Source: Gammaproteobacteria bacterium
GTDB taxonomy: Bacteria; Pseudomonadota; Gammaproteobacteria; Pseudomonadales; Azotimanducaceae
Direction: 5' to 3'
Assembly: GCA_043719475.1 (NCBI GenBank)
Contig: JAYSTS010000293.1
Location: 5,140 to 69,139, forward strand
DNA length: 64,000 nucleotides
In this document: positions 1 to 64,000 of the stretch, one piece after another
Layout of the letters: the number at the start of each line of letters is the position of its first letter
Position numbering within the stretch: position 1 is the stretch's first letter
Notes under the pieces: generated by a model
The model's database searches: none
Seen by the model: only the letters and a program-made list of their open reading frames with translations
Told to the model about the DNA's origin: nothing
Translations under genes and position numbers: made by a program

Positions 1-19
1 GTGCCATCGAATTTTCCGC

Positions 20-36
20 AGCACGGGATTGGCGCA
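20..36 (+). promoter_or_regulatory. possible NtrC enhancer-binding site upstream of glnA
   Basis: AGCACGGGATTGGCGCA resembles the NtrC dyad TGCACCA-N3-TGGTGCA (about 11 of 14 defined positions). It lies ~60 bp upstream of the sigma54 element. By-eye match only. Confidence 0.25.
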
Positions 37-87
37 TAAAGCCCGGGAATATGGATAATACGGTGCCCAATAGACACCTCCGGGCTA

Positions 88-103
88 TGGCATGTTCGTT
101 GCT
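88..103 (+). promoter_or_regulatory. sigma54 (RpoN) -24/-12 promoter, probable glnA promoter
   Basis: TGGCATGTTCGTTGCT matches TGGCAC-N5-TTGCW with the canonical GG/GC spacing and one mismatch. It is upstream of glnA, and the ntrBC genes are encoded downstream. Confidence 0.55.
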
Positions 104-317
104 TGATTTTTTGGATAGGTTCTAGATAGGTTTTAGATATGTTCTGAAGATGTTTTAAAGGCAGAGTGAGTACATTTCGAGCACAGGCGTCGTGCTCGAC
201 TGACACGCACAGAGCCGGGGGGAATGGGCCAAAAGGGCCGTGAAGGGGTAAAAGGCCAGCACACTATTCGAACTGGTCGAACTGGCTACACATCAGCAAG
301 TCACAAGGTAACAAGTA

Positions 318-1730
318 ATGTCAGACAACACTCTGAAGATGATTTCCGACCACGACGTGAAATGGGTAGATCTTCGTTTCACAGACCCGCGCGGCAAGGA
401 ACAGCACACCACGGTACCAGCAAAGAAAGTCACGAAAGAAACCTTTGTTGATGGCGTCATGTTTGACGGCTCGTCGATCGCCGGCTGGAAGGCCATCAAC
501 GAGTCCGACATGATTCTGATGCCCGATGACAGCACATCTGTAATGGACCCATTTCGTGATGATGCAACCCTGATCTTGCGTTGCGACATCATCGAGCCGA
601 GCACTATGCAGCCTTACGAGCGTGATCCACGTTCGGTCGGCAAGAAAGCCGAAGCCTACCTCGCATCAACCGGCATTGGTGATACGGCATTTTTCGGACC
701 GGAGCTAGAGTTCTTCGTATTCGACGACGTGCGATTCCATGTCGGCATGGGATCAAGTGGTTTCACCATCAACGCTGAAGAAGCAGCCTGGTCTTCCGGA
801 CTGGAATTTGAAGGCGGTAACCTCGGCCATCGTCCCCGCGTGAAAGGTGGTTACTTCCCGGTTCCGCCCGTGGATTCCGCTGCCGATCTTCGTTCTGCAA
901 TGTGCAACGCACTCGAATCGATGGGTATCGAAGTAGAAGTACATCACCACGAAGTAGCCACTGCTGGCCAGAACGAAATCGGCACGCGATTCAACACGCT
1001 GGTCAAAAAGGCTGATGAAACTCAGCTCTACAAGTACTGCGTGCACAACGTTGCTGACGCTTACGGCAAGACCGTAACCTTCATGCCGAAACCGCTGTTC
1101 GGTGACAACGGCAGTGGTATGCACGTGCACCAGTCCATTGCCAAGGGCAAGACCAACGTCTTCTACGGCGACGTGTATGCTGGTTTGTCAGAGACCGCGC
1201 TGTTCTACATCGGTGGAATCATCAAGCATGCAAAGGCCCTCAATGCCTTCACCAACCCTTCCACCAATTCGTACAAGCGACTGGTCCCGGGTTATGAAGC
1301 GCCAGTGCTGCTTGCCTATTCGGCTCGCAACCGTTCGGCATCGATTCGTGTGCCCTACATCCAGGGTGGCAATCCGCGTGGGTACCGCATCGAAGTGAGA
1401 TTCCCAGATAGCACTGCAAACCCATATTTCGCTTTCGCATCCATGCTGATGGCCGGCATTGATGGCATCAAGAACAAGATCCACCCTGGGGACAGCTTCG
1501 ACAAGGACCTCTACGACTTGCCAGCCGAGGAACTCAAGAACGTGCCGACGGTATGCGGCGCGCTGGATGAAGCGCTTGACTCCCTGGACAAGGATCGAGC
1601 CTTCCTGACGGTAGGTGGTGTGTTCACGGATGCGCTGATCGACTCCTATATCGCCCTCAAGCGTCAGGACGTTGATCGTCTGCGCATGACGCCGCATCCG
1701 GTCGAGTTCGATATGTACTACAGCGTCTGA
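318..1730 (+). CDS. glnA: glutamine synthetase, type I
   Basis: 470-aa ORF. N-terminus [25 protein letters not shown], and [17 protein letters not shown] (adenylylation-Tyr context) are classic GSI motifs. It is followed by ntrBC. Confidence 0.97.
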
Positions 1731-1742
1731 TCCAACCGACTT

Positions 1743-1780
1743 GAGCCCCTGTTGTCTCGCGGCACCGGGGGCTTTTTTTT
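1743..1780 (+). terminator. rho-independent terminator after glnA
   Basis: GAGCCCC...GGGGC stem followed by a run of nine T, 13 nt after the glnA stop. Confidence 0.65.
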
Positions 1781-1829
1781 ACCTGCAAAAAGTCCACTAT
1801 CTACGACTCCGTCCGACTGGTGCCTGGCT

Positions 1830-2426
1830 GTGAAGTATTACGCTCACCTTCTCGTGTTCGCTCTCCTGCTATCTGGCTGGGCTATGGCTGAAAGCAGGAT
1901 CTATAAAACCAAGGATGCCAACGGGAACGTGATTTTCACCGATGTGCCGCCGGTAAAGGGTGGCAAGCCAGAAGACCCGATAGTCCTGAAAGAAACCAAC
2001 ACCTGGGCAGGACCGGGGACGGACAAGACCACTAAGCGGACACCCTGGATCGTCGACGAAAAAGGAGAAGCGACACCCGACGTTTTTGTGCCCTATTCAA
2101 CTCTGAGTATTGTAAGTCCCGCCAATGATGCCTCTGTTCGCGAAAACAGCGGTCGTGTCACCGTCATAGTCAGCGTCCTTCCGCCTCTGGCCGTAAATCT
2201 GCAGCTCCGATTGATCATGGACGGTAAAACCATGGGCCAGAATTCCGGCGCGAGCTTTCCACTCGAAAACGTTGATCGGGGCACGCACAGCCTGCTTCTG
2301 GAAGTGGTCAATTCAGCGGGCCAAAGTCTGCAGCAATCGTCTGTGACCACGTTTCATATGCAGCGTTATCACCTGCCTCCACCGAAACCAAAACCAAAGC
2401 CAAAACCGACAATAAAAACTGGTTAG
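1830..2426 (+). CDS. DUF4124-type secreted protein
   Basis: Signal peptide VKYYAHLLVFALLLSGWAMA, then IYKTKDANGNVIFTDVPP (DUF4124-like signature). The start was moved to GTG 1830 because the upstream part of the tracked ORF covers the glnA terminator. C-terminal PPPKPKPKPKP tail. Confidence 0.65.
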   Translation: MKYYAHLLVFALLLSGWAMAESRIYKTKDANGNVIFTDVPPVKGGKPEDPIVLKETNTWAGPGTDKTTKRTPWIVDEKGEATPDVFVPYSTLSIVSPANDASVRENSGRVTVIVSVLPPLAVNLQLRLIMDGKTMGQNSGASFPLENVDRGTHSLLLEVVNSAGQSLQQSSVTTFHMQRYHLPPPKPKPKPKPTIKTG

Positions 2427-2568
2427 GAACCGGTAGGCTTTAGTGACGGCACCAACACCTGAGTATTTTCAGGTGAACGATCTCCCAGTCTTCGACTTGC
2501 TCTCTCCAGCGTCATGCACTACTTTGGTGCACTTTGTCAGTGAGTAGTGCACTTGGTTCGGTTCTTGC

Positions 2569-3690
2569 TTGAACATGAAGTTGCGTATGACTGAATTCAT
2601 CCCTTTGGCCTCCCCGCGTACAACCGCCGCCTACATCGTCGACAATCAACGGACCGGGATTGTCGTGCTCGATGAAAACCTGATTCTGGTGTATCTGAAC
2701 CCCGCCGCAGAGAATCTCCTGAGCCGATCGAGAGAACAGACCATAGGCCTCTCTGTGAGCGAACTTCTGCAGGCTGACGACAACATCGTCCGGACCCTCA
2801 ACCGGGCACTCATCGATCTGCAATCGGTCACCGTCCGGAAATTAGAGATCACGCTGGCGGATCGAAGTCACCTGATCCTTGACGTGAGTGCGACGCCGTT
2901 ACCGGAGGAAAGAGCGTTGCTGCTGGAATTACAACCCCTGGATATCCAGTTGCGGTTCAGCCGCGATGACCAGTTGGCCAGTCAACAAGAAACGTCGCTG
3001 CAACTCATCCGTGGGCTCGCCCACGAAGTCAAGAATCCACTGGGCGGCATTCGCGGTGCGGCTCAGTTGCTGGCGCGCGAGCTGCCTTCCGAACAACTGC
3101 GCGAATATACGGGCATCATTCTGGGCGAGGTCGACCGACTGAGAGACCTCGTCGATCGCATGATGCGTCTGCGCTCTACGCCCCGCTTCGCGGAATGCAA
3201 CGTCCACGAAGTACTTGAGCGCGTTCTGGTGCTCGCCGGTGCCGAGTTCACGACAATCACCATGATCCGGGACTACGATCCCAGCCTGCCGTCCCTAATC
3301 GCTGATCGCGACCAACTGCTTCAGGCCTTTCTTAACGTTGTCAGAAATGCCTGCCAGGCTTTGCCGGGTACTGCCGGTCCAACGGTGAGGATTCGAACCC
3401 GAATCGCTCGCCAGTTGACCGTCGGCCGATATCGGCATCGCAGTGCTATCCGAATCGACATCGAAGATAACGGGCCCGGTGTGAATCCGGCACTCGCCGA
3501 ACGAATATTCTTCCCAATGATAAGCGGTCGGCCTGAAGGGACTGGCCTGGGTCTTGCATTGACACAGACCATCATCACGGATCACAGCGGAATCATCGAA
3601 TGCACAAGCAGGCCTGGCCAGACCGTGTTCACGATTCAGCTACCAACGTCGCAACCACAGGCTTCCCGGCCGGCCGTGGACGTATCTTGA
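2569..3690 (+). CDS. ntrB: nitrogen regulation sensor histidine kinase NtrB
   Basis: PAS-like N-terminus, H-box GLAHEVKNPLGGIRGAAQLL, and N/G boxes (NVVRNACQA, DNGPGV, GTGLGLAL). Located between glnA and ntrC. Confidence 0.9.
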   Translation: MNMKLRMTEFIPLASPRTTAAYIVDNQRTGIVVLDENLILVYLNPAAENLLSRSREQTIGLSVSELLQADDNIVRTLNRALIDLQSVTVRKLEITLADRSHLILDVSATPLPEERALLLELQPLDIQLRFSRDDQLASQQETSLQLIRGLAHEVKNPLGGIRGAAQLLARELPSEQLREYTGIILGEVDRLRDLVDRMMRLRSTPRFAECNVHEVLERVLVLAGAEFTTITMIRDYDPSLPSLIADRDQLLQAFLNVVRNACQALPGTAGPTVRIRTRIARQLTVGRYRHRSAIRIDIEDNGPGVNPALAERIFFPMISGRPEGTGLGLALTQTIITDHSGIIECTSRPGQTVFTIQLPTSQPQASRPAVDVS

Positions 3691-5102
3691 GCGGCAGAGT
3701 CTGGGTCGTCGACGATGATCGATCCATTCGCTGGGTATTGGAAAAAGCGCTCGATCAAGCGGGTATCCCGGTCACCTTGTTCTCGTCTGCAGAGGATGCG
3801 TTGGAGGCTTTGGCAAACGAAACACCAACCGTCATCCTCACTGATATTCGTATGCCCGGGATGGACGGCCTGAGCTTTGTCAAAGTCATCCAGGAGCGAG
3901 ACCCCAAACTACCCGTTGTTGTGATGACCGCTCACTCCGATCTGGAAAGCGCAGTGCAGAGTTATCAACACGGCGCCTTCGAGTATCTGGCCAAACCTTT
4001 TGACGTCGATGAAGCCGTCGCAGTGCTGACACGAGCCATCGCTCACGCAGAAGCAATTCGCGAGCAGGGTTCGATAACGGACGACGGACACAGCGATTCA
4101 AGAACCGAGATTATCGGCCAGGCACCAGCGATGCAGGATGTCTTCCGGGCGATTGGCCGGCTCGCTGCATCCAATGTCACGGTGCTGATCAATGGAGCTT
4201 CAGGCACTGGCAAAGAGCTTGTCGCGCGCGCTTTGCACGAACACAGCCCCCGAGCGAACTCAACATTTGTTGCCCTGAACATGGCAGCGATACCGAGCGA
4301 GCTCATCGAAAGTGAGCTGTTCGGGCACGAAAAAGGCGCATTCAGCGGAGCGGTTGCCCGCCGCATTGGCCGATTCGAACAAGCCCACGGCGGTACGTTG
4401 TTTCTTGATGAAATCGGTGACATGCCAGCGTCTGCGCAAACTCGATTGCTAAGAGTCTTATCGGCCGGTGAGTTCTTCCGTGTTGGAGGGCACTCTCCGG
4501 TACGGACCGACGTTCGCATCGTCGCCGCGACGCACCAGAACCTCCAGGAATTGGTCAAGGATGGCCGATTTCGCGAAGACCTTTTTCACCGATTGAATGT
4601 CATTCGCATCCATCTGCCCACGCTTGCCGAACGCCGGGCAGACGTTCCATTACTGGCCAGACACTTCCTGCAGACCGCCGCGCAGGAGCTGAACGTCGAG
4701 TGCAAACGACTGTCTTCTGCCGCACAGGAACTCCTCATGAACCTGCCTTGGCCAGGCAATGTGCGGCAATTGGAAAATACTTGTCGATGGTTAACCGTCA
4801 TGGCGCCGGGGCAGGAAGTCCAAACCGCAGATTTTCCGCAGGACCTGGTGCCTTCAGCCCGAGAAGTGCAGATCACCGCCGATCGAAGTTGGGAGGAGGC
4901 CCTGTCCGCCTGGGCAACCAACACGCTGCTCAGCGCTCCAGACACAAGGCTGCTCGATATCGCCACTCCAATTTTCGAGCGAACAGTCATTCTTGCCGCA
5001 TTGGCGAAGACTGGCGGACGCAAAAAGGACGCCGCAATACTGCTAGGCTGGGGACGTAACACGCTGACCCGGAAGATGCAGGAACTTGGCATGCCGGACT
5101 AG
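3687..5102 (+). CDS. ntrC: nitrogen regulation response regulator NtrC (sigma54 activator)
   Basis: Receiver domain (VWVVDDDRSIRW, DIRMPGMDG), AAA+ sigma54-interaction core (GASGTGKE, GAFSGA loop) and C-terminal Fis-type HTH. The start is placed at TTG 3687, overlapping the ntrB stop (TTGA). The tracked 3600 start would overlap ntrB by 90 nt. Confidence 0.92.
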   Translation: MSGRVWVVDDDRSIRWVLEKALDQAGIPVTLFSSAEDALEALANETPTVILTDIRMPGMDGLSFVKVIQERDPKLPVVVMTAHSDLESAVQSYQHGAFEYLAKPFDVDEAVAVLTRAIAHAEAIREQGSITDDGHSDSRTEIIGQAPAMQDVFRAIGRLAASNVTVLINGASGTGKELVARALHEHSPRANSTFVALNMAAIPSELIESELFGHEKGAFSGAVARRIGRFEQAHGGTLFLDEIGDMPASAQTRLLRVLSAGEFFRVGGHSPVRTDVRIVAATHQNLQELVKDGRFREDLFHRLNVIRIHLPTLAERRADVPLLARHFLQTAAQELNVECKRLSSAAQELLMNLPWPGNVRQLENTCRWLTVMAPGQEVQTADFPQDLVPSAREVQITADRSWEEALSAWATNTLLSAPDTRLLDIATPIFERTVILAALAKTGGRKKDAAILLGWGRNTLTRKMQELGMPD

Positions 5103-5108
5103 CCAGCC

Positions 5109-5570
5109 TTGTTCAACGTTGTGCTCTTCGAGCCTGAAATTCCTCCGAATACCGGCAATATCATCCGCCTTTGCGCGAATACCGGTACCCATCTACACCT
5201 GATCAGACCACTTGGATTTGAATGGTCGGATCGCCGCTTGAAGCGGGCCGGGCTCGACTATCACGAGTGGGCCCGAGTCAGCATCCATGACAATCTAACG
5301 GACTACCTGCGTGGCAAACCCCTCGAGCGTGTCTTCGCATTCACTACAAAAGGGAAAAGCGATCACCATGCTGTCAGCTACCTGGCCGCTGACACCCTGA
5401 TATTCGGCCCGGAAAGTCGTGGGCTCCCCGACGAGGTCTTGAACATGCTGCCACCATCGCAGCGGCTACGAATTCCGATGCAGCCTGCGTCAAGAAGCCT
5501 GAATCTCTCTAACGCCGTAGCGGTGGCCGTGTACGAAGCCTGGCGTCAGCATGACTTTGCCAGCAACTGA
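5109..5570 (+). CDS. trmL: tRNA (cytidine/uridine-2'-O)-methyltransferase TrmL (SpoU family)
   Basis: 153 aa. FNVVLFEPEIPPNTGNIIRLCANTG and C-terminal LNLSNAVAVAVYEAWRQ are typical of TrmL. Confidence 0.85.
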   Translation: MFNVVLFEPEIPPNTGNIIRLCANTGTHLHLIRPLGFEWSDRRLKRAGLDYHEWARVSIHDNLTDYLRGKPLERVFAFTTKGKSDHHAVSYLAADTLIFGPESRGLPDEVLNMLPPSQRLRIPMQPASRSLNLSNAVAVAVYEAWRQHDFASN

Positions 5571-5578
5571 TCGAAAGT

Positions 5579-6112
5579 TCAGTGCTTGATCGCGTCGGGG
5601 GACGGGCTGTTTCTCTGGGCTTCGGACTGATTCTCGGACTGAGCCTGCGCTTTTTGTTGTGCCACGGCCTGCCGATAGAGCGCTTCAAAGTTGACTGGGG
5701 CCAAGTGCAGCGGCGGAAAACCACCTCGCACAACCAGTGCATCAACGGATTCGCGAAGATACGGAAACAAGGTGGTGGGACAGATGGTACCCAGCGCTCG
5801 CTGGAGCAATTCTCCAACAATTCCCTGAACGTGAAACAGTCCGGCTTGCTGGGCTTCAACGATATACGCTGTTTTTCCGTTCGCCCGCTTGGCCCGCACT
5901 GTCGTACTCAATACCACTTCAAACAGGCCATTGGGGCCACCATTGGTGCGCGCGCCAATATCGACATTGAGCTCTGGCTTCCATTCCTCACCAAACACTT
6001 CGGGAGTGCCGGGAGATTCGAACGAAGCATCCTTGAGATAGATCCGATCGAGTCGAATCTGACCGTTACCCGAACCAGTCGACGTAACCGAATCCGCACT
6101 CTGCTCACTCAT
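5579..6112 (-). CDS. secB: protein-export chaperone SecB
   Basis: IRLDRIYLKDASFESPGTPEVF...LFPYLRESVDALVVRGGFPPLHLAPVNFEALY is SecB-like. The start was trimmed to the internal Met (MSEQSADS), which overlaps the upstream rhodanese stop by 4 nt. Confidence 0.9.
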   Translation of the reverse strand: MSEQSADSVTSTGSGNGQIRLDRIYLKDASFESPGTPEVFGEEWKPELNVDIGARTNGGPNGLFEVVLSTTVRAKRANGKTAYIVEAQQAGLFHVQGIVGELLQRALGTICPTTLFPYLRESVDALVVRGGFPPLHLAPVNFEALYRQAVAQQKAQAQSENQSEAQRNSPSPDAIKH

Positions 6113-6525
6113 GCGCGTACAACCGGTAGATTCTGATTCCGCCACTCCATGAAGCCACCGTTCAGTCGGCTGACATTGGCAAAACCTTTCTTGCGAAGAA
6201 TCGTGCCCGCAGCGCCGGCGTGCTGCCCCATTCGGCATATCAGCACGAGTGGTCGTTCCTTGTAGCGCGTCAACTCGTCCACCCGAGTTTCAATAGACGC
6301 ATAGGGGACATTCAGGGAACCAACCAGATGACCCTGGTCAAATTCCTTCTTGTCACGTAAATCGACCACGACTGCTTCTTCGCGATTCACGAGATCAACC
6401 AGTTTCTGCGTGCTGATTCCTGCGCCGCCTCGATTCATTTCATTGCGAATGAACAGCACCAGCAGAATCACAAAGCTGCCAGCGAGCATGGGATGATTGC
6501 CTAAGAACGCGAAGAACTGTTCCAT
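6109..6525 (-). CDS. membrane-anchored rhodanese-domain sulfurtransferase
   Basis: N-terminal TM helix, then a rhodanese fold with active-site loop CRMGQHAG. Located upstream of secB, as in many gammaproteobacteria. Confidence 0.8.
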   Translation of the reverse strand: MEQFFAFLGNHPMLAGSFVILLVLFIRNEMNRGGAGISTQKLVDLVNREEAVVVDLRDKKEFDQGHLVGSLNVPYASIETRVDELTRYKERPLVLICRMGQHAGAAGTILRKKGFANVSRLNGGFMEWRNQNLPVVRA

Positions 6526-6657
6526 GGAATGTCGGATTCAGAAAAAGGCGGCGATTATAGCCACTGGCGGGCAACTCACACTCCGGGAATTTCGGCTCGA
6601 CCAAATTCTCAAGAACCTGGCTAAACCGGCACTAGTTATCTACGGACTGACACGACG

Positions 6658-7632
6658 ATGACCTACACACTTTTCGGCGGCGAACTGAGTCTTTTTACGC
6701 GCAAACTGGAAGCGGCGATGAAATTCACGGGTCTACCGTTTGATTGCGTTGACAAGAACCACGCGAACCGCGAACTCCTGGAACTTCGTTCCGGAACCCA
6801 TCAGGTACCCGTCCTGCAGACGCCAGAGAACTGGGTACTTGCGGATACCACACCCATCATCGAGCTGCTCGATTCACGGATCGGAACTCGTCGACTTTTT
6901 CCCGAGGGTGCGATGGGCGCACTGGTTCATGTGTTGGAAGAGCATTTCGATGAGTGGATCGCCCGGACTTTGGTGCACTACCGCTGGCATTACCCGGCAA
7001 GCGCTGATTTCGCCGCCTCACGAATGGCCAACGGTGACGAATCGATCGCCCGTCGAATGCTTGACTGGGGACCGCGTGCCTGTCGGGCAACGGGCACGGA
7101 ATCACTCCTTCAGCAACGCGCTGCCGAAGCCGAGTATGAACGAATGCTGGTTGCCGCTGAGGCGCAACTGACGCAGACCGCTTTCCTCCTGGGTGATCGC
7201 CCAACGGCTCTGGATTGCATCGTGCTCGGTGGGCTGCGCGCGCATACGAACATGGATCCGGACCCAAAACGAATCGTGGCGGGCTTCCCCACGGTACTCG
7301 ACTGGTGTGAACGACGAGCCGATACATGGGATGGGTACGGAGAGCTTGCGTCAATCGACGACCCGACAGACTTCGCCGTTCACACTCTGGAAGAAATGCA
7401 TTCAACCTATGTGCCGTACATGCAGGGCATGAGATCTGCCCTTGCCGCTGGAGCCAAGGCTTGTCAGCTTGAAATCTATGGCGAGACCGTCAGCTACCTG
7501 ACGCGGGCCTATCCCGAAAAGTCACGGAAAATGGTCTCAAACCGAATCGCGCGACTCACAGGAACCGCGCGCAAGGACGCCCATGCCTTTCTCGATCAAT
7601 GGAAACTCACGGAGGTATTTGGCGCCGACTGA
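6658..7632 (+). CDS. glutathione S-transferase family protein with C-terminal extension
   Basis: Thioredoxin-like N-domain (THQVPVLQTPENWVLADTTPIIELL) and a GST_C-like segment (FLLGDRPTALDCIVLGGL). About 100 extra C-terminal residues. Confidence 0.55.
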   Translation: MTYTLFGGELSLFTRKLEAAMKFTGLPFDCVDKNHANRELLELRSGTHQVPVLQTPENWVLADTTPIIELLDSRIGTRRLFPEGAMGALVHVLEEHFDEWIARTLVHYRWHYPASADFAASRMANGDESIARRMLDWGPRACRATGTESLLQQRAAEAEYERMLVAAEAQLTQTAFLLGDRPTALDCIVLGGLRAHTNMDPDPKRIVAGFPTVLDWCERRADTWDGYGELASIDDPTDFAVHTLEEMHSTYVPYMQGMRSALAAGAKACQLEIYGETVSYLTRAYPEKSRKMVSNRIARLTGTARKDAHAFLDQWKLTEVFGAD

Positions 7633-7747
7633 ACTGCTCCAGACCGGCTGTGAGACTCGCGTCAGTCTGGGATTCGGACCCATAGTGTAGAATTCCCGCC
7701 GCCAATCGCAGACCACTAATCAGTCTTCAACATGCTTGGGCTCAAGA

Positions 7748-9310
7748 ATGCAAACTATGCATAAGGTCAGTCTACTCGTCATCCTCGATGGTTTCGGGCA
7801 CCAGCAACCAGGTCCTGACAACGCGATCAGTCAGGCGGTCACTCCAAATCTGGATCGGCTTCATCGAGAGTACCCACACACGCTGATCTCCGGCAGCGGA
7901 CTGGATGTGGGACTGCCAGATGGCCAGATGGGCAACTCTGAAGTCGGTCATATGCACCTCGGTGCAGGACGCGTTGTCTATCAGGACTTCACTCGTATCA
8001 AACGCGCGGTCGAACAGAACGAACTGGCCCGCAATTACGCCTTCACCAACGCATTCAGCAAGTTGCACAAGACAGGTGGTGCGCTGCACGTGATGGGGTT
8101 GTTGTCATCGGGCGGTGTACACAGCCATGAGGCGCAGATTTTTGCTGCGCTCCGTATCGCTCGGGAAGCTGGCATTCAAAAGGTCTATCTGCACGCGTTT
8201 CTGGACGGAAGGGACACACCACCAAAAAGCGCGATGGAATCCTTGCTGGCCGCAGAGGAGCTATTTACCCAGATCGGAGGGGGCTCAGTCGCCAGCATTT
8301 GCGGCCGCTACTTCGCCATGGACCGCGACCAACGCTGGGATCGACAGGAGCGTGCGTACAATCTTCTGGTGCGTGGAGAAGCTCCGTTCCACGCTGCTAC
8401 CGCGAGCGCCGGACTTGAACTGGCATACGCACGCGGCGAGACAGATGAGTTTGTACAACCAACAGCAATACATGCCGCCGGCTCCTTGCCGATTCGCTTT
8501 GCGGATGGCGATGCCGTGCTGTTCATGAACTTTCGTGCAGACCGAGCACGACAGCTCACACGAGCGATCATTGATCCTGTATTCACGGGCTTCGAGCGTC
8601 GCAGCACTGTCAGACTCTGCGACTTCGTGATGTTGACGCGCTACGCAGACGATATCGATGCATCCTGTGCATTCGACACCCCACAGCTTCGCAACACGCT
8701 GGGTGAGTACCTCTCACATCTGCATAAACGACAACTGCGAGTCGCCGAAACGGAAAAATACGCGCACGTGACTTTCTTTTTTTCCGGCGGTCGAGAAGAG
8801 CCGTTCACAGGCGAAGATCGAATCCTTGTGCCATCGCCGAGGGTTGCCACCTATGACCTGCAACCAGAAATGAGTGCAAGCGCCGTCACTGACGCCCTGG
8901 TCAAGGCGATCAAGGATCAGCATTACGACGTCATCATCTGCAACTATGCCAATGGCGATATGGTTGGCCATACCGGAATAATGTCCGCCGCCGTGCTTGC
9001 CGTTGAAACACTGGACGCCTGCCTCGGACGATTGATGGAGGCAACCGAACAAGTGGGCGGGCAAATGCTCATCACGGCCGATCATGGCAACTGCGAACAA
9101 ATGATGGATCACGAGACAGGGCAACCGCATACCGCACACACCTGTGAACCGGTCCCATTGATCTACTTCGGCCCGACGTCACTGTCCATGGTGGCGGGAG
9201 GTTCCCTGCAGGACGTAGCTCCGACATTACTCAATCTGATGGGTATTGATGCGCCCGAGGAAATGACCGGGCGTTCGCTGGTCGAGATCCGCGCGCAGCG
9301 CAGCGCCTGA
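7748..9310 (+). CDS. gpmI: 2,3-bisphosphoglycerate-independent phosphoglycerate mutase
   Basis: LVILDGFGH, GNSEVGHMHLGAGR and ADHGNCEQM motifs. The start is ambiguous (7736, 7748 or 7757). Confidence 0.93.
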   Translation: MQTMHKVSLLVILDGFGHQQPGPDNAISQAVTPNLDRLHREYPHTLISGSGLDVGLPDGQMGNSEVGHMHLGAGRVVYQDFTRIKRAVEQNELARNYAFTNAFSKLHKTGGALHVMGLLSSGGVHSHEAQIFAALRIAREAGIQKVYLHAFLDGRDTPPKSAMESLLAAEELFTQIGGGSVASICGRYFAMDRDQRWDRQERAYNLLVRGEAPFHAATASAGLELAYARGETDEFVQPTAIHAAGSLPIRFADGDAVLFMNFRADRARQLTRAIIDPVFTGFERRSTVRLCDFVMLTRYADDIDASCAFDTPQLRNTLGEYLSHLHKRQLRVAETEKYAHVTFFFSGGREEPFTGEDRILVPSPRVATYDLQPEMSASAVTDALVKAIKDQHYDVIICNYANGDMVGHTGIMSAAVLAVETLDACLGRLMEATEQVGGQMLITADHGNCEQMMDHETGQPHTAHTCEPVPLIYFGPTSLSMVAGGSLQDVAPTLLNLMGIDAPEEMTGRSLVEIRAQRSA

Positions 9311-9315
9311 TTACC

Positions 9316-10485
9316 ATGTGGTCTTGTCTATCATTCGGAGCGGGCGTTCGCGGTTTGCTCACCGGATTGTTTCTGGGGCTTGGCTCGCTGGGCACAGCAC
9401 CCGCGATGGCAGCACCAGCGAATGACCAGGAGCAAGCCAACCAGGCCCTCAAAGTCATCGTCGGTGAACTCAACCAGCTCGATCGCTGGCTGAATGATGC
9501 CGAGCAGAAACAAGCCGGCTTGCAGAAAGAGCTTGCCGGTCATGACCAGCGGGTGGCAGACGTATCCCGCGCACTGGCTTCGACAGACAAAAGTCTCCGC
9601 GACGGAGAGCAGGAAGTGGCAAGGCTTCAATCGGAGCGCTCCGATCTTGACCGGCAAAAAGAAGCGCAAGCCAGTCGAATTTCACGCCATATCAATGCGG
9701 CTTATCGACTGCAACGCCAGGACGTCGTCAGGGCGATGCTTAACGACGAGGCGCCTGCCGATATGGATCGGATGCTGCGCTACCACCGTTACTTCAGCGA
9801 CGCTCGCATGGAATCCGTTCGTGCGTTTCAAACCACGCTGCACGCGATCACTGAAAACGAAGAAAGGCTTGGCGAAGAGCGGAGCACGCTTGAGAAAAAC
9901 CGTGAGGAATTGCTGGGCAAGCAGACCGATCTCGATTCACGGCGTCAGGAACGTACAGGACTGATTCGACAACTCGCACGAGATGTTGCAGATAAAAGCG
10001 CTCGGCAGAAACAGCTCAGCACAGACCGCCAACGACTGGAGCGACTACTCGCAGAATTGGCACGCCGATCACAAGAGCGGTCCAACACTGATTTTCGTGG
10101 TCGACGTGGAAACCTGCCTTTGCCCGTTTCCGGGAATCCGGTGTTCAGGTATGGCGCACCGCGCGCTGATGGTCGATTGCGATGGGAAGGTATGGTCTAT
10201 CGCTCAGAAAAAGGTGCACCGGTTCACGCTGTCCATCGGGGCACAGTTGTGTTCGCGAACTGGTTGCGCGGTTTCGGAATGCTCGCAATCGTCGACCACG
10301 GCAATGGATTTCTGACTTTGTATGGCTACGTAGACGGGCTCAACAAGAACGAAGGTGACGCCGTGGAAAGCGGTGAAGTAATCGCCTATGCGGGACAAAG
10401 CGGCGGACAGCCATTTGACGGCGTCTATTTCGAGATCCGCCACAAGGGAATTGCAATCGACCCCCGCCCCTGGCTGCGCAAGTAG
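9316..10485 (+). CDS. envC: murein hydrolase activator EnvC-like (M23/LytM domain)
   Basis: Signal peptide, long Q/E/R-rich coiled coil, and a C-terminal LytM domain (GFLTLYGY, YFEIRHKG). Follows gpmI. Confidence 0.85.
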   Translation: MWSCLSFGAGVRGLLTGLFLGLGSLGTAPAMAAPANDQEQANQALKVIVGELNQLDRWLNDAEQKQAGLQKELAGHDQRVADVSRALASTDKSLRDGEQEVARLQSERSDLDRQKEAQASRISRHINAAYRLQRQDVVRAMLNDEAPADMDRMLRYHRYFSDARMESVRAFQTTLHAITENEERLGEERSTLEKNREELLGKQTDLDSRRQERTGLIRQLARDVADKSARQKQLSTDRQRLERLLAELARRSQERSNTDFRGRRGNLPLPVSGNPVFRYGAPRADGRLRWEGMVYRSEKGAPVHAVHRGTVVFANWLRGFGMLAIVDHGNGFLTLYGYVDGLNKNEGDAVESGEVIAYAGQSGGQPFDGVYFEIRHKGIAIDPRPWLRK

Positions 10486-11639
10486 TGCATCGCCCAGCAG
10501 TACTGTTGGTCGCAACACTGTGCATGGCAACAGGCATGCTCCTTGGTGTAATGCTTCAACAAGTTCACCCGCTGTCGTCCCGCAACGATCAAAAATTACT
10601 GTTGGATCAGACGATCGAATACGTCACAACGCATTACGTGGATGAAGTAACGCAGCGGCATCTGATTGACGGTGCCTTGACCGGATTGTTTGAAAGCCTT
10701 GATTCTCACTCGCGATTTCTGGGTGTGGATGCGATGCGGGAAATCGCGTCCGAGGCCCGAGGTCACTACGGTGGTGTGGGGCTGGAGGTTTCTCTGGTCG
10801 ACCAGTACTTCACGGTCATTCGCACCCTTCCCGGAACGCCCGCTGACAGCGCTGGCATCGAGCCAGGCGATCGACTCGCCGCCGTCGGGGGCGAGTCGTT
10901 ACGCGGCAAGCGCATCGGCGACGTCATCCAGATGCTGCGAGGCGCACCGGAAACCGATGTTGTCCTCGAAGTAAGACACGGAGAACACCGACGCTCCCTT
11001 CGACTTCGCAGACAGCGCATTGACACGATCTCGGTAGAAGGTGAGAAGATCAACCAGGATATGGGCGTCATTCGAATCTCTCTGTTCACTGACAAGACAG
11101 CCGACGAAGTCAAAGAAATTCTCGCGATTCTGGATAACGTTGCAACACCCCTCAGGGGGTTGATTCTGGATCTGCGGAACAACCCTGGAGGATTACTGAC
11201 CTCAGCAGTCGATGTCGCGGACCTGTTCCTCCCCAACGGACTGATCGTACGTACCCAGGGTCGCTCACCAGAAAGTACATCCAGATACGAAGCAACTGTC
11301 GGTGATATTGCACACAACCTGCCGCTTGCCATTCTCACTGACGGCGCCACGGCATCGGCTGCAGAAGTCGTCACTGGAGCCTTGCAGGACTCCAAACGCG
11401 CGGTCGTTATCGGGTCGACAACCTACGGCAAGGGCTCTGTTCAGACGTTGTTTGGTGTCGAAGGGAAGAGAGGCATCAAGTTGACCACAGCCCGCTACTA
11501 CACCCCGCGTGGCAAGGTGATCGATGGCAATGGCATCGAACCCGATGTCGATTGGACCGGTGATTACGGATCACTTCCTGCGTTCGCCGCCAGGACCCTG
11601 CACGATGTATCTACCTCGAGTGCATCTACCTCGCAGTGA
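10485..11639 (+). CDS. ctpA: carboxy-terminal processing peptidase, S41 family
   Basis: PDZ segment (GIEPGDRLAAVGG) and S41 core (LDLRNNPGGLL, GATASAAEVV, YGKGSVQT). GTG start overlaps the envC stop by 1 nt. Confidence 0.88.
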   Translation: MHRPAVLLVATLCMATGMLLGVMLQQVHPLSSRNDQKLLLDQTIEYVTTHYVDEVTQRHLIDGALTGLFESLDSHSRFLGVDAMREIASEARGHYGGVGLEVSLVDQYFTVIRTLPGTPADSAGIEPGDRLAAVGGESLRGKRIGDVIQMLRGAPETDVVLEVRHGEHRRSLRLRRQRIDTISVEGEKINQDMGVIRISLFTDKTADEVKEILAILDNVATPLRGLILDLRNNPGGLLTSAVDVADLFLPNGLIVRTQGRSPESTSRYEATVGDIAHNLPLAILTDGATASAAEVVTGALQDSKRAVVIGSTTYGKGSVQTLFGVEGKRGIKLTTARYYTPRGKVIDGNGIEPDVDWTGDYGSLPAFAARTLHDVSTSSASTSQ

Positions 11640-11675
11640 TTCAGCCAATACCCCATCATGGCAACCCGGTAAGGC

Positions 11676-12023
11676 ATGACCAATCATCAACTATCCAACT
11701 TTCTCTCTATGACAGACCAGTACACACGGACCATTCTCACCACCGAACTTGCGGAAAACAGCAGCCGATGCATGGATATCAACGGTACCAATATCCTGAT
11801 ATGCCGGTCGGGCGGGGAGTACTTTGCTGTTCGCAACCTTTGTACGCATGCCGACTCACCGCTGGACAGTGGGCGTATTCGCAATCGGATGGTCTCATGC
11901 CCTTTGCACGGCATGCGGTATGAGCTGGCAACCGGCAAACCGTTTGGCCAGCTGACCCGGATTCCGCTCAGCACATTTCCGATTCGCATTGTGGACGGCT
12001 ACCTTGAGGTGGCGGTCAGCTGA
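11676..12023 (+). CDS. Rieske (2Fe-2S) ferredoxin-type protein
   Basis: CTHADSPL...CPLHGMRY gives the CxH...CxxH Rieske ligand pattern. The start may be the internal Met (MTDQYTR). Confidence 0.75.
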   Translation: MTNHQLSNFLSMTDQYTRTILTTELAENSSRCMDINGTNILICRSGGEYFAVRNLCTHADSPLDSGRIRNRMVSCPLHGMRYELATGKPFGQLTRIPLSTFPIRIVDGYLEVAVS

Positions 12024-12061
12024 TACGCTCTTGGTATCAGGATCTTTCAACGTCGGAGGCA

Positions 12062-12547
12062 ATGATGATCAGGGGCGTCCACCACGTAGCCATATCTACC
12101 CCAAACCTCGAGCGGATCGTTGCGTTTTATCGAGATATTGTTGGCGCGGAAGTCGTTTATGAAGGGGGCTGGCAACGAGGGTCGGACGTCATCGATGGAA
12201 TCGTCGGCCTGAAGAACTCGGAAGCCAAGCAGGCGATGCTGAAACTCGGAAACGCCTATCTCGAGTTCTTTGAATACGTTTCCCCTGCCGGCGATCCGAA
12301 GAACCCTAAGTACGGGGTCAATGATCACGGCTATACCCATTTTGCGCTGGACGTGCAGGACATCGACGCGGAATACGAACGGCTGTCTCGAGGCGGAATG
12401 ACCTTTAATTGTCCGCCACCAAACTTCCCGGGCAGCCCCATAAGAGCAACCTACGGACGAGATCCGGACGGCAACGTCATCGAAATTCAGGAAATCCGCG
12501 ACCCCGCACATGGCTTCGCACTGGAGAGAACCAAAACTCGCCTCTGA
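12062..12547 (+). CDS. VOC/glyoxalase family protein
   Basis: IRGVHHVAISTPNLERIVAFYRDIVG, HFALDV and DPDGNVIEIQE are typical of the vicinal oxygen chelate fold. Confidence 0.75.
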   Translation: MMIRGVHHVAISTPNLERIVAFYRDIVGAEVVYEGGWQRGSDVIDGIVGLKNSEAKQAMLKLGNAYLEFFEYVSPAGDPKNPKYGVNDHGYTHFALDVQDIDAEYERLSRGGMTFNCPPPNFPGSPIRATYGRDPDGNVIEIQEIRDPAHGFALERTKTRL

Positions 12548-12738
12548 ACGTAACCTGACGGTAGTCTGGCGTTCAACCCTGCCCTCACTTATGCTCCCTC
12601 TCGCCAGCCGCTCGATTGGCTCGCACATAACAAAAATTACCGTCCGGCCACGATGCCGGATGGGACAGCAGGACTGGGGGAAGCATCCTGTTCACAACGG
12701 CCATCAGGCGCGGTTTTGCGTTCGCCTGTTTTTCACTC

Positions 12739-13482
12739 TTGCCGATTTCCGGCATCACCGCTGAACTGGCGATCGTCATCGACGATCTCGGTTATCACGC
12801 AGATCGTGCGGAGCGCATCCTGCATCTGCCTGGCCCCCTGACACTCGCCGTATTGCCAAACACACCCGGCGGTGTCCAACTTGCGCAGCGAGCACCCGGC
12901 TTTGGCAAAGAAGTCATTCTGCATCAACCGATGGAAGCCACGCCGTCTCGCTGGGCATTGAGAGAGCCAGGAACGCTCATGGCATCAATGAGTGCCCAGG
13001 AGTTTGATCGTACCTTTGAAGCTGCTCTTGATCGGCTGCCGAACCTGGCGGGAGTCAGCAATCACACCGGCAGCTTGCTGACCAGTTCGCCAGCGGCCAT
13101 GCAGCGACTGATGGCCATCGTCAAAAAGAGAAATCTCTACTTCCTGGACAGCCGTACTACTGCCGCCACGGTCGCGCTGGATGTGGCGGAAGCCAACCTG
13201 GTACCCGCGACGCATCGTGATGTCTTCCTCGACAACGTCCTTTCTCTGGAGGCTATCCACAGCGCGTTCAAGGATGCGATTGCAAAGGCTCGCAAAAATG
13301 GGAAGGCCATCGTGATCGGTCATCCTCACGAAGCGACAATTCGATATCTGGAGCATGTGCTTTATGCGCTGCCGAGCGACATCACCCTCGTTTCGGCTGG
13401 TTCTCTCGCGCATTCCAGTTATCCAGCAACTGCTGTCCCGCAGCAAGTTGCAATGTCCCCGCATAGAGCGCTCGCCCAGTAA
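12739..13482 (+). CDS. yibQ: divergent polysaccharide deacetylase family protein (YibQ-like)
   Basis: AIVIDDLGY, GVSNHTGS and IVIGHPH motifs, plus synteny with gpmI-envC-ctpA. TTG 12739 is the first canonical start, but a signal-peptide-like stretch is open in frame upstream (see findings). Confidence 0.72.
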   Translation: MPISGITAELAIVIDDLGYHADRAERILHLPGPLTLAVLPNTPGGVQLAQRAPGFGKEVILHQPMEATPSRWALREPGTLMASMSAQEFDRTFEAALDRLPNLAGVSNHTGSLLTSSPAAMQRLMAIVKKRNLYFLDSRTTAATVALDVAEANLVPATHRDVFLDNVLSLEAIHSAFKDAIAKARKNGKAIVIGHPHEATIRYLEHVLYALPSDITLVSAGSLAHSSYPATAVPQQVAMSPHRALAQ

Positions 13483-14155
13483 TCACCCCAGCCAAGTCGC
13501 TCCCTTCTGACTCCGCCACTGCGCGACACAATCGCTCCAGATCTTCGAGTTGGTGCACACCACCCGAGGCAATCACCGGTATGCGCGTACAACGAGCCAG
13601 CGCCAGGGTTGACTCGATGTTGACGCCCTCAAGCATGCCGTCGCGATCGATATCGGTATAGACAATGCCCGCCAGCGGCAGATGCTCAACTGACCGCGCA
13701 AAGTCAGTTGCCTGAACTTCCGTAGTCCGATCCCAACCTGCCGTTGCCAGTCGACCTGCACGCGCGTCCAGTCCGAGTAGAATCTTCTCTGGAAATTGCC
13801 TGGCCAGTTCTTCAAGAAAGGCGGGCTCTTCAATAGCCCTCGTGCCAACGATCAACCGAGCCACACCGACGGCAAAATAGGCCTTCGCAATCGCAAGCGA
13901 ACGAACGCCGCCTCCAAGCTGAACCGGCACACCAGGAATTGCCGCTACCATGCGCCCGACCAATTCCCGATTGCGCGGCTGACCGGCAAAGGCGCCGTCG
14001 AGGTCCACAATATGCAATCGACGTGCCCCCTGTGCAGCCCAGCTTCGGGCTGTCGCGACCGGGTCGTCCGAGAAAATCGTTGCTTCGTCCATGCGGCCCT
14101 GACGAAGGCGTACACACTGACCTTCCTTGAGATCGATGGCAGGAATCAGCTCCAT
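13382..14155 (-). CDS. hisA: ProFAR isomerase HisA
   Basis: MELIPAIDLKEGQCVRLRQG...HIVDLDGA...GGGVRS...VITGRALY is HisA-like. Confidence 0.93.
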   Translation of the reverse strand: MELIPAIDLKEGQCVRLRQGRMDEATIFSDDPVATARSWAAQGARRLHIVDLDGAFAGQPRNRELVGRMVAAIPGVPVQLGGGVRSLAIAKAYFAVGVARLIVGTRAIEEPAFLEELARQFPEKILLGLDARAGRLATAGWDRTTEVQATDFARSVEHLPLAGIVYTDIDRDGMLEGVNIESTLALARCTRIPVIASGGVHQLEDLERLCRAVAESEGSDLAGVITGRALYAGTLQLAAGQQLLDNWNARENQPKRG

Positions 14156-14163
14156 GGTTACAC

Positions 14164-14757
14164 CTACAACGAACCTTTGGTCGACGGGATCACTCCACCC
14201 ATTCTCGGATCCTGCGTAACCGCCATTCTCAAGGCTCGACCAAAAGCCTTGAACAGGGTCTCCGCCTGATGGTGTGCGTTGTCGCCGCGCAGATTGTCGA
14301 GATGCACCGTTGCCTGGGCGTGATTGACAAAACCCTGGAAAAACTCTCGCAGCAGGTCGACATCAAAATCGCCGACCCGCGCTCTGGTGTAATTGACGTG
14401 ATAAAACAGTCCCGGTCGTCCCGACAGATCAATCACTGCCCTGGACAGCGCTTCATCCAGCGGTACATACGCGTGTCCATACCGAAACAGACCAGACTTG
14501 TTACCGGCAGCCTGTGCAAAAGCCTGACCGAGAACGATACCAACGTCTTCCACGGTATGGTGCGCATCGACCTCCAGATCTCCCTCGGCATTGACATCCA
14601 GGTCGATTGATCCGTGGCGGGCGACCTGCGCCAGCATGTGATCGAAAAAAGGCAGACCGGTCGCGAGCTGATGCGCACCGGAGCCGTCCAGATCCAGGCG
14701 AAGCGAGATACGCGTTTCCTGCGTGTTACGAGTGACCGCCGCTGTTCGATTGGCCAT
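14164..14757 (-). CDS. hisB: imidazoleglycerol-phosphate dehydratase HisB
   Basis: [37 protein letters not shown] and [17 protein letters not shown] are typical of IGPD. Confidence 0.95.
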
Positions 14758-14854
14758 TGAAGGAGTACTGAAAAAGAAGGCGCGGCAGTATACCTGTTCG
14801 GAATTGTCGCCAGCATCCGCGATATCGGCGGCCCCGCAGCCCTCCTTAAGCTGC

Positions 14855-15226
14855 CTACTTGAGACGATCCATCAGGCTGCCATGCGGCAAAAAACGGTTT
14901 TCCGAATTGGCCTTGATCCAGATGGTCAGCTCAGATGGATAAGTGCCGCGTTTTTTGAGCTCGCGAACCAGCAGAATAACTGGCGATTTCGCGCCGGCCT
15001 CCCAACCGGGAACTTCTTTTTCACCCTTCGCAAATACCCTGATCAACGCATGAAGATCAGCATCAACTAGCGTGGCCGCAGCCGCAGCCCAATCCACACT
15101 CCCATGTCGAGCGACCACTGCAGTACGCCTGACTGCGTTTGCATCCAGCCCAAGACCAGGTTGATCCAATCGGTCAGCCAGCGCGACGAGTTCCGCGAGA
15201 AGTACAGGCGTAAGAATGAGTCGCAT
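14855..15226 (-). CDS. hypothetical protein (start uncertain)
   Basis: Only the C-terminal ~123 codons of the tracked 200-aa ORF look protein-like ([20 protein letters not shown]...[19 protein letters not shown]). The longer version would overlap a plausible plus-strand gene. Confidence 0.4.
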
Positions 15227-15409
15227 GCTGGCAGGGTCAAAGCTGTCTACGGCCATATCCGCTGGATATCCGACTATCGTGATGGTGTTACTGCTTATAC
15301 TAGCGCGACACGCCGTGGGTTCGCTTACAACCTTCATACAGCCTCGCGCAGACTTTGTGCTGCAATGGACATATTCCTTACGTGGCATGACGAAGTTCAC
15401 AGGTATTTC

Positions 15410-15625
15410 ATGAACGACAGGATCTATCAGGACGGCGACAATCGATGGTACTTCCATGTACGAGGCAATCAGATTGTCGGTCCGTTCGTTTCATCTGAGC
15501 AGGCAGAAAGTGGTCTGCTCAAACACGTATCTGTGTGCAGGACCAGAACGTCCAGCCGCTTTCGCTGGCCACGCATCATGCTACCCGGCCGACTTTGGCG
15601 TGGTGCGTCGACGCCACCGCGATAG
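15410..15625 (+). CDS. small hypothetical protein, DUF6316-like
   Basis: RIYQDGDNRWYFHVRGNQIVGPFVSSEQAE resembles a small conserved proteobacterial family recalled from memory. An alternative ATG is at 15365. Confidence 0.4.
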   Translation: MNDRIYQDGDNRWYFHVRGNQIVGPFVSSEQAESGLLKHVSVCRTRTSSRFRWPRIMLPGRLWRGASTPPR

Positions 15626-15672
15626 ACCTACACCCCTGCTGACCCGATCGACTTTTCAATTCGAGACGTACG

Positions 15673-16737
15673 GTGAGTGATTGGTTTGCGGACCAACTGC
15701 TCGGTTGGTATGCGCTCCATGGCCGCAAACATCTACCTTGGCAGCACCTTCGATCACCGTATCGAGTCTGGCTGTCAGAAGTCATGCTGCAACAGACTCA
15801 GGTACAGACAGCACTGCCCTACTTCGAGCGATTTCTGATCCGATTCCCTGACCTGGCGAGCCTTTCGCAGGCACCGATCGATGAGGTGCTCCATCTATGG
15901 TCAGGCCTCGGTTACTACAGCCGCGCTCGCAATCTGCACAAAGCCGCGCAAGTCCTTATGAAGGACCATGACGGACAATTTCCCAAAGATATTAAAGCGC
16001 TTGAACTTTTGCCGGGCGTCGGTCGCTCGACTGCTGGCGCCATCGCGGCCATGGCCTTCGGGGAGAAGGCGGCCATACTCGACGGTAACGTGAAGCGCGT
16101 GCTCTGCCGGTTTCATTCTGTCGCGGGATATCCCGGCGACGGTGCAGTGTCCAGGCGTCTATGGACCCTTGCGGAAGAACACACGCCAGACGAACAGATT
16201 GCCGACTATACCCAGGCCATCATGGATCTAGGCGCAACGGTGTGCACACGGCGTAAACCGGTTTGTACCGAATGTCCCCTCTTCGAACGGTGCGACGCAC
16301 GCATTCTTGGCGCGGTTGATCGTTTTCCTCAGCCTAAACCAAGACGCCCCCTGCCTGAGCAAGAGCGCATTTTTGTCCTTCTGGTCGCAGGAGATGGCGC
16401 GTGTTTACTCGAACGGCGACCGCCCTCTGGCATCTGGGGCGGACTGTGGTCACCTCCTGAAAGGCCGAAACACACCACGCATCGAGCATTTGAGGAAGAA
16501 TTCGGGACGGAGTTGATCGAACATGCTTCAATCATAATCCAGCCGTTTGTCCATACTTTCACGCATTTCCGGTTGCTGGTACGTCCGCAGGTTTTTGAAG
16601 TAGCTGGCAACTCGACCCGGCAGATCGCTGAACACGCCGATCGTCTATGGTATTGCCCAGGTGACAATCAACCGATCGGACTGTCGGCCGTGGCCAGTCG
16701 GTTGTTACGCGAACTCAAGGAGATATGGTCAACGTGA
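15673..16737 (+). CDS. mutY: A/G-specific adenine DNA glycosylase MutY
   Basis: HhH-GPD region (LPGVGRSTAGAIAAMAF), Fe-S cluster loop CTRRKPVCTECPLFERC, and a NUDIX-like C-terminal domain. Confidence 0.92.
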   Translation: MSDWFADQLLGWYALHGRKHLPWQHLRSPYRVWLSEVMLQQTQVQTALPYFERFLIRFPDLASLSQAPIDEVLHLWSGLGYYSRARNLHKAAQVLMKDHDGQFPKDIKALELLPGVGRSTAGAIAAMAFGEKAAILDGNVKRVLCRFHSVAGYPGDGAVSRRLWTLAEEHTPDEQIADYTQAIMDLGATVCTRRKPVCTECPLFERCDARILGAVDRFPQPKPRRPLPEQERIFVLLVAGDGACLLERRPPSGIWGGLWSPPERPKHTTHRAFEEEFGTELIEHASIIIQPFVHTFTHFRLLVRPQVFEVAGNSTRQIAEHADRLWYCPGDNQPIGLSAVASRLLRELKEIWST

Positions 16738-16742
16738 CAAGA

Positions 16743-17006
16743 ATGATAACGTGCCGCAAGTACGGAACCTCTCTGGAGGGCCTGGATGTCCCGCCATTGC
16801 CAGGCAAACGTGGCGAAACCATCTTTGCGACCATTTCAAAACAGGCATGGACGGAGTGGCAGGCGCTGCAAACCACTCTCATCAACGAGAAGCACCTGCG
16901 GCTTATCGAGCCGGAAGCTAGACGCTATTTAAACGAGCAGATGGAGCGTTTCTTCAACAACGAGGGAACAGATGTTGCAGAGCACTTTGAGCCGAAAATC
17001 GAGTAA
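16743..17006 (+). CDS. yggX: Fe(2+)-trafficking / oxidative damage protection protein YggX
   Basis: MITCRKYGTSLEGLDVPPLPGKRGETIFATISKQAWTEWQ...INEKHL is YggX-like, immediately after mutY. Confidence 0.88.
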   Translation: MITCRKYGTSLEGLDVPPLPGKRGETIFATISKQAWTEWQALQTTLINEKHLRLIEPEARRYLNEQMERFFNNEGTDVAEHFEPKIE

Positions 17007-18486
17007 CCGAGCGGCCTGGTACGGGCTGACGTTCGTCTGTCTGCTGGCTGCCTGTACGACAATCGACGGCTACCGTGTACCACCGCTCCCCTCCACAGCA
17101 CCGTTTGCGGGCGCGACCGTCAACCCACGTTTGTACTACGTCGATAGTCTGATTCCGCGCAGCCCGTGTACAAACTACGATCCATCCACCCGCACCTGTA
17201 CTGCCGGTAGAGAGCTCGCATTCAGCGGTCTTGACGCTGCCAACAACATGGCCCAGGCAGGAGATGTGGTCGTGCTTCGCGGCGGACTTTACTCATCACC
17301 CATCCGACCCGCTGCTTCCGGCACCGCTCAAGCGCCGATTACATACCGCAGCCAGACGGGCGAAGTCGCCTCAATCTCTGTTCAGGATGAGCCTGCAATC
17401 CAGCTCAAGGGTGTACAGCACATCATCATATCCGGTCTCGTACTGCGCGACTCATTGGGGTGGGGACGACTAGAGGATGCTCACTACAATGTCATCTCCG
17501 CCAACAAATTCATTGAAGCGCTGGCACGTGGTACTACCGGTGGCCTAAAACTCGTCCGCAGTCACTTCAATCAGATCCAGAAGAACAGCTTCTATCGCGG
17601 CAACGACAGCATTGTCTTGCAGGAGTCCGATCACAATCTCGTTGCTTTCAATCACCTTGAGTTTGCACGTCACAGCCTGGTCAGCATCCGATGCAGCAAC
17701 TTCAACGTGATACGGGGCAACTACCTGCACAATGAGCGGCAAAAGGCCTCGGAAATCTACGACTGCGAGGGCATCAGCGATGCGCCGATGCGATTCGACG
17801 CAACCAAGCGCAATCTGTTCGAAGGAAACAACTTTGCCCACGTTACCGGATCAAGCCAGCCCGACAAGTACAACGGAATCCAGTACAGCCAACAACTGGG
17901 AATCGTGCGCAGCAATCTGTTTACCGACAACCAAGGTGGCGCCATTCACTTCGCGGTCTATGAACAGGAAGCTCTCTACAACTATGGCAATCGTGTCTAC
18001 GCCAACTGGTTTGTAGCCAATCGATGCCACGCCGTGAGTGGCTCGATCGGCACTCCACTAAGGGCCAACGACAATCGCGTATTCGGTAACCTTCTGGCAC
18101 GTAACACGGATTGTTACGGCAGCATCGACAACAAACCACGCGCGGCGATTTTCAGCAGCACGGAAAACGTCGACTCACCTTCGGGAGAAAACAATCTGCC
18201 CATCATCTGGCATGCCCGCACCCAGACCAGCGGCACCGGAAGGGTAGTAGAAATCAACGACGTTCTGCCATTCTTTGATGGTTTTGCCATACACGGTGAA
18301 ATCGGCGATGAACTTGAATTCGAAAATTCAGGCCAAACAGCGCGTCTACAACAAATCGACTACGCCGCAGGGACCTTGCAGCTTGATCGGGACATAAGCT
18401 GGACCGCCGGGGCGGGAATCCGAATCACTCGCCAGTCACTACCCGATCCCAGGAGTGCCTTGCCAAACCCGGCAATTCGCCACTAG
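16972..18486 (+). CDS. right-handed parallel beta-helix lipoprotein
   Basis: Lipobox LLAAC, then repeated PbH1-like turns (HYNVISANKF, FNQIQKNSF, HNLVAFNHL, NFNVIRGNYL). Confidence 0.6.
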   Translation: MLQSTLSRKSSNRAAWYGLTFVCLLAACTTIDGYRVPPLPSTAPFAGATVNPRLYYVDSLIPRSPCTNYDPSTRTCTAGRELAFSGLDAANNMAQAGDVVVLRGGLYSSPIRPAASGTAQAPITYRSQTGEVASISVQDEPAIQLKGVQHIIISGLVLRDSLGWGRLEDAHYNVISANKFIEALARGTTGGLKLVRSHFNQIQKNSFYRGNDSIVLQESDHNLVAFNHLEFARHSLVSIRCSNFNVIRGNYLHNERQKASEIYDCEGISDAPMRFDATKRNLFEGNNFAHVTGSSQPDKYNGIQYSQQLGIVRSNLFTDNQGGAIHFAVYEQEALYNYGNRVYANWFVANRCHAVSGSIGTPLRANDNRVFGNLLARNTDCYGSIDNKPRAAIFSSTENVDSPSGENNLPIIWHARTQTSGTGRVVEINDVLPFFDGFAIHGEIGDELEFENSGQTARLQQIDYAAGTLQLDRDISWTAGAGIRITRQSLPDPRSALPNPAIRH

Positions 18487-18537
18487 ACAGCGTGGGAACA
18501 ACGTAGTACTTTTTCGACTGGCCCGGATTTCTTTGCT

Positions 18538-18633
18538 GGAACCAGGACCACGAAAAAAAGGCAAGGCAAGGCAAGGCAAGACAGGGAAAAAAAACAGGAA
18601 AAGACAGGAAGAGACAGGAAGAGAAAAGGCAGA
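18538..18633. repeat. 96-nt T-free polypurine-rich tract with two tandem repeats
   Basis: No T on the plus strand from 18538 to 18633. It contains (GGCAA)x4 at 18560-18579 and three tandem 10-mers ACAGGAA(A/G)AG at 18594-18623. It lies between the beta-helix gene stop and panB. Confidence 0.9.
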
Positions 18634-18697
18634 TAGAAACGTCCCCACTCCCGTGAGTCATCACGTGGACTTGATCCCAACAGGACAGGTACCCATC

Positions 18698-19486
18698 ATG
18701 AATATTCTCGATTTCAAGGCGCGAAAGCGCATTCGCTCCCCAATTTCCATGCTGACTTGTTACGACTTCGCGTTCGCGCGTTTGTTGAACCAGTCGGATG
18801 TGGATGTGTTGCTGATTGGCGATAGTGTGGCCATGGTGCAACACGGTTATCCAAGCACGTTACACGCCGACGTCAACATGATGGCCATGCATACTGCGGG
18901 TGTCCGACGCGGAGCACCGGACAAGTTCATCGTTGCAGACATGCCTTTTCTGAGTATCAGAAAGGGCCTGAAGCACGCCATGAATGCAGTGGGCTCGCTC
19001 ATGCAAGCAGGCGCGAACGCGGTGAAAATCGAGGGCGAGGCGGGCCAACTCGATCTCATGCGACATATCGTTGAGTCCGGCGTACCTGTCATGGGGCATC
19101 TGGGTCTGACGCCACAGTCAGTTGAATCGTTCGGTGGGCACCGGGTCCAGGGACGATCGGAAGGCGCGGCGGCGGAAATGATGAATTCCGCGCAACGACT
19201 TGAACAGGCGGGTTGTTTCGCCATCGTCCTTGAGTGTGTTCCACGCGTTCTGGGTCGAGGTGTCAGCGACGTGCTGCAGATTCCCGTAATCGGCATTGGC
19301 GCCGGCGACGGTGTAGATGGCCAAGTACTTGTACTTCAGGACATGCTCGGCATGAACGAAGCCTTCAAGCCAAAGTTTCTTCGCCACTATGCCGACACAC
19401 ATACCTCGGTAAAGTCAGCAGTCAACCAGTTCCACAGTGACGTGCGCAGTCGTGTGTTCCCGAATCCGGAGGAGTGCTACGCATGA
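18698..19486 (+). CDS. panB: 3-methyl-2-oxobutanoate hydroxymethyltransferase
   Basis: MNILDFKARKR...MLTCYDFAFARLL...GDSVAMVQHGY...VKIEGE. The start was trimmed to ATG 18698. The upstream part of the tracked ORF is a translation of the polypurine tract. Confidence 0.93.
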   Translation: MNILDFKARKRIRSPISMLTCYDFAFARLLNQSDVDVLLIGDSVAMVQHGYPSTLHADVNMMAMHTAGVRRGAPDKFIVADMPFLSIRKGLKHAMNAVGSLMQAGANAVKIEGEAGQLDLMRHIVESGVPVMGHLGLTPQSVESFGGHRVQGRSEGAAAEMMNSAQRLEQAGCFAIVLECVPRVLGRGVSDVLQIPVIGIGAGDGVDGQVLVLQDMLGMNEAFKPKFLRHYADTHTSVKSAVNQFHSDVRSRVFPNPEECYA

Positions 19487-20259
19487 ACGTCATCCATTCA
19501 ATTCGCGAGTGGCAGTCGATTCGCAGGCAAATGCCGAACTCGATCGGCTTCGTTCCGACCATGGGCGCACTTCATGCCGGGCATGCTGCTCTACTTGATC
19601 AGTCTGTGCGCGAAAACGATTGCACCGTCCTGAGCATCTATGTGAATCCGACGCAATTCAACAATCCAGAGGATCTGACCAATTACCCCTCTACACTGGA
19701 GTCGGACCTCGAGCTTGCCAGCGCGCGAGGTGTGGACTTCGTGTTGATGCCTCAGTACGACGAATTGTATGCGGACAACTATCGCTTTCGGGTTGATGAG
19801 CTTGGTTTCAGCCAGACACTTTGTGGCGCACACCGACCTGGCCACTTCACCGGTGTCCTCACGGTAGTTCTCAAACTGCTGAATATCGTCCAGCCCCAAC
19901 GGGCGTACTTTGGGGAAAAGGACTACCAGCAGCTATCCCTCATCGCAGACATGGCAAAGGCATTTTTTCTGCCGGTGGAGATTGTCAAGGTGGCGACGGT
20001 ACGCGATGCAGATGGACTTGCATTGAGTTCGCGAAACGCAAGGCTCACACCGCAGGCGCGTCGCCTTGCACCATCATTCAACCGACTGTTACACGCTGAA
20101 GCCCCGGATCGAACCATTCATGACGAACTGGTGCGGGCCGGGTTTACGGTGGACTACGTCGAGACTCATGCCGGGCGACGTTTTGGCGCAGTGCTCATGG
20201 ATTGCGGTACTCATGCCGTTCGCCTCATCGACAACGTCCAGCTGACCGTTACCTGTTGA
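19483..20259 (+). CDS. panC: pantoate--beta-alanine ligase
   Basis: FVPTMGALHAGHAALL and YFGEKDYQQ motifs. ATGA overlap with the panB stop. Confidence 0.92.
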   Translation: MNVIHSIREWQSIRRQMPNSIGFVPTMGALHAGHAALLDQSVRENDCTVLSIYVNPTQFNNPEDLTNYPSTLESDLELASARGVDFVLMPQYDELYADNYRFRVDELGFSQTLCGAHRPGHFTGVLTVVLKLLNIVQPQRAYFGEKDYQQLSLIADMAKAFFLPVEIVKVATVRDADGLALSSRNARLTPQARRLAPSFNRLLHAEAPDRTIHDELVRAGFTVDYVETHAGRRFGAVLMDCGTHAVRLIDNVQLTVTC

Positions 20260-20324
20260 TAGCCTGAAGACAGCCTGACAACTCGCGGTTTACCGTTCGC
20301 CACAACACCTCGTAGACTGGCGCC

Positions 20325-21251
20325 TTGTCACCAGACTGGCGCCTGATGCTTCCAGAACGCAAAGACCACATCGACGGGCTGGGTGCATCGCTCCTGATCG
20401 GTTTCAGCGCCATCCTTGGTCTTAATCAGGCACTGGTGAAGCTGGTCAACGCCGGCATGTCGCCCATGTTTCAATCAGGCTTGCGCAGTGCATGCGCTTT
20501 CGTAGTCGTGCTCCTGTGGACCCTCATTCTCCGCAAACAGCTGGATTTTCGCGGCGGCAGTGTCAAGTGGGGCATTTTGATGGGCGTTTTATTTGCGCTG
20601 GAGTTTGCGCTCCTGTTCATTGCGCTGGACTACACCACGGTCTCACGAGTATCACTGTTCTTCTACAGCATGCCGCTATTTACCACCATTGGTGCGCACT
20701 TCCTGATACCGGAAGAGCGCTTTCATCCCGGGAAACTGCTTGGTCTCGTCATCGCGTTCGCAGGCTTGTCGATAGGGCTCACTGACTCAGGTTCGCAACC
20801 ATCGGCCACTTCCTGGATCGGTGATGTTCTCGCTATTGCAGGGGCGATCTGCTGGTCGGCTATTGCACTGGGTATCCGCACCACCGTCCTGATCCAGCGT
20901 CCCGCAGAACAGGTCATGCTGTTCCAGCTTGGAGTCTCAGCGGTCCTTTTATTGGCTGTGGCCCCAGCTTTTGGTGACACGATACGCGACATGACGATCA
21001 CCATCGCCTGGATATTCGCGTTCCAGGTGATTGCCGTAGCCAGCATTGGTTATCTGCTCTGGGCACGCATCCTGGCCATCTATCCGGTAGGTAACATGGC
21101 TTCGTTCAGCTTGCTTGCACCGTTGTTCGGGGTGTTGTCGGGCTGGATGATCTTCGATGATCCATTGACCCCGCGTTTTGCAATTGCGTTGATCCTGGTG
21201 GGCGCCGGCCTGATTGTCATCAACCGCCGCGTCGTCGCAAGTCGATCGTGA
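20325..21251 (+). CDS. DMT (EamA-type) transporter
   Basis: About 10 predicted TM helices in two EamA-like halves. An alternative start is ATG 20346. Confidence 0.8.
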   Translation: MSPDWRLMLPERKDHIDGLGASLLIGFSAILGLNQALVKLVNAGMSPMFQSGLRSACAFVVVLLWTLILRKQLDFRGGSVKWGILMGVLFALEFALLFIALDYTTVSRVSLFFYSMPLFTTIGAHFLIPEERFHPGKLLGLVIAFAGLSIGLTDSGSQPSATSWIGDVLAIAGAICWSAIALGIRTTVLIQRPAEQVMLFQLGVSAVLLLAVAPAFGDTIRDMTITIAWIFAFQVIAVASIGYLLWARILAIYPVGNMASFSLLAPLFGVLSGWMIFDDPLTPRFAIALILVGAGLIVINRRVVASRS

Positions 21252-24200
21252 ACGGCAGATCAGGATGTACTCGCTCAGGCGTCAGGGTAATTCGCCCCTG
21301 AGTGCCTCCATGCGCGTGGAATCGAGCGCCACGTCGCGCCTCTGCTTCATTTGCATTCAACGGAAAGGTTGAGTAGTTGCGTCCGCCTGGATGCGTGACG
21401 TGATACACACCGCCGCCAATTGATCGCTCGTTGGCGACGTCAATCAGGTCGAATACCAATGGACCATGCACATCGATCGTCGAGTGCATGCTCGAAGGGG
21501 GATTCCACGCCTTGTATCGGACTCCTGCCACATATGTGCCCTGCTCTCCCGTTGCATGCAATGGTACCTGTCGACCATTGCAGCTCACTGCATATCGGTC
21601 ACCGGGCAGTCCACGCACCAGCACCTGCACTCGTTCGACCGATGAATCCACATACCGGGCTGTTCCCTGTCCGGTACTCTCCTCACCGAGGACGTGCCAT
21701 GGCTCCAGCGCCGAATGCAGTTCGAGCGACATGCCTCGCGCTTCGATCCGGCCAATAAACGGAAAGCGGAACTCGAGGAAAGGCAGAAACCATTCCGCTT
21801 CGAAGGCGTAGCCGGCTCGCTGCATACTGCGCAGAACATCCTCGAAGTCTTGCCAGACAAAGTGCCGAAGCATGAATCGGTCGTGGAGATCAGTTCCCCA
21901 CCGGATCATGGGTGCCTTGTAGGGTTTGTTCCAGAAACGCGCAACCAGTGCACGAATGAGCAGCATCTGCGCTGTGCTCATGTGCGCATGTGGCGGCATC
22001 TCGAACGCCCGAAACTCAACGAGACCGCGTCGACCACCAGCGCTGTCCGGTGAATACAACTTGTCGATGCAGAACTCGGATCGATGCGTATTGCCGGTCA
22101 AATCAACGAGGAAGTTGCGCAGAACCCGGTCAACGATCCAGGGTCGGTCAGTGTCACCTTCCGGTAGTTGATCGAGCGCAATCTCCAGCTCGTAGAGGTG
22201 ATCGTCGCGCGCTTCATCGACTCTTGGCGCCTGACTGGTCGGCCCGATGAACAACCCGGAAAAGAGGTAGGACAGGCTTGGGTGTCGCTGCCAGAATCGC
22301 AGCAGACTGCCCAGCAATTCCGGTCGGCGCAAGAACGGACTGTCTTCTGGTTTGGCGCCACCCAGCGTGACATGGTTTCCCCCGCCGGTACCCGTATGCC
22401 GGCCATCCAGCATGAATTTTTCTGTTCCCAGCCGCGTGAGTCTGGCCTGCGCGTACAGCTCTTCAGTGTTCGTAACAAGCTCACGGAAACTCGTCACTGG
22501 CGGCACGTTCACTTCGATCACACCAGGATCCGGTGTGATCTGCAGTACTCTCAATCGATGATCCTTGGGCGGCTCATATCCTTCGAGCGTCACGCCTAAC
22601 TTCATGCGGCGTGCTACATCGCCGATGGCATCAACAACCGCAAGGTAACTTTCCAGACGCTTGATAGGCGGCATGAATACGTACAGCTTGCCGCCTCGAG
22701 CCTCAATGACCAGCGCCGTGTGGATTATTTCTCGTTGATCACTTGAGACGGCTTCCGCATCCTGTTCGCCTGCAGCGGGTAGTTCTTCCCTAGGCGAAAA
22801 AGGATCAACGGCCGCCTCCACCTCACGCTCATCGGGCTCAACCCACGGCAATGAGGCGAGTGGCAATCGCAGCCCCATTGGCGAGTCTCCCGGCAACAGC
22901 AACATCGCGCCCGAGCGAAATCGCCATTCGCTCGTCAGCCACCCGCCATGACGGCCCTTCGCCTGCCACTTGAGTGGCAGCGCATAACCTACAGGCGTTG
23001 TGAGTCCCGTCGTGAATATTCGGGCCAGTCGCTCGCGCTCCAGCGGATCATCAAGACGTGAATCAGTAGGCGAGACATTTTCGGGCAGCTGTTGTTCCTT
23101 GATGAGATTCTGGAACACATCTTCATAGCCTGGAAAAATGTGTTTTTCACTCAGCTTGAGTTTGTGTGCAACCCCGGCCATCAGAGCTCTGCAATGACTG
23201 GCATCAAACGGCCCCGGAACTTCATCGCCGGACAAAACGCCTGGATGTTTCACCAATGGCTTGCCATCGGTTCGCCAGTACACCGACATCACCCAGCGCG
23301 GTAATGGCTCTCCGGGATACCACTTCCCTTGCCCACGATGAACCAGGCCAGTTGGCGCATAACATGCCCGCAGACGATCAAGCAATGCTGCGCTTAACGC
23401 ATGCTTCGATTCCGACAGGGCTGTGAAATTCCACTCCGGCCCCTCCATATCGTCAATGGAAACGAAGGTAGGTTCGCCGCCCATGGTCAACCGGACGTCA
23501 CCGCGCTCAAGATCTCGATCAACCTTGTCGCCGAGTTTGAGTACACGTTTCCATGCCGGGATCGAAAAAGGCAGGGTGACGCGAGGATCTTCATGGATGC
23601 GAATCACTTCATTGCTGAACGAGAAATCGACACTGGTTGGACCGGTCGACCCGGTTACCGGAGCGGCACTGGCCGGGTCCGGGGTACACGCCAGCGGGAT
23701 GTGGCCTTCACCCGCCATGAGACCGGACGTCGGATCCAGACCAATCCAGCCTGCTCCGGGCAGATAGACCTCTGCCCAGGCGTGCAGATCAGTGAAGTCG
23801 TGGGTCGTTCCCGACGGGCCATCCAGCGCCTCGAAATCGGCTTTCAGCTGGACCAGATAACCGGAGACAAATCGCGCTGCCAGACCGAGGTGGCGCAGTA
23901 TCTGAACCAACAGCCACCCGCTGTCCCGGCACGATCCTGATCGCCGGCCCAACGTGTCCTCGCAGCTCTGGACACCCGGCTCCATGCGAACAAGATAGTC
24001 GACGTCTTTTTGCAATCGTTGATTGAGCGCGACCAGAAAGTCAACGGTGCGGGCATCCTTCGTGTCCACCGCAGCCAGCCACGCGGTAAGTTTTGGGCCA
24101 CGTTCTGCGACCTCGAGGTACGGTGTCAGATCCCGGTGAAGCTGGGGCTCGTAAGCGAAAGGAAACTTCTCGACACCTTCATCCAGAAAAAAATCGAATG

Positions 24201-24468
24201 GATTGATCACCGTCAAATCAGCAATCAACGAAACCTCGATGCTCAACTCGGTGGCCGGATCCGGAAACACGAACCGGGCGAGGTAGTTTCCAAACGGATC
24301 CTGCTGCCAATTCACAAAGTGCGGTTCCGGTGTCACCTTGAGTGAATAGGCAGAGATCGGCGTGCGGCAATGTGGAGCTGGTCGGAGGCGTATCACGTGG
24401 GGGAACAATTCCACCCTGCGATCAAAACGGTAGGTGGTTTTGTGTCCGAGAGAAACGTGAATGGTCAC
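21220..24468 (-). CDS. transglutaminase-like / DUF2126 large protein
   Basis: 1082 aa. N-terminal TYRFDRRVELFPHVIRLRPAPH (Bact_transglu_N-like), a transglutaminase core (SGSCRDSGWL...HAWAEVYLPGAGWIGLDPT) and a long DUF2126-type C-terminus. GTG start overlaps the Anbu stop (GTGA). Confidence 0.88.
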   Translation of the reverse strand: MTIHVSLGHKTTYRFDRRVELFPHVIRLRPAPHCRTPISAYSLKVTPEPHFVNWQQDPFGNYLARFVFPDPATELSIEVSLIADLTVINPFDFFLDEGVEKFPFAYEPQLHRDLTPYLEVAERGPKLTAWLAAVDTKDARTVDFLVALNQRLQKDVDYLVRMEPGVQSCEDTLGRRSGSCRDSGWLLVQILRHLGLAARFVSGYLVQLKADFEALDGPSGTTHDFTDLHAWAEVYLPGAGWIGLDPTSGLMAGEGHIPLACTPDPASAAPVTGSTGPTSVDFSFSNEVIRIHEDPRVTLPFSIPAWKRVLKLGDKVDRDLERGDVRLTMGGEPTFVSIDDMEGPEWNFTALSESKHALSAALLDRLRACYAPTGLVHRGQGKWYPGEPLPRWVMSVYWRTDGKPLVKHPGVLSGDEVPGPFDASHCRALMAGVAHKLKLSEKHIFPGYEDVFQNLIKEQQLPENVSPTDSRLDDPLERERLARIFTTGLTTPVGYALPLKWQAKGRHGGWLTSEWRFRSGAMLLLPGDSPMGLRLPLASLPWVEPDEREVEAAVDPFSPREELPAAGEQDAEAVSSDQREIIHTALVIEARGGKLYVFMPPIKRLESYLAVVDAIGDVARRMKLGVTLEGYEPPKDHRLRVLQITPDPGVIEVNVPPVTSFRELVTNTEELYAQARLTRLGTEKFMLDGRHTGTGGGNHVTLGGAKPEDSPFLRRPELLGSLLRFWQRHPSLSYLFSGLFIGPTSQAPRVDEARDDHLYELEIALDQLPEGDTDRPWIVDRVLRNFLVDLTGNTHRSEFCIDKLYSPDSAGGRRGLVEFRAFEMPPHAHMSTAQMLLIRALVARFWNKPYKAPMIRWGTDLHDRFMLRHFVWQDFEDVLRSMQRAGYAFEAEWFLPFLEFRFPFIGRIEARGMSLELHSALEPWHVLGEESTGQGTARYVDSSVERVQVLVRGLPGDRYAVSCNGRQVPLHATGEQGTYVAGVRYKAWNPPSSMHSTIDVHGPLVFDLIDVANERSIGGGVYHVTHPGGRNYSTFPLNANEAEARRGARFHAHGGTQGRITLTPERVHPDLPFTIDLRRRGG

Positions 24469-25193
24469 GAGGACTGTTCAACCTCCCAATCAATGACCGG
24501 CAAGCGTGCGAATGCGATCTTGATTTCCTTGTTCCAGTTTCTCTTCACATCGCGCAAATAGTCATCGTCCTCTTCGAAAAGCCGATATCGCCCCGGCTGC
24601 AATGAGCCGGCATTGTAAGCAACGATCTCTATGGGTGGCGCGACAGTCAGGTTGCTTCGCATCGTTCCGTCCATCGACACCAGCGCACACAACGCCGCCT
24701 GATCCAGGGAAGAATCCATGGTGACCACACGATCAAGGATCGGCTTGCCATACTTCGATTCGCCGATCTGCAGATAAGGGACCTGGTTCGAACTTTCGAT
24801 GAAGTTCCCTTCCGGATAGACCATGTAGGTGCGGCATCGAGCGCCCCAAACCTCTCCAGCAACGAGAAAGCTGGCCTCAAAAACATGCCCGCCCGGGGTT
24901 TTTTCCTGCTCTTTTCGACTCAGCCCGCCTACGTAGGTGGCCGCTTCACTGACGTTTTTTACGGTTTTCAGGCTGGTTTTTGCATTGTCCCGAAAGTCTC
25001 GTTCAATCTGCGCAAAAACGCCTTGTGTGGTTGCAAGATTTCCCGAGCAACAAAGTATGAACTGGCGATCTCCAGGCACACCAAAGATCCGCATCTTGCT
25101 GTGCGTGCTGACGCTGTCGACCCCTGCGTTGGTACGCGAGTCGGAGATCAGGACCAGTCCCGCGTTGACATGTATGGCGAGGCAATAAGTCAT
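24465..25193 (-). CDS. proteasome-type peptidase Anbu (T1 family)
   Basis: MTYCLAIHVNAGLVLISDSRTNAG has Thr directly after the initiator Met, as in Ntn hydrolases. ~243 aa, trimmed to the MTYC start. Confidence 0.85.
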   Translation of the reverse strand: MTYCLAIHVNAGLVLISDSRTNAGVDSVSTHSKMRIFGVPGDRQFILCCSGNLATTQGVFAQIERDFRDNAKTSLKTVKNVSEAATYVGGLSRKEQEKTPGGHVFEASFLVAGEVWGARCRTYMVYPEGNFIESSNQVPYLQIGESKYGKPILDRVVTMDSSLDQAALCALVSMDGTMRSNLTVAPPIEIVAYNAGSLQPGRYRLFEEDDDYLRDVKRNWNKEIKIAFARLPVIDWEVEQSS

Positions 25194-25570
25194 CTCAAAA
25201 CTGCTCAATCAATCCAATAGTCGATAGGTGCCAGCTGCAGGTGCTGCTCATCCGGCCCCGTGATTCACGAAGTTTGCCAATATTGCGGAAGCGTTGCTTA
25301 TCTGGCGACGAATGCGGGCATCCAGGATGCATCCACTTGATGTAGTTGAATCCGGCGTCGCGTACAAATCATTGCATAGAATTGCCCGCTGGTTTGCGTC
25401 GTTCCGTTGCCGCATTGTGGGCTGCACGTAAGCCGTTTGCCAATGCCAGCAGGCGGCCAGCAGGCGGCCGGGATTAAGACCGTTGCACGGAGTCGGTGTT
25501 AAGAACGGTTCACTGTTCGCCGATCGCGCGGCCACGACACACAAAAATAACAGCGATAGCCATAACCACA

Positions 25571-25830
25571 TTGACTGCACTTCGAAATGGTTTCCGGTGC
25601 ACAGCCCCGCCCCCGTTGATTTCACAATGGCAGCAATTTGTGCGTCGAATTGAGAAATCGGTCGACCAGACCGACTCGGCGACAAAAGGAGCACGCCGTG
25701 AAAAATTTCCGCCTGTGTAATCGTTGTTATGAAAAGATTCGCCGCCAATTGTGTCGCCACACAATTCGTGACACTGGCCTCCGGCGCTGCCCTCATCAAT
25801 TCGGACAGAACTGACTGGAGCAGCCGTATA
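25571..25830 (-). pseudogene. PIN-domain (VapC-like) toxin remnant
   Basis: Fragments ITTITQAEIFHGVLLL and GRPISQFDAQIAAIVKSTGAGLCTGNHF match the middle and C-terminal PIN toxin motifs. They are joined by an internal deletion and lack an intact N-terminus. Confidence 0.4.
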
Positions 25831-25869
25831 GCGCATCACCGCAGGATCTCGCGCGACGGACTGTTCTTC

Positions 25870-26300
25870 GAGGACACAGAGCTCAAGTCAGGCTCAACCT
25901 GGAACTTGCTGACACGCTGGATCATCTGAACGCCATTTCCGTCCACTACCGTATCGCTGTCGGACAGGGCGCAGTCGTCTGTCAGCCACATCAGCGCGAC
26001 CAGCTCGAACGACTATGCCGCTACGCATCAGCCTTCGGGCGGTGACCAACCCTCTGATTTGCACGGCTCTCCGTCGACGCCTCTTATCTGGTCCTCTACC
26101 ATCTCAAGAACCCCTTCCGCGACCACCACCACGCGCCAATCTCATCCGATATCACGGCGTATTCGCACCCGTCAGACGCTGCACGACAATCCATTGAGAC
26201 TCTTGAAGTCTTTTCCCTTCCGTTTGAATCCGGTCTTGGAACTTCTTCTTCGGAGGGCTCCAGTTATTGCGCATTCTGTCCGAGACCATAACAACACAAC
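25870..26300 (+). pseudogene. IS91-family (Y2/HUH) transposase C-terminal remnant
   Basis: HYRIAVGQ, QLERLCRYASAFGR*, RLSVDASYLVLYHLKNPFRDHHH, NLIRYHGVFAP and RLLKSFPFRL resemble the conserved C-terminal third of IS91-type transposases. They are spread over three reading frames with stops. Confidence 0.5.
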
Positions 26301-26611
26301 GCGACCCCCCGTGAGAAAAGACGATCGATCGCTTCAACGACTGCTGTCCTTCCAGGACCGCGACGCATCCGGATGTGCCCTCACTGTCTGGCGCGGGGTC
26401 GTGGACAACCTGATTGCGTTCGCGAACCCCAAAGCATCTGAGCAGGCGCATCCTTATCTGCAGCGGATAGTGGCGGTACTCACGCGAGAACGGCGAGGCG
26501 ATGAAGGGGAGGAATGCGGCTCGCCCAGCGATTGCAGCATCGTGCCAGGCGACGTCTGGTACAAATCCTGGACACGCTGCAAGGCTGTGGCATGCTCGAC
26601 AACGCGAACTG

Positions 26612-27508
26612 ATGCACAACATCCGTGCTGCATTTGACCAGGAGCCTCCCACGACGACCGAAAACGCACAGAAGATCATCGAGCAGCTGCAGGCAGCGCA
26701 TAACCGCCGAAAACTCGGAGATTTCGACGGATTGTCCCCCGAACAGATGTCCGGGCTCCTGTATACGCCCTTCGAGTGTCCGCAGCTGGTCACCGTCGCA
26801 ACGCAGTTGCCCACAGCTGCGCAGGCACCAATTCTCGAACTGTACGGCCGTATTGCCAATGCCATCGGAGAAAAAGGACTGAAGGCTACCGTTAGTGGCA
26901 ATCTCCCCCGCAAGCTGGTCAGAGAAGCGGCCTTCGCCCGTTTCCCGGAAGATTCGGACATTGAACGCCATGTTCTTTCCGAAGCCGATTTTCCCTCTCT
27001 GCACGGCGTCCGCCTGATGGCCGGGCTGGCGGGTCTGATCCGCAAACAACACGGTAAATTCCTGCTGACCGCCAAAGCCCGGAAGCTGCATGCGTCCGGT
27101 GGAGCCGCCGCTGCCTTCCCCGAACTCTTCAAGACGTTCGCCAAGCGTTTCAACTGGGGCTATTGGGATGCCCTCCCTGAACTGCCCATCGTGCAGACCG
27201 CCTTCATGTTTTCGTTGTTGCAGTTTTCCCGTTACGGAGCACAACCTCGGCCGGAGTCGTTTTACACCGACGCATTCCTGCGGGCTTTCCCGCTGGCGCT
27301 CCAGGAAGCCGTCCAAACGCCCTTGAGAACCTCCGAGGACTCCGAGGAGTTGGTACGAATGACCTATGAAGTCAGGACCTTCAGGTTCCTGGAACTACTC
27401 GGGTTTGCCGAACGGATGGAAACTCAACGCAGATTGTTCCAAACGATGCGCGGGGGGCAGGTGCGCAAACTACCTCTTCTCGATGCGTGTATTCAGTTCA
27501 TGGTTTGA
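26612..27508 (+). CDS. hypothetical protein (possibly 5'-truncated island cargo)
   Basis: Of three mutually overlapping long ORFs, only this plus-strand frame has a protein-like composition (LSPEQMSGLLYTPFECPQLV...FNWGYWDALPELPIVQTAFMFSLLQF). The start is uncertain (26501 or 26612). Confidence 0.5.
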   Translation: MHNIRAAFDQEPPTTTENAQKIIEQLQAAHNRRKLGDFDGLSPEQMSGLLYTPFECPQLVTVATQLPTAAQAPILELYGRIANAIGEKGLKATVSGNLPRKLVREAAFARFPEDSDIERHVLSEADFPSLHGVRLMAGLAGLIRKQHGKFLLTAKARKLHASGGAAAAFPELFKTFAKRFNWGYWDALPELPIVQTAFMFSLLQFSRYGAQPRPESFYTDAFLRAFPLALQEAVQTPLRTSEDSEELVRMTYEVRTFRFLELLGFAERMETQRRLFQTMRGGQVRKLPLLDACIQFMV

Positions 27509-27808
27509 GGTGAGTGTGCTGAAAGTGCGCCGCCTCAAATGGGCGACCAGGAACCTGTCGGACTTGAGGCTGATCTACTGCGCCGACTGTGGGAAGAGCG
27601 GTCCGTTTTCCCCCGATTCCTTGTTGCTCAGTTCCTCCGCACACCTCGAAATAGTGAAAAAACCGTACTCGTTTGCCCATCCGGTTGGCGATGATCATTT
27701 GGGTCGAACCGACCCAATCAATGCTTCCGTGAGAAGAAGACTGCAGCGGCGGAAGCTGTTCAGGTTGACGCTCCTGAGGCCGACCGGTTTAATACGCGGC
27801 CCTTCTGC

Positions 27809-27884
<76 letters not shown>

Positions 27885-27935
27885 TCCCTTTAATCGAACT
27901 TCCCAGCAGTTGATACTCCAGGCTCATGCCCTTGA

Positions 27936-29183
27936 GTGGAAGCCGCCATGACCGCAATTGCCGTCGATCTCCCGGACGACGTTATAAGCGCCCGCGATGG
28001 GCTCATCGCATTCGTGGACCAGGAAGTCATCCCGAGACATCGTCAGCACCAGGCGTTTTTTGACGATCCTCGCCAGCTCTATCGGGAAGACGGCCGTTTT
28101 TCCGATGACTTGCTGACTTTGATCGAGCAGGTGCGCACCGCTTCTGCGCAGGCGGGCTACTACCACATGTGTGTACCTGCGCATCTGGGCGGGGCGGGTC
28201 TTGGGCACCTGGCGTATTACGTTGCCTGGCAATCCCTCTTCCATCACTGTGGCCCAAAAAACTGGTTGATGCTCTACGCCCTCGCCCACTGGGCGTTCGG
28301 ACCTAGCCGTCTGCTGGATCAAGTGACGCCTGAAGCCCGTGCGCGTTTCATGCCGGGTTTGATGGATGGAACAAAATCCATGAGCTTCGGGCTGTCGGAG
28401 CCGAATGCGGGCTCGGACGCCAGCATGATTCGCACCCGCGCGTTGAAGGATGGCAATGGCTGGCGGATTTCTGGCCGCAAGATCTGGACCACCAACGCCC
28501 CGGTCGCCGACTACTGCGTGCTCTTTGCCATCACCGACGCAGAAAAAGCCGCGAACAAACAAGGTGGTATCAGCGCATTCATGGTTCCGACCAATGCACC
28601 GGGCTTCAAAGTCCAGAGAGTCATTCGGTTGTTCGGTCACATCGGTGGGGATGAAGCAGAGCTTGCGCTCGATGATCTTTACGTTGAACCATGGCAGCTG
28701 GTCGGCAAGGCCGGGGCAGGGTTCAGCGCTGCGCTCTATGGTGTTTCGCTTGGCAGGGTCTACAACTCGGCTCGCGCGGTTGGCTACGGTCGTTGGGCGC
28801 TGGAGCAGGCTCTCGACTATTCGAAACTGCGCGAAGCATTCGGCCAGAAGATCGCTGACTATCAAGGGGTTACATTCCCGCTCGCCGAATCCGCGACTGA
28901 GTTGCACGCTGCGCATCTGATGGGTCTGAACGTCAGCACACTGCTCGACCAGGGCCAAGCTGCGGTAAAGGAACTGAGCATGACTAAGGCTTACTCGGTG
29001 CAGGTCGGCTACCGAGCCGTTGACCGAGCCATGCAAACCCACGGCGCAATGGGCTTCACCAACGAATTGGGTCTCACCGAGGCTTGGCATGCCTTGCGTA
29101 TCGTCAACGTCGCCGATGGAACGAACGAGATCCTCAATCGCACGATTGTCCAACGACTTCTAAAAGGAGACGTCGAACTCTAG
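27936..29183 (+). CDS. acyl-CoA dehydrogenase family protein
   Basis: 415 aa. GLSEPNAGSDA, WTTNA and the C-terminal GTNEI...RTI segment are typical of ACADs. Confidence 0.9.
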   Translation: MEAAMTAIAVDLPDDVISARDGLIAFVDQEVIPRHRQHQAFFDDPRQLYREDGRFSDDLLTLIEQVRTASAQAGYYHMCVPAHLGGAGLGHLAYYVAWQSLFHHCGPKNWLMLYALAHWAFGPSRLLDQVTPEARARFMPGLMDGTKSMSFGLSEPNAGSDASMIRTRALKDGNGWRISGRKIWTTNAPVADYCVLFAITDAEKAANKQGGISAFMVPTNAPGFKVQRVIRLFGHIGGDEAELALDDLYVEPWQLVGKAGAGFSAALYGVSLGRVYNSARAVGYGRWALEQALDYSKLREAFGQKIADYQGVTFPLAESATELHAAHLMGLNVSTLLDQGQAAVKELSMTKAYSVQVGYRAVDRAMQTHGAMGFTNELGLTEAWHALRIVNVADGTNEILNRTIVQRLLKGDVEL

Positions 29184-29543
29184 CGGATCGAGACTAAGCG
29201 CCGCCTGGGCGGGTGCCAACAAGACACCGCACGGTACCGCGACTAGCTGCGTTTCAATCGCCAGCTCCTAAAAACAGTGTTGGTGTGCAAGGCACACTTG
29301 GGAAGCCAAACTCTGATCGTTCTGCTTACATTTAACGACTTTGCCATTGCTTCATTTTCCAACCTGTTTGGTGTTTGAAGCCGATTGACGCTTGAAGTCC
29401 AACGGATCAATCGACTTTCGACGTTGCAAAAGCCAGATTTCAGCTATCCAGGCAAGTTTCGGACTTGACAAGGCAACTTAATGATTTGTCGCAATATTCT
29501 TATGAGCGACAGGTCGTGGAACCTCTCGGGATCATCGGGCAAG

Positions 29544-31355
29544 ATGAACAATTCATTCTCTACTCAAGTCGCTTTGATGGATTGGCAAGCTTGGTTCGCC
29601 ATAGGTATCACCGGCAGCGTGCTCGCAGTACTCGTACTCGTGCCCCGGTTCAGCGTCGACATGGTCATGCTGGCTGCGCTCTTGATCCTGAGCCTTTCCG
29701 GGATTCTCTCCGCCCCGGAAGCCCTGGCGGGCTTCAGCAATCCCGGTCTCATCACGATTGCGGCGCTGTTTGTTGTTGCAGGCGCCATTCGTTCGTCCGG
29801 TGGTGTGGACCTGCTTGTTGATCGGCTCCTCGGTCGCCCGAAAAGTGAACGAGCTGCGCTGCTCAGAATGATGCTACCTGTTACGGCCATATCGGCGTTT
29901 CTCAACAACACGCCGGTAGTAGCGACGATGATACCGGCCGTGTTGCAGTGGGCCAGAAGAATTCGTATTTCCCCTTCGTCGCTGATGATTCCCTTGAGTT
30001 ACGCATCGATTCTCGGCGGGACCATCACACTGATCGGCACAAGCACGAACCTCGTCGTCAACAGTCAGTACGAAGTGATTACAGGAAATCCCGGCTTTTC
30101 CCTTTTTGAAATCACGCCACTTGGTCTGATCAACGCCGCGGCAGGGCTAATATTCATTCTGATTTTCGGACCGCTGCTGCTCAAACCCCGACAAAGTCCC
30201 TCACAAACGTTCGCTGACAAGCGGAGCTTTACGTTCGAAGTCGCCGTAGCCAGCGACGGCCCCCTCGTGGGCAAGACGATCCAACAAGCTGGTCTACGCA
30301 ATCTGCAAAGTATCTTTCTGGCTGAGATCGAGCGTAGCGGCGCCGTAATCACAGCCGTCGCACCAGAAGAAATCCTGCGAGGAGGTGACCGCCTGGTATT
30401 CGTTGGCGAGACGGATGCAATCGTCGATATCCTGCGAATCAATGGACTCGTACCGGCTGTTGGTCATGAACCTTCTCTCGATCGGGACGTACCGGAACGA
30501 ATGCTGATGGAAGCCGTGGTCGCCCAAAGTTGCGAAGTGATTGGCAAGACCATTCGCGACGGTCGGTTCCGTGATCGATATGGGTGCGTAGTATTGGCCG
30601 TGGCACGCAATGGCGAACACATTCGCGGTCGCTTGAGCTCCATCATTCTAGAAAAGGGCGACGTGCTGCTGCTGGAAGGCCCGCCAGCCGAGTATCCAAG
30701 ACTCAAGGACTCTCGCGACTTTCTGGTCATCAACAAACTGGACCACGAAATTCCGGATCACAGTCGGGCACTGACCGCATGGGCAGTGCTGGCTGGAATC
30801 GTGTTGTTTGCTGCCTTCGATGTGACATCGATGTTGAACGCATCACTACTCGGCGCCGGTCTGATGCTGATTCTGCGTTGTATCAGCGTCACCGATGCGC
30901 GAAAGAGCCTCGATCTACCGGTACTCATTACCGTCGCCGCCAGCTTCGCTCTCGGTAACGCACTCGAAAAAACCGGGGCCGCAGATTACCTGGGCAAGAA
31001 TCTGGTGGAATTTGCAGGAGACGATCCGTGGCTCTTGTTGCTGGTTGCCTATGTGAGCGTCATGCTCCTCACCGAATTGATCACCAATACTGCAGCAGCC
31101 ATGCTGATGTTACCGGTGGTCATCGCGATCATCGACACCGCCGGTTTGAATCACGCGCCTTACGTCATCGCGGTTATGTTGGCAGCCTCTGCCAGCTTCG
31201 CGACACCAATCGGCTATCAGTGCAACCTGATGGTCTACGGACCAGGCGGTTACAGGTTCAGTGACTTCTTCAGGATCGGTATTCCAATGAACCTGTTGTG
31301 CTGTGCGGTGACGGTTACAACAATCCCCATGTTCTGGCCGCTGACGGGCGTCTGA
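29544..31355 (+). CDS. SLC13/DASS-type permease with two central TrkA-C (RCK_C) domains
   Basis: Multi-TM halves flank two RCK_C-like segments (GPLVGKTIQQAGLR...GDRLVFVG and CEVIGKTIRDGRFR...GDVLLLEG). The start is uncertain (29481, 29544 or 29577). Confidence 0.82.
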   Translation: MNNSFSTQVALMDWQAWFAIGITGSVLAVLVLVPRFSVDMVMLAALLILSLSGILSAPEALAGFSNPGLITIAALFVVAGAIRSSGGVDLLVDRLLGRPKSERAALLRMMLPVTAISAFLNNTPVVATMIPAVLQWARRIRISPSSLMIPLSYASILGGTITLIGTSTNLVVNSQYEVITGNPGFSLFEITPLGLINAAAGLIFILIFGPLLLKPRQSPSQTFADKRSFTFEVAVASDGPLVGKTIQQAGLRNLQSIFLAEIERSGAVITAVAPEEILRGGDRLVFVGETDAIVDILRINGLVPAVGHEPSLDRDVPERMLMEAVVAQSCEVIGKTIRDGRFRDRYGCVVLAVARNGEHIRGRLSSIILEKGDVLLLEGPPAEYPRLKDSRDFLVINKLDHEIPDHSRALTAWAVLAGIVLFAAFDVTSMLNASLLGAGLMLILRCISVTDARKSLDLPVLITVAASFALGNALEKTGAADYLGKNLVEFAGDDPWLLLLVAYVSVMLLTELITNTAAAMLMLPVVIAIIDTAGLNHAPYVIAVMLAASASFATPIGYQCNLMVYGPGGYRFSDFFRIGIPMNLLCCAVTVTTIPMFWPLTGV

Positions 31356-31379
31356 TCACACACGACGTTCTATCTGCAA

Positions 31380-32180
31380 CTATTCCAATTTGCCCAGAGA
31401 AATGAAAGGTATTGAACCACCGGTCACGCTGGGCAATACGCCGTTCCACTTTTCGATCGCCAGACGCTGGGCTTCAATCTCACGCAGCTTGATCAACTCC
31501 GGCGTAATTTCCTGCTTCTGCAGCCGGAGTGACTCAGCTTCTGCCTGAGCCTGGGAAATCTTCTGTTCCGCTTCGACACGAATTCGCTGTAGGTCCCGCT
31601 CTGCCTTCAGCTTGAGCTGTTCAGCGGTGGTCTTGGCCTCAATCGCTTCATTGAATGACGGCGAGAACTGGAAGTTGGTCACCGAGAATTCATCTACCTC
31701 TACCCCGTGTTTGTTCAAACGGATCTCAAGGTAGCCCCGAATCCGGTCGCGAACGTCTGATCGCTTGGTAATCAGCTCTTCCGCCGTGTACTGCGCAGTG
31801 GCCGCCTTCACCGCTTCGTGCATAGCCGGGACGATCACGCGGTCAGCAACTTCCTCTGGACTGCCGATATCGCGAAAGGTATTCGCAACCTGATCCGGTG
31901 CCATGTGATAGTTGAGTGCCACCCGAGTATGGATGGTCTGCAGGTCTTTCGAAGCTGCTTCACCTTCACTTTCGCTTTTCTGTAGCCGGACATCGACGCT
32001 ATGGACGATGTTGACTATCGGTATGCGAAAGTGGAGGCCTTCATCGAGCACGCCATCCTGAACCTTGCCAAACGTCGTAACCACGCCGCGATGTCCCGAT
32101 GGAACTATCGTGAACGGAGTCAGAACAACAACCGCCACCACGATGACTATGGAAATAATGCCGTAGCGAATCCAGTTCAT
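31380..32180 (-). CDS. SPFH/prohibitin (band 7) family protein
   Basis: N-terminal TM helix, an SPFH core (GHRGVVTTFGKVQDGVLDEGLHFRIP) and a coiled-coil tail. Confidence 0.88.
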   Translation of the reverse strand: MNWIRYGIISIVIVVAVVVLTPFTIVPSGHRGVVTTFGKVQDGVLDEGLHFRIPIVNIVHSVDVRLQKSESEGEAASKDLQTIHTRVALNYHMAPDQVANTFRDIGSPEEVADRVIVPAMHEAVKAATAQYTAEELITKRSDVRDRIRGYLEIRLNKHGVEVDEFSVTNFQFSPSFNEAIEAKTTAEQLKLKAERDLQRIRVEAEQKISQAQAEAESLRLQKQEITPELIKLREIEAQRLAIEKWNGVLPSVTGGSIPFISLGKLE

Positions 32181-32300
32181 TTTCGAACTCCCGCTGGTCA
32201 GAGATCTTCGTCTGCTGTTTTTATATCACAACGAGGACGGGGCCACGACCGATGAAAGTCCGACCAGGCAGTGTCTGTGTTTCGTGTCGACCCCGTGTCA

Positions 32301-32648
32301 TCAACGTGCCGCGACGACGCGAATCTCGACCTTGTACGCAGGCGTCGCGAGCTTCGACTCGACGCAAGCCCGGGCTGGGGTAGCGCCTTGCGGAACCCAC
32401 GGATCCCACATCGTGTTCATGGCGGGGAAATCCTTCATGTCCGCAAGCCAGATCGTCGCAGTCAGGATTTTTGTCTTGTCACTACCCGCCTCGGCCAGGT
32501 ATTGATCGATCTTCGAGAGAATCTGGCGGGTCTGGCCTGCAGCGTCGGCAGACGGATCATCGGCGACGATGCCAGCGGTATAAACGGTGTCGCCGTGAAT
32601 GACGACCTGGGACAGACGTGGCCCCACATGCAGGCGTTGAATGGTCAT
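32301..32648 (-). CDS. RidA/YjgF family protein
   Basis: The 115-aa version from the internal Met (MTIQRLHVGPRLSQVVIHGDTVYTAGIVADD...PARACVESKLATPAYKVEI) is RidA-like. Confidence 0.82.
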   Translation of the reverse strand: MTIQRLHVGPRLSQVVIHGDTVYTAGIVADDPSADAAGQTRQILSKIDQYLAEAGSDKTKILTATIWLADMKDFPAMNTMWDPWVPQGATPARACVESKLATPAYKVEIRVVAAR

Positions 32649-32760
32649 ATTGCTCTCTATTGAATGGCGCGAGCACTTTGCCCGCAGGGGTGCAGATGAT
32701 CCGTCATCGCGCCCCTTCTGCCAACGCCGAACCGAGCCGAACCGAGCAATGTTGGTGTAT

Positions 32761-33570
32761 TCAAAGGGGGTGCGCCAACTCCTGATGGTGCCGATGTCGG
32801 GCATTCATCATTGCCCAGAGTGTCTGCGTGACTTCAGGTTCCTGCATACCGTCACCGAACCTGATCGGTCCGAGAATCTCTACGTGCGCAGGGCCTGGAG
32901 ACGCGTGCTTGCGCTCCTTTGATCGAAGCGCCCGCAGACCATCGACATAAACAGGCACGACGGGAACGTCACACTCCAGTGCCAGCCGGGCGACACCATG
33001 CTGGAAGTCACCAAGGCGATCCGAGGTGGCACGCGTGCCCTCCGGGAAGATCGCGACGTTGCAGCCTTGTTGAAGCAGCCACCGGGCAAGATCAAGTGCA
33101 TTCGAAACCTCGCCGCGAACGGTAGGGAAGTTCCCGTATACCAGAGACTGGTACCAGGGCTGCAGCTCGAGTTTGGCCTTGCCTTTGACGCACCAGCGAT
33201 CCTGGGCTGCTCCGAAATAGAGGTTTGATTTGATCTTTTCAGGCAGAGCCGTAAACAGGATCAGTGAGTCGAGATGACTCTGGTGGTTGGCAATGATGAT
33301 GCACGGGCCTTGCAAAGCATCCAGCCGCTCCCGCCCCGCAATCGTCAAGGGCCGACAGTAGCGCTCCACCCATCGGGTGTAGGCACGATAACGCATCGCT
33401 CGCCGGACTAGTTTCGCCCAAGGCGCAATCTGCCAGAGATGCGGGCCCCTGTACTGCGGACGGTACTGCGCAGGGAACTGCGGGGGGTCAAGCGCGAGAG
33501 CTGTTGATCCAGTCATGCCGACTCCAGTTGTTGTTAGTGGTTCGCCTGAATTGGGCTTTAATCGCGTCAC
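32761..33570 (-). CDS. lysophospholipid (1-acyl-sn-glycerol-3-phosphate) acyltransferase family
   Basis: HX4D motif (NHQSHLDS) and FPEGTR motif. The start is ambiguous (33570 or 33516). Confidence 0.8.
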   Translation of the reverse strand: MTRLKPNSGEPLTTTGVGMTGSTALALDPPQFPAQYRPQYRGPHLWQIAPWAKLVRRAMRYRAYTRWVERYCRPLTIAGRERLDALQGPCIIIANHQSHLDSLILFTALPEKIKSNLYFGAAQDRWCVKGKAKLELQPWYQSLVYGNFPTVRGEVSNALDLARWLLQQGCNVAIFPEGTRATSDRLGDFQHGVARLALECDVPVVPVYVDGLRALRSKERKHASPGPAHVEILGPIRFGDGMQEPEVTQTLWAMMNARHRHHQELAHPL

Positions 33571-34060
33571 AGCGGCCCGGTCGGAAAATTATGAGCAATC
33601 TTCAGGCCAGCTTTCACGCCTACGGCTATGGCTGGAATCGGCGAGTCTCTATCGAAATTGGTCCAGGAAATCGCGGTTGTTCGATCCAAGGCGCGGTCGT
33701 GGTGCATCCGCACAAAAAAGCCACGAATCATGTTCAGTACCAATAAAATTGAACGGCACCACCTTCTGCGAATAAACTTGCGCCGCTTTCGCTACAGGGC
33801 CGTGACGGCCTTGCAGTGTTTGATGAGATTCGCGGCGCTCCAGCCCTCCTCGCATCTATTCGCGGCAGAGTCTGATCCGCGACAAGTGCAAGGCAAAGGG
33901 CAGCGGAAATGCTGAGTTGTTAAATCCACATACCATCGAAGGGATTTCGTTTGACCATTACTGCTCGATTTTGGGACTTGGCTCCCCTGCTCCATACTCG
34001 TACAACTGCCAGTAATACCCTCCTGGATCACCACTCGTCGTATCGGGAAGCTCATCCGGT

Positions 34061-35374
34061 GTGCAGCCGATGAAAGAAGCACTGATTCGCAAACTGAAGT
34101 CGCGAGAAGCAATCATCGGCGTCGTCGGACTTGGCTACGTGGGACTGCCGTTGGTGCTGCGTTTTTCTGAAGTCGGCTATCGCGTTCTTGGGCTCGATAT
34201 CGATCAGCACAAAGTCGATGAACTCAGCGAGGGCCGCAGTTACATCGAACACATACCATCAACAGCAATCAACCGCGCACGCACGAATGGTTTCACGGCA
34301 ACAACAGACTTCAATCGCGCCAGCGAAGCGGATGCATTGATCATCTGTGTGCCAACACCACTGAATCAACATCGGGAACCGGACCTCAGCTTCGTCCTCA
34401 ATACCGCCGATGCTCTGCTGCCGCACATGCGCGATGGCCAGGTGGTTTCGCTGGAAAGCACCACCTATCCAGGTACGACGGATGAAGAATTGTTGCCTCG
34501 ATTGAAATCGCGCAATTTCCAGGTTGGCACTGACGTCTTCCTTGTCTATTCACCCGAACGCGAAGACCCGGGCAATCCGAATTTCTCCACTCGGACAATT
34601 CCAAAGGTTTGTGGCGGCACAACACCCGAATGTCTCGAAGTGGGAATCGCACTGTATGACCAGGTGATTGATCGCGTCATTCCGGTCAGTTCGACACGAG
34701 TGGCTGAGCTCACCAAGCTGCTGGAAAACATCCACCGGGCAGTCAATATCGGCCTCGTTAACGAGATGAAGATGGTGGCCGATCGGATGGATATCGACAT
34801 TCATGAGGTCATCCGCGCCGCAGCCACCAAACCTTTCGGCTTTGTGCCGTATTATCCCGGCCCCGGCCTGGGCGGACACTGCATTCCCATCGATCCGTTT
34901 TATCTGACCTGGAAAGCCCGGGAATACGGAATCCACACCCGGTTCATCGAACTGGCTGGAGAGGTCAACTCTTCAATGCCCGACTATGTTGTGGGCAAGG
35001 TCGCGAACGCCCTCAATGCCGCAAAACGATCCATCAACGGCAGTCGTATCCTCGTGCTCGGTATCGCCTACAAGAAAAACGTGGACGACATGCGAGAGTC
35101 ACCATCGGTCATCCTGATGGAGAAACTGCGTGATCTCGGCGCTGAAATTGCTTACAGCGATCCGCACATTCCTGTATTCCCGGTTATGCGGGAACATCAC
35201 TTTTCACTGTCCAGCGCGACGCTGACGGCAGAGTCATTGGCCAGCTACGATTGTGTACTCCTGGCTACCGATCACGACCGCTTCGACTATGCGCTGATTC
35301 GCCAGCACGCCCGCCTCATCGTGGACTCGCGAGGGCGATATCTCGAACCATCAAGCAACATCATCAAGGCCTGA
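34061..35374 (+). CDS. wbpA: UDP-N-acetyl-D-glucosamine 6-dehydrogenase
   Basis: Near-colinear resemblance to Pseudomonas WbpA as recalled ([63 protein letters not shown]). Confidence 0.92.
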
Positions 35375-35377
35375 TTA

Positions 35378-36439
35378 ATGCGCAGTTTCCCGGCACCGAT
35401 CACCAATCGAAAAATACGCTTCGCCGTCGTGGGCTGCGGACGCATCGCGACCAACCACTTCAACGCAATCAAACAACATTCGGATCACTCCGAACTGGTA
35501 GGTGTCTGCGACGTCGACGAACATGCGCTGAAACGCGCAGTCGCGGAGACCGGAGTTCATCCCTACCCCACTTTAGACGCACTGTTGAAGGACACGGATG
35601 CTGATGTGGTAGTGCTGACCACGCCCAGCGGACTACATCCCTCGCAAGTTATCGATGTGGCGGCAGCGGGCCGCCACGCGATGACCGAAAAGCCCATGGC
35701 CACCCGCTGGCACGACGGACTACGCATGGTGAAGGCATGTGACGACGCCAGTGTGCGACTCTTTGTTGTGAAGCAGAACCGCCGCAATGCAACCCTGCAG
35801 CTCGTAAAAAAAGCCATCGACAGCGGCCGCTTCGGTCGTATTTTCATGGTCAATATCAACGTTTTCTGGACCCGCCCCCAGGACTACTACGACAGCGCTG
35901 CGTGGCGTGGCACCTGGGAGTTCGATGGTGGTGCACTGATGAATCAGGCCAGCCACTACGTGGACCTGCTTGACTGGCTGATCGGGCCAATTGAAAGCCT
36001 GCAGGCCTATACAGCCACTCTCGCTCGCAACATCGAAGTAGAAGATACCGGCGTGATCAGCGTGAAGTGGCGCTCCGGAGCGCTCGGCTCGATGAACGTG
36101 ACCATGCTCACCTTCCCAAGAAACCTGGAGGGCAGCATTACAATCCTTGGCGAAAAGGGCACGGTTCGTGTCGGTGGTATGGCCGTCAACGAAATCCAGC
36201 ACTGGGAATTTGCTGAACCCATGCCGGAAGACGAGCAGATCAAACAGGCCAACTACGCCACCACTTCGGTCTATGGCTTCGGACATCCGCTGTACTATGA
36301 CAATGTCATCAAGGTGCTGCGTGGCGAAGCAGAGCCGGAAACCGATGGCCGCGAAGGATTGAAATCGCTGGAGGTACTGATCGCTACCTACCTCTCGGCC
36401 AGGGACGGAAGACGGGTGGCGCTACCACTGGATTACTGA
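35378..36439 (+). CDS. wbpB: UDP-GlcNAcA 3-dehydrogenase (Gfo/Idh/MocA family)
   Basis: IRFAVVGCGRIATNHF Rossmann N-terminus and EKP motif (MTEKPMA), positioned between wbpA and wbpD. Confidence 0.87.
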   Translation: MRSFPAPITNRKIRFAVVGCGRIATNHFNAIKQHSDHSELVGVCDVDEHALKRAVAETGVHPYPTLDALLKDTDADVVVLTTPSGLHPSQVIDVAAAGRHAMTEKPMATRWHDGLRMVKACDDASVRLFVVKQNRRNATLQLVKKAIDSGRFGRIFMVNINVFWTRPQDYYDSAAWRGTWEFDGGALMNQASHYVDLLDWLIGPIESLQAYTATLARNIEVEDTGVISVKWRSGALGSMNVTMLTFPRNLEGSITILGEKGTVRVGGMAVNEIQHWEFAEPMPEDEQIKQANYATTSVYGFGHPLYYDNVIKVLRGEAEPETDGREGLKSLEVLIATYLSARDGRRVALPLDY

Positions 36440-36445
36440 GCAGAT

Positions 36446-37018
36446 ATGGCAATCAACCCGAAGGCAACAGTTCACGAGAGTGCAATCGTCGACGATGGTG
36501 CGTCCATCGGCGCCAACACGCGAGTGTGGCACTTCGTGCATGTCAGCAGCAAAGCACGAATCGGCGAAGGATGCTCGCTGGGACAAAACGTTTACGTCGG
36601 CAACGATGTGACGATCGGCAACAACGTTCGCATCCAGAACAATGTAGCTGTCTATGATGCAGTGCGTCTTGAAGATGATGTGTTCTGTGGCCCCAGCATG
36701 GTATTCACCAACGTTTACAATCCGCGCGCGGCGATTTCACGCAAGGATGAATATCGGGAGACTTTCGTCCGCAAAGGAGCGACGCTTGGCGCCAACTGCA
36801 CCATCGTGTGTGGCAACGAGATCGGCGCCCACGCCTTCATCGCAGCTGGCGCCGTGGTGAACAAACCAGTGCCTCCATACGCGCTGATGGCCGGTGTTCC
36901 TGCCCGTCAAAAAGGCTGGATGTGCCTGTGTGGCGTCCAGTTGAAAGGAAAGGGTGACGTCACCTGCGAGTGCGGCGCCCACTATCAAATCGACGACGAG
37001 TCCTGCACACCAAAATGA
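36446..37018 (+). CDS. wbpD: UDP-GlcNAc3NA N-acetyltransferase (left-handed beta-helix)
   Basis: 190 aa with hexapeptide repeats ([42 protein letters not shown]). Confidence 0.87.
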
Positions 37019-38127
37019 GCAACAAGATCGAGTTCATAGACCTGAAAGCCCAGTATGCATCGCTGAAAACCAGCATTGATACGCGGATGGCCAAGGTACT
37101 CAATCACGGACAGTACATCATGGGGCCGGAAGTTCGGGAGCTGGAGCAGGCCCTGGAAAGTCGAACGGGATCTACACACTGCATCACCGTGGCCTCTGGA
37201 ACTGAAGCGCTCCTGATCGCACTGATGGCGATTGGTGTTAAAGCCGGCGATGAAGTCATCACCACGCCGTTCACGTTTGTAGCCACTGCAGAGGTGATTG
37301 CGCTACTGGGTGCCTTACCAGTCTTTGTTGATGTAGAGCCAGACACCTGCAACATCGACGCTCAGAAAATCGAAGCAGCGATCAGCCTACGCACTCGCGC
37401 CATCATCCCCGTATCGCTGTACGGCCAGACTGCGAACATGGATGAAATCAATGCCGTTGCAGCCAGACATCCAAATGTCATCGTGATCGAAGACGCAGCC
37501 CAGAGTTTCGGCGCCACTTACAAGGGCCGTCAGAGCTGCAATCTCTCGACGATAGGATGCACCAGCTTTTTTCCGAGCAAACCGCTTGGCTGCTATGGTG
37601 ATGGTGGTGCCATTTTCACGAGCGATGATGGTCTCGCCAAGGCGATGCGCGAAATTCGGGTGCATGGTCAGGAAAAGCGCTACTACCACACGCGTATCGG
37701 TGTTGGTGGTCGTATGGATACCCTCCAATGTGCCGTAGTCCTGGCAAAACTTGAACAATTCGATTGGGAAATCGAACAGCGACTGGCCGCCGGGGAGCGC
37801 TATCGAAATCTGTTTGCAGGGTGCAATGGTGTGCAGCTGCTCGCAGTGCGTCCGGACCGAACCTGTGTCTGGGGACAGTACACGGTTCAGGTAGACCATC
37901 GAGAGGTTGTATTGAAGTCATTGGCGGATAGCGGTGTTCCAACGGCTGTTCATTATCCAGTACCGCTGCATCGTCAGCCGGCCTACGAAAATTCATGTCG
38001 TATTTCCGCAAGAGTTGTTCACTCTGATCATGTTGCCGGAAGAGTCTTCAGTCTGCCGATGCATCCTTACCTTGATTTGGCCACCCAGGAGCGCATCGCC
38101 AGCGCGGTGATACGCGCCGTCGCGTGA
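37015..38127 (+). CDS. wbpE: UDP-3-keto-GlcNAcA aminotransferase (DegT/DnrJ/EryC1 family)
   Basis: [10 protein letters not shown], and [15 protein letters not shown] containing the PLP lysine. ATGA overlap with wbpD. The start was trimmed from 36970 to 37015. Confidence 0.9.
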
Positions 38128-39206
38128 AGATCGTTACCGTCGTTGGCGCGAGACCGCAGTTCATTAAGGCCACCGCTGTTTCGCACCGGATTCGAGAACG
38201 ATACAACGATCGGGTGGAAGAAGTTCTGCTGCATACCGGTCAGCACTTCGACTACAACATGTCAGCGGTCTTCTTCGATGAACTGGAACTTCCGGAACCC
38301 AAGTACAACCTGGGCATTTCAGGTGGATCCCACAGCGTGATGACCGGACGCATGATGGCCGGAATCGAGGAGGTTCTGATCGCTGAACGTCCTGATCGAC
38401 TCCTGGTCTACGGCGACACCAACTCAACCCTAGCGGCGTCTCTTGCCGCCGTAAAATTGGGGGTTCCAGTTGCCCACGTGGAAGCAGGTGTTCGCTCTTT
38501 CAGGCTTGATATGCCCGAAGAGGTGAATCGCCTTGTTACCGACCGGGTTTCGTCCCTCCTCTTCTGCCCAACCACCACGGCGGTCGACAATCTCAAGCGC
38601 GAAGGCATCTTTCGAGGTGTGCACAAAGTAGGTGATGTTACGTTCGATCTACTCACCCGTTTTGTCGAGCCGGCTCGACGAGCCAGCACCATCCTGGAGC
38701 GGCTGCAACTCGAACACGGCAGATTTGCCTTGGCGACATGCCATCGTGCGGAGAACACGGATAATCCTGACCGCTTCTTTTGCATCCTTGAGGCACTGGC
38801 GCAGATAGCCGTAGAGATTCCTGTGATTCTGCCGCTCCACCCACGCGCCAGGAAAATTGCAGCGCAACTCGACCACCGTCGACAATATCAAGGGCTTCAT
38901 TTCGTCGACCCGCAACCATTCCTCGATATGATCACCCTGGAGCAGTCAGCGCGCGTCATTCTCACCGACTCCGGTGGTATTCAAAAGGAAGCGTTCTTTT
39001 TCAACGTGCCGTGCATAACCCTGCGAGACGAAACAGAGTGGGTTGAAACCATCTCGCTTGGTGCCAACGTACTCGTTGGTTCCTCACGGGAAAAAATCCT
39101 GTCGGCGTTTGCCGACGCGATGCAATGGAAGCCAGTCGCGAACCGGGATCAACCGTTTGGAAATGGACACGCGAGCGACGCCATAATCGAAATACTGGCC
39201 GGTTGA
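38124..39206 (+). CDS. wbpI: UDP-GlcNAc3NAcA 2-epimerase (non-hydrolysing 2-epimerase family)
   Basis: [30 protein letters not shown] and TDSGGIQKEA motifs. GTGA overlap with wbpE. Confidence 0.9.
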   Translation: MKIVTVVGARPQFIKATAVSHRIRERYNDRVEEVLLHTGQHFDYNMSAVFFDELELPEPKYNLGISGGSHSVMTGRMMAGIEEVLIAERPDRLLVYGDTNSTLAASLAAVKLGVPVAHVEAGVRSFRLDMPEEVNRLVTDRVSSLLFCPTTTAVDNLKREGIFRGVHKVGDVTFDLLTRFVEPARRASTILERLQLEHGRFALATCHRAENTDNPDRFFCILEALAQIAVEIPVILPLHPRARKIAAQLDHRRQYQGLHFVDPQPFLDMITLEQSARVILTDSGGIQKEAFFFNVPCITLRDETEWVETISLGANVLVGSSREKILSAFADAMQWKPVANRDQPFGNGHASDAIIEILAG

Positions 39207-39207
39207 A

Positions 39208-40686
39208 ATGGACTTCCGTGCGAACGCACTAAGAATGGTCGCCGGCACAGTCGTTGCTCAATCCATCCCGATACTGGCGTCGCCACTATTGTCCCGCTTG
39301 TACGGACCGGAAGCATTCGGCCTGCAGTTTCTGTTCATGAGCCTGGCAGCAGCACTTGCAGTTATCGCCACCTGTCGTCTGGATCTGGCAATGGTGTTGG
39401 CAGCCGACGACGAGGAGGCCAACGCCCTCGCGGGCCTTATCGTCTTGCTGACGACATCAATCTGTGGCTTGCAGTTCATCGTTCTTGCATTCCTTTCTCC
39501 TCGATTGGCCGCCATCACGGGGTCTGCCGAAACAACCGAGTGGATCTGGATGCTGCCGACCATCGTACTGGCAATTTCCATCTTCCAGGTGTCGAGTGCC
39601 TTTGCTAGCCGGCGTAACAGATTCGCACCGATAGCCTGGGCGAATTCGGCCAATCAGGGGGCCTATGCTGCATCGGCGATCGTCAGTGGGATACTCACCT
39701 CCTTCGAGAATGGTCTCGTAGCGGCCAAACTCGGCGGGCAGGCAATTGGAGCGATGATCATTGCAGGGTCTGTCCGTTCGGACTGGCGAAGGCTGGATAT
39801 CGCTGAAGCCACTCGTCTCGGACGTTACCTGATAGTCAAGAACGCCCAGTATATAACCTACAACACACCGTACAGCCTTTCTGGCAGCTTGATACGCGAT
39901 GCTCCGTTGTTCCTGCTTTCCTTCCAGGCGTCTACCACACTCACAGGATATTTCGCGCTGGCCCGCATGGTAACGATGACCCCTGCCTTGCTTGCCTCAA
40001 GCAGCCTGAGCCTTGTTTTCTTTCGAGAAGCTGCACTGCATCGCGGTACGCCCTATTTACAGCGACTGACAACGCGACTCCTGCGCAGCGGCGCCATTGC
40101 CACCGCGCCAACATTCGCTTGCCTCGCGATATGGGGCGATGTGTTGTTCGCAGCGGTCTTTGGTGAGCGATGGACCACCGCAGGACAGGTCGCCATGCTG
40201 CTTGCGCCGGCTGCGTGGTGGGCAATACAGACGGCTTGGCCGGAGCGTCTTTTCGAAGTGCATGCTCGCCAGGGCAAATCACTGACTGTGCAACTGACTG
40301 CCGATGTCATCACAGCGATGGCATTTTTTTCTACGTTATTGGCGACCGGCAATCCGGTACTGGCCATCTCGGTATTCGCAGTGTGCAATCTCATCTACCA
40401 GCACGTTTACCTGGCGACAGTCTTCAACATCAGCGGTTTTCAGGCTCGGAGCATGTGGACTCTTTTTCGCGACGCTTGGTTTGCATTCACCGCAGCCTTG
40501 GTCTTGCTCGCGATGCTACGATACCTCCTTACCGACAGCCTGCTCGTCGCCGCCGCTGCCGCCATGGCCTCACTCACTGCCACCGCTCTATTGTTGTACC
40601 GTGTCTACCTTTCTCTGGAGGAGGAGAAACCAGAGTCGAACTTCTTTCCCAAAGTGGACACCGCGACTCCTGGTGAGCCCAACTAG
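39208..40686 (+). CDS. wzx: oligosaccharide flippase (Wzx / polysaccharide biosynthesis MOP family)
   Basis: 492 aa with about 12-14 TM segments. The N-terminus (VAGTVVAQSIPILASPLLSRLYGPEAFG) is typical of Wzx-type flippases. Confidence 0.75.
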   Translation: MDFRANALRMVAGTVVAQSIPILASPLLSRLYGPEAFGLQFLFMSLAAALAVIATCRLDLAMVLAADDEEANALAGLIVLLTTSICGLQFIVLAFLSPRLAAITGSAETTEWIWMLPTIVLAISIFQVSSAFASRRNRFAPIAWANSANQGAYAASAIVSGILTSFENGLVAAKLGGQAIGAMIIAGSVRSDWRRLDIAEATRLGRYLIVKNAQYITYNTPYSLSGSLIRDAPLFLLSFQASTTLTGYFALARMVTMTPALLASSSLSLVFFREAALHRGTPYLQRLTTRLLRSGAIATAPTFACLAIWGDVLFAAVFGERWTTAGQVAMLLAPAAWWAIQTAWPERLFEVHARQGKSLTVQLTADVITAMAFFSTLLATGNPVLAISVFAVCNLIYQHVYLATVFNISGFQARSMWTLFRDAWFAFTAALVLLAMLRYLLTDSLLVAAAAAMASLTATALLLYRVYLSLEEEKPESNFFPKVDTATPGEPN

Positions 40687-40924
40687 TTGGCAAGCTTGTT
40701 ATCCTGCACACTGCCTTCGCCAGCCGTCACAACATCCTTTTATGGGGTCGGCACGTCGGGCTCGATGTGCCGGTCGCAAGGAGAACTTTCGTGTCTGAAG
40801 ACGAACTGGATTTGATGCTATACCGCAATCGCGGAGATTGTGCTGCGACTGTTTTCCTGATGAAGGATGGCCCTGCCAACAATCGCATGTTCGTAAACCT
40901 GTGAAACCAGGACAATTCCACTCC

Positions 40925-42073
40925 ATGCCACGACATGCCGACAGATACAGCATCCGCAATGAGCGACAGTGTGTGCGATGCGTCATGGACTCATCCGATC
41001 CGATCATCACGTTCGACGCCATTGGCCAGTGCAACCATTGCACGAGTTGGTTCGCGCGCATGACAGAAGAGGTTCCTGACACCGCGAAGGCGGCTGGAGA
41101 ACTGCAGAGAATCGTCGAACGCATACAAGCAGAGGGCCGCAGGCAAGAGTATGACTGTGTCGCAGGTGTAAGCGGTGGCGTGGACAGTACCTACATCATC
41201 TATCAATTGCGACGGCTCGGTCTTCGGCCTCTGGCTGTACATTTTGACAACGGGTGGAACTCCGAACTTGCGGTTGCCAACATCAAGTCGGTCTTGGACC
41301 GCTTGGGCGTCGACCTTCATACTGAGGTGGTCGATTGGGAGGAGTTCCGCGGTCTGCAGCTCGCTTTTCTCAAGGCTTCTGTACCGAACAGCGAGATACC
41401 GACAGACCACGCCATTACCGCAACCCTGGTTACGACGGCAGAGAAAATCGGCACCCGTTTCGTCATCAATGGCAGCAACGTGATGACGGAAGGGATTCTC
41501 CCGATTGCCTGGGTTTACTACAGCCACGACCTACATCATCTAATGGCCATCCACCGACGGTTCGGAACCGGTCCACTTCGAACTTATCCACAGCTTACTC
41601 TACGGTCGTTCGCGAGTCGAATAGCTTCAGGTCGATACCGAATGGTCAATCTGCTCAACTATCTCGACTACAACCGGGCAGAAGCGATGCGTATCCTTAC
41701 GAAGGAAGCCGACTGGCGTGACTACGGTGGCAAGCACTTCGAGTCCATATACACGCGTTGGTATCAAGGTTACTACCTGATCGCCAAATTCGGCTTCGAC
41801 AAGCGCAAGGCGCACCTCTCGGCGCTGGTCTGTGCACAGCAGATCCCCCGCGAAGAGGCTCTGGACGAGCTCTCCCGTTCCCCCTACGAAGGACACGATC
41901 TGGATGCTGATACGGATTTCGTAGTTCGAAAGCTCGGCATCAGCCACGCATATCTGGCTGAGTTGATCGCGGCGCCGAACCGGAAACACACTGATTATCC
42001 GAACAGCGCCTATCTGATCGAGGGCTTGGCTGGACTTCGTCACTTCCTCCGTCGCACAGCCAAGCAAGTCTGA
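40925..42073 (+). CDS. N-acetyl sugar amidotransferase (WbpG/WbuX type), paralog 1
   Basis: CVRCVMDSSDPIITFDAIGQCNHC zinc-ribbon N-terminus, PP-loop SGGVDS and HFDNGWNSELA. The start is uncertain (40838 or 40925). Confidence 0.85.
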   Translation: MPRHADRYSIRNERQCVRCVMDSSDPIITFDAIGQCNHCTSWFARMTEEVPDTAKAAGELQRIVERIQAEGRRQEYDCVAGVSGGVDSTYIIYQLRRLGLRPLAVHFDNGWNSELAVANIKSVLDRLGVDLHTEVVDWEEFRGLQLAFLKASVPNSEIPTDHAITATLVTTAEKIGTRFVINGSNVMTEGILPIAWVYYSHDLHHLMAIHRRFGTGPLRTYPQLTLRSFASRIASGRYRMVNLLNYLDYNRAEAMRILTKEADWRDYGGKHFESIYTRWYQGYYLIAKFGFDKRKAHLSALVCAQQIPREEALDELSRSPYEGHDLDADTDFVVRKLGISHAYLAELIAAPNRKHTDYPNSAYLIEGLAGLRHFLRRTAKQV

Positions 42074-42080
42074 AAACGCG

Positions 42081-43217
42081 ATGCTTAACGCTCATGTTTA
42101 TCCTTCGACGCTGGAACACGAAAGCCGAATGCTGCGCATCACCGATGCGTTGGCGCAAAGCGGACAATTTTCGGCGATCGAGATGGTCGGCATCAGCGGT
42201 GATGGATTGTCCGAACGAGAACTGCTTGATTCGAAACGGCAGATCGTCAGGCTCCTTCCAGTCTGGACAACAAAGAGCAAATCCGGTTGGTCAAAAGTGA
42301 TGCGTCTGACGGAGTGGTCGCTCCGTGTTTACCTGTACTTCCGGAATCGACCCGTCGTCTGCGTGAACGCACACAGTCTCGCCGCATTACCAGTTTGTGC
42401 CGCCATCAGTCGTCGGCACAACGCGCTGTTGATCTACGATCCGCATGAACTGGAAACCGAAAGTATTGCCAGCCTTGGTGTGAGAAAGGTGTTCGCAAAA
42501 ATTGTGGAGCGATTGCTGGTCCATCGCTGCGACGCAGTTTTCGTCGTTAGCGATTCCATTGCGGACTGGTATGAAGCCAGATATGGGATAGCTCGACCAG
42601 TTGTGATCCGCAATTTTACCGGATCGCAGGCAACCACCTCTGGTGACAGGGAACAGTTGCGATCACGTCTGCGACTTCGTAGTGATGCCGTTACATTCAT
42701 CTATCAAGGAGCGATGATGCAAGGACGAGGCGTCGAGAGGCTGCTGCGCGTGTTCGCCAAATTGCCTCAACACGATCTTCTGATGCTGGGTGATGGCCCA
42801 CTCACTCCACTGATTGAAGGTGCCGCAGCAGATTTCCCTAACATCCAACAGCATCCGGCCGTCGAACCCGAAGTCGTGCTGGACTACACCCAGTGTGCGG
42901 ATGTCGGCCTCTGCCTGACTGAGCCGGTCTGCCTCTCGTACGTTTACTCACTACCGAACAAGCTCTTCGAGTATCTCGCAGCAGGTCTGCCCATCGTCAT
43001 CAGCGATCTTCCAGAGCAGGCTCGGTTCGTCTCTGCAAGATCATGTGGCTGGATCACACAGGCAGATGATGAAAGCCTTCTGAAGCTGTTGGCATCCATC
43101 ACGCACCAGACACTTGCGAAGTGTCGTCTTGCCGCGCTCCACACCGCAAGTGAGTGCAGCTGGTGCAACGAAGCGGAACGTATGCTGGACGTTTACCGGT
43201 CTTTAAGCCATGTCTGA
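42081..43217 (+). CDS. glycosyltransferase, GT4-like
   Basis: GT-B fold features and a C-terminal EX7E-like region (PNKLFEYLAAGLPIV). Confidence 0.72.
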   Translation: MLNAHVYPSTLEHESRMLRITDALAQSGQFSAIEMVGISGDGLSERELLDSKRQIVRLLPVWTTKSKSGWSKVMRLTEWSLRVYLYFRNRPVVCVNAHSLAALPVCAAISRRHNALLIYDPHELETESIASLGVRKVFAKIVERLLVHRCDAVFVVSDSIADWYEARYGIARPVVIRNFTGSQATTSGDREQLRSRLRLRSDAVTFIYQGAMMQGRGVERLLRVFAKLPQHDLLMLGDGPLTPLIEGAAADFPNIQQHPAVEPEVVLDYTQCADVGLCLTEPVCLSYVYSLPNKLFEYLAAGLPIVISDLPEQARFVSARSCGWITQADDESLLKLLASITHQTLAKCRLAALHTASECSWCNEAERMLDVYRSLSHV

Positions 43218-44451
43218 GCGCGGATCGATCTGGTACATCCATCCCTACGCCGGCGGTCCCGGAATCGGACGCTATGATCGGGCTTTCCACCTCTCACAGG
43301 AGTTCCGCAAACGAGGCTTCGAACCCGTTGTCATATGCCCATCGTTCCATCACCTGATGGATATGCCACAAGAGGCTGGAACGCGGTTGATTCAAGGCAT
43401 CCGCCATGAGTTCTTGCGCTGTCCAGCCTATAGCGGAAACGGTATTGGTCGCGTACTTAATATGGCCGCTTTCACGATCCAGCTACTACTGCAGGCAGGA
43501 CGTATTGCGCAGTCGACCTCGAAACCGGCCGCGATCGTTGCAAGCTCCCCCCATCCCTACGCTTATCTGGCTGCCCGGCAACTCGCCACTCGTTTTGGTT
43601 CGAGATGCATATTCGAGGTTAGGGATCTATGGCCATTAAGCCTGATTGAACTAGCCGGGGCATCGCCTACTCATCCGCTGGTCCGATTAACCGCTTGGAT
43701 CGAACGACGGGCCTACCTGACTGCTGACGCCGTGGTTTCGCTGTTGCCTTGCACCCGTGATTACATGCAGGAACGTGGCTTGCCACCCGAGCGGTGGCAC
43801 TACATTCCGAACGGAGTATCCGTCGATCGAGGCACTGCCGCAGGGCAGGATGCGGAGCTATTTCGGCAAGTACTCCAGTGGCGCGCAGAAGGATGCGTGA
43901 TCATCGTGTACGCCGGAGCTTTGGGAATGCCAAACCACGTCCACTCGTTAGTACACGCCTTGCGTCTACTCCCGCCGGGAGCCAAAGAGGTGCGGGCCGT
44001 CATTGTTGGACGGGGCGAAATGGCGACTGAGTTGAAGTTGCTGGCGTCCGATCCGGCTCTAAAAGGGTCCGTGTTGATCAGCGACCAAATTCCAAAGAGT
44101 GCAGTGCAATCGCTGCTGTCGCAGGCGGACATCGGCTATCTCTCTCTGCGACCGGAGCCCTTGTTCCGGTTCGGAATCAGTCCGAACAAGTTATTCGACT
44201 ACATGCTGGCGCGGTTACCCGTCATAGCGGCCGTACGAGCGGGTAACGATCCAGTGACAGAAACCGGTTGCGGGAGACAAGTCGATCCGGATGACGTGGT
44301 TGCCATAGCTAATGCAATTCGCTGGATTGCAGACCTCCCGGTAGCGGACCGCCAGGCGATGGGCGATCGCGGCTACCGTCACGTGCTCAGATCTCACGCG
44401 TACTCACGTCTGGCCACCGAATATCTCGAAATTTCCGGGCTGAATAGATGA
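43210..44451 (+). CDS. glycosyltransferase, GT4 (WbuB-like)
   Basis: IWYIHPYAGGPGIGRYDRAFHLSQEFRKRG N-terminus and PNKLFDYMLARLPVIA. 8-nt overlap with the upstream GT gene. Confidence 0.78.
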   Translation: MSERGSIWYIHPYAGGPGIGRYDRAFHLSQEFRKRGFEPVVICPSFHHLMDMPQEAGTRLIQGIRHEFLRCPAYSGNGIGRVLNMAAFTIQLLLQAGRIAQSTSKPAAIVASSPHPYAYLAARQLATRFGSRCIFEVRDLWPLSLIELAGASPTHPLVRLTAWIERRAYLTADAVVSLLPCTRDYMQERGLPPERWHYIPNGVSVDRGTAAGQDAELFRQVLQWRAEGCVIIVYAGALGMPNHVHSLVHALRLLPPGAKEVRAVIVGRGEMATELKLLASDPALKGSVLISDQIPKSAVQSLLSQADIGYLSLRPEPLFRFGISPNKLFDYMLARLPVIAAVRAGNDPVTETGCGRQVDPDDVVAIANAIRWIADLPVADRQAMGDRGYRHVLRSHAYSRLATEYLEISGLNR

Positions 44452-45392
44452 AGGTTGCAATCACCGGCGCCAATGGCTACATCGGGGGTGTATTGACCCA
44501 TCATTGCCTTGGCCAGGATGTCGAGGTTATCGCCTGTTCCAGGACGCCACCAGCCAGTTTGATCGGCACCGGAAATGGGCAACTGACCGCTCACCACTCC
44601 ATCGACGGAATCCCGGATCCTGACGCCATCAAAGGTTGTAGCGCAATCGTGCATCTCGCCGGTCGAGCACACAATTTCAACGCTCCGGATGCTGATGCAG
44701 CACTGTTTGACTGGAGTAATCACCAACTGGCAGTGAAGACTGCGGAGTCTGCCATTCGCGCGGGCGTCCAACGCTTCATTCAGGTCAGCACATTAAGCGT
44801 TCACGGCAACTGGTCCGAGACTCCGGTCGACGAAAACTCTGCGCTCCAGGCAACAACACCCTATGCGCTTTCCAAAATGGCTGCGGAGGTGTCTTTGGCG
44901 GCCCTGTGCCAAACGGCGGGTATGGAGCTCTGCATAGTCCGCCCGCCTCTTGTGTATGGGCGCGGTTGTCCGGGGAACTTTGTCAGGCTGATACGGTTGA
45001 TCCAATCAGGATTACCGCTTCCATTGCGGTCTGTAGATGCGCATAGATCCTTTATTTACGTCGAGAACCTGGCGGACTTCTTGCGTCATTGTATCGATCG
45101 ACCGCAATTGACTGGCCAATCGAAATTCGTGATCGGGGACGGCTCGGACTGGTCAATGCCTGAATTGGTTCGCGCTGCGGCGAGAGCGCTGGGCATCCCC
45201 GCTCGCCTCGTCCCGTTTCCACCAGCGATCCTGCAGCAGGGCGGTTCTCTTATGGGAAGACGTCGCGAAATCGACAGCATTACGCGATCCTTGCTCGTGA
45301 ACTGGTCTCGAGCCAGAACAGAATGCCACTGGGCACCGGTGATTGACCCCACACAAGCGTTCAGTCAGACGATGGCATCCTTCCGGGAATGA
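44448..45392 (+). CDS. NAD-dependent epimerase/dehydratase (SDR) family protein
   Basis: MKVAITGANGYIGG glycine-rich loop and YALSK (YxxxK) catalytic motif. ATGA overlap with the upstream gene. Confidence 0.8.
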   Translation: MKVAITGANGYIGGVLTHHCLGQDVEVIACSRTPPASLIGTGNGQLTAHHSIDGIPDPDAIKGCSAIVHLAGRAHNFNAPDADAALFDWSNHQLAVKTAESAIRAGVQRFIQVSTLSVHGNWSETPVDENSALQATTPYALSKMAAEVSLAALCQTAGMELCIVRPPLVYGRGCPGNFVRLIRLIQSGLPLPLRSVDAHRSFIYVENLADFLRHCIDRPQLTGQSKFVIGDGSDWSMPELVRAAARALGIPARLVPFPPAILQQGGSLMGRRREIDSITRSLLVNWSRARTECHWAPVIDPTQAFSQTMASFRE

Positions 45393-45401
45393 CAGCCTGT
45401 C

Positions 45402-46403
45402 TCAGCTGCCAGGACTCTGCAGGCGAGAGATGTGTCGATGCATGAGCGGTGGATTGAGGTGTTTATTTTCCTCGTAGTCGAACCACATCGCGAATCCGAG
45501 GGAGTTGAAACCAATCGAGAACGAGAACAGCCAACTGAGGAAGGTAACCTCCGGTACTTGTCCTAGATCAATCCACAACATGATGAGCCGCAGAAACATC
45601 AGTAGGCTTAAAGCCATGCCGAAGAAGCCAAACGCGTAAAAAAACACCAGTGGATGAAAATTGCGGATGATGTACTTTTCTTTCAGCCGCCAGAAAAACA
45701 ATCGAATCAGCAGAGCGCCAATCGAGAAAACGACCTTTCGCACCTTGATGCCGGACTGCTCACCGACGTCGTAAACCGGCTCAATGGGGACATCCATCAC
45801 ACGCATGCCAGCCACATTGAGCTTCACTAGCAAATCGTTCGGCTGCCCATACCGCTTGTACATGTTGTCCCAGTCAATCGTCTGGAGCGCGGTGCGATTG
45901 ATGGCGGTGTAACCAGTCTGCGAGTCCGCAACCCGCCAGTATCCGGAGGCGATCTTCGTCAGTAGTGAGAGAATCGAATTGCCAACAAACCGTATAGTCG
46001 GGATTTTCTTGTATGCATCACCAGTGACAAGACGATTACCTTTGGTGTAGTCGGTGCGGTCCTCGACGACTGGGTCGAGTATGGCCGGGAGGTCAGCGGG
46101 ATTCATCTGTCCATCGCCCGCCATGACAACGGCAATGTCGTAACCCTGATCTCGAGCCCACTTGTAGCCTGTAGCAATCGCTCCGCCAACTCCCTGGTTG
46201 ACCTCGTGTTCGATCAGGTGAACACGACCGTTCTGGTAGCCGGCACTGCTCCGCACTTCGTCAGAAGTTGCGTCCTTGCTGCAGTCATTGACGATGATGA
46301 TGGTGTCTACGACTTCCGGCATCGGATCAATGACAAGCCGTGCGACCTGTCCCACTTCGTTATAGGCGGGCACGACAACGGCAATTCTCTTTTCGCGGTA
46401 CAT
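45402..46403 (-). CDS. membrane-bound GT2, polyprenyl-phosphate glycosyltransferase-like (GtrB/ArnC/DPM1 type)
   Basis: IAVVVPAYNE, IIIVNDCSKD and DGDGQ-like (AGDGQMNP) motifs, followed by C-terminal TM helices. The start was trimmed to MYREKR. Confidence 0.78.
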   Translation of the reverse strand: MYREKRIAVVVPAYNEVGQVARLVIDPMPEVVDTIIIVNDCSKDATSDEVRSSAGYQNGRVHLIEHEVNQGVGGAIATGYKWARDQGYDIAVVMAGDGQMNPADLPAILDPVVEDRTDYTKGNRLVTGDAYKKIPTIRFVGNSILSLLTKIASGYWRVADSQTGYTAINRTALQTIDWDNMYKRYGQPNDLLVKLNVAGMRVMDVPIEPVYDVGEQSGIKVRKVVFSIGALLIRLFFWRLKEKYIIRNFHPLVFFYAFGFFGMALSLLMFLRLIMLWIDLGQVPEVTFLSWLFSFSIGFNSLGFAMWFDYEENKHLNPPLMHRHISRLQSPGS

Positions 46404-46596
46404 GATGGAATAGTCCGAAATCAGGGAGTCTAAGGCGGGGGGCATTGTCCATGCATGCAATCAACCCGTCCATCTTCATTGCCGATCTCGCAAGAGGCCA
46501 GCTCTCCAGATCAATGATAACCGTCGGTTCCAGGCGGAGAGAAGTTCAATTCGGCACTAAGTCCTCGTATAGATAACATGGAAGTCGGGACCAGCT

Positions 46597-48030
46597 TCAC
46601 TCGAATCTACTCTCTCCAATTGGAGCATAAACACCAATCCCGTGCTCACGCTGCCACCCGCACGATACCAATAGCTGGTCGATGGCCCTACGATCTGGTT
46701 TGCCCGAGCCAGTTCGAGGAACTGCGTTGACGATGATGTACTCGCGAGGCAGTGCATGTGAATCAAAGTTTGCGCGCGCCGCGGCGCGCAACGACGGAAG
46801 ATCGAAGAATGAGCCCGCGTTCGGGACTATCAACGCACCGCTGACGACCAGGCCATTACGTTGGCGTACTGGAATCACGAAGGCATCTGCCAGAAGGCCC
46901 GTTCTCAACAGAGTCTCTCGCACCGCCAGCCCGCTAACTTTGGTCCCCGACACCTTGAACACATCGTCACTTCGCCCTGCCAGGTACAGATAGCCACTCG
47001 AATCCAGCCATCCGATATCCCCTGTTGGAAAACGGCTGTGCACGGTGATGGACTCATGCTGTCCGACATAATCGATCATCAACGTGCGCCCACTGGCATG
47101 AACCTCACCGAACTCCCCCGATGCAACGGCATTACCAGCATCATCGAGCACCTCGACTGACAATCCATCAATGGCGCGACCGACTGATCCAGGAAGTTGA
47201 GGACGGTCATCCGGGTGGAGAGAGGTGAAACGACCTGCGACTTCGGTCAAGCCATAGAAGACATGCAAACGGACCTGCGGCAGATTCCGGGTAATGATAT
47301 CTCTGCTAGAGGCTGGCAGATCGTCGCCCGAAGTCATCAGCCATCCAAGCGAGCTCTCTCCCAACAGTCCTTCAGCAAGCCACCGCGCCTGTAGCGGAGC
47401 GCCGCCAAATCCTGTCGGAGAGACTTGCCGAACGCGACTAACCAGATCCTTTGCAAGCAGTGGCCTGCCTATGGCTGTGAAACGAGCACCTGACACCAGA
47501 CATGCAAGGAAATGGCAGATGGCACTGGTGAAGTGGAACGGAATGTTGATCATGAGATGATCGTCAGGTGTCATTCCCAGGCGTTTCACGCTTGCTTGGG
47601 CATTTTCGAGAAGTGCCTGAGACGTCAAGCGGACGCCTTTTCGAGCTCCAGTGGAGCCACTTGTCAGAAGCACAGTACTTTCCACACGCTGGTCCGGATC
47701 AAGGGCCGGATTATCCTTTGCAAGAAGAATCTGGATTTCATCAATCGCAGCCGCAGAAAGTCCCGGCTCCACGGGGCAACAAATCCCGCCACTTACCCAG
47801 GTAGCACACATTTCCAGGAAAAACTCAGCAGTCTCACTGGCAACGATGAGTCGCCTCTGCCCTGTCACGTCACCGTTCTTTCTCAAGCCATCGGCACGTT
47901 GGTTGACTTGGTAGACGAACGCTGATGGACTCAGCTTTTGAGAAGCATCATCGATCCACCAGCTATGAGTCGACTTCGCAAGTCTTGCAAGCAATTGGGT
48001 CAGCATGATTGCACTCGAGCCATCACTCAA
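46597..48030 (-). CDS. adenylate-forming (ANL) ligase, DltA-like size
   Basis: Core motifs LLTSGSTGARKGV (A3), FYGLTE (A5), TGDIGWLD (A7), GRSDDVFKVSGTKV (A8) and PRTGSGKPDR (A10). 8-nt overlap with the upstream MBOAT gene. Confidence 0.85.
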   Translation of the reverse strand: MSDGSSAIMLTQLLARLAKSTHSWWIDDASQKLSPSAFVYQVNQRADGLRKNGDVTGQRRLIVASETAEFFLEMCATWVSGGICCPVEPGLSAAAIDEIQILLAKDNPALDPDQRVESTVLLTSGSTGARKGVRLTSQALLENAQASVKRLGMTPDDHLMINIPFHFTSAICHFLACLVSGARFTAIGRPLLAKDLVSRVRQVSPTGFGGAPLQARWLAEGLLGESSLGWLMTSGDDLPASSRDIITRNLPQVRLHVFYGLTEVAGRFTSLHPDDRPQLPGSVGRAIDGLSVEVLDDAGNAVASGEFGEVHASGRTLMIDYVGQHESITVHSRFPTGDIGWLDSSGYLYLAGRSDDVFKVSGTKVSGLAVRETLLRTGLLADAFVIPVRQRNGLVVSGALIVPNAGSFFDLPSLRAAARANFDSHALPREYIIVNAVPRTGSGKPDRRAIDQLLVSCGWQREHGIGVYAPIGESRFE

Positions 48031-49657
48031 AAATTCTCACGGGGATCATCATGATTCCTTTCCAGAATCGAAAATACACTTCAATGGCGGTTTTCGGATC
48101 TTCAATCTGGGCAAACGCGTGTCCCGCAGCAACCCAGGTGAGTGTGCCTAAACGCGCTGGCAGAGAGAGCACCTGATTGCGCCAACCGCGTTGCCACGAC
48201 GAAGCCTGGTTTTTCGACGCCATCGACTTACGACGCCAGCGAACGAGCGAAGACTCTATCGCTACCAGCACCCCGTGGTGAACGGCCCAGAGCATCCACG
48301 ACAACCCGATGCTGTGCCACATCCCGACGCCCAACATCACCATCATCGATGCAATCGCTGGACGTCGGGTTGACAGAAGCAAAGGCATGAAGATGTTGCG
48401 CATGCACCATCCGGACACGCTCATGTGCCATCTGCGCCAATAGTCCATGACGCTCCGCGCGAGAAACGGAAAATTGAAGTTCTCGGGAGCAGACCAGCCC
48501 AACAACCGACTCAGACCAATCGCGATATCAGAGTAAGCAGAAAAGTCGATATAGACGTAGGCAAATGCAATGAACAGAAAGACCACAGCAGCCAAAGGAT
48601 CTGACTGATCCGAACCGAACACGGCAAGCGCAATACCTTCATCGGACCACAACAGCGGGAACAAGAGTGCATCAGCTATAACCAGCTTCTTGAATACCCC
48701 CCAGCCAACTCGTCGACTGCCAGAAACACATGCATCTACCGTTACGCGTTCGCTTCTTGCGCCCCGGAAGCGCTCGAGAGTATCGACGGGTCCAGCTGCG
48801 ATGGACGCAGGGAACAAGACAAAAAAGAGGAACTCTTCAAACGTCACGTCGCGTTGCTGGTTCCGGTACCAACGAATTTGCGTATCGACTACCCGAATCA
48901 CGATGTACGAAATGCCGAGCGGCAACAGGAGTTCGAAGCCTCCTGGATTGGCGAAGACATTTTCAATTCCAGTAGCCGCATACTTGGCCGCAAACAACAC
49001 TACTGCCGCCCCAGCCAGCGAAGCAGCAAGTTGTGTGAACTCTCCCGGTGGATATCGGGTTCCTAGGTAATGTAGTACGTACAGCAGCGCAACGATGGTC
49101 ACAGCAAATACAGGCTGCAACCAGGCCAATAAGCCAAGGGTCCCTGCGAGTAGAACGCGACGTTGCAGTATGGGCCTGCTCACGACAAGCCAACTGAGCG
49201 GAATCATCAGCACAATACCGATGAACAGTACGGACAGCCCCCCCGACGCTGCAGTCGTCCATTGATGACGAAGCACAACAGACTGAATTCCCTCAACGCG
49301 AACCGGATTTCGCGCGGTGATGTAGACCGTAGTCTTGTCCGGTACGCTTACCAGCAAGCGACACATCTTTGGTTCTGGTCGACATGTCGGCCAAGCACCA
49401 TTGACTCCGATCCGGATGCCTAAGTCCGCACTTGTGACGCCCTCGATGTCCAGCGCGAAAAGACGTGTCGCAGAAACAGACCGTAGTCGACCGACGAGCA
49501 CATCGCCTGTATCCAGTTGCAGCGGCCAGGTGATCGCTGAACTGTCATCAATAAGTTGGTATTCGACCTCAACCTTGTCACGCAGCACTAAAGCGAGGGC
49601 TAAAAAAACCAACCAGACGAGTATGCAGAGCAGCGTAGTTTTATTGGCAAGTTCCAA
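48023..49657 (-). CDS. MBOAT-family O-acyltransferase (DltB/AlgI-like) with N-terminal extension
   Basis: YWRRWHMSVSGWCMRNIFMPL and MWHSIGLSWMLWAVHHG contain the conserved MBOAT histidines. About 150 extra N-terminal residues follow one TM helix. Confidence 0.85.
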   Translation of the reverse strand: MELANKTTLLCILVWLVFLALALVLRDKVEVEYQLIDDSSAITWPLQLDTGDVLVGRLRSVSATRLFALDIEGVTSADLGIRIGVNGAWPTCRPEPKMCRLLVSVPDKTTVYITARNPVRVEGIQSVVLRHQWTTAASGGLSVLFIGIVLMIPLSWLVVSRPILQRRVLLAGTLGLLAWLQPVFAVTIVALLYVLHYLGTRYPPGEFTQLAASLAGAAVVLFAAKYAATGIENVFANPGGFELLLPLGISYIVIRVVDTQIRWYRNQQRDVTFEEFLFFVLFPASIAAGPVDTLERFRGARSERVTVDACVSGSRRVGWGVFKKLVIADALLFPLLWSDEGIALAVFGSDQSDPLAAVVFLFIAFAYVYIDFSAYSDIAIGLSRLLGWSAPENFNFPFLARSVMDYWRRWHMSVSGWCMRNIFMPLLLSTRRPAIASMMVMLGVGMWHSIGLSWMLWAVHHGVLVAIESSLVRWRRKSMASKNQASSWQRGWRNQVLSLPARLGTLTWVAAGHAFAQIEDPKTAIEVYFRFWKGIMMIPVRIFE

Positions 49658-49660
49658 TGG

Positions 49661-49909
49661 TCACCTGCTGCGGCTCTGGATCTGCCGGACGATGCGCTCG
49701 ATGCTGTCCATGTCTTCCAGGCCTATATCAAACGCTGAAAAAGTGACCGCCCATAGTGATTCGATGAATTCGAGAATGGACAAGAGGTCGATACTGTCGA
49801 GCAGGCCGCTTGAAAACAGCGGATCCTCGTCCGCCAACGACGAGTCCAATCCCATTTCCCGTGTGAGAAACTCGCGAATCTGCAGACTCGGTGTTTGCAA
49901 GTTTGTCAT
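49661..49909 (-). CDS. acyl/peptidyl carrier protein (DltC-like)
   Basis: 82 aa and acidic. GLLDSIDLLSILEFIE provides the phosphopantetheine-attachment serine context. Confidence 0.8.
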   Translation of the reverse strand: MTNLQTPSLQIREFLTREMGLDSSLADEDPLFSSGLLDSIDLLSILEFIESLWAVTFSAFDIGLEDMDSIERIVRQIQSRSR

Positions 49910-50985
49910 GTGCTTGATCGTCTTCCCGTTCGTTCAATGATATCGCCAATGCGATCGGCAACCAGCACGGAGATCTTGGCGCGGCCAGATTCGAGCAGAT
50001 GCAGCGGATCCGCAAAATCTTCAGCGAGAAGCCCATCAACGTCGCGCAAGTCGATAACCTCGGTCAGTTCGGAGAGACGCTTCATCGCACCGCGTTCAAT
50101 CACGTCAAGCTGATGAGCAGTTATCGCCATCGTCTCCGTTGGGTCTCGTGGGAACATCATCAAGACAGGATGGAACCCGCGTGTAACCGACCGTTCGATG
50201 AAGCGGGCGTAAACTGCTTCCGCAAGTTGATGATTCTGTTGGACGAGTGGGCGCAACTCAGCGTGTGCAATGGCAACACTCGCCTGCTTTTCCGATTCCA
50301 GCTGTCTGGATTCAACAGAATAGAAATTTCTCTGCGCGATCATCGGTCGCAAGCACACCTCTCGCTCCGCCTGGGCAAGGAGGTTTAGCCAATCGCAATC
50401 GCGTTGATCGAGGTAGTTGGCAATGACCGCAGAGTTCCGGATTAGCGACGGCGTCAAGGCGACCTCCAAACGGGTGCCAAGTGATGCGCTATCGAGTACG
50501 GAAGTCCAGTCCAGGTGTGCTATCCGTGGTCTTCGAACAAGCGCGTCCAGATCCCGACCAGACTCGACAAGATTCTGCCAACTCAGCTGCAACGCAACGA
50601 CTGTCCCGTGGGGAGCATCCAATGTGTCAATAATCGCCACGGCTTCGATAGGAGAAAAACTGCTGTAAGCGAGGTTTCGGACATCGACCGGGGCGGCAAC
50701 AGCGGTTTGCAGCAACTCAGCCAGATGCAAATCGTCGGGGACACCTTCTCGCGTGACCGAGCCACCGAGCAAGACCAATGCTTGACCAGACGGATGAAAG
50801 CGATGCAGCACGAATTCGACGTAGGACGCATCATCCACATATCGACGTGGCAGGTCCCACTGAGCAACGTACGTGTTGAGAACGGACCCGAAATAGTCGA
50901 GCAGTAGCAGCGTCGTGATCAGTCCGAGCAGCGGAGGAAGCGTGCCCGATGCAACTTCAACCACACTTTTTTTCTCACGCATCAA
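49906..50985 (-). CDS. membrane-anchored hypothetical protein, putative DltD/SGNH-like acyltransferase
   Basis: N-terminal TM helix (LPPLLGLITTLLLLDYF). LVLLGGSVTREG is a possible block-I Ser and C-terminal DPLHLLESG is a possible DxxH block V. 4-nt overlap with the ACP gene. The assignment rests on context and weak motifs. Confidence 0.4.
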   Translation of the reverse strand: MMREKKSVVEVASGTLPPLLGLITTLLLLDYFGSVLNTYVAQWDLPRRYVDDASYVEFVLHRFHPSGQALVLLGGSVTREGVPDDLHLAELLQTAVAAPVDVRNLAYSSFSPIEAVAIIDTLDAPHGTVVALQLSWQNLVESGRDLDALVRRPRIAHLDWTSVLDSASLGTRLEVALTPSLIRNSAVIANYLDQRDCDWLNLLAQAEREVCLRPMIAQRNFYSVESRQLESEKQASVAIAHAELRPLVQQNHQLAEAVYARFIERSVTRGFHPVLMMFPRDPTETMAITAHQLDVIERGAMKRLSELTEVIDLRDVDGLLAEDFADPLHLLESGRAKISVLVADRIGDIIERTGRRSST

Positions 50986-51115
50986 AACCCGGCGTAACGG
51001 AAAGCCTCAACGGATACGTTGAGTATCAAAGCAAAGGAAACTGCTAGAAATCCGGCAGTCCAGATAAGGTATTGCGCGACACCTCGCAGAAGCAATCCTA
51101 CTCGTGCCATTGCTG

Positions 51116-52564
51116 TCAACTTCCCGCCTGCGCGGCCTGCACACGTCGACGCTTCTCTTCAGTAGAGATCTCATAACCAACCGGAACGTACTCCCGACCT
51201 GCAGCCAGTAGGCCTTGCTCTGCATTACGAGCTGCTCGAATGCGCTTCGCCTGGTCGATAAAATTCTGGCCTTGGCCGACCAGCGAGCTCCAGTTCAGAA
51301 CTTCACCTTGGTGTTCGAACCCGAGTAGAGGTCGGTGCAGGATCGTGTGATGCCGAACCATGGATGTAAGCATCCGGAGATGCAGATTCTGGCTCGCCTC
51401 GATTTCAGAAAACACCAATGGCGCCGTCAGCAGATCGCCGATTGCATAGTCATCACGTCGCAGGTAACGGGTACGCTCGATGAATCGCTGATACACGGAT
51501 TCCAGTTTTTGCTTGTTGCGCGGACTGTATGCTGCCAGCAAAACTGCATCCGGTTTAATCAAAGCGCCATGTTCCCTCGCGAACAAGTCTCGTCGACTGG
51601 TGACGATGCAACGATACTCTTCGGTCGGACCCGTCCTCACCGGGCAGATGTCGCACGCGATACAACGATGCACGTCCTCTCGCGTGAAGTCACTGAGCTG
51701 AATCGTAAGTCCGGGTTGTTCCAGCTGTTCAACGAATCGATTCGCCAACATGAAACCCCGGCGATCTTCGGAGTCCTGCAACAACCAGATTGCAACATGA
51801 GCATGTGCTGGGCCAGTCTTTTTTCCTGCCTCTAGTCCTTTTACGACTCGTGCCACCCGGCGTCCTGTATCTATGGAAGTTTCCAGACCATAGTTGTCAC
51901 GGGCAGCCGTACCAACATCTCCGGCCACAACCGTTCCGCCGTATTGCGATGTTGATCCCGCATCATTGCCAACACCGAGCATGCCAAGATTGATCATGTC
52001 CAGCAGTTGGTAAATCAATGTTGTTTCCTGGCCGCCATTGCGTTTCGCTCCTACGGCCAAACCACCAAAGACGCGGCCTCTGAGATGGGCCTGCAACTCG
52101 GGGTCACCATATAAAAAGTGGACAAACTCCTGTGCGACCGAGCTACGATCCCCAAAATAGACCGGTCCGGAAAGGACGAGGCCATCGGCCTCCATCAACA
52201 AACTCCGCAATTCACCCAGATTTCTCGGCTCTCCCGTCTCCGGAAAGTGATCTGACAGATTGACGCAGGCGATCTCTACTTTTTCCTGCAAAGCTCCCCA
52301 TAACGCTGCAGCCAGCGCAACTTCGCAATTACTCAGCCCGCGAAGGCCGGTCGACCTTCGTAGGTCGCGATACATCTCGTCAAAAGTGACTCCCTTCGCC
52401 CTTGCTGCGTTGAATGCTTCGAGCAGTGCTCCGGACTCAGTCTCGAGGAAAGCCTTCAATGAATTCAGGTCAGAACATCGAGCGAGCTCAACAGATAAAT
52501 CGCGCAGACCGATCCCATGTCGTGATCCTCGAAGACTGGCGGACAGTCCGACAATGAGTGGCAT
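51116..52564 (-). CDS. tandem flavodoxin-fold (NADPH-dependent FMN reductase / iron-sulfur flavoprotein-like) protein
   Basis: The first half has PLIVGLSASLRGS and ADGLVLSGPVYFGDRSS. The second half has a second flavodoxin-like unit with the cysteine cluster CIACDICP-x10-C (codons at 51608-51664). The start was trimmed to MPLIVG. Confidence 0.55.
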   Translation of the reverse strand: MPLIVGLSASLRGSRHGIGLRDLSVELARCSDLNSLKAFLETESGALLEAFNAARAKGVTFDEMYRDLRRSTGLRGLSNCEVALAAALWGALQEKVEIACVNLSDHFPETGEPRNLGELRSLLMEADGLVLSGPVYFGDRSSVAQEFVHFLYGDPELQAHLRGRVFGGLAVGAKRNGGQETTLIYQLLDMINLGMLGVGNDAGSTSQYGGTVVAGDVGTAARDNYGLETSIDTGRRVARVVKGLEAGKKTGPAHAHVAIWLLQDSEDRRGFMLANRFVEQLEQPGLTIQLSDFTREDVHRCIACDICPVRTGPTEEYRCIVTSRRDLFAREHGALIKPDAVLLAAYSPRNKQKLESVYQRFIERTRYLRRDDYAIGDLLTAPLVFSEIEASQNLHLRMLTSMVRHHTILHRPLLGFEHQGEVLNWSSLVGQGQNFIDQAKRIRAARNAEQGLLAAGREYVPVGYEISTEEKRRRVQAAQAGS

Positions 52565-52876
52565 AGTCTGTATTCCGTAACCGGTGTTCCTCATTATAGG
52601 CAGGGAGCACACAAGCTAGCCAGAATCTGTGGTCTGGCAGCGACGACAAAGGCCAATCAGGGGAGTCCAACGCGAACGAAGCCACACTCCATCGCTCGAT
52701 GTCGGGAAAATGGCGGCGCGCCTCCAGCCCAATCGGCAAGTTCTATAGGTCCCGACATTTCCCAATGCGTTCGTCACGAAAGCAGCCCACTCGACCAGCA
52801 AGACACAGCTCATCCGGGAAATCTGTACAGTATGCTTGCAGCCATCAAGAGCACAGGACGTGAATCTCCAGAGAAT

Positions 52877-54022
52877 ATGTCTGATCAATCCTCACAAATC
52901 TGCCTCCGATGCATCATGGATACCTCCGACCCGCAAATCGCGTTCGATGAAGAGGGAGTCTGTAACCATTGTCGCTTCTTCGATACTGAGCTCTCAAAGA
53001 CTTGGCATCCGAACCAGCAGGGAAGAGAAGAACTCAACTCGCTCGTCGAACGAATCAAGTCAGAAAATCGCGGCCGACCGTACGATTGCGTCATCGGACT
53101 GAGCGGCGGCATAGACAGTTCCTACCTGGCCTACGTGGCGCGCCGTGAACTCGGACTGCGTCTCCTGGCCATACACGTTGATGGAGGGTGGAATTCAGAG
53201 CTGGCCGTCAGGAATATTGAAGGCATCGTCACTCGACTGGGTATCGACCTCCATACACAGGTCGTTGATTGGGAGGAAATGCGCGATCTGCAACGTGCAT
53301 TTCTGCGCGCTGGTCTGGCCAACCAGGACGTACCGCAGGATCATGCCTTCATCTCCGGTCTCTATTCACAGGCGGTACAGCACGGAATCCGCCACGTGCT
53401 GAGTGGGGGCAACGTTGCCACGGAGTCGATCCTACCTGGCGAGTGGGCCTATAACGCCATGGATTTGCGGCATCTGCGTGCTATCCACAAGCGTTTTGGA
53501 GAAGCCCCTTTGCGCACATTTCCGACGGTGAACTTTTTTCAGTACTACTTCTGGTATCCGGTCGTTAAACGCATGACGGTATTGCGCCCCCTCAATTTCC
53601 TGCCGTATGTCCGGGACGATGCGATCCGAACGCTCGAGCGGGAAACAGGATTCACTTACTACGGCGGAAAACACTTCGAATCACGGTTCACAAAATGGCA
53701 GCAGCTTTATTATCGACCGTACAAATTTGGCTACGACGAGCGGCGGGCATATTTATCGAGCCTGATACTCTCTGGCCAGATGGACCGGCAAACGGCACTC
53801 GATGCTATCGCCGAACCCGGTTACTCCGACGCACAGTTACGCGAAGACAGCGATTTCGTTTGTAACAAGTTGGGGTTTTCGAGCGAGGAATTCACGCAAA
53901 TCCTCAACCTTCCACCAAGGACATTTCGTGACTACCCCTCCAATCACCATCTGTTCAGCTTCAAGGACAAGCTCAAGTCGCGGCTTGGTGAGTTCGGTGT
54001 CACGTTTCGGAGAAGGTCTTGA
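52877..54022 (+). CDS. N-acetyl sugar amidotransferase (WbpG/WbuX type), paralog 2
   Basis: CLRCIMDTSDPQIAFDEEGVCNHC, PP-loop SGGIDS and HVDGGWNSELA. Roughly half the residues are identical to paralog 1 by eye. Confidence 0.85.
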   Translation: MSDQSSQICLRCIMDTSDPQIAFDEEGVCNHCRFFDTELSKTWHPNQQGREELNSLVERIKSENRGRPYDCVIGLSGGIDSSYLAYVARRELGLRLLAIHVDGGWNSELAVRNIEGIVTRLGIDLHTQVVDWEEMRDLQRAFLRAGLANQDVPQDHAFISGLYSQAVQHGIRHVLSGGNVATESILPGEWAYNAMDLRHLRAIHKRFGEAPLRTFPTVNFFQYYFWYPVVKRMTVLRPLNFLPYVRDDAIRTLERETGFTYYGGKHFESRFTKWQQLYYRPYKFGYDERRAYLSSLILSGQMDRQTALDAIAEPGYSDAQLREDSDFVCNKLGFSSEEFTQILNLPPRTFRDYPSNHHLFSFKDKLKSRLGEFGVTFRRRS

Positions 54023-54092
54023 TTGCTTGCGAAGTGAATACCAACAAGCCGACTAAGTCGCTTTCCTCTCAAGCTGATGATAACCAGTCATC

Positions 54093-55922
54093 ATGTGCGG
54101 GATAGCAGGTTACATCGCCCGTCGAGGGCGAGCAGTGGATCGGGAACGGCTGACAGCGATGTGTGCTGCGGTAAGTCATCGTGGGCCAGATGGCACGGGA
54201 CTGACGATCACCGGAAGTGTCGGGCTGGGACACCGACGCCTCTCAATCTTTGATCTCTCGGCCGACGGGGCGCAGCCAATGCTCGATCCACAGTCGGGTC
54301 GCAGCATCATCTTCAATGGGGCCATTTACAATTACCTGGAATTGCGTGCGGACCTCGCCAACAGGGGGCGACGCTTTTACACCGGCACCGATACCGAGGT
54401 CATTCTCGCGGCTTACGACACGTGGGGTTCAGACTGTGTGAACCACTTCAATGGCATGTGGGCATTCGCGATCCACGACCCGCAGGCAGGCATCGTGTTC
54501 TGCTCCCGCGATCGCTTTGGCATCAAACCGTTTTACTATGTCGAGACCACCGATTGTCTTGCTTTCGGTTCAGAAATTCGTCAGTTGTTACCACTGTTGC
54601 CTGCTGTCCGTGTGTGCCATGAGGTATTGATCGATTTCGTTTTTTCCGATCGCTGCGAACACCGGGAAGACACGTTTTTCGACTCCGTCCGCAAGCTGCC
54701 AGCGGGTTGCAATCTGACCTATCGGCTGGATCAGGACCGTCATTTCCAGGAACGGTACTATCGTCTTGAACGACGAACGGATCTCGAGAAGATCTCCCTC
54801 GACGATGCCATCGCTTTGTACAAAGACGGATTGGAAGACGCTGTGCGCTTGCGTCTGCGCTCAGATGCGCCGCTTGGGACTTGCCTCAGCGGTGGTCTGG
54901 ACAGTTCCAGTGTCGCTAGCCTGGCAGCAACTCTCTACCATCAGCCCGATGGAATGGCGTTCGCCGCTGTCACAGCGGTGAGCGAAGACCCGGACAATGA
55001 CGAATCGGCTTATGCTCGCTCGGTAGCCATTAATGCTGGTCTGCATTGGCTAACGACAAAGCCAGACTACGCAGCATTCGAGTCGTCCATCGAAGCAGTC
55101 GTTGAAGCCCAGGAAGAGCCCTTCGCCGGTCCTTCGATTTGTATGCAGTACTTTGTCATGCGCACCGCACGCGAGTCTGGACTGAAGGTATTGCTTGATG
55201 GGCAGGGCGGTGACGAAACGCTATTGGGTTACGAACGCTATTTCGCCGCCCACTATCTCGCTATACGACGCCGTCACGGATGGCGGGCAATGATGAGCAG
55301 CATGCGTTCAAGTGCCAGACACAACGCTCGCATGTCGCCTCGAATAATTGCGGGATACCTCGCTTATTTTTCTTCGCCCCAAGCGCGCTATTGGCAATAC
55401 AAGCGACGCCATCACTACCTGACACAATCACCCGCCATCCCTGATCATCTGATCCGTTACGCAGAGGCCAGTCGTGACGAGTTTGAGCTGCAACGACTGG
55501 AAATCGAAACTACCAATCTGCCGGCTTTGTTGCGCTACGAAGACAAAAACGCCATGTGGCATGGGGTTGAAACGCGCCTGCCTTTTCTCGACTACCGTCT
55601 GGTCGAAACCGCACTGGCGTTACCTGGCGAGTACAAGGTAAGGGAGGGTTGGACCAAATACGTGCTGCGCAGAGGAATGTCCGGGATATTGCCGGACCAC
55701 ATCGCCTGGCGACGCGACAAGCGCGGTTTTGAAGCGCCAGAATCTATTTGGCTGGCTCGTCACTCGAATCAAATGGAAAATATGGTCAGAAATTCAAGGG
55801 TTCTGGCGTCTGTGTGCGACACCAGTCGATTACATTCCGCGTACAGCTCACTCGATCCAGGCACACGGTGGCGCCTCTACAGCGTCGCTTTATGGGAGGA
55901 GTGCTTCAGCGTCTCTGCGTGA
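54093..55922 (+). CDS. asparagine synthase (glutamine-hydrolysing) family amidotransferase
   Basis: MCGIAGY Ntn glutaminase start and the PP-loop CLSGGLDSS. 609 aa. This is the WbpS-like class seen in O-antigen loci. Confidence 0.9.
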   Translation: MCGIAGYIARRGRAVDRERLTAMCAAVSHRGPDGTGLTITGSVGLGHRRLSIFDLSADGAQPMLDPQSGRSIIFNGAIYNYLELRADLANRGRRFYTGTDTEVILAAYDTWGSDCVNHFNGMWAFAIHDPQAGIVFCSRDRFGIKPFYYVETTDCLAFGSEIRQLLPLLPAVRVCHEVLIDFVFSDRCEHREDTFFDSVRKLPAGCNLTYRLDQDRHFQERYYRLERRTDLEKISLDDAIALYKDGLEDAVRLRLRSDAPLGTCLSGGLDSSSVASLAATLYHQPDGMAFAAVTAVSEDPDNDESAYARSVAINAGLHWLTTKPDYAAFESSIEAVVEAQEEPFAGPSICMQYFVMRTARESGLKVLLDGQGGDETLLGYERYFAAHYLAIRRRHGWRAMMSSMRSSARHNARMSPRIIAGYLAYFSSPQARYWQYKRRHHYLTQSPAIPDHLIRYAEASRDEFELQRLEIETTNLPALLRYEDKNAMWHGVETRLPFLDYRLVETALALPGEYKVREGWTKYVLRRGMSGILPDHIAWRRDKRGFEAPESIWLARHSNQMENMVRNSRVLASVCDTSRLHSAYSSLDPGTRWRLYSVALWEECFSVSA

Positions 55923-56313
55923 AATCATCATCCATGCAAGTCGGTCGTTCGTCGCCATAGCTCTTTCCGGTAATTCTGATCAATTCACTCGTGCGAATTG
56001 ATCCGACCTTCCTTAGGCCAGAATCATCACGGCAATTTCGTGTTTGATGATGGGTCCGTTACACTGCACCGCAGAGGTTGTAGCTTGGGGTGCTGGATCG
56101 TTCTGCTCCCTAGTCAAAGTAGGCAACCCTCACTTTTTCTTAGATCGAAGTGTGAGATCAAGCCGTGCCCAAATACACGCGGCAAGTGTCGGCATGCATG
56201 CGGTTAAAACAGGAATACTCAAGCGGCTGTTAGCCCGTTTACTCGGCTCTGTCTCTATATCCAGCTAGCAGAAAACCAGCCGCTGAATCCCCGCTGACAC
56301 TCGGAGCACCCTC

Positions 56314-56420
56314 ATGACCAAGTCGATGTCGCGGGTGATGCACATCACCACGGTGCACACTCGCGACGACATCCGCATCTTCCGGAAGGAATGTGTGTCG
56401 CTGGCGCGTTCTGGTTCCGG
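56314..56420 (+). pseudogene. 5' stub of a GT4-type glycosyltransferase
   Basis: VMHITTVHTRDDIRIFRKECVSLARSG matches the conserved N-terminus of a GT4 subfamily. Similarity is lost after ~35 codons, and the ORF stops at codon 61. Confidence 0.45.
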
Positions 56421-56661
56421 CAGATCGCCGAGCACAGGTCACCGCTCAGTCGACGCATCGTTCCCGCTTCGGGCAATCCCCGTAAGCACAAATCCATAAC
56501 CTCACCGGATGTTTCGCCAAACAAAAAAACCAACGGCGCTCATCGCTGCTCTGACGCCTGCCGCCACACTCAGATCGAGCCCGGAAAACACACGGAAGCA
56601 TTACGGAACGACCATTCGCGCTACAGTGAGATGACCCAGACGTTGACGACAGGAGCAGAGG

Positions 56662-57120
56662 ATGAAGCCGAGATGGTCCTTACTTGTTGGAGCAGCGGTA
56701 ATGGCGGGTGTCGGGGTTTTTCTGTTCAGTTTCATGACAAGCGATCAGGGACATCGCATCCGTTCCGGAGACTCGCCGAAAGAAGCCATACATCCAGAGG
56801 AGCCGATACAGCATTCGCACCCACCGGTGAGAGAAGAAATGTCGATCGTTCCTGGCATCACAGACCATCCGCAGAGTGATGCTGGTGACGGCGGAACAAC
56901 TGCAGACGCAACCGGCTTGTTCGTCGAGAACAGGACGCCGTTCAATGTTGGCGCGACGTCGATCCACCCGGATGATGCTGATCCGGATGAAGCCGATTCG
57001 GAAGTTGTACACGACGTTGGCGGTCGTCTCGAAAACCCACTGCAAGAGGTGCAGGTACACAGTGGAGAACCGGTGCGCGATATCGGCCCGCACGTGGACC
57101 CGATGAATACTTCCGAATAG
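56662..57120 (+). CDS. hypothetical membrane-anchored acidic protein
   Basis: AGGAG-like RBS, an N-terminal TM helix (LLVGAAVMAGVGVFLFSF), then a D/E/P/H-rich low-complexity tail. The competing minus-strand ORFs look non-coding (R/C-rich). Confidence 0.35.
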   Translation: MKPRWSLLVGAAVMAGVGVFLFSFMTSDQGHRIRSGDSPKEAIHPEEPIQHSHPPVREEMSIVPGITDHPQSDAGDGGTTADATGLFVENRTPFNVGATSIHPDDADPDEADSEVVHDVGGRLENPLQEVQVHSGEPVRDIGPHVDPMNTSE

Positions 57121-57268
57121 ATCGATTCCGGAGCCTGAAACAAGCCCGCTCTCCGAAGTTATTGCGAAATATCCAATTACATCCACACGGTTGCCGGTTC
57201 GACTCTGTTGTGGTCTGCTGACCCAAAACGGGGTAGTGATGACAGGACGTCACAAGGAGAAGTCAATC

Positions 57269-57631
57269 ATGTCTAGCACTCTGCGCCGGGTTTTGTGCGC
57301 CTTGGCTATTTACCTGCCGATAATGTCGACAACCGCATTGGCGGATCGTGCAACGATCGTAGCGAATCCGGTACGCATACTTGTTTCAGAAAATACGTTT
57401 GGTGGCTGTATGGTGCAGCTCAGCGTTGATCCACAATCGATGCTGCCTAACTGCGGCTCGGCGTGGGTGACGATGAGCTGCGATGGAACTTTCATGCCGA
57501 AGGATGTTTCCGACCGGTTGCTCGAACAGGCACAAATGGCGTTCGCGCTTGACAAGGGACTCTCGGTCTACATAGACGACTCCCGACGACACAATGGATA
57601 TTGCCTCGCCTATCGCGTCGACATCTGGTAG
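57269..57631 (+). CDS. small secreted cysteine-containing hypothetical protein
   Basis: AAGGAG RBS 8 nt upstream, signal peptide MSSTLRRVLCALAIYLPIMSTTALA, and 4 Cys in the ~95-aa mature part. It ends 10 nt before the giant ORF opens. Confidence 0.55.
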   Translation: MSSTLRRVLCALAIYLPIMSTTALADRATIVANPVRILVSENTFGGCMVQLSVDPQSMLPNCGSAWVTMSCDGTFMPKDVSDRLLEQAQMAFALDKGLSVYIDDSRRHNGYCLAYRVDIW

Positions 57632-57641
57632 CGACGGCTGA

Positions 57642-60600
57642 GTGGATTCGCCAACCGTGCGACAACTTCGACGGATTCTTCTGACCGGATTTTTGTGCCT
57701 GCTGGCACTTCTAGCTGGCAGCGTAGTTTACCTGCGAACATATTCAGTTCCCTTGGCAGCGGTACCACGACCCTTGATTTCCGCCGTGCAGTGGGCAGGA
57801 GGGGCGATCACGTTGCCCATCCGGAAAGATCTGGACACCACCAGGCGGGTGGGGCGGGTCAAGCCACCCTTTGTAGAAGGCCAATTGCTGGTTCAGCTGC
57901 AGTCTGGCACCACCGCTGTTCAGCGAGATCAGCTGATCGCCCTTCTCGGCGGCAAGCTCCTTGAGACATTTCAGGATCGTGACGGTCTTTTCCTCATAGA
58001 GCTTGGACGTGGCCTGTCAGTCACAGAAGGTGTCCGCCTCTTGAAGGCGTCTGCCGGGGTTGAACACACCGGCCCCAATCATCTCTACTACCTCGACGCA
58101 CTGCCGAACGACATGTTCTTCCGCGATCAATGGGGCCTGCACACGGGCAGCTCGACAGACCCCAAAGACCCCGACCTGGATGCAGTGGAGGTATGGGACA
58201 CTTACACCGGTAGTGACACTGCAGTGATCGGTGTGGTTGACAGCGGGGTCGACTACCGCCACATCGACCTGGCCGGAAACATGTGGGTGAACAGTCAGGA
58301 AATTTCCGGCAACGCACTGGATGACGATCGCAATGGTTATGTCGATGATGTTCACGGCATTGATGCGATCGACCGGACCGGTGATCCATTAGACGACGAA
58401 GGACACGGCACCCATGTGGCGGGAACAATTGGCGCGGTAGGCAACAATGGCCTAGGTGTGTCTGGTGTGGCGTGGACAACCCGTATCGCCGCGTGCAGGT
58501 TCCTGGACCGCAGCGGTGCGGGAACGGAAGCGGATGCAATCCGTTGTTTTGACTACTTCTCGGCGCTCAAGGCGCGTGGCGTCAACGTGGTCGCCATCAA
58601 CGCGTCGTGGGGGAGTGAACGCAATTCAGTGCCGCTGAGTGATGCCATCGACCGTCTTCGACAGCGAGGCGTCGTGGTCGTGGCCGCCGCCGGGAACGAC
58701 GGCGTGAATACCGACCAGCGTCCCCACTATCCTTCCGCATACCCCCTCTCCAACATTGTCTCCGTGGGCTCCATTGGCCGCGGTGGCCAGTTGTCCTCGT
58801 TCTCGAATACCGGCGCGCTGTCAGTCGATCTGTTCGCCCCGGGCGAGGAGATCCTGAGCACCCGGCCAGGTGATGCGCTCGCCATCCAGAGTGGCACGTC
58901 CATGGCAACGCCACATGTGACCGGCATGATCGGTCTACTGGCCTCTGAAGATTCGACGTTGACAGCGAATAATCTGATCAGCCACGTCATCGCTACGGTG
59001 ACACCCGTCGATGCCTTGCGCGCCCGCTCAGTCAGCGGAGGCATTGCTCATCTCCAGTTGCCAGACAGAGATCGTGACGCTGACGGCATGGATGACCGTT
59101 GGGAACGGCGATATGGCCTCAATCCGGTAGATGGTACAGATGGCACGCGAGATCCTGATGGTGACGGTCTCGACAACCTCCGCGAGTTTCGCGCCGGAAC
59201 CTCGCCGATCAGCGCTGATACGGATAGTGATGGTCTTTCCGATCGGCGCGAGATCGTCGATCTCGGCAGCAATCCGCTGCTTGCAGACACGGATGGTGAT
59301 GGCCTAACGGACCTGCGGGAAACGGAAATCGGCACCCGGCCCATCGATGCCGACAGCGATGACGATGGTCTGAGTGACGGCGACGAGCTGGCTTCACCGG
59401 ATTCGGATCCGCTGCGTGCCGATACGGATGGCGATGGCATGGGTGACGGATTTGAACGCAGGCATCGTCTCAACCCACGTGATGGCGCGGATGCTACGCA
59501 AGATATCGATGGTGATGGCCTGGACAATCGTGCTGAAGCCGGCGCGGGTACGAATCCGAGATCCCGGGATTCCGACGCAGACGACTTGTCTGATTTCGAT
59601 GAACTGCGGAATTATTCGACACAACCGATGAATCCCGATTCCGATGCGGATGGCATGGGTGACGGCTGGGAAGTGCGTTACGCGTTCAACCCCTTGTCAG
59701 CAAGTGATGGCAGCCAGGACGCCGATGGTGATGGTGCTCTCAATCGCGAGGAATTTGCGGCAGGCAGTGATCCCCGGGATGCAGGCTCCAGACCACCCAG
59801 CAGACCCTGGTCAGGACTTCTCGGTAATGCGGCTCGAACCGGCCACGTGCCCGTCGCGACGCCAGGCGGGATGGTGGAACAGCGCTGGTCCAGGGCTGCA
59901 GACAATTCGGTGACTGGCGAATCGGTGACCATTGGCGGAGGTCTCGTGCTCGACGTGCGCTCGTTTGCGCCTTCAGCCGGGGTCATCGCGCGGAGTCTTC
60001 TGGATGGCAGCGAGCAATGGCGGTATGAACATCCTGACTCGGTCATGGCGGTACAACCTGTCATCAGCCGAAACCGGATCATCGCCGCATTCAAGAATTC
60101 ATTCGGCGGATTCTCACTGGTTGGCTTCGATCTCGCGGGCAAGGTCGAGTACGTGCGCAATCTGGGCCAGATCGACAGCGCGGAATACAACAGCCGATTG
60201 ATGGTGATCGACAACCAGGGCTTCTTCTCTGCCGGCACCTCGCTGATTGCGTTTACCGCATCCACCGGCGTGCAGGAATGGCGTCAGGAAGTACCAAGCG
60301 CCTCCACGTTCCTGCAACCGAGGTGGGTGGCGGCGGCCAGCAGAAACCAGGTGGGCGTCTTCAGCAATCAGACACTCCATCTCTACGGCCGCGCCAACGG
60401 TGCTCTGCAGACCCAGATCGGTTACAGCGACTGCGGTCGCGGCGAAGATTCGACGGTGTTCTTCGATGCTGTCGGTGAACCCTACCTGCATTTGCCCGGG
60501 TGTATCGCACGATTCGACGTAGCGAATCGCCGTGTTCGATGGGTGCGAACCGATGTCGCGCAGGCGTTCAGGCCTACTGTGGCAGGAGAAACCATCATCG

Positions 60601-63600
60601 CGGAACAGCAGGGATATGCCATCGTCGGCATCAATACCGCGGACGGTTCGAATCGCTGGACCTGGGATTCGGGGAGTTACATCAACGCCGAACCCGTTTC
60701 TTCGAGCACCCATTTTTTCGTCTCGGAATCCGGGCGAACACTGGCAATGGCGTTCGCCGATCGCAGCATCAGCTGGCAACTGCCTCAGGCCGGTCAGATG
60801 GCGTTTAGCGACGACGGGGTTTTTGTATTGCGCGACTCGCTCGGGTTGTCTCTGTTCAACCTGGATGGCGACCTCGACGGTGATGGGCTGCCGGACTGGT
60901 GGGAGCGGGCTTTCCGGCTGTCCGTGACCAATCCCGCCGATGCGGGCGCGGACGCAGATGCGGACGGTCTCAGCAACCTCGACGAATTCCGCGCGCGTTC
61001 ACATCCGCGCAATGCGGACACCGACGGTGACGGTGCAGACGACGGTGCAGAGCGCAGCGCCGGCACCAATCCGGTCGAGCCCGATACCGACGGTGACGGA
61101 CTACGTGATGGTGCCGAGATCAACCAGTATCGGAGCAATCCGGTCCTGACCGATTCCGATAGCGACCAAGTCTCCGATGGCGAAGAAGTCAATCGCCACC
61201 GGACCGATCCGAACGATTCGGCGAGCAAGCCGGATTTCATTTTTAGCGCGAACCATTCATTCGAGACGGAGTTGCCTTCGGACTGGCGTAATGATCCGTC
61301 ATCCGGTGGTAACTGGCGCCGGAGTACGTCCCAGGCAAGCGATGGGCAATACGCACTGGAGGCGATGCAAACGCCAGGTCGGATAGGCGTTCGCATTGAA
61401 TGGCGCGGAAGATTTGCCAAGGGTGAACTGGTGTTTGATCTGCTCCTGCCGAACACGATCTCTTCATTTGTAATCACTGCAAATGACAGCGAACGGATCC
61501 TCTATGTGCCGGGCGGCACAGCCGGCTGGCAGACCTTTCGTGTAGCCATTCGGGAAGGTGTAACGTCGATCAGTTTTGAGGCCGCGGATGGCAGCCCGGC
61601 AGAAGGGAGACCTGCAGGTTTTCTGGACAACATTCGGTTCAGAAAGCCCGTGCCGTTTGGACTGAGTGGTGACAACCTCATCGTTCGGGCGAACGGGATG
61701 CTGCACGAATACACTGCGGACGGGCGGGCCGTGCGGGCACCGGTACCGCAGCCTGAAGGAACAAGCAGCACCTCGGTCGCGACCACCACGCGGCACGAAG
61801 TGGTTGTTCGCGACTACCGTGTGTGGCACTTCTACAACCCGATAAACGACTCTTGGCGGAAGGTTGACGACCAGGTCGCCGACGTATTCGGTTCGCCGGT
61901 CGCGACCCCGGATTCACTGCTCATGGCAGGACGGGGCGGTCGCATCGTGCGTTATGACCTGAACGGCCAGTTTCGGCAGCTGGCAGGCGACCCTGGCACG
62001 ACAGCACACGTCACCTACGGTGCAGATGGATACGTCTACACAAACGACTACTTCGGTGTGGTTCGCCGATATGACCCTGTTCGTTATCAGCTGCAGGCCG
62101 AGATATCACTCGGGATCGATTTTCGCGGCCCTCTCGCCGTTGACGCGGACGGGAGAATTCTCGTCCGACATCAGTCCGGTATCAGCCGTTTCGATTCGAC
62201 CGGGCAGCCACTTGCCGAGGTGTCCGAGAACAGCACCATTGGCGCAGAGCATCTCCTGATCGACCTCAGGCAGCGAATCATCCTCCCCTCATCCGCGTCG
62301 TTCAGTGTAGTTGCGAAAGACCTGTCGAGCTCCCGCAACGTAACACTCGACAACGGCCTTCCCTCCTGGGCCCTGATTGGCGTCACCCAGTTCCTTCGAG
62401 GCGGCGCAGACACCGATCTCGATGGCTGTGCAGACTGGTGGGAACTCTCCTACGGATTGTTGCCATTCCAGCGAGCGGATGGAGCAGCGGATCCGGATGC
62501 GGACGGGTTGCCTAATTCGGGCGAATGTGCGGCGGGAGCCAATCCCCGAGTTGCTGATTCCGACGGTGATGGCCTGACGGATCGTGATGAGGTCACACTG
62601 GGCAGCAATCCAGCTGAAACCGATTCGGATGACGATGGCCTGTCCGACTCTGACGAGCGCAGTCGGGGGACGTCTCCGGTGCGGGCGGACACCGACGCCG
62701 ATGGCCTGACTGATCCGGATGAGATCAATCGAACCGGCACCAATCCGATCAACGCCGATACGGACCGGGACGGCATGCCGGACGGTTTTGAAGAACGGGA
62801 GGGTCTGAATCCCCGCGATCCAGCGGACGGTGCCCGGGACACCGATGGAGACGGTCTTGTAACTTCTGAAGAGTTCAGACGCGGCACTTCGTTCCGTCTG
62901 GCCGATACCGATCGGGATGGCCTCGCGGATGGCGAAGAGCTGAGACGTGGAACCGGGCCTCTGCAACGGGATACCGACGCTGATCTCCTCCCCGACGGTT
63001 TTGAAGTTGCCAACGGTTTCAATCCGCTGCTGGCGGATGATGCAAACCTCGACAGTGACGGCGATGGCTTCAGCAATCTTGTAGAAGCGCGCTACACGGC
63101 GAATCCACGAACCGGCACCAGTACACCAAGACCTGGTGCGTGGACCGGAGAGCAGGGCGATGCCACGCATCGGGGTTTTGCCCCGGTGCGTATCGACACC
63201 TCGAGACTCGCCCGTCGCTGGGTGTTGCGCCCGGATGGGCAGTCGGAGGAACGGTTGAATCCGATGGCGGTGGGACATGGAAAGCTGTATGCAACCTATT
63301 ACCCCTCCTCCAGCGGAATCGGGAGCATTGTCGCCTTGAACGCAGTGACGGGTCAGCGGCTCTGGCGCAATCAGGTCGCAGATGCGACTGCGCTGGGCCC
63401 GCCCTCTCTCAATCGCCTGCGTATCGCCGTTGCTGCAGCGTTGCCGGGCAACGTTTCCGCGGTGCTCGCCATCGATGGCGCAACCGGATCGACAAGGTGG
63501 CAAACGGAGTCGTTCGGAACAGCAGACCAGCTGATGCCGATGGCCGTAGATGCGCCCTGGGTGGTTGGCCGGCTCGGGAATTCCAATCCATTCGGTGCCA

Positions 63601-64000
63601 TCGACGAAGCAACCGGACGCAACCTGTGGTTCACGACGATCCGACCATCCTCGGGAACAAGCGCCATCGTGAATGCGGATCGTGTCATTCTTTTCTCGGA
63701 ACCTGGCGCCAACCGTCCTTCGGGATTGACGGTTCTGGACGCCGCATCGGGAACACAGCGGCAGTTCATCAGCGATGCTCGAAATGAGGGTTTCGCCGCA
63801 ACGCCGATCCTCGGTTTCGAGGATGACGTATTTGTGGTGAGGCAACAGAGTCTGAAATCCATTGACCTCGGCGCCAGCCGGATTCGGTGGCGGACAGCAG
63901 GCTCGTTCGCCACCCTCTCGCCGGCGCTCGGCGCCGGCATGGTCTTCGCAATCGAATCGGGTGCGCTGGTTGCGTTTGATGAGCGCACCGGCCTGGAAAT
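57642..64000 (+). CDS. giant secreted S8 subtilase with TSP3 calcium-binding repeats and beta-propeller modules (3' partial, runs off window)
   Basis: The frame is open from the TGA at 57639 to the window end (>2100 codons), with GTG starts at 57642 and 57657. It has a signal anchor and an I9-like propeptide. The catalytic triad codons are Asp 58239 (VVDSGVD), His 58404 (GHGTHVAG) and Ser 58899 (SGTSMATPHV). The ORF track omits it because it has no stop in the window. Confidence 0.9.
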   Translation, partial: MDSPTVRQLRRILLTGFLCLLALLAGSVVYLRTYSVPLAAVPRPLISAVQWAGGAITLPIRKDLDTTRRVGRVKPPFVEGQLLVQLQSGTTAVQRDQLIALLGGKLLETFQDRDGLFLIELGRGLSVTEGVRLLKASAGVEHTGPNHLYYLDALPNDMFFRDQWGLHTGSSTDPKDPDLDAVEVWDTYTGSDTAVIGVVDSGVDYRHIDLAGNMWVNSQEISGNALDDDRNGYVDDVHGIDAIDRTGDPLDDEGHGTHVAGTIGAVGNNGLGVSGVAWTTRIAACRFLDRSGAGTEADAIRCFDYFSALKARGVNVVAINASWGSERNSVPLSDAIDRLRQRGVVVVAAAGNDGVNTDQRPHYPSAYPLSNIVSVGSIGRGGQLSSFSNTGALSVDLFAPGEEILSTRPGDALAIQSGTSMATPHVTGMIGLLASEDSTLTANNLISHVIATVTPVDALRARSVSGGIAHLQLPDRDRDADGMDDRWERRYGLNPVDGTDGTRDPDGDGLDNLREFRAGTSPISADTDSDGLSDRREIVDLGSNPLLADTDGDGLTDLRETEIGTRPIDADSDDDGLSDGDELASPDSDPLRADTDGDGMGDGFERRHRLNPRDGADATQDIDGDGLDNRAEAGAGTNPRSRDSDADDLSDFDELRNYSTQPMNPDSDADGMGDGWEVRYAFNPLSASDGSQDADGDGALNREEFAAGSDPRDAGSRPPSRPWSGLLGNAARTGHVPVATPGGMVEQRWSRAADNSVTGESVTIGGGLVLDVRSFAPSAGVIARSLLDGSEQWRYEHPDSVMAVQPVISRNRIIAAFKNSFGGFSLVGFDLAGKVEYVRNLGQIDSAEYNSRLMVIDNQGFFSAGTSLIAFTASTGVQEWRQEVPSASTFLQPRWVAAASRNQVGVFSNQTLHLYGRANGALQTQIGYSDCGRGEDSTVFFDAVGEPYLHLPGCIARFDVANRRVRWVRTDVAQAFRPTVAGETIIAEQQGYAIVGINTADGSNRWTWDSGSYINAEPVSSSTHFFVSESGRTLAMAFADRSISWQLPQAGQMAFSDDGVFVLRDSLGLSLFNLDGDLDGDGLPDWWERAFRLSVTNPADAGADADADGLSNLDEFRARSHPRNADTDGDGADDGAERSAGTNPVEPDTDGDGLRDGAEINQYRSNPVLTDSDSDQVSDGEEVNRHRTDPNDSASKPDFIFSANHSFETELPSDWRNDPSSGGNWRRSTSQASDGQYALEAMQTPGRIGVRIEWRGRFAKGELVFDLLLPNTISSFVITANDSERILYVPGGTAGWQTFRVAIREGVTSISFEAADGSPAEGRPAGFLDNIRFRKPVPFGLSGDNLIVRANGMLHEYTADGRAVRAPVPQPEGTSSTSVATTTRHEVVVRDYRVWHFYNPINDSWRKVDDQVADVFGSPVATPDSLLMAGRGGRIVRYDLNGQFRQLAGDPGTTAHVTYGADGYVYTNDYFGVVRRYDPVRYQLQAEISLGIDFRGPLAVDADGRILVRHQSGISRFDSTGQPLAEVSENSTIGAEHLLIDLRQRIILPSSASFSVVAKDLSSSRNVTLDNGLPSWALIGVTQFLRGGADTDLDGCADWWELSYGLLPFQRADGAADPDADGLPNSGECAAGANPRVADSDGDGLTDRDEVTLGSNPAETDSDDDGLSDSDERSRGTSPVRADTDADGLTDPDEINRTGTNPINADTDRDGMPDGFEEREGLNPRDPADGARDTDGDGLVTSEEFRRGTSFRLADTDRDGLADGEELRRGTGPLQRDTDADLLPDGFEVANGFNPLLADDANLDSDGDGFSNLVEARYTANPRTGTSTPRPGAWTGEQGDATHRGFAPVRIDTSRLARRWVLRPDGQSEERLNPMAVGHGKLYATYYPSSSGIGSIVALNAVTGQRLWRNQVADATALGPPSLNRLRIAVAAALPGNVSAVLAIDGATGSTRWQTESFGTADQLMPMAVDAPWVVGRLGNSNPFGAIDEATGRNLWFTTIRPSSGTSAIVNADRVILFSEPGANRPSGLTVLDAASGTQRQFISDARNEGFAATPILGFEDDVFVVRQQSLKSIDLGASRIRWRTAGSFATLSPALGAGMVFAIESGALVAFDERTGLE
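59063..59785 (+). repeat. TSP3-type (DxDxDGxxDxxE) calcium-binding repeat block 1, coding
   Basis: About 9 units, such as DPDGDGLDNLREF, DTDSDGLSDRRE, DTDGDGLTDLRE, DSDDDGLSDGDE and DTDGDGMGDGFE. Confidence 0.85.
60861..61220 (+). repeat. TSP3-type repeat block 2, coding
   Basis: DGDLDGDGLPDWWE, DADADGLSNLDEF, DTDGDGADDGAE, DTDGDGLRDGAE and DSDSDQVSDGEE. Confidence 0.85.
62404..63110 (+). repeat. TSP3-type repeat block 3, coding
   Basis: DTDLDGCADWWE, DPDADGLPNSGE, DSDGDGLTDRDE, DSDDDGLSDSDE, DTDADGLTDPDE, DTDRDGMPDGFE, DTDGDGLVTSEE, DTDRDGLADGEE and DSDGDGFSNLVE. Confidence 0.85.

Follow-up and report, generated by a model that had tools for sequence, protein, structure and literature searches.

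The window (the whole stretch of DNA that was analyzed, 64,000 nucleotides) carries a cassette of tightly packed minus-strand genes within an O-antigen/exopolysaccharide locus (Table 1). A first-pass annotation had described four of these genes as a dlt-like cassette, and all four ORFs (477, 544, 82, and 359 aa) were recovered at the positions it gave. The cassette nevertheless comprises six genes, not four, in the order X-D-C-B-A plus an upstream flavoprotein gene. Pfam and NCBIfam searches also agreed with the proposed wbpABDEI/wzx flank, identifying families of the WbpA, WbpB, WbpD, WbpE, and WbpI types in that order, followed by a Wzx-type flippase. The genes divergent from the cassette, a second WbuX-type gene (TIGR03573, 293 bits; cut-off, 203) and an AsnB-type gene (asn_synth_AEB, 423 bits; cut-off, 267), provide a glycan-tailoring context. 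The GT2 gene, whose product has a hydrophobic segment at residues 269 to 302, follows the ligase gene after 136 nt and may be co-transcribed with the cassette; no counterpart was found downstream of the related cassette in locus L007, and the gene is not conserved with the cassette. Elsewhere the window holds glnA-ntrBC, gpmI-envC-ctp, and mutY, which place the host among the proteobacteria.

Table 1. Features of the cassette and of the surrounding glycan locus (positions are those of the window)
Feature	Position	Strand	Basis
WbpA-, WbpB-, WbpD-, WbpE-, WbpI-type genes, Wzx-type flippase, WbuX-type amidotransferase, two GT4 glycosyltransferases, epimerase/dehydratase, in order	34061-45392	plus	Pfam and NCBIfam
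GT2 polyprenyl-phosphate glycosyltransferase-like gene (PpgS/GtrB-like), C-terminal membrane segments	45402-46460	minus	Pfam Glycos_transf_2; NCBIfam PpgS under cut-off
ANL adenylating ligase, 477 aa from TTG start	46597-48030	minus	ORF list and Pfam
DltB-type MBOAT (by sequence), 544 aa	48023-49657	minus	Pfam, NCBIfam, PDB search
Carrier protein, 82 aa, putative DltC-like role	49661-49909	minus	LLDSID motif, positional homologues
Putative DltD-like SGNH acyltransferase, N-terminal membrane anchor	49906-50982 (358 aa from ATG; longest ORF 359 aa to 50985)	minus	Fold and predicted triad
DltX-like membrane microprotein, 42 aa, MARVGLLLRGVAQYLIWTAGFLAVSFALILNVSVEAFRYAGF	50982-51110	minus	FRYAGF C-terminus
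Iron-sulfur (FMN/4-Cys) flavoprotein, ~482 aa	51116-52564	minus	Pfam, Cys motif, AF2 model
Second WbuX-type N-acetyl-sugar amidotransferase and AsnB-type amidotransferase	52832-55922	plus, divergent from cassette	NCBIfam

Two of the junctions reported at first pass hold: a 4-nt overlap joins the carrier and DltD-like genes, and 3 nt separate the carrier gene from the MBOAT gene. The third, an 8-nt overlap of the ligase and MBOAT genes, exists but hinges on the TTG start; initiation at Met9 (position 48006), which would give a 469-aa protein and a 16-nt gap, is favored by how the gene is called in L001, a near-identical contig, and by homologue lengths of 465 to 469 aa. For the DltD-like gene, the ATG at 50982 is the likelier start, since homologue P0001 is also 358 aa long. 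This ATG has one base in common with the stop codon of the micro-ORF, and the stop of the flavoprotein gene lies 5 nt ahead of the micro-ORF ATG. The longest ORFs would begin at a TTG at 51119 for the microprotein (45 aa) and at a GTG at 52612 for the flavoprotein, whose ATG lies at 52564.

Profile searches, proposed with the first-pass annotation, matched the ligase and the MBOAT to their Pfam families, left the carrier protein without a Pfam match and the 359-aa protein without a match in Pfam or NCBIfam, and yielded no window protein that passed a curated DltA, DltB, DltC, or DltD model. For the 544-aa protein the match was to Pfam MBOAT (E value, 1.1e−14), as first called. DltB was both its only NCBIfam match (134.8 bits versus a cut-off of 375) and its best PDB match (E value, 1.2e−25), with the WHMS histidine aligned; the motif WRRWHMS lies at residue 407. 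Its hydropathy profile indicated an additional N-terminal transmembrane helix and an ∼100-aa domain predicted to be periplasmic. MBOATs that lack a DltX partner bear an FXYXXF motif themselves (PMC12148441), and this motif is absent from the C terminus here (...VRIFE). By its sequence the protein is thus a DltB-type MBOAT without a shuttle motif of its own. The 82-aa protein gave NCBIfam matches to ACP_for_OlsHI (43 bits) and DltC (21 bits), both under cut-off. Its positional homologues in loci L005, L006, L010, L011, and L014 matched PF00550 (PP-binding), and the motif [GNEK]xLDS[IML][DE] is kept in eight loci, as expected of the carrier protein originally proposed; the serine of LLDSID is the predicted phosphopantetheine site.

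The initial reading had seen no DltX-like micro-ORF, but one of 42 to 45 aa is present (50982-51119, minus strand, at its longest). Its product contains a single hydrophobic segment in the hydropathy profile and ends in ...EAFRYAGF, matching the published FXYXXF motif, whose Tyr is established as an acyl shuttle (PMC12148441). In a six-frame search of the window, F.Y..F with a stop codon right after it was found once (0.05 expected). The ending FRY[AVI][GA]F plus stop was present upstream of the cassette in nine independent loci, in eight of which the DltD-like gene comes immediately after the ORF; in the other, L010, the DltD-like gene is divergent. By analogy, Tyr39 within FRYAGF is predicted to be the acyl shuttle.

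The 359-aa protein had been judged only marginally DltD-like. Its AF2 model (pLDDT, 76) comprises a helix at residues 8 to 42 followed by an alpha/beta domain, and the fold comparison suggested earlier, made using Foldseek, placed DltD foremost: the eleven top PDB matches were all DltD (E values, 1e−4 to 5e−3; full-length alignments), with generic SGNH proteins and PatB ranked after them. TM-scores against DltD were low (0.35 to 0.45), and only six sequences went into the model. Despite these scores, the E values, the ranking, and the full-length alignments point to DltD, and the protein is DltD-like by its modeled fold. The GGS...DPLH motifs picked out at first pass correspond to Gly74, Ser76, Asp326, and His329 (numbering of the 359-aa ORF), which are invariant in 40 homologues at 19 to 74% identity; Ser76, Asp326, and His329 form the predicted catalytic triad.

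Pfam AMP-binding (E value, 8.6e−35) and AMP-binding_C both matched the ligase, in agreement with its earlier assignment, and its best NCBIfam match was an exosortase-A-associated acyl-CoA ligase (E value, 4e−49; under cut-off). Using the PDB, NRPS adenylation domains (LgrA and Txo2) and an oxalyl-CoA synthetase ranked above DltA. Inspection of the substrate pocket, also suggested at first pass, placed Thr168, Ser169, Cys172, and Arg267 at NRPS specificity-code positions, all polar and conserved, with His166 and His173 flanking pocket residues in the A4 motif. When the ligase was aligned to each of the two LgrA adenylation domains, Thr168 fell opposite the FD-motif Asp; it was found in 102 of 127 family members, with Arg267 in 115 and Lys444 in 123; the A5 motif, YGLTE, is conserved and of the acyl-CoA-synthetase type. 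Because Thr168 occupies the position of the amino-binding Asp of amino-acid-activating enzymes, D-alanine is unlikely to be the acyl group, and the acid attached probably differs from it. The predicted role of the ligase is to charge the carrier protein with a non-amino carboxylic acid; of the "aminoacyl or short acyl" esterification first envisaged, carrier-dependent acylation is retained and the aminoacyl option disfavored. Robust grouping of the ligase with lipid or secondary-metabolite pathways had been named as evidence against a glycan role, and the family's neighborhoods were instead O-antigen or exopolysaccharide loci and flagellin nonulosonate islands.

The flavoprotein matched Pfam FMN_red (E value, 1.1e−10), and its four-Cys motif, RCxACDxCP...YRC, and GAKRNGGQETT were invariant in 40 homologues. 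Its AF2 model (pLDDT, 88.5) has tandem flavodoxin-like domains with WrbA and PnpB as best PDB matches, a fold that suggests a WrbA-like FMN oxidoreductase and no more specific role. In eight independent cassette loci the available sequence extends upstream beyond the micro-ORF, and in five of these (L001, L004, L006, L007, and L010) the gene accompanies the cassette; in L010 it lies between the X-like and ACP genes. This adjacency, together with the 5-nt spacing in the window, identifies the flavoprotein as a sixth, conserved member of the unit.

The neighborhood survey proposed at first pass found the cassette beside wbp-like genes both in the window and in L007, from an Escarpia tubeworm endosymbiont. 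The L007 cassette shares only 27 to 50% identity with that of the window and is flanked by WbpB/D/E/I/WbuX-like genes plus Wzy and glycosyltransferases; the WbpB-, WbpD-, WbpE-, and WbpI-like proteins of the window are 71, 66, 55, and 48% identical to those encoded there. So diverged a cassette beside such similar Wbp-like genes links it to this glycan type, the association with wbp-type loci consisting of these two loci with long flanks. A WbuX neighbor was likewise found in L001 and L007.

Taken together, the six genes probably encode a Dlt-type acylation system with an extracytoplasmic acceptor, by which a non-amino acid would be esterified onto a periplasmic glycan. In the cytoplasm, the ANL ligase would adenylate a non-alpha-amino carboxylic acid and thioesterify it to the phosphopantetheine arm of the carrier protein, and the FMN/[4Fe-4S]-type flavoprotein would make or redox-tailor the acid, free or carrier bound. 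The MBOAT, via its conserved WRRWHMS histidine, could then pass the acyl group through the membrane to Tyr39 of the microprotein at the periplasmic face, from where the membrane-anchored DltD-like enzyme would accept it on Ser76 and esterify an acceptor hydroxyl. The acceptor would most probably be the amidated 2,3-diacetamido-uronic-acid-type glycan that the neighboring wbp-like genes produce, once it has been flipped by Wzx. This scheme builds on which genes are present, how they are packed, their motifs, two modeled protein folds, and the conservation of the whole arrangement in distant genomes; each chemical step, like the identities of acyl group and acceptor, is inferred by analogy with the biochemically characterized Dlt and PatAB pathways. 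The core of the first-pass interpretation, Dlt-like carrier-dependent periplasmic esterification of an exported glycan, is supported, and more strongly than first judged, by the DltD fold, the DltX-like motif, the DltB-type MBOAT, and the glycan contexts.

The same machinery could serve another acceptor (lipid A or core, periplasmic glucan, peptidoglycan, or a secreted or surface protein). In L010 (Curvivirga aplysinae), the X-flavoprotein-ACP-MBOAT-ligase set adjoins an RTX-type (HemolysinCabind) protein and a type I secretion system rather than glycan genes, L005 and L015 have sulfolactate-synthesis genes next to the cassette with no glycan genes in view, and the canonical dlt operons of Dickeya and Pectobacterium are regarded as acting on LPS generally (PMC5541007). 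Such an acceptor is nonetheless unlikely given the position of the cassette between wbp-like and WbuX/AsnB tailoring genes, the recurrence of wbp-like and WbuX neighbors in distant L007, a UDP-sugar dehydrogenase near the L006 cassette, and the repeated presence of the ligase family in glycosylation islands. A cytoplasmic role, in which the main task of ligase, carrier, and flavoprotein is to provide an unusual N-acyl group for a nucleotide-sugar intermediate and the MBOAT, DltD-like, and X-like proteins are a separate or secondary outlet, would suit marine locus L014, where a flavoprotein-ACP-ligase trio without MBOAT or DltD-like gene lies in a flagellin nonulosonate island beside an Antibiotic_NAT-fold N-acyltransferase and a PseG-like gene, and also L012 and L013, which pair the ligase with a small ACP-like gene and a GSCFA protein but no MBOAT. 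For the window this is distinctly improbable: no Antibiotic_NAT-type gene adjoins the cassette, the carrier gene is packed against the DltD-like and MBOAT genes, and the MBOAT is of the DltB type without its own shuttle motif, a type that in the known system is supplied with acyl groups by a carrier protein.

An ordinary dlt operon for surface D-alanylation and cationic-peptide resistance, as in Firmicutes and a few Gram-negatives, appears very improbable. The components do match DltX/A/B/C/D, the PDB search relates the ligase to DltA structures (E value, 1e−21), and canonical dlt(X)ABCD operons occur in Dickeya and Pectobacterium (PMC5541007); against this stand Thr168 and the A5 motif of the ligase, the failure of all proteins to pass a Dlt equivalog model, the flavoprotein, and the X-D-C-B-A gene order. 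Lipidation of the acceptor, with the ligase as a fatty-acyl-AMP or acyl-ACP synthetase and the MBOAT moving a medium or long chain like eukaryotic MBOATs, would fit the YGLTE motif, sub-threshold NCBIfam matches to long-chain fatty-acid CoA ligases (E value, 6e−42), the name "long-chain acyl-CoA synthetase" given to homologues by JGI, and locus L002 (Acidimicrobiales), where a wax-ester-synthase-type acyltransferase occurs alongside a distantly related ligase and SGNH-like protein. The long-chain names are generic, however, and all scores lie far under the cut-offs; with polar, conserved pocket residues, an MBOAT closest to DltB, which passes a small acyl group, and no fatty-acid synthesis genes nearby, this is the least probable reading considered. 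The esterification of a non-amino acid onto the periplasmic glycan is preferred.

In Gram-positive bacteria, the Dlt machinery puts D-alanine on cell walls. Operons of the dlt type have no counterpart of the conserved Fe-S flavoprotein. With all five Dlt roles present and tightly packed, the cassette is a complete version of the Dlt machinery, though a highly diverged one.

All four minus-strand ORFs of the first-pass annotation, encoding a ligase, an MBOAT, a carrier protein, and a DltD-like protein, were found in the ORF listing at the coordinates originally called, but the unit proved larger than the four genes proposed, as a DltX-like micro-ORF and an iron-sulfur flavoprotein gene lie immediately upstream. 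The junctions had been described as an 8-nt overlap, a 3-nt gap, and a 4-nt overlap, and these hold for the ORFs as called. For the ligase, however, a start at Met9 is more likely, given the gene call in the near-identical locus L001 and homologue lengths of 465 to 469 aa, and its 8-nt overlap with the MBOAT gene would then become a 16-nt gap. The DltD-like gene more likely starts at an ATG one codon in, as in its deposited homologue P0001; an exact look-up of protein records with the window's 359-aa product returned no entry. This product is translated from a TTG, the deposited protein from an ATG. The GC content of the cassette (∼0.54 to 0.55) equals that of its flanks. A promoter and terminator scan of positions 45300 to 53000 was uninformative, since sites were no more numerous than in shuffled sequence.

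Features of the cassette and of the surrounding glycan genes (window positions)
Feature	Position	Strand	Remarks
NDP-sugar 6-dehydrogenase, GFO/IDH/MocA oxidoreductase, hexapeptide N-acetyltransferase, DegT aminotransferase, UDP-GlcNAc-type 2-epimerase	34061-39206	+	
WbuX-family N-acetyl-sugar amidotransferase paralogues	40838-42073, 52832-54022	+	
GT2 with C-terminal membrane segments, PpgS/GtrB/AglJ-like (polyprenyl-phosphate sugar synthases)	45402-46460	-	136 nt downstream of ligase
Ligase	46597-48030	-	477 aa; AMP-binding (E 8.6e-35) and AMP-binding_C
MBOAT	48023-49657	-	544 aa; Pfam MBOAT E 1.1e-14
Carrier protein	49661-49909	-	82 aa; without Pfam match
DltD-like	49906-50985	-	359 aa; without Pfam match
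DltX-like micro-ORF	50982-51119	-	45 codons; between flavoprotein and DltD-like genes
Iron-sulfur flavoprotein	51116-52564	-	stop 5 nt ahead of micro-ORF ATG
AsnB-type amidotransferase	54093-55922	+	

Elsewhere in the window, glnA-ntrB-ntrC, gpmI-envC-ctp, and mutY identify the host as a proteobacterium. GC content climbs from ∼0.55 to ∼0.60 to 0.61 over positions 58001 to 64000, a possible boundary between genomic segments. At 21220 to 25208 on the minus strand, a 1082-aa transglutaminase/DUF2126 "amidoligase" protein followed by a proteasome-family subunit resembles a bacterial Anbu-type operon; this pair has no relation to the cassette.

Translated from the ATG at 51110, the micro-ORF encodes a 42-aa microprotein (MARVGLLLRGVAQYLIWTAGFLAVSFALILNVSVEAFRYAGF) with a single hydrophobic segment by hydropathy, and its stop codon has one base in common with the ATG of the DltD-like gene. 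Its C terminus, F-R-Y-A-G-F, matches FXYXXF, the C-terminal "acyl shuttle" of DltX, in which, according to PMC12148441, Tyr takes D-Ala from DltC via DltB and hands it to DltD; according to the same paper, MBOATs working without DltX bear FXYXXF on their own C terminus. The pattern F.Y..F followed by a stop occurs once in the window (64 kb, all six frames), where 0.05 occurrences would be expected. Micro-ORFs ending in FRY[AVI][GA]F and a stop were found with the cassette in nine independent related loci (window/L001, L004, L005, L006, L007, L008/L009, L010, L015, and L016), whose DltD-like proteins, where measurable, are 25 to 51% identical to that of the window. In eight of the nine the micro-ORF lies directly upstream of the DltD-like gene, the exception being L010, from Curvivirga aplysinae, where the DltD-like gene is transcribed divergently and the flavoprotein gene follows the micro-ORF. 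The recurrent ORF contradicts the initial observation that no DltX-like micro-ORF was present.

A differently arranged dlt-like operon was seen at L011:10001-15131, with genes, in this order, for a ligase, a DltD-like protein (330 aa), a 50-aa micro-ORF, a 285-aa protein, a short MBOAT (383 aa), and an ACP; the micro-ORF ends in AVYERY, not FXYXXF.

No usable Pfam or NCBIfam matches were obtained for the DltD-like and carrier proteins, and fold prediction and profile searches were therefore used. In NCBI annotation the DltD-like protein is called hypothetical, and the window protein matched no model in either collection. It has few close homologues: five were identified by a word-indexed search of 5.8 billion proteins, while an exhaustive profile search of 1.84 billion representatives yielded 254 homologues at an E value of ≤1e-3. 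Across 40 homologues (19 to 74% identity), the only invariant columns were Gly74, Ser76, Asp326, and His329, the last three of which are predicted to be the nucleophile and the acid-base pair of an SGNH enzyme, in the same order as in DltD. Sequence models detected Lipase_GDSL_2 in three of these 40, DUF1574 in two, and DltD in none. The AlphaFold2 model (pLDDT 76) comprises a long N-terminal helix (residues 8 to 42) and, after it, an alpha/beta domain into which a helical segment is inserted; hydropathy and the Arg/Lys residues at the N terminus are consistent with an N-in anchor that would place the catalytic domain outside. The best 11 Foldseek matches in the PDB were all DltD (6o93, 6pfx, 3bma, and 7dxm; full-length, E values of 1e-4 to 5e-3), followed by generic SGNH esterases and PatB at E values of ≥1e-2. 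The protein had been regarded as only marginally DltD-like, a description that this ranking and the invariant triad no longer support. As TM-scores to DltD were modest (0.35 to 0.45) and the model was built from six sequences, it is termed DltD-fold rather than a DltD orthologue.

Searching PDB sequences with the DltD-like alignment profile gave nothing significant. A metagenome scan with a 13-sequence alignment led to three loci, and a scan of GTDB species representatives returned only two partial matches (residues 321 to 346), both in Acidimicrobiales MAGs. The latter were rejected as the same cassette, their gene set being SGNH-like, WS/DGAT, and ligase. At one such locus (L002:6559-13190), the gene for a distant SGNH-like protein with a DFxDxxHL motif, as in the DltD-like family, precedes those for a WS/DGAT-type acyltransferase and an AMP-binding ligase, with Wzz/BY-kinase and methyltransferase genes alongside; the locus may be an actinobacterial analogue with a different transferase.

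The best PDB relative of the MBOAT was DltB (E value, 1.2e-25), with the catalytic WHMS histidine aligned (WRRWHMS motif at residue 407), and the next was DGAT1 at 1.7e-4. DltB (TIGR04091) was also its sole NCBIfam match, scoring 134.8 bits where the equivalog cut-off is 375. FXYXXF was absent from the C terminus of all seven MBOATs examined (window, which ends in MMIPVRIFE, and L001, L005, L007, L009, L010, and L011), as would be expected, by analogy, of a DltB-type enzyme needing a separate shuttle. The protein is ∼140 aa longer than DltB: residues 1 to 135, ahead of the MBOAT core, form an extra transmembrane helix and a beta-rich domain of ∼100 aa absent from DltB, and this added length is common to relatives of 524 to 553 aa. 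The N-terminal domain may be an acceptor-binding module. Its single PDB match, to a uronic-acid-binding CBM35 (2vzp), was insignificant (E value, 0.72) and is accordingly treated as a lead, not as evidence.

For the carrier protein, no Pfam match was found in the window version, and its NCBIfam matches were weak (ACP_for_OlsHI, 43 bits; DltC, 21 bits against a cut-off of 68). Positional homologues in L005, L006, L010, L011, and L014 match PF00550, and the serine motif [GNEK]xLDS[IML][DE], in the form LLDSID in the window, is kept in eight loci. Identity as an ornithine-lipid carrier was considered and rejected, as 43 bits falls well short of the 130 that the ACP_for_OlsHI model requires and the neighborhood has neither OlsH nor OlsI genes.

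When the ligase was searched against the PDB, the LgrA and Txo2 NRPS adenylation domains and oxalyl-CoA synthetase ranked above DltA (1e-21). Its best NCBIfam match was the exosortase-A-associated acyl-CoA ligase (E value, 4e-49, far below cut-off), and the DltA model did not appear among the 25 families listed of the 100 matched. In amino-acid-activating enzymes, the Asp of the A4 motif binds the alpha-amino group, as in NRPS adenylation-domain codes. Aligned to either of the two LgrA adenylation domains, the ligase has Thr168 at the position of this Asp (A4 "FD" motif), and Thr is found there in 102 of 127 family members, across which A5 is of the acyl-CoA-synthetase type (YGLTE); the A10 lysine is present as Lys444. 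From the alignment, we infer that the substrate is probably a carboxylic acid lacking an alpha-amino group; with the amino-binding Asp missing, the acyl group is probably not D-Ala. Arg267, which follows YGLTE, was dropped as a substrate-specific residue since it is family-wide (115 of 127 members, the ComAB branch included). An approximate ten-residue pocket code, derived by hand from the LgrA alignment (T-S-C-Q-M-S-F-G-R-K), matched no characterised specificity. The ligases of two unrelated metagenomic loci, L005 and L015, carry Gln166, Leu170, and Ser172 at A4 in place of the window-type His166, Ala170, and Cys172, which suggests a different acid.

The flavoprotein has an FMN_red/WrbA-like N-terminal half and a C-terminal half with an invariant four-Cys motif, RCxACDxCP...YRC, which we take to resemble the cluster motif of iron-sulfur flavoprotein (Isf). 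Its AlphaFold2 model (pLDDT 88.5) contains two flavodoxin-like domains, for which Foldseek returned only generic WrbA, PnpB, and azoreductase-type matches that gave no substrate clue. Homologues numbered more than 1,237 at an E value of ≤1e-10, and the protein is ∼50% identical across Alpha- and Gammaproteobacteria, Nitrospina, and Legionella. Its gene accompanies the cassette in L001, L004, L006, and L007, and in C. aplysinae it lies between the X-like micro-ORF and the carrier gene. The same longest-contig values (for example, 878138, 143958, 51422, 14697, 15903, 12007, 9135, 25136, and 37443) recur among the flavoprotein and ligase matches, suggesting further co-occurrence of the two.

On the plus strand of the window, five families occur in the order WbpA-B-D-E-I (family-level match). 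The WbpA/B/D/E/I pathway leads to UDP-2,3-diacetamido-2,3-dideoxy-mannuronic acid. Downstream of the WbpI-type gene are genes for a Wzx-type flippase, a WbuX-type amidotransferase, two GT4 glycosyltransferases, and an epimerase, and a second WbuX gene and an AsnB-type gene lie on the other side of the cassette. The two WbuX paralogues and the AsnB-type gene point to a glycan bearing acetamidino and/or uronamide groups. The GT2 gene downstream of the ligase suggests an extra periplasmic glycosylation step; no GT-C partner for it was seen.

A survey of neighborhoods, which the first-pass annotation had proposed, showed that wbp-like flanks recur, although not at every locus. In L007, from the endosymbiont of the tubeworm Escarpia laminata (relatives in Chromatiales/Gammaproteobacteria), the flavoprotein, X, D, C, B, and A are all present (X to A denoting the DltX-like micro-ORF, DltD-like protein, carrier, MBOAT, and ligase) but only 27 to 50% identical to those of the window. 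They are flanked by WbpB-, WbpD-, WbpE-, WbpI-, and WbuX-like genes (71, 66, 55, 48, and 54% identity to the window, respectively) and by Wzy, Bac_transf, and GT4 genes. Judged from gene content, L007 is the best evidence that the cassette may serve the glycan type of the window. A UDP-sugar dehydrogenase gene lies near the cassette in L006.

The contexts of L010, L005, and L015 disagree with this pattern. In C. aplysinae (L010:596-17055), the order is X, flavoprotein, ACP, MBOAT, and ligase, and the neighbors encode an RTX-type (HemolysinCabind) protein, a GNAT, and a C39-peptidase ABC/type I secretion system, so that a protein acceptor is a possibility there. L005 and L015 carry an X-D-C-B-A cassette without the flavoprotein; divergent from it are genes for ComB (2-phosphosulfolactate phosphatase), ComA (phosphosulfolactate synthase), and a glyoxalase-family protein (L005:938-2752 and L015:6665-8524), the enzymes of sulfolactate synthesis. 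This is a hint that the acid which this branch attaches to its acceptor may be sulfolactate.

Relatives of the ligase (33 to 35% identity) were found in flagellin nonulosonate glycosylation islands (L012, L013, and L014); the family thus did not group with lipid or secondary metabolism, the outcome named beforehand as refuting a role in glycan decoration. In L012 and L013 the ligase gene occurs together with that of a GSCFA protein. In the marine Tara locus L014:8204-13337, a flagellin/Maf nonulosonate island includes flavoprotein, ACP, and ligase genes and, after them, genes for an Antibiotic_NAT-fold protein and a PseG-like glycosyltransferase, but no MBOAT or DltD-like gene. This supply trio thus seems able to move between acylation in the periplasm and acylation in the cytoplasm.

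It is fairly probable, by analogy, that the cassette is a Dlt-type relay esterifying the flipped glycan. The ligase would load a non-amino acid, made or tailored by the flavoprotein, onto the carrier protein; the MBOAT would pass the acyl group to Tyr39 of the microprotein at the periplasmic face; and the DltD-like enzyme would take it on Ser76 and esterify the flipped glycan. This chemistry is drawn from Dlt and PatAB, and the parts list, folds, motifs, and conservation are as observed. Carrier-dependent esterification of the glycan in the periplasm had been the original proposal, and the gene set, DltD fold, and DltX motif all fit it, whereas its aminoacyl option is disfavored by Thr168. Ordinary D-alanylation, for which the Dlt-like parts list might speak, is for the same reason very improbable. 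Lipidation appears slightly more improbable still.

Transfer to something other than this glycan is unlikely: the secretion genes of C. aplysinae would favor it, and the wbp-like flanks of the tubeworm endosymbiont favor the glycan. Mainly cytoplasmic N-acylation would agree with the trio of L014, and we regard it as distinctly unlikely for the window, where the carrier gene overlaps the DltD-like gene and the MBOAT is of the DltB type. Esterification of the flipped glycan by a Dlt-type relay is the preferred reading.

A broader reading, which we hold only tentatively, is that these loci belong to a widespread, previously unrecognised class of Gram-negative envelope acylation, in which the portable flavoprotein-carrier-ligase trio would supply an unusual, redox-tailored acyl thioester to either of two outlets. 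One would be a DltB/DltX/DltD-type trans-membrane relay onto periplasmic O-antigen or exopolysaccharide, as in the window, and the other the cytoplasmic N-acyltransferases of flagellin nonulosonate islands; a sister branch may swap the flavoprotein for ComA/ComB and install sulfolactate. If so, the DltX acyl-tyrosine shuttle would be a general carrier-fed mechanism instead of a speciality of D-alanine and teichoic acids, and new glycan substituents would be predicted.

On sequence grounds, the cassette appears to be a second, deeply diverged family with a carrier, a DltX-type acyl-tyrosine shuttle, and a DltD-fold transferase, located in surface-glycan loci of Proteobacteria. Confirmation would extend the Dlt mechanism beyond teichoic acids and predict an undescribed ester substituent on 2,3-diacetamido-uronic-acid-type glycans, with a bearing on serotype, phage and immune recognition, and, as a tubeworm endosymbiont carries the cassette, symbiont surfaces. 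It would also provide a function for more than a thousand "flavodoxin family" proteins and for DltD-like proteins annotated as hypothetical, and a compact, testable system for the choice of carrier-bound donors by MBOATs.

As the first-pass annotation had supposed, no description of such a decoration system was found in the literature searched, and the nearest known systems share parts of it. With the Dlt system of Firmicutes the cassette has in common an ANL ligase, a putative carrier of ∼80 aa, a DltB-type MBOAT without the shuttle motif, an FXYXXF microprotein of ∼40 aa, an anchored DltD-fold SGNH protein, tight coupling of the genes in one operon, and the same predicted topology. It differs in its proteobacterial glycan locus, gene order (X-D-C-B-A), ligase without the amino-binding Asp, additional conserved Fe-S flavoprotein, and MBOAT with an added N-terminal helix and ∼100-aa domain, and it passes no curated Dlt equivalog or Pfam model. 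A Gram-negative envelope would not be expected to contain teichoic acids, which are very unlikely to be the acceptor here. In AlmEFG of Vibrio cholerae, a DltA-like ligase loads a DltC-like carrier, and glycine is placed on lipid A. There too, a ligase and carrier decorate a Gram-negative surface glycolipid; however, transfer is by the LpxL-family AlmG at the cytoplasmic face, the substrate is glycine, and there is no MBOAT, microprotein, or SGNH relay. No LpxL-family acyltransferase was found in the cassette operon, where the transferases are the MBOAT and the SGNH enzyme, and the only PF01553 acyltransferase in the window (32761 to 33570) lies outside the locus.

Flagellin glycosylation islands resemble the cassette in having a dedicated ligase and carrier among sugar-tailoring genes, and Campylobacter loci have uncharacterised ACP and AMP-dependent synthetase genes. 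Genes of these two kinds have been noted in Aeromonas group II flagellin islands, where they are likewise uncharacterised (PMC7874193). Such islands differ in lacking MBOAT, DltD-like, and X-like genes, and the acyl group is therefore probably used in the cytoplasm. Canonical dlt operons have been described in Dickeya and Pectobacterium (PMC5541007); these are likewise Dlt-type systems in a Gram-negative envelope, acting presumably on LPS or another outer-surface component, but they consist of recognisable orthologues in the order A-B-C-D with D-Ala transfer assumed, whereas the divergence of the cassette puts it beyond the reach of the DltD and DltC models, its ligase is predicted to use a non-amino acid, and it includes a flavoprotein.

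Periplasmic polymer acylation in Gram-negative bacteria is also the task of PatA/PatB (peptidoglycan), AlgI/AlgJ/AlgX (alginate), and WssH/WssI (cellulose), and MBOAT and SGNH O-acetyltransferase pairs work via an acyl-Tyr intermediate in FXYXXF (PMC12148441). In such pairs, the motif is on the MBOAT C terminus and the donor is acetyl-CoA, with no carrier, ligase, or microprotein, whereas in the cassette the motif is on a separate microprotein and the predicted donor is a dedicated carrier protein. The 2025 PatAB mechanism paper states that, Dlt apart, MBOAT/SGNH pathways have neither a carrier protein nor a DltX-like microprotein (PMC12148441); judged by its gene content, the cassette would be a counter-example to this statement.

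What the first reader, a model, noticed from the sequence alone, without database searches (positions are those of the whole stretch)
51116..52564. Tandem flavodoxin-fold protein with a compact Cys cluster heading the acylation operon
The first gene of the minus-strand operon encodes two fused flavodoxin / NADPH-FMN-reductase-like halves.

- The second half carries CIACDICP-x10-C (codons at 51608-51664), which resembles the compact 4Fe-4S motif of iron-sulfur flavoproteins.
- A redox flavoprotein has no expected role in a Dlt-type pathway or in ManNAc3NAcA synthesis.
- Its position is 130 bp upstream of the DltD-like gene and divergent from a WbpG paralog. That suggests either redox tailoring of the acyl group on the carrier protein or an unrelated hitch-hiker.
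Basis: partly seen in the sequence, partly recalled or inferred. Interest (0 to 1): 0.6.

Follow-up and report, generated by a model that had tools for sequence, protein, structure and literature searches.

The report
Iron-sulfur flavoprotein of glycan acylation cassettes
The gene encodes a real, highly conserved two-domain flavoprotein with a four-cysteine iron-sulfur motif that travels across many bacterial phyla with enzymes that activate a carboxylic acid and hang it on surface sugars; it probably prepares that still-unknown acid, and no published function exists for it.

Summary
Window 51116-52564(-) encodes a 482-aa protein. Its N half is a WrbA/FMN-reductase domain. Its C half, invisible to Pfam, is predicted with high confidence to be a second flavodoxin-like fold. 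That half carries C301-x2-C304-x2-C307-P-x10-C319 at exactly 51608-51664. The four cysteines are kept in essentially all 287 full-length homologues checked.

The "130-bp gap" is not a gap. It encodes a 42-codon DltX-like acyl-shuttle microprotein ending FRYAGF. It starts 5 nt after the flavoprotein stop and overlaps the DltD-like start, so six genes are tightly packed with no convincing terminator.

The family is large and spread over more than 10 phyla. It is almost always next to a carboxylate-activating enzyme. One lineage, which includes the window, pairs with an AMP-ligase plus carrier protein, delivered by MBOAT/DltD/DltX, an AAC(3)-like, a GNAT or a hexapeptide transferase. The other lineage pairs with an ATP-grasp ligase plus an enolase-superfamily epimerase.

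Sugar-pathway genes and the divergent WbpG-like gene are not conserved partners. The linked ligases lack the Asp that binds an alpha-amino group.

Best reading: an FMN/[4Fe-4S] oxidoreductase that makes or tailors the non-amino acid to be attached. Substrate and reaction remain unknown. It is not a hitch-hiker.

The parts
51116..52564 (-). Flavoprotein gene F (482 aa plus stop), first gene of the cassette
   Evidence: Full-length AlphaFold model has pLDDT 91.3 and pTM 0.92. More than 1200 homologous clusters in one collection and 336 50%-identity clusters in another.
51815..52564 (-). N domain (res 1-250): WrbA/FMN_red-like and presumed FMN-binding. An ~85-residue helical insert with invariant G76-x-x-N79-x-E81 (GLSNxE in most sequences) lies between strands 1 and 2.
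   Evidence: Pfam PF03358 E 1e-10. WrbA PDB hits. Secondary structure. Invariant columns.
52520..52543 (-). Loop S8-A-S10-L-R12-G-S-R15 after strand 1: FMN-phosphate-loop type motif
   Evidence: S10, L11, R12 and R15 are invariant in 50 sequences. The role is inferred from the FMN_red family.
52139..52165 (-). PVYFGDRSS (res 134-142), the FMN_red 'PxY' loop
   Evidence: P134-R140 and S142 are invariant. The sequence was read.
52025..52051 (-). GAKRNGGQE (res 172-180), WrbA-type GGQE(T) loop
   Evidence: Invariant except A173. It aligns to hGGQETT of WrbA.
51119..51814 (-). C domain (res 251-482): second, diverged flavodoxin-like fold. The loop after strand 1 reads LQD instead of an FMN loop. 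An Arg-rich invariant block ERxRYxRR spans res 363-370.
   Evidence: AlphaFold model of the C half, pLDDT 90.3. Foldseek hits to ArsH, SP1951, WrbA and SsuE at prob 1.0. Invariants.
51608..51664 (-). C301-x2-C304-x2-C307-P308-x10-C319: presumed [4Fe-4S] site, in the loop between strand 2 and the next helix of the C domain
   Evidence: Invariant. Kept in essentially all 287 homologues.
50982..51110 (-). DltX-like microprotein gene (42 codons, one TM helix, C-terminal FRYAGF matching FxYxxF). The ATG lies 5 nt after the F stop, and its stop overlaps the ATG of the next gene.
   Evidence: Sequence. Homologous micro-ORFs ending FRYxxF occur in 16 ligase/MBOAT loci, 11 of them within 200 bp of F. 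Motif and mechanism are described in PMC12148441.
49906..50985 (-). DltD-like membrane-anchored protein (359 aa)
   Evidence: No Pfam or NCBIfam hit. It groups with the equivalent genes of other loci (clusters 27/29/43/57; an HMM finds 16).
49661..49909 (-). Carrier protein (82 aa)
   Evidence: NCBIfam ACP_for_OlsHI E 4e-11 and DltC E 2e-4. Homologues are present in 18/18 MBOAT-type and 5/5 NAT-type loci.
48023..49657 (-). MBOAT (DltB-like, 544 aa)
   Evidence: Pfam MBOAT E 1e-14. TIGR04091 DltB E 4.5e-39, below its cut-off.
46597..48030 (-). Adenylate-forming ligase (477 aa). It has Thr where amino-acid-activating enzymes have Asp235.
   Evidence: Pfam AMP-binding hit. Alignment to LgrA A domains puts FHFTSAI opposite FSFDGSA and YIFDISV. 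The same T (or M) is present in all F-linked ligases with a carrier protein.
52832..54022 (+). Divergent N-acetyl-sugar amidotransferase (WbuX/WbpG family). It is a neighbour, not a conserved partner.
   Evidence: TIGR03573 E 3e-87. The family is within 10 kb of F in only 9 of 76 loci.

Best explanation
F is a cytoplasmic two-domain oxidoreductase that arose by fusing two FMN-reductase/WrbA-type domains and then dividing their cofactors. The N domain keeps the FMN site. The C domain has lost it and instead carries a fully Cys-ligated, Isf-like [4Fe-4S] cluster and an Arg-rich pocket.

F is an integral, co-translated member of a glycan-acylation cassette: F, DltX-like, DltD-like, carrier protein, MBOAT, ligase.

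Its proposed job is to make or redox-tailor the carboxylic acid that the cassette attaches. This acid is a non-alpha-amino acid, probably with an epimerisable alpha-carbon. F would act before the acid is adenylated by the ligase, loaded on the carrier protein, passed by the MBOAT to the Tyr of the DltX-like peptide, and passed by the DltD-like protein to the surface glycan.

Shown: the gene, the two folds (predicted), the conserved motifs, the gene packing, and the conserved linkage to acid-activating enzymes.

Inferred: cofactor content, electron path (NAD(P)H to FMN to/from the cluster), that the substrate is the acid rather than the sugar, and the direction of the redox step.
For: Folds and motifs.

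Gene packing:
- 5-nt gap from F to the DltX-like gene.
- 1-nt overlap between the DltX-like and DltD-like genes.
- 4-nt overlap between the DltD-like gene and the carrier protein gene.
- 8-nt overlap between the MBOAT and ligase genes.
- Terminator-like hits number 10 against 7.9 expected by chance, and none is convincing.

Linkage across the family:
- Of 76 loci from more than 10 phyla, 26 have an AMP-ligase and 35 have an ATP-grasp plus enolase-type gene next to F.
- A carrier protein is present in all 23 MBOAT-type and NAT-type ligase loci, often directly after F.
- Two of the three remote (~35% identical) family members looked up also sit beside a ligase and carrier protein.
- The transferase changes between loci: MBOAT/DltD/DltX, AAC(3)-like, GNAT fusion, hexapeptide, ATP-grasp. 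F stays.
- No sugar-pathway family is in more than about 40% of loci.

Co-distribution: in 400 genomes of the class, F is in 2. The close ligase orthologue (E <= 1e-60) is in the same 2.

Nature of the acid:
- F-linked ligases have T or M at the Asp235 position.
- Alpha-carbon epimerases recur. An enolase-superfamily MLE type is in 35 loci. A methylmalonyl-CoA-epimerase-like VOC protein lies beside the ligase in 2 loci (L002, L092) and about 2.7 kb from F in a third, L020.

Mean column identity is 54% across phyla, which points to one conserved chemistry.
Against: - No cofactor, substrate or activity has been measured for any member, and no paper on the family was found.
- A cluster with four Cys ligands suits electron transfer. 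F could therefore be a reductase for a partner protein rather than a small-molecule enzyme.
- About 12 of 76 loci with full flanks show neither a ligase nor an ATP-grasp near F. One remote member sits among transposases with unrelated genes.
- Most plausible one-step reductions of common acids are normally done by NAD-dependent dehydrogenases, not by Fe-S flavoproteins.
- I had no model coordinates, so the FMN-to-cluster distance was not checked.
Confidence: 0.5

Rival explanations
1. F acts on the sugar acceptor (a nucleotide sugar or lipid-linked glycan), for example by making the position that is later acylated. It does not act on the acid.
For: F always lies in glycan clusters rich in amino-sugar genes such as DegT, Gfo/Idh/MocA, NeuB and acetyltransferases. 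The Arg-rich invariant block ERxRYxRR could bind a nucleotide diphosphate.
Against: The sugar pathways differ from locus to locus (2,3-diamino-uronic, nonulosonic and others). None is present in more than ~40% of loci, while an acid-activating enzyme is present in ~80%. In MBOAT-type cassettes acylation happens outside the cytoplasm, far from F. Immediate adjacency is to the carrier protein, ligase or DltX-like gene.
Confidence: 0.15
2. F is a dedicated electron donor (a flavodoxin/ferredoxin-reductase-like module) for another enzyme of the locus, such as a B12-radical-SAM methyltransferase or another Fe-S enzyme.
For: A fully ligated [4Fe-4S] cluster plus FMN is a classic electron-transfer pair. 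B12-binding radical SAM genes occur in some loci (cluster 24).
Against: The radical SAM family is near F in only 5 of 76 loci. The window cassette has no enzyme known to need electrons; ligase, carrier protein, MBOAT, DltD-like and DltX-like do not. The constant partners, ligase or ATP-grasp, are not redox enzymes.
Confidence: 0.12
3. F modifies the acyl group while it is bound to the carrier protein.
For: The carrier protein gene directly follows F in many loci, with a 0-100 bp gap. From my own knowledge, on-carrier redox tailoring of an O-antigen acyl group has been proposed for the tetronate branch of the Vibrio cholerae O1 rfb cluster.
Against: The 35 ATP-grasp/enolase loci have no carrier protein within 6 kb, yet F is about 45% identical to the window protein there with the same invariant residues. 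The same chemistry must therefore work without a carrier.
Confidence: 0.13
4. F is an unrelated stress or quinone reductase (WrbA-like) that merely sits at the edge of the locus as a hitch-hiker.
For: The best sequence matches are to WrbA NAD(P)H:quinone oxidoreductases.
Against: WrbA equivalog scores are far below the cut-off: 23.5 bits against 141. Linkage is conserved across phyla and gene orders, with translational coupling. F shares a patchy distribution with the ligase, both in 2 of 400 genomes. There is a single copy in the genome.
Confidence: 0.04

Closest known systems
Iron-sulfur flavoprotein Isf (Methanosarcina thermophila prototype; FMN_red/COG0655 lineage)
   Same: Both have a flavodoxin-like FMN-reductase fold and a compact C-x2-C-x2-C...C motif thought to hold a [4Fe-4S] cluster (motif as described in PMC3164229). 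From my own knowledge, the motif sits in the equivalent place in Isf, the loop after strand 2.
   Different: Isf is a single ~190-aa domain carrying both FMN and the cluster, with spacing x5-7 to the fourth Cys. It is found mainly in anaerobes and is linked to O2/H2O2 reduction. F is a fused pair of domains with FMN motifs only in the first and the cluster only in the second. Its spacing is x11. It lives in aerobes too and is tied to glycan gene clusters. No significant sequence hit to any solved Isf-like chain was found.
WrbA NAD(P)H:quinone oxidoreductase
   Same: The N domain aligns over PVYFGDR, GGQETT and the xYG loop. It is the top Foldseek match.
   Different: F scores 23.5 bits against the equivalog cut-off of 141. 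F has an ~85-residue helical insert and a second Fe-S domain. WrbA is a stand-alone stress protein.
ArsH / SsuE / SP1951-type FMN reductases
   Same: They are the best structural matches of the C domain: prob 1.0, TM 0.5-0.57.
   Different: Identity is only 11-13%. The C domain lacks their FMN-phosphate loop (LQD instead) and has the Cys motif.
Flavone reductase FLR (PDB 7d38), an FMN-dependent ene-reductase of gut bacteria
   Same: It has the same C-x2-C-x2-C-x11-C spacing at the same place in an FMN_red-like fold (alignment). It also appears in Foldseek (rank 46). It shows that this fold can reduce C=C bonds.
   Different: The profile match is not significant (E = 1). The FLR paper does not discuss an Fe-S cluster. 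This is a lead only.
Dlt pathway (DltX-DltA-DltB-DltC-DltD) for D-alanylation of teichoic acids
   Same: The downstream genes reproduce every Dlt part, including a microprotein with the FxYxxF acyl-shuttle motif.
   Different: The canonical dlt operon has no flavoprotein. The ligase here lacks the Asp that binds the amino group of D-Ala. The host is Gram-negative, as judged from its LPS-type locus and class placement.

Membership tests
NADPH-dependent FMN reductase superfamily (Pfam PF03358, flavodoxin-like fold) | HMM match above the gathering score | tested here: met
   The N half scores 41.9 bits against a cut-off of 24. The window's C half has no hit by itself; 6 of 52 homologous C halves do, best E 2.8e-5.
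NADPH-dependent FMN reductase superfamily (Pfam PF03358, flavodoxin-like fold) | Three-layer alpha/beta/alpha flavodoxin-like fold | tested here: met
   This is a predicted structure only. The N half matches WrbA. The C half matches ArsH, SP1951, WrbA and SsuE.
NADPH-dependent FMN reductase superfamily (Pfam PF03358, flavodoxin-like fold) | Binds FMN and oxidises NAD(P)H | not testable with these tools
   Only sequence motifs are available: the S10/R12/R15 loop, PVYFGDR and GGQE, all invariant.
WrbA (NAD(P)H:quinone oxidoreductase type IV) | NCBIfam equivalog score above the cut-off | tested here: not met
   NF002999 scores 23.5 bits against 141. TIGR01755 scores 18.2 bits against 132.5.
Iron-sulfur flavoprotein (Isf) | Compact motif C-x2-C-x2-C-x5-7-C | tested here: not met
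   The first three Cys match. The fourth comes after 11 residues in 236 of 268 homologues, with a range of 8-14 and longer in remote members. The motif definition is from PMC3164229.
Iron-sulfur flavoprotein (Isf) | One domain that carries both FMN and the cluster | tested here: not met
   There are two domains. The FMN motifs are only in the N half and the Cys motif only in the C half.
Iron-sulfur flavoprotein (Isf) | Holds a [4Fe-4S] cluster | not testable with these tools
   The four Cys are invariant. Confirmation needs EPR, UV-visible spectra or iron analysis.
Dlt-type MBOAT/SGNH/carrier-protein acylation pathway (for the cassette F belongs to) | Microprotein with C-terminal FxYxxF | tested here: met
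   The micro-ORF at 50982-51110(-) ends FRYAGF. Fifteen homologous micro-ORFs were found in related loci.
Dlt-type MBOAT/SGNH/carrier-protein acylation pathway (for the cassette F belongs to) | Adenylating ligase, carrier protein and MBOAT | tested here: met
   Pfam and NCBIfam hits.
Dlt-type MBOAT/SGNH/carrier-protein acylation pathway (for the cassette F belongs to) | Ligase specific for D-alanine (Asp binding the alpha-amino group) | tested here: not met
   Thr stands at the Asp235-equivalent position. T or M is found there in all F-linked ligases.
Dlt-type MBOAT/SGNH/carrier-protein acylation pathway (for the cassette F belongs to) | DltD (SGNH-like) transferase | tested here: inconclusive
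   The 359-aa membrane-anchored protein has no Pfam or NCBIfam hit. It is conserved in position and sequence among the cassettes. Its fold was not predicted here.
Dlt-type MBOAT/SGNH/carrier-protein acylation pathway (for the cassette F belongs to) | A flavoprotein is part of the pathway | tested here: not met
   The canonical pathway as described has five parts and no redox enzyme (PMC12148441). F is an addition.

The most novel reading that the evidence does not exclude
F defines an unrecognised, phylum-spanning route to a new glycan substituent. It would be an FMN/[4Fe-4S] ene- or keto-acid reductase that creates an alpha-chiral, non-amino carboxylic acid. Where needed, that acid is inverted by an enolase-type or methylmalonyl-CoA-epimerase-type enzyme. 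It is then attached to surface glycans by whichever delivery module the lineage has recruited: a Dlt-like MBOAT relay, N-acyltransferases, or an ATP-grasp ligase. On this reading the acid, not the transferase, is the conserved invention.
Probability: 0.3. Interest if true: 0.7.

Novelty: new variant of a known kind. Interest (0 to 1): 0.55.

Why it matters
Surface-glycan acyl groups decide phage, immune and antimicrobial-peptide recognition. Here one very conserved redox enzyme is the constant element of at least five differently built acylation modules in more than ten phyla, including Pelagibacteraceae, Flavobacteriales, Planctomycetota, Nitrospinota and a Legionella pneumophila LPS locus. 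No function is published for it.

Identifying its product would name an unknown and apparently widespread glycan substituent. It would explain why a Gram-negative Dlt-like relay needs a redox step. It would also give a rare example of an Isf-type domain pair that has split its FMN and Fe-S cofactors between two fused copies.

The question is directly testable with a three-protein reconstitution: F, the ligase and the carrier protein.

Tried and rejected
1. Sequence-only proof of a duplication. hhalign of the N against the C half gives only 16% probability. The claim rests on the predicted fold instead.
2. A profile of the C half against PDB sequences gave nothing significant: HypB E 0.4, flavone reductase E 1.
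3. Literature. None found a paper on this family. The two Isf papers I wanted (PMC1112032, PMC100102) are not held.
4. WbpG/WbuX as the true partner was rejected: it is near F in 9 of 76 loci.
5. A radical-SAM partner was rejected as general: 5 of 76 loci.
6. An enolase-type gene elsewhere in the window's genome was not found (an empty answer is weak evidence).
8. The promoter/terminator scan was uninformative, with counts at chance level.
9. One remote homologue (P0172) lies among transposases with unrelated genes, which says nothing either way.
10. Model coordinates are not exposed, so the FMN-to-cluster geometry could not be measured.
Full report
THE GENE

The minus-strand ORF 51116-52612 has an in-frame ATG at 52564. 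This gives 482 aa beginning MPLIVGLSASLRG. Homologues from many phyla start at the same place, so 52564 is the start.

There is one copy in the 4.67-Mb, 423-contig assembly.

The surrounding locus encodes a UDP-sugar 6-dehydrogenase, a Gfo/Idh/MocA oxidoreductase, a hexapeptide acetyltransferase, a DegT aminotransferase, a 2-epimerase, two WbuX/WbpG-type amidotransferases, an AsnB-like enzyme and glycosyltransferases.

TWO FLAVODOXIN-LIKE HALVES

N half:
- It matches Pfam FMN_red above threshold (res 78-200, E 1e-10).
- It aligns with WrbA over PVYFGDR, GGQETT and the xYGG loop.

C half:
- The window's own C half has no family hit. Only 6 of 52 homologous C halves touch FMN_red, best E 2.8e-5.
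- hhalign of N against C gives 16% probability, although it pairs the equivalent strand-3 segments.

Structure prediction settles the question as far as a model can:
- The full-length model has pLDDT 91.3 and pTM 0.92, with two beta-alpha-beta domains.
- The C half modelled alone (pLDDT 90.3) matches ArsH, SP1951, WrbA, SsuE, azoreductases and flavodoxins at probability 1.0 and TM 0.5-0.57.

The N domain carries an ~85-residue helical insert with the invariant G76-x-x-N79-x-E81 motif (GLSNxE). The C domain replaces the FMN-phosphate loop with an invariant Q263-D264 (LQD in the window). I therefore infer FMN only in the N domain.

THE CYSTEINE MOTIF

C301, C304, C307 (followed by P308) and C319 are encoded exactly at 51608-51664.
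- They are invariant in 27 and in 50 aligned sequences and in 52 C halves.
- Of 287 full-length homologues, including remote ones down to ~26% identity, 268 have C-x2-C-x2-C-x8-14-C, and 236 of these have x11.
- The other 19 nearly all keep C-x2-C-x2-C-P and a later Cys after a longer insert.

The motif lies in the long loop after strand 2 of the C domain. From my own knowledge, the compact Isf motif sits in the same place. The published Isf spacing is x5-7 (PMC3164229), so this is Isf-like rather than Isf.

Other invariant residues cluster in the C domain: D326, H332, D339, Y358-Q359, E363-R364-x-R366-Y367-x-R369-R370, R397, S401, R404, and a C-terminal Y459-x-P-x-G463-Y464. This is a strikingly basic set that suggests an anionic ligand.

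THE '130-BP GAP'

Five nucleotides after the F stop (TGA 51116-51118) an ATG at 51110 opens a 42-codon frame: MARVGLLLRGVAQYLIWTAGFLAVSFALILNVSVEAFRYAGF. Its TGA (50982-50984) overlaps the ATG of the DltD-like gene.

It has one hydrophobic helix and ends in FRYAGF, which fits the FxYxxF acyl-shuttle motif of DltX. In that system the Tyr receives the acyl group from the MBOAT and passes it to DltD (PMC12148441).

I tested the claim:
- Micro-ORFs ending F-R-Y-x-x-F occur in 16 ligase/MBOAT loci. In 11 of them they lie within 200 bp of F.
- They also occur in a remote relative's cassette and in the Legionella pneumophila locus.

The remaining junctions are equally tight:
- DltD-like to carrier protein: 4-nt overlap.
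- Carrier protein to MBOAT: 3-nt gap.
- MBOAT to ligase: 8-nt overlap.

Terminator-like hits are at chance level. The one inside the micro-ORF has a poor T tract.

The six genes therefore look like one operon.

THE FAMILY AND ITS COMPANY

F has more than 1200 homologous 90%-identity clusters and 336 50%-identity clusters. Nearly all are ~500 aa and are named only 'flavodoxin family protein' or 'multimeric flavodoxin WrbA'.

I analysed F-bearing loci from species-representative genomes. They cover Alpha-, Beta- and Gammaproteobacteria, Pelagibacteraceae, Bacteroidota, Planctomycetota, Nitrospinota, Verrucomicrobiota, Cyanobacteriota, Acidobacteriota, Gemmatimonadota, Omnitrophota, Bdellovibrionota and a Parcubacteria bin. 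ORFs were clustered and the neighbours tabulated.

Two main contexts emerge.

Type A (26 loci): an AMP-ligase near F.
- A carrier protein accompanies it in all 23 MBOAT-type and NAT-type loci.
- Delivery is by an MBOAT + DltD-like + DltX-like set (18 loci), an AAC(3)-like N-acyltransferase (5 loci), or a ligase-GNAT fusion (L058).

Type B (35 loci): an ATP-grasp ligase (PylC-like N domain) plus an enolase-superfamily protein.
- The enolase-type protein has the MLE-subgroup KxK/D/E/D/K pattern. Its best NCBIfam hits are o-succinylbenzoate synthase, N-acetyl-D-Glu racemase and L-Ala-D/L-Glu epimerase, all below their cut-offs.
- Gene order is shuffled but tight.
- No carrier protein lies within 6 kb (0 of 35).

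I found type B before seeing that other agents of this scan had described the trio in other genomes (e1-2403112, e1-4557192).

About 12 loci with full flanks show neither context.

Of three remote members (~35% identical) looked up, two again sit with a ligase and carrier protein. One has an MBOAT, a DltD-like gene, a micro-ORF and a methylmalonyl-CoA-epimerase-like gene. The other has a hexapeptide acyltransferase. The third sits among transposases with unrelated genes.

PHYLOGENY

In an IQ-TREE of 76 F proteins, all 35 type-B contexts fall in one clade of 48 rows with 100/100 support.

The window's protein falls outside that clade, among ligase-linked proteins. Its nearest relatives are from a Cellvibrio MAG and an Escarpia tubeworm symbiont, both with the same F - DltX - DltD - (carrier) - MBOAT - ligase order.

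Ligase contexts reappear inside the B clade (L058, L070, L073; L052 has both types). Partners have therefore been swapped repeatedly while F stayed.

DISTRIBUTION

In a sample of 400 genomes of the class, F occurs in two. The close ligase orthologue (E <= 1e-60) occurs in exactly those two, on the same contig. A third genome with only a distant ligase paralogue lacks F.

WHAT IS NOT A PARTNER

No sugar-pathway family is near F in more than ~40% of loci. WbuX/WbpG is near F in 9 of 76, NeuB in 9, the WbpB-like family in 13, and B12-radical SAM in 5. The divergent WbpG paralog in the window is therefore incidental.

CLUES TO THE ACID

- In the alignment with NRPS adenylation domains, the window ligase has FHFTSAI where amino-acid activators have F-x-F-D-x-S. 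That Asp (Asp235 in PheA numbering) binds the alpha-ammonium group; this is established A-domain knowledge.
- All F-linked ligases with a carrier protein have T or M at that position. The only ligases with D lie far from F. The acid is thus probably not an alpha-amino acid, unlike D-Ala in the Dlt pathway.
- Alpha-carbon epimerases recur. The enolase-type enzyme acts on free carboxylates and occurs in type B. A methylmalonyl-CoA-epimerase-like VOC protein acts on thioesters. It lies beside the ligase in L002 and L092 and about 2.7 kb from F in L020 (TIGR03081 E 4.6e-25, below its cut-off). This hints at an acid with an epimerisable alpha-stereocentre.

MECHANISM PROPOSED

F takes reducing equivalents through FMN in the N domain, presumably from NAD(P)H. 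It passes them to or from the [4Fe-4S] cluster of the C domain. In this way it reduces (or oxidises) a common anionic metabolite to an uncommon acid.

In the window's cassette the following steps would then occur:
1. The ligase adenylates the acid and loads it on the carrier protein.
2. The MBOAT moves it to the Tyr of the DltX-like peptide.
3. The DltD-like protein moves it to the glycan outside the cytoplasm.

Shown: the linkage and the motifs. Inferred: everything chemical.

I put about 0.5 on 'makes or tailors the acyl donor'. Within that, free acid is more likely than carrier-bound acid because type-B loci lack a carrier. The remainder goes to action on the sugar acceptor (0.15), on-carrier tailoring (0.13), electron donation to a partner (0.12) and hitch-hiking (0.04).

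COMPARISON WITH KNOWN SYSTEMS

F works like an Isf/WrbA-type flavoprotein, but it fails the Isf membership tests on spacing and on the single-domain architecture. It also fails the WrbA equivalog score.

The flavone reductase FLR (7d38) shares the x11 spacing and shows ene-reductase chemistry in this fold. The match is not significant (E = 1), and its paper does not mention an Fe-S cluster.

The canonical Dlt pathway has no flavoprotein.

No paper on this family was found.

VERDICT

The feature is real and conserved, it is an integral cassette member, and it is functionally uncharacterised. I class it as a new variant of a known kind. Interest is moderate to good because the constant redox enzyme points to an unidentified, widespread glycan substituent and the test is simple.

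Noticed in passing
window 50982-51110 (-): A 42-codon DltX-like micro-ORF ending FRYAGF is missed by ORF lists with a 60-aa floor. It fills the supposed 130-bp gap and is translationally coupled on both sides.
   Followed up: yes
L002:14302-14868 (-), L020:3233-3643 (-), L092:5202-5621 (+): A methylmalonyl-CoA-epimerase-like (VOC/glyoxalase-fold) gene occurs in three F/ligase/carrier cassettes. It is next to the ligase in L002 and L092 and about 2.7 kb from F in L020. It may be the thioester counterpart of the enolase-type epimerase of the ATP-grasp loci.
   Followed up: partly
L058:7563-9938 (+): A 791-aa fusion of an AMP-binding ligase with a GNAT acetyltransferase lies directly upstream of F. 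HisH/HisF-like genes and a WbuX-like gene follow. This is another way of delivering the acid.
   Followed up: partly
L081 (Legionella pneumophila GCA_045503595.1), 5613-11515: A nonulosonic-acid LPS locus of L. pneumophila carries carrier protein - ligase - 398-aa DltD-like - MBOAT - microprotein - F. A second MBOAT with a 412-aa partner lies further on, and IS elements sit at the edge.
   Followed up: partly
L011:3409-3570, L017:4299-4412, L019:1889-2098, L021:5881-6030: In one gammaproteobacterial sub-clade the DltX-like micro-ORF lies on the opposite strand, divergent from F, instead of inside the operon.
   Followed up: no
L044 and L045: A bin labelled Flavobacteriaceae and one labelled Alphaproteobacteria carry identical F proteins and identical gene order. 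This suggests a binning error or very recent transfer.
   Followed up: no
window 40838-42073 (+) and 52832-54022 (+): There are two paralogous WbuX/WbpG-type N-acetyl-sugar amidotransferases in one locus (TIGR03573 E 2.7e-77 and 3.2e-87). An AsnB-like amidotransferase lies at 54093-55922.
   Followed up: partly
L035:324-1595, L036:5605-6936: A 423-443-aa protein with no Pfam or NCBIfam hit (cluster 81) directly precedes F in two loci that lack both ligase and ATP-grasp. It may be a further, unrecognised acid-activating partner.
   Followed up: no
window 52565-52831: A 267-bp divergent intergenic region lies between F and the WbuX-like gene. The consensus scan found no sigma-70-like site in it.
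   Followed up: partly

Follow-up and report, generated by a model that had tools for sequence, protein, structure and literature searches.

A giant deseasin-type subtilase with a conserved scaffold of TSP3 repeats and beta-propellers in an uncultured gammaproteobacterium

The end of the 64,000-nucleotide stretch of gammaproteobacterial DNA analyzed here (the window) raises a twofold question: does it encode a single giant protein, and what would such a protein do? The original prediction described a plus-strand frame that stays open from position 57642 to the window end, over more than 2,100 codons. Retranslation bore this out, as 57642-64000 comprises 2,119 codons with zero stops, and every peptide string quoted in the prediction was found in the translation. 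A TGA (57639-57641) closes the frame immediately 5′; translation could begin as early as GTG 57642, and the database entry places it at GTG 57657. A public protein, P0001, is 100% identical to the product and begins with MRQLRR, corresponding to 57657. Because P0001 is 2,299 amino acids (aa) long, the gene (57642..64000, plus strand) continues for 185 codons beyond the window end; the protein thus extends past the window, as had been expected, and its C terminus could be read from P0001. The frame was also said to have been missed by the ORF track. It is indeed absent from the list, but only because ORFs running off the end of the source are excluded, a listing convention in which biology is not involved.

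Long frames in Asp/Gly-rich repeat regions call for caution, since such regions are prone to misassembly and can yield long antisense ORFs; here, the minus strand carries several ORFs, which reach 518 aa. The frame might be a decaying pseudogene or a product of repeat misassembly; alternatively, the true genes might be those on the minus strand. However, at a G+C content of ∼60% the estimated stop rate of a random frame is ∼0.03 per codon, which puts the chance of a 2,119-codon open run at ∼1e-30. Tandem Repeats Finder reported just three short arrays (∼2 copies, 23 to 36 nt), none with the TSP3 period. The codon-position G+C of the frame (0.66/0.51/0.64) follows the pattern of neighboring genes, such as the AsnB gene (0.61/0.47/0.60), and full-length relatives at 34 to 84% identity keep the catalytic residues invariant and the module lengths nearly identical. 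The minus-strand ORFs had been described as mirror images of the Asp/Gly-rich repeats; this fits, in that the composition of the antisense ORF at 62289-63845 is that of a shadow of Asp/Gly-rich coding sequence, but this ORF is Arg/Gly/Ile-rich and not R/S/P-rich as proposed. A nonfunctional frame is therefore scarcely credible. The giant frame is a real gene, already machine annotated, and encodes an intact, presumably exported pre-pro-subtilase of an uncultured gammaproteobacterium, whose GlnA has its nearest matches in MAG proteins labeled “Pseudomonadales bacterium.”

The protein opens with a predicted export signal or signal anchor (57657..57734, plus strand), in which MRQLRR precedes 20 hydrophobic residues; all family members likewise have a basic N terminus ahead of a hydrophobic segment. 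The N-terminal segment of the giant protein has no obvious Ala-x-Ala signal-peptidase site, and the export and release steps proposed below are assumed for this reason. An N-terminal propeptide is present (57861..58079, plus strand), as predicted, but its Pfam match is to the fervidolysin N-pro-like family (PF22148; 25.7 bits, cutoff 21, E = 1.6e-5) and not to Inhibitor_I9 itself, which it had been likened to. By analogy, this propeptide would serve as an intramolecular chaperone.

The S8 catalytic domain (58104..59042, plus strand) is of the deseasin type. It belongs to the S8 family by its match to Pfam Peptidase_S8 (PF00082; 169.8 bits, cutoff 21.8, E = 1.1e-49), and the intact Asp/His/Ser triad of the original prediction was confirmed: catalytic D195, H250, and S415, in DSG, HGTH, and GTSMA motifs, and oxyanion N315 (P0001 numbering) are invariant across 17 protein clusters of relatives. 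By far the best PDB match is 3vv3, deseasin MCP-01, at 302 bits (E about 4e-89 to 8e-89); the next subtilisin scores 139 bits. The alignment with the mature deseasin chain begins at residue 150 of the giant protein, and the two catalytic domains are ∼55% identical over 312 aa, the whole mature domain, as counted from the alignment. Of the globular modules, the catalytic domain is the most conserved: leaving aside the close relative P0002, family members show 42 to 63% identity in it, versus 17 to 40% in the propellers.

Four TSP3 blocks with 10, 5, 10, and 4 repeats (27 strict motifs in the full protein) follow, identified as bacterial TSP3 repeats by TSP3_bac (PF18884; 147.4 bits, cutoff 25). 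The motif positions support the three blocks predicted within the window, all on the plus strand: block 1 (59070..59771) has 10 repeats of the DxDxDGxxDxxE type (motifs at residues 472 to 688; PF18884), block 2 (60870..61226) has four strict repeats and one degenerate repeat (residues 1072 to 1143), and block 3 (62409..63101) has nine strict repeats and one degenerate repeat (residues 1585 to 1799). Blocks 1 and 3 are 50% identical over 240 aa. In all relatives, block 1 measures 247 to 249 aa and block 2 measures 124 to 126 aa. To judge from the motif, the blocks would bind calcium.

The two predicted PQQ/BamB-like propellers are likewise recovered by Pfam, in which PQQ_2, a generic propeller family, scores 88.4 bits over the window part (cutoff 27.6). 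Propeller 1 (59793..60860, plus strand, ∼355 aa; PF13360, 48.5 bits when scanned alone) and propeller 2 (63123..64000, plus strand; PF13360, 77.8 bits), which is cut by the window end and runs to about residue 2186 of P0001, are homologous to each other (19% identity, E = 7e-8). Matches to PF01011, the PQQ enzyme repeat (E = 0.0086 for the whole protein and 2.7e-5 for propeller 2 alone), might suggest that they are PQQ-dependent quinoprotein dehydrogenase domains and that the protein is a fused protease-oxidoreductase. Yet these matches fall below the gathering score (15.2 and 23.5 bits versus 26.7) and cover 18 residues of a 595-position model, whereas the true match is PQQ_2, a cofactor-less BamB-type propeller; the acido-empty-quinoprotein and BamB equivalog models score far below cutoff. 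The size of ∼355 aa, moreover, fits BamB and not the quinoprotein dehydrogenases (∼600 aa), making a fused oxidoreductase very improbable. Identity with BamB was itself rejected (TIGR03300, 43.5 bits versus a cutoff of 285.2; PRK11138, 24.4 versus 423). The propellers resemble the eight-bladed BamB type in domain size and in exceeding the PQQ_2 gathering score, but BamB is an outer-membrane lipoprotein, and here they form part of a giant protein that is predicted to be secreted.

A beta-sandwich and a further propeller-like region had also been proposed, and a confident AlphaFold model of the pair (pLDDT 88.6) contains both, with NHL, Kelch, and WD40 propellers as the best fold matches of the latter. 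The sandwich (61233..61691, plus strand; model residues 14 to 145, pLDDT ∼85 to 94) is modeled as all-beta and has no family assignment; a sequence search of the PDB gave no match, and a MAM domain was considered and dismissed (PF00629, 13.9 bits versus a cutoff of 26.4, E = 0.05, 28 residues only). Of 12 distant relatives tested, all but P0007 and P0016 have a second sandwich copy near residues 2330 to 2470. The middle propeller (61692..62402, plus strand) is predicted to be six-bladed and NHL-like, with ∼22 to 24 strands (model residues 157 to 393, pLDDT ∼90). Its best Foldseek matches were Brat/TRIM2 NHL, Keap1 Kelch, and WDR5 (target TM 0.53 to 0.61), with the Brat and TRIM2 NHL domains at 0.53 to 0.55. 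In Pfam, no NHL sequence family matched this region, only Kelch_6 at E = 0.1; the modeled resemblance to NHL is one of fold, not of family membership.

How might such a protein be retained at, or released from, the cell? Beyond the window, P0001 completes propeller 2, continues with TSP3 block 4, and closes with a Cys-x4-Cys tail of 34 residues, which ends ...CRSIECVMVRDSFSLPVLKRARQVQGG and has no hydrophobic helix. The suggested search for a C-terminal secretion or sorting domain was run on this sequence, and no model matched: T9SS CTD, PEP-CTERM, MYXO-CTERM, autotransporter, and RTX/T1SS models found nothing in the last 232 residues (Pfam and NCBIfam, E ≤ 1; T1SS is poorly modeled), and neither did GlyGly-CTERM (TIGR03501), whether the tail was scanned at E ≤ 10 or the 232 residues at E ≤ 1. 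The matches in these 232 residues were to TSP3, PQQ_2/BamB-type propellers, and, below threshold, unrelated families (E ≥ 0.0001). The tails of most of the distant relatives, on the other hand, show a Gly run, then a hydrophobic stretch, and then basic residues; TIGR03501 passes its cutoff of 15.5 bits in P0006 and P0013 (17.0 and 15.7 bits), and three further relatives score just 12.7 to 15.4 bits. Neither the window protein nor any of the four relatives closest to it has such a GlyGly-CTERM-like tail.

In tail type, most of the distant relatives resemble the GlyGly-CTERM/rhombosortase proteases, such as Vibrio cholerae VesB and the Shewanella S8 enzymes. VesB is a trypsin-like protease, much smaller than the giant protein and devoid of a TSP3 or propeller scaffold; once it has passed through type II secretion, its tail leads to lipid anchoring at the cell surface, a step that depends on rhombosortase. 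Without GlyGly-CTERM, VesB, which the study calls only a “serine protease,” is no longer retained on the surface and leaves through the T2SS (PMC6219818). The GlyGly-CTERM proteins of Shewanella include S8 proteases (PMC3237569).

The architecture had been called unusual. It is rare but not unique, for 17 protein clusters at 34 to 84% identity show nearly the same module order and lengths throughout, and wherever a cluster is named, the name is “S8 family serine peptidase.” Such conservation over this range of divergence argues for selection on the entire architecture. Most of the distant members add the second sandwich, extra TSP3 repeats, and the GlyGly-CTERM-like tail, all absent from the window clade. 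Just 10 to 25 nt upstream of the giant gene lies a gene for a small secreted protein of 120 aa with four invariant Cys (57269..57631, plus strand), which matched no known family or structure. It directly precedes the giant gene in L001, L007, L008, and L015, at 61 to 67% identity, and was found in 5/5 loci of the Cys-tail type and 0/3 loci of the GlyGly-CTERM type; its association with the window clade is a single phylogenetic event. We consider it a probable operon partner. Gene neighborhoods otherwise differ among relatives, so genomic context offers no functional hint, and no linked secretion-system or rhombosortase genes were found in any locus examined.

Accounting for 80% of the protein, the scaffold has a strictly conserved geometry and also exists without a protease. 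P0106 (“PQQ-binding-like beta-propeller repeat protein” of Thalassotalea psychrophila) and P0112 lack the S8 domain and differ in their N-terminal part of 1,100 to 1,200 residues, but they align with residues 454 to 1724 of the giant protein (∼28% identity) in the same order, TSP3-propeller-TSP3-sandwich-propeller-TSP3, and the scaffold therefore works as an independent unit. Hence, the protein might be mainly a surface or matrix adhesin for cell-cell or cell-polysaccharide cohesion, similar to Myxococcus TSP3-repeat proteins, with an S8 domain that processes only the protein itself or its matrix partners and plays no part in nutrition. The top NCBIfam repeat matches are indeed the gliding adhesin CglD and the cohesion protein MtsD, exported proteins with PF18884 arrays of DxDxDGxxDxxE calcium-type repeats, as in the giant protein, but at ∼122 bits they score far under their cutoffs of 400 and 800; the TSP3 repeats are the sole source of these scores, and the proteins are not relatives beyond them. 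Similarly, although the small and giant genes directly follow a polysaccharide-biosynthesis cluster in the window, this link is not seen in the loci of relatives. Since the catalytic domain is also the best-conserved globular module and is closest to an enzyme that degrades bulk protein, we regard a mainly adhesive role as unlikely.

Instead, the protein is probably an extracellular, calcium-stabilized deseasin-type protease for particulate or surface-bound protein that is held on its substrate by the scaffold and is released rather than lipid anchored. MCP-01, a collagenolytic S8 protease of the deep-sea sediment bacterium Pseudoalteromonas sp. SM9913, has the same pre-pro-subtilase layout and is likewise a secreted enzyme of a marine gammaproteobacterium. 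Both proteins have a C-terminal noncatalytic extension; that of MCP-01 binds its insoluble substrate, with the PKD domain binding and swelling collagen (PMC11294657). The extensions differ in that MCP-01 has P-proprotein and one PKD domain, whereas in the giant protein TSP3 arrays, three propellers, and a sandwich make up 1,830 residues, and no PKD, PPC, or P_proprotein was detected (Pfam, window part and C-terminal 232 residues). Collagenolysis cannot be inferred from 55% identity to MCP-01.

We propose that the protein would be exported by Sec via its basic/hydrophobic N-terminal segment. Subtilase biology and the deseasin alignment suggest that the fervidolysin-type propeptide would then fold the catalytic domain, followed by an autocatalytic cut near residues 147 to 150; the same cut would detach the protein from a signal anchor, if there is one. 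With intact Asp/His/Asn/Ser residues, the S8 domain is predicted to be an active protease. The 1,830-residue extension may act as a calcium-stiffened reach-and-bind scaffold in which the four TSP3 arrays, with ∼29 DxDxDG sites, would serve as spacers and the two BamB-like propellers of eight-blade size, the beta-sandwich, and the six-bladed NHL-like propeller as ligand-binding modules, keeping the enzyme attached to insoluble protein, to detritus, or to surface polymers, much as the PKD domain does for MCP-01. The window clade appears to have lost the second sandwich and the final TSP3 repeats along with the GlyGly-CTERM-like tail; its enzyme is therefore probably released or held only noncovalently, possibly aided by the co-encoded 4-Cys protein. 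The design is rare but conserved in uncultured marine-type Gammaproteobacteria, a variation on a familiar theme.

Translation of the plus strand from 57642 to 64000 yielded 2119 codons with zero stops, as the original prediction had claimed, and all of the peptide strings that it quoted were found in this frame. A TGA at 57639 to 57641 directly precedes the open frame. The G+C content around the gene is ∼60%, and a stop-free run of this length would be estimated to arise by chance in random sequence with a probability of ∼1e-30. That the frame had been "missed" by the ORF track is a matter of listing convention and not a finding; it is absent only because ORFs left open at an end of the source are not listed. 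The G+C contents at the three codon positions of the giant frame are 0.66/0.51/0.64, the same pattern as in the adjoining AsnB gene. Tandem Repeats Finder reported only three short arrays (about two copies each, 23 to 36 nt), and the TSP3 period was seen in none of them; therefore, the TSP3 blocks are unlikely to have been misassembled through their repeats. The antisense ORF of 518 aa is rich in Arg, Gly, and Ile, the composition that the opposite strand of Asp/Gly-rich coding DNA should have, which agrees with the earlier dismissal of the minus-strand ORFs as artifacts. Because the codon-position, tandem-repeat, and antisense-composition results all support it, we read the plus-strand frame as coding.

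The full-length product is available as a public protein, P0001 (2299 aa; NCBI source, 79.8-kb contig), which is 100% identical to the window frame. It starts at GTG 57657 (residue i lies at window nucleotide 57657+3(i-1)), and its last 185 residues reach beyond the window. We read these residues from P0001 and from an 84%-identical relative at locus L015 of another genome, where a convergent putA follows the giant gene. In this stretch, propeller 2 is completed, a fourth block of TSP3 repeats follows, and the protein closes with a tail of 34 residues, ...DPLDASCRSIECVMVRDSFSLPVLKRARQVQGG. The original prediction had proposed a look for a C-terminal sorting domain; models of sorting and secretion domains were run against the tail and the last 232 residues of P0001, and none matched.

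All modules are encoded on the plus strand and are given in P0001 numbering. A basic/hydrophobic export segment (residues 1 to 26, by sequence reading) is followed by a fervidolysin-type propeptide (69 to 141; Pfam match) and the S8 catalytic domain (150 to 462; PF00082, 169.8 bits). The scaffold begins with TSP3 block 1 (472 to 705; 10 repeats by motif positions), a PQQ_2/BamB-type propeller 1 (713 to 1068; 48.5 bits), and TSP3 block 2 (1072 to 1190; 5 repeats by motif positions). It continues with a beta-sandwich (1193 to 1345), a six-bladed NHL-like propeller (1346 to 1582), and TSP3 block 3 (1585 to 1815; 10 repeats by motif positions), and it ends with PQQ_2 propeller 2 (1823 to 2186; 77.8 bits), TSP3 block 4 (2188 to 2265; 4 repeats by motifs and Pfam scan in P0001), and a Cys-x4-Cys tail read in P0001 (2266 to 2299). 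In all, there are about 29 TSP3 calcium motifs, three propellers, and one sandwich. TSP3 blocks 1 and 3 share 50% identity over 240 aa, and PQQ_2 propellers 1 and 2 are distantly homologous to each other.

The sandwich and the NHL-like propeller had been described as a beta-sandwich and a further propeller-like region. A single AlphaFold model of both, built from a 14-sequence family alignment, reached a pLDDT of 88.6 and a pTM of 0.84, and the best PDB fold matches of this joint model (the NHL domains of Brat and TRIM2, the Kelch domain of Keap1, and WDR5; target TM 0.53 to 0.61) bear out the propeller. Sequence searches assigned no family to the sandwich, with MAM at E 0.05 only and no PDB sequence match. 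The active site is intact and the catalytic domain is of the deseasin type: its best solved relative is deseasin MCP-01 of Pseudoalteromonas sp. SM9913 (PDB 3vv3; E 4e-89, ∼55% identity over 312 residues), with other subtilisins far behind among PDB matches. By sequence comparison of this domain, the protein is a member of the S8 family, deseasin group, but the C-terminal deseasin domains are missing. Altogether, the earlier interpretation of a protease joined to a repeat and propeller scaffold is supported.

The protein is one of a family of 17 protein clusters (P0001 to P0018 minus P0012). They align end to end at 34 to 84% identity; D195, H250, N315, and S415 are invariant, and module lengths are practically equal in every member, so that the architecture is conserved in both order and length. 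Named members are annotated as "S8 family serine peptidase" (a Woeseiaceae bacterium MAG; Proteobacteria bacterium 005FR1) or "subtilisin family serine protease/BamB." Outside this alignment, most scaffold modules align twice in P0012 (2983 aa), and P0106 (Thalassotalea psychrophila) and P0112 have a TSP3-propeller-sandwich-propeller scaffold without the S8 domain. Among the protein-search matches, giant S8 peptidases are common, and their extensions vary.

The members differ at the C terminus, which is 200 to 480 residues longer in the distant ones. A second sandwich copy was found in 10 of the 12 distant members tested (the exceptions are P0007 and P0016), and further TSP3 repeats continue the tails of the eight inspected by eye. 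A Gly run lies near the C terminus in 11 of 12 and is followed in about 11, often behind a Pro-rich linker, by a hydrophobic stretch and basic residues, P0011 being the exception. Two of these tails reach the cutoff of TIGR03501 (GlyGly-CTERM), and three more fall just short. In the window's clade (P0001 to P0005), block 4 stops after four repeats, the conserved Cys-x4-Cys tail closes the protein, and there is no C-terminal sorting signal; this clade is apparently truncated relative to the longer family plan. Because the distant members add a second sandwich, TSP3 repeats, and GlyGly-CTERM-like tails, the ancestral plan looks like an S8 domain with two copies of [TSP3(10)-propeller-TSP3(5)-sandwich], followed by terminal TSP3 repeats and a GlyGly-CTERM-like sorting tail, with the NHL-like propeller inserted behind the first copy.

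Immediately upstream, at 57269 to 57631 on the plus strand, lies a gene for a small secreted protein of 120 aa with a signal peptide, four invariant Cys, and a DDSRRHNGYC motif. It lies 10 to 25 nt upstream of the giant gene and is the sole constant neighbor of the latter among the lineages compared. It is present at all five distinct loci of the tail type, in which the giant protein lacks a GlyGly-CTERM-like end (61 to 88% identity; counterparts at L001 8310 to 8678, L007 2 to 499, L008 1 to 261, and L015 1791 to 2153), and at none of three GlyGly-CTERM-type loci. The association of the two genes is real and, because it traces to one clade, counts as a single evolutionary event. The small protein belongs to a family of 645 representatives at E<=1e-3, ∼120 aa long (nearly all 115 to 126 aa), that has no match in Pfam, NCBIfam, or PDB; with a profile of 42 sequences, no chain in PDB came up at E<=10. 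NCBIfam searches with the 42 sequences gave single-member noise matches only, such as Stx1B at E 0.008 in 1 of 42. We thus rejected both an SSI-type subtilisin inhibitor and an AB5-toxin B subunit. The AlphaFold model (pLDDT 46) is unusable. No S8 domain was found around six distant relatives of the small protein in other genomes (up to 9 kb on each side for four, less at L009 and L012), and a general link between its family and subtilases was rejected. At L012, from Gammaproteobacteria MAG HyVt-441, a distant relative (3848 to 4192) comes after a giant transglutaminase/DUF6531 protein and before a 693-aa protein (4592 to 6670) that combines TSP3 repeats with a He_PIG Ig domain and a prenyltransferase-like toroid. 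Here the small protein is paired with a TSP3 protein for a second time, and independently.

Neighborhoods of the giant gene differ between all lineages compared, and no secretion, sortase, or sorting genes were found near it at any locus examined. In the window, a polysaccharide (O-antigen or EPS-like) biosynthesis cluster at 34061 to 55922 ends shortly before the gene pair, an adjacency not seen at the relatives' loci. It encodes an NDP-sugar dehydrogenase, a GFO/IDH oxidoreductase, an aminotransferase, UDP-GlcNAc 2-epimerase, and an epimerase; a flippase, GT4 and GT2 glycosyltransferases, two PP-loop amidotransferase-like proteins, and AsnB; and an AMP-binding enzyme, an MBOAT acyltransferase, and an FMN-reductase-like protein. 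A 152-aa plus-strand ORF at 56662 to 57120, which has a hydrophobic segment at its N terminus and matches no Pfam family, is not certain to be coding, and similar-sized ORFs overlap on both strands; at L015, a gene of equal length (1183 to 1641) takes the corresponding place upstream of the small gene. Elsewhere, the window carries glnA (318 to 1727), ntrC (3600 to 5099), gpmI (7736 to 9307), and tRNA-Phe (27809 to 27884), a 504-aa right-handed beta-helix/NosD-like protein without an NCBIfam name (16972 to 18483, plus strand), and a 1082-aa protein with a transglutaminase-like N terminus and a full-length DUF2126 putative amidoligase domain (21220 to 24468, minus strand; 1248 bits). GlnA shares 97% identity with an NCBI protein and 88% and 80% with proteins under the name of "Pseudomonadales bacterium" MAGs; these identities place the window in an uncultured gammaproteobacterium.

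In the reading that we favor, the giant protease would be exported by Sec and would fold with the help of its propeptide. Autocleavage near residues 147 to 150 would also free it from any signal anchor, and its secretion would be of type II. [quoted passage not shown] The enzyme of the window's clade would probably be released into the medium, because the Vibrio cholerae protease VesB stripped of its GlyGly-CTERM is released rather than retained at the surface (PMC6219818).

Rival readings are less probable. A nongene or artifact, to which the minus-strand ORFs might have pointed, has practically no probability given the coding signals of the frame. A PQQ-enzyme fusion is very improbable; Pfam and NCBIfam scans led us to reject a PQQ-dehydrogenase reading of the propellers, and the protein is neither a quinoprotein dehydrogenase nor BamB. 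An adhesin or matrix role, with the protease serving self-processing, we consider unlikely. In another reading, the family is a distinct "protease on a calcium-stiffened stalk," whose fixed module lengths set its reach from the cell surface, and the window's clade has swapped a GlyGly-CTERM lipid anchor for a new two-component system, in which the Cys-x4-Cys tail and a cotranscribed small 4-Cys protein dock, retain, or regulate the enzyme; we offer this as a long shot.

For a specialist, the gene is no surprise: it is an automatically annotated S8 peptidase of recognizable parts, and GlyGly-CTERM cargo is known to include S8 proteases (PMC3237569). The giant protein itself is not a GlyGly-CTERM protein, but most of its distant relatives resemble one. 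Our literature search found no paper describing the S8-TSP3-propeller architecture, in which a deseasin-type catalytic domain is joined to a calcium-repeat and propeller scaffold where PKD or PPC domains would be usual. Large S8 proteases of multidomain build are regarded as leading degraders of particulate protein, both in marine sediments and on particles. Three features deserve note: a scaffold of fixed length, an anchor that has been lost, and a small protein from the same operon. The relatives offer a natural comparison of surface-anchored (GlyGly-CTERM-like) and probably released versions of one enzyme, and, should the scaffold with its fixed length or the small partner protein turn out to matter for function, a new way of positioning extracellular enzymes would be added.
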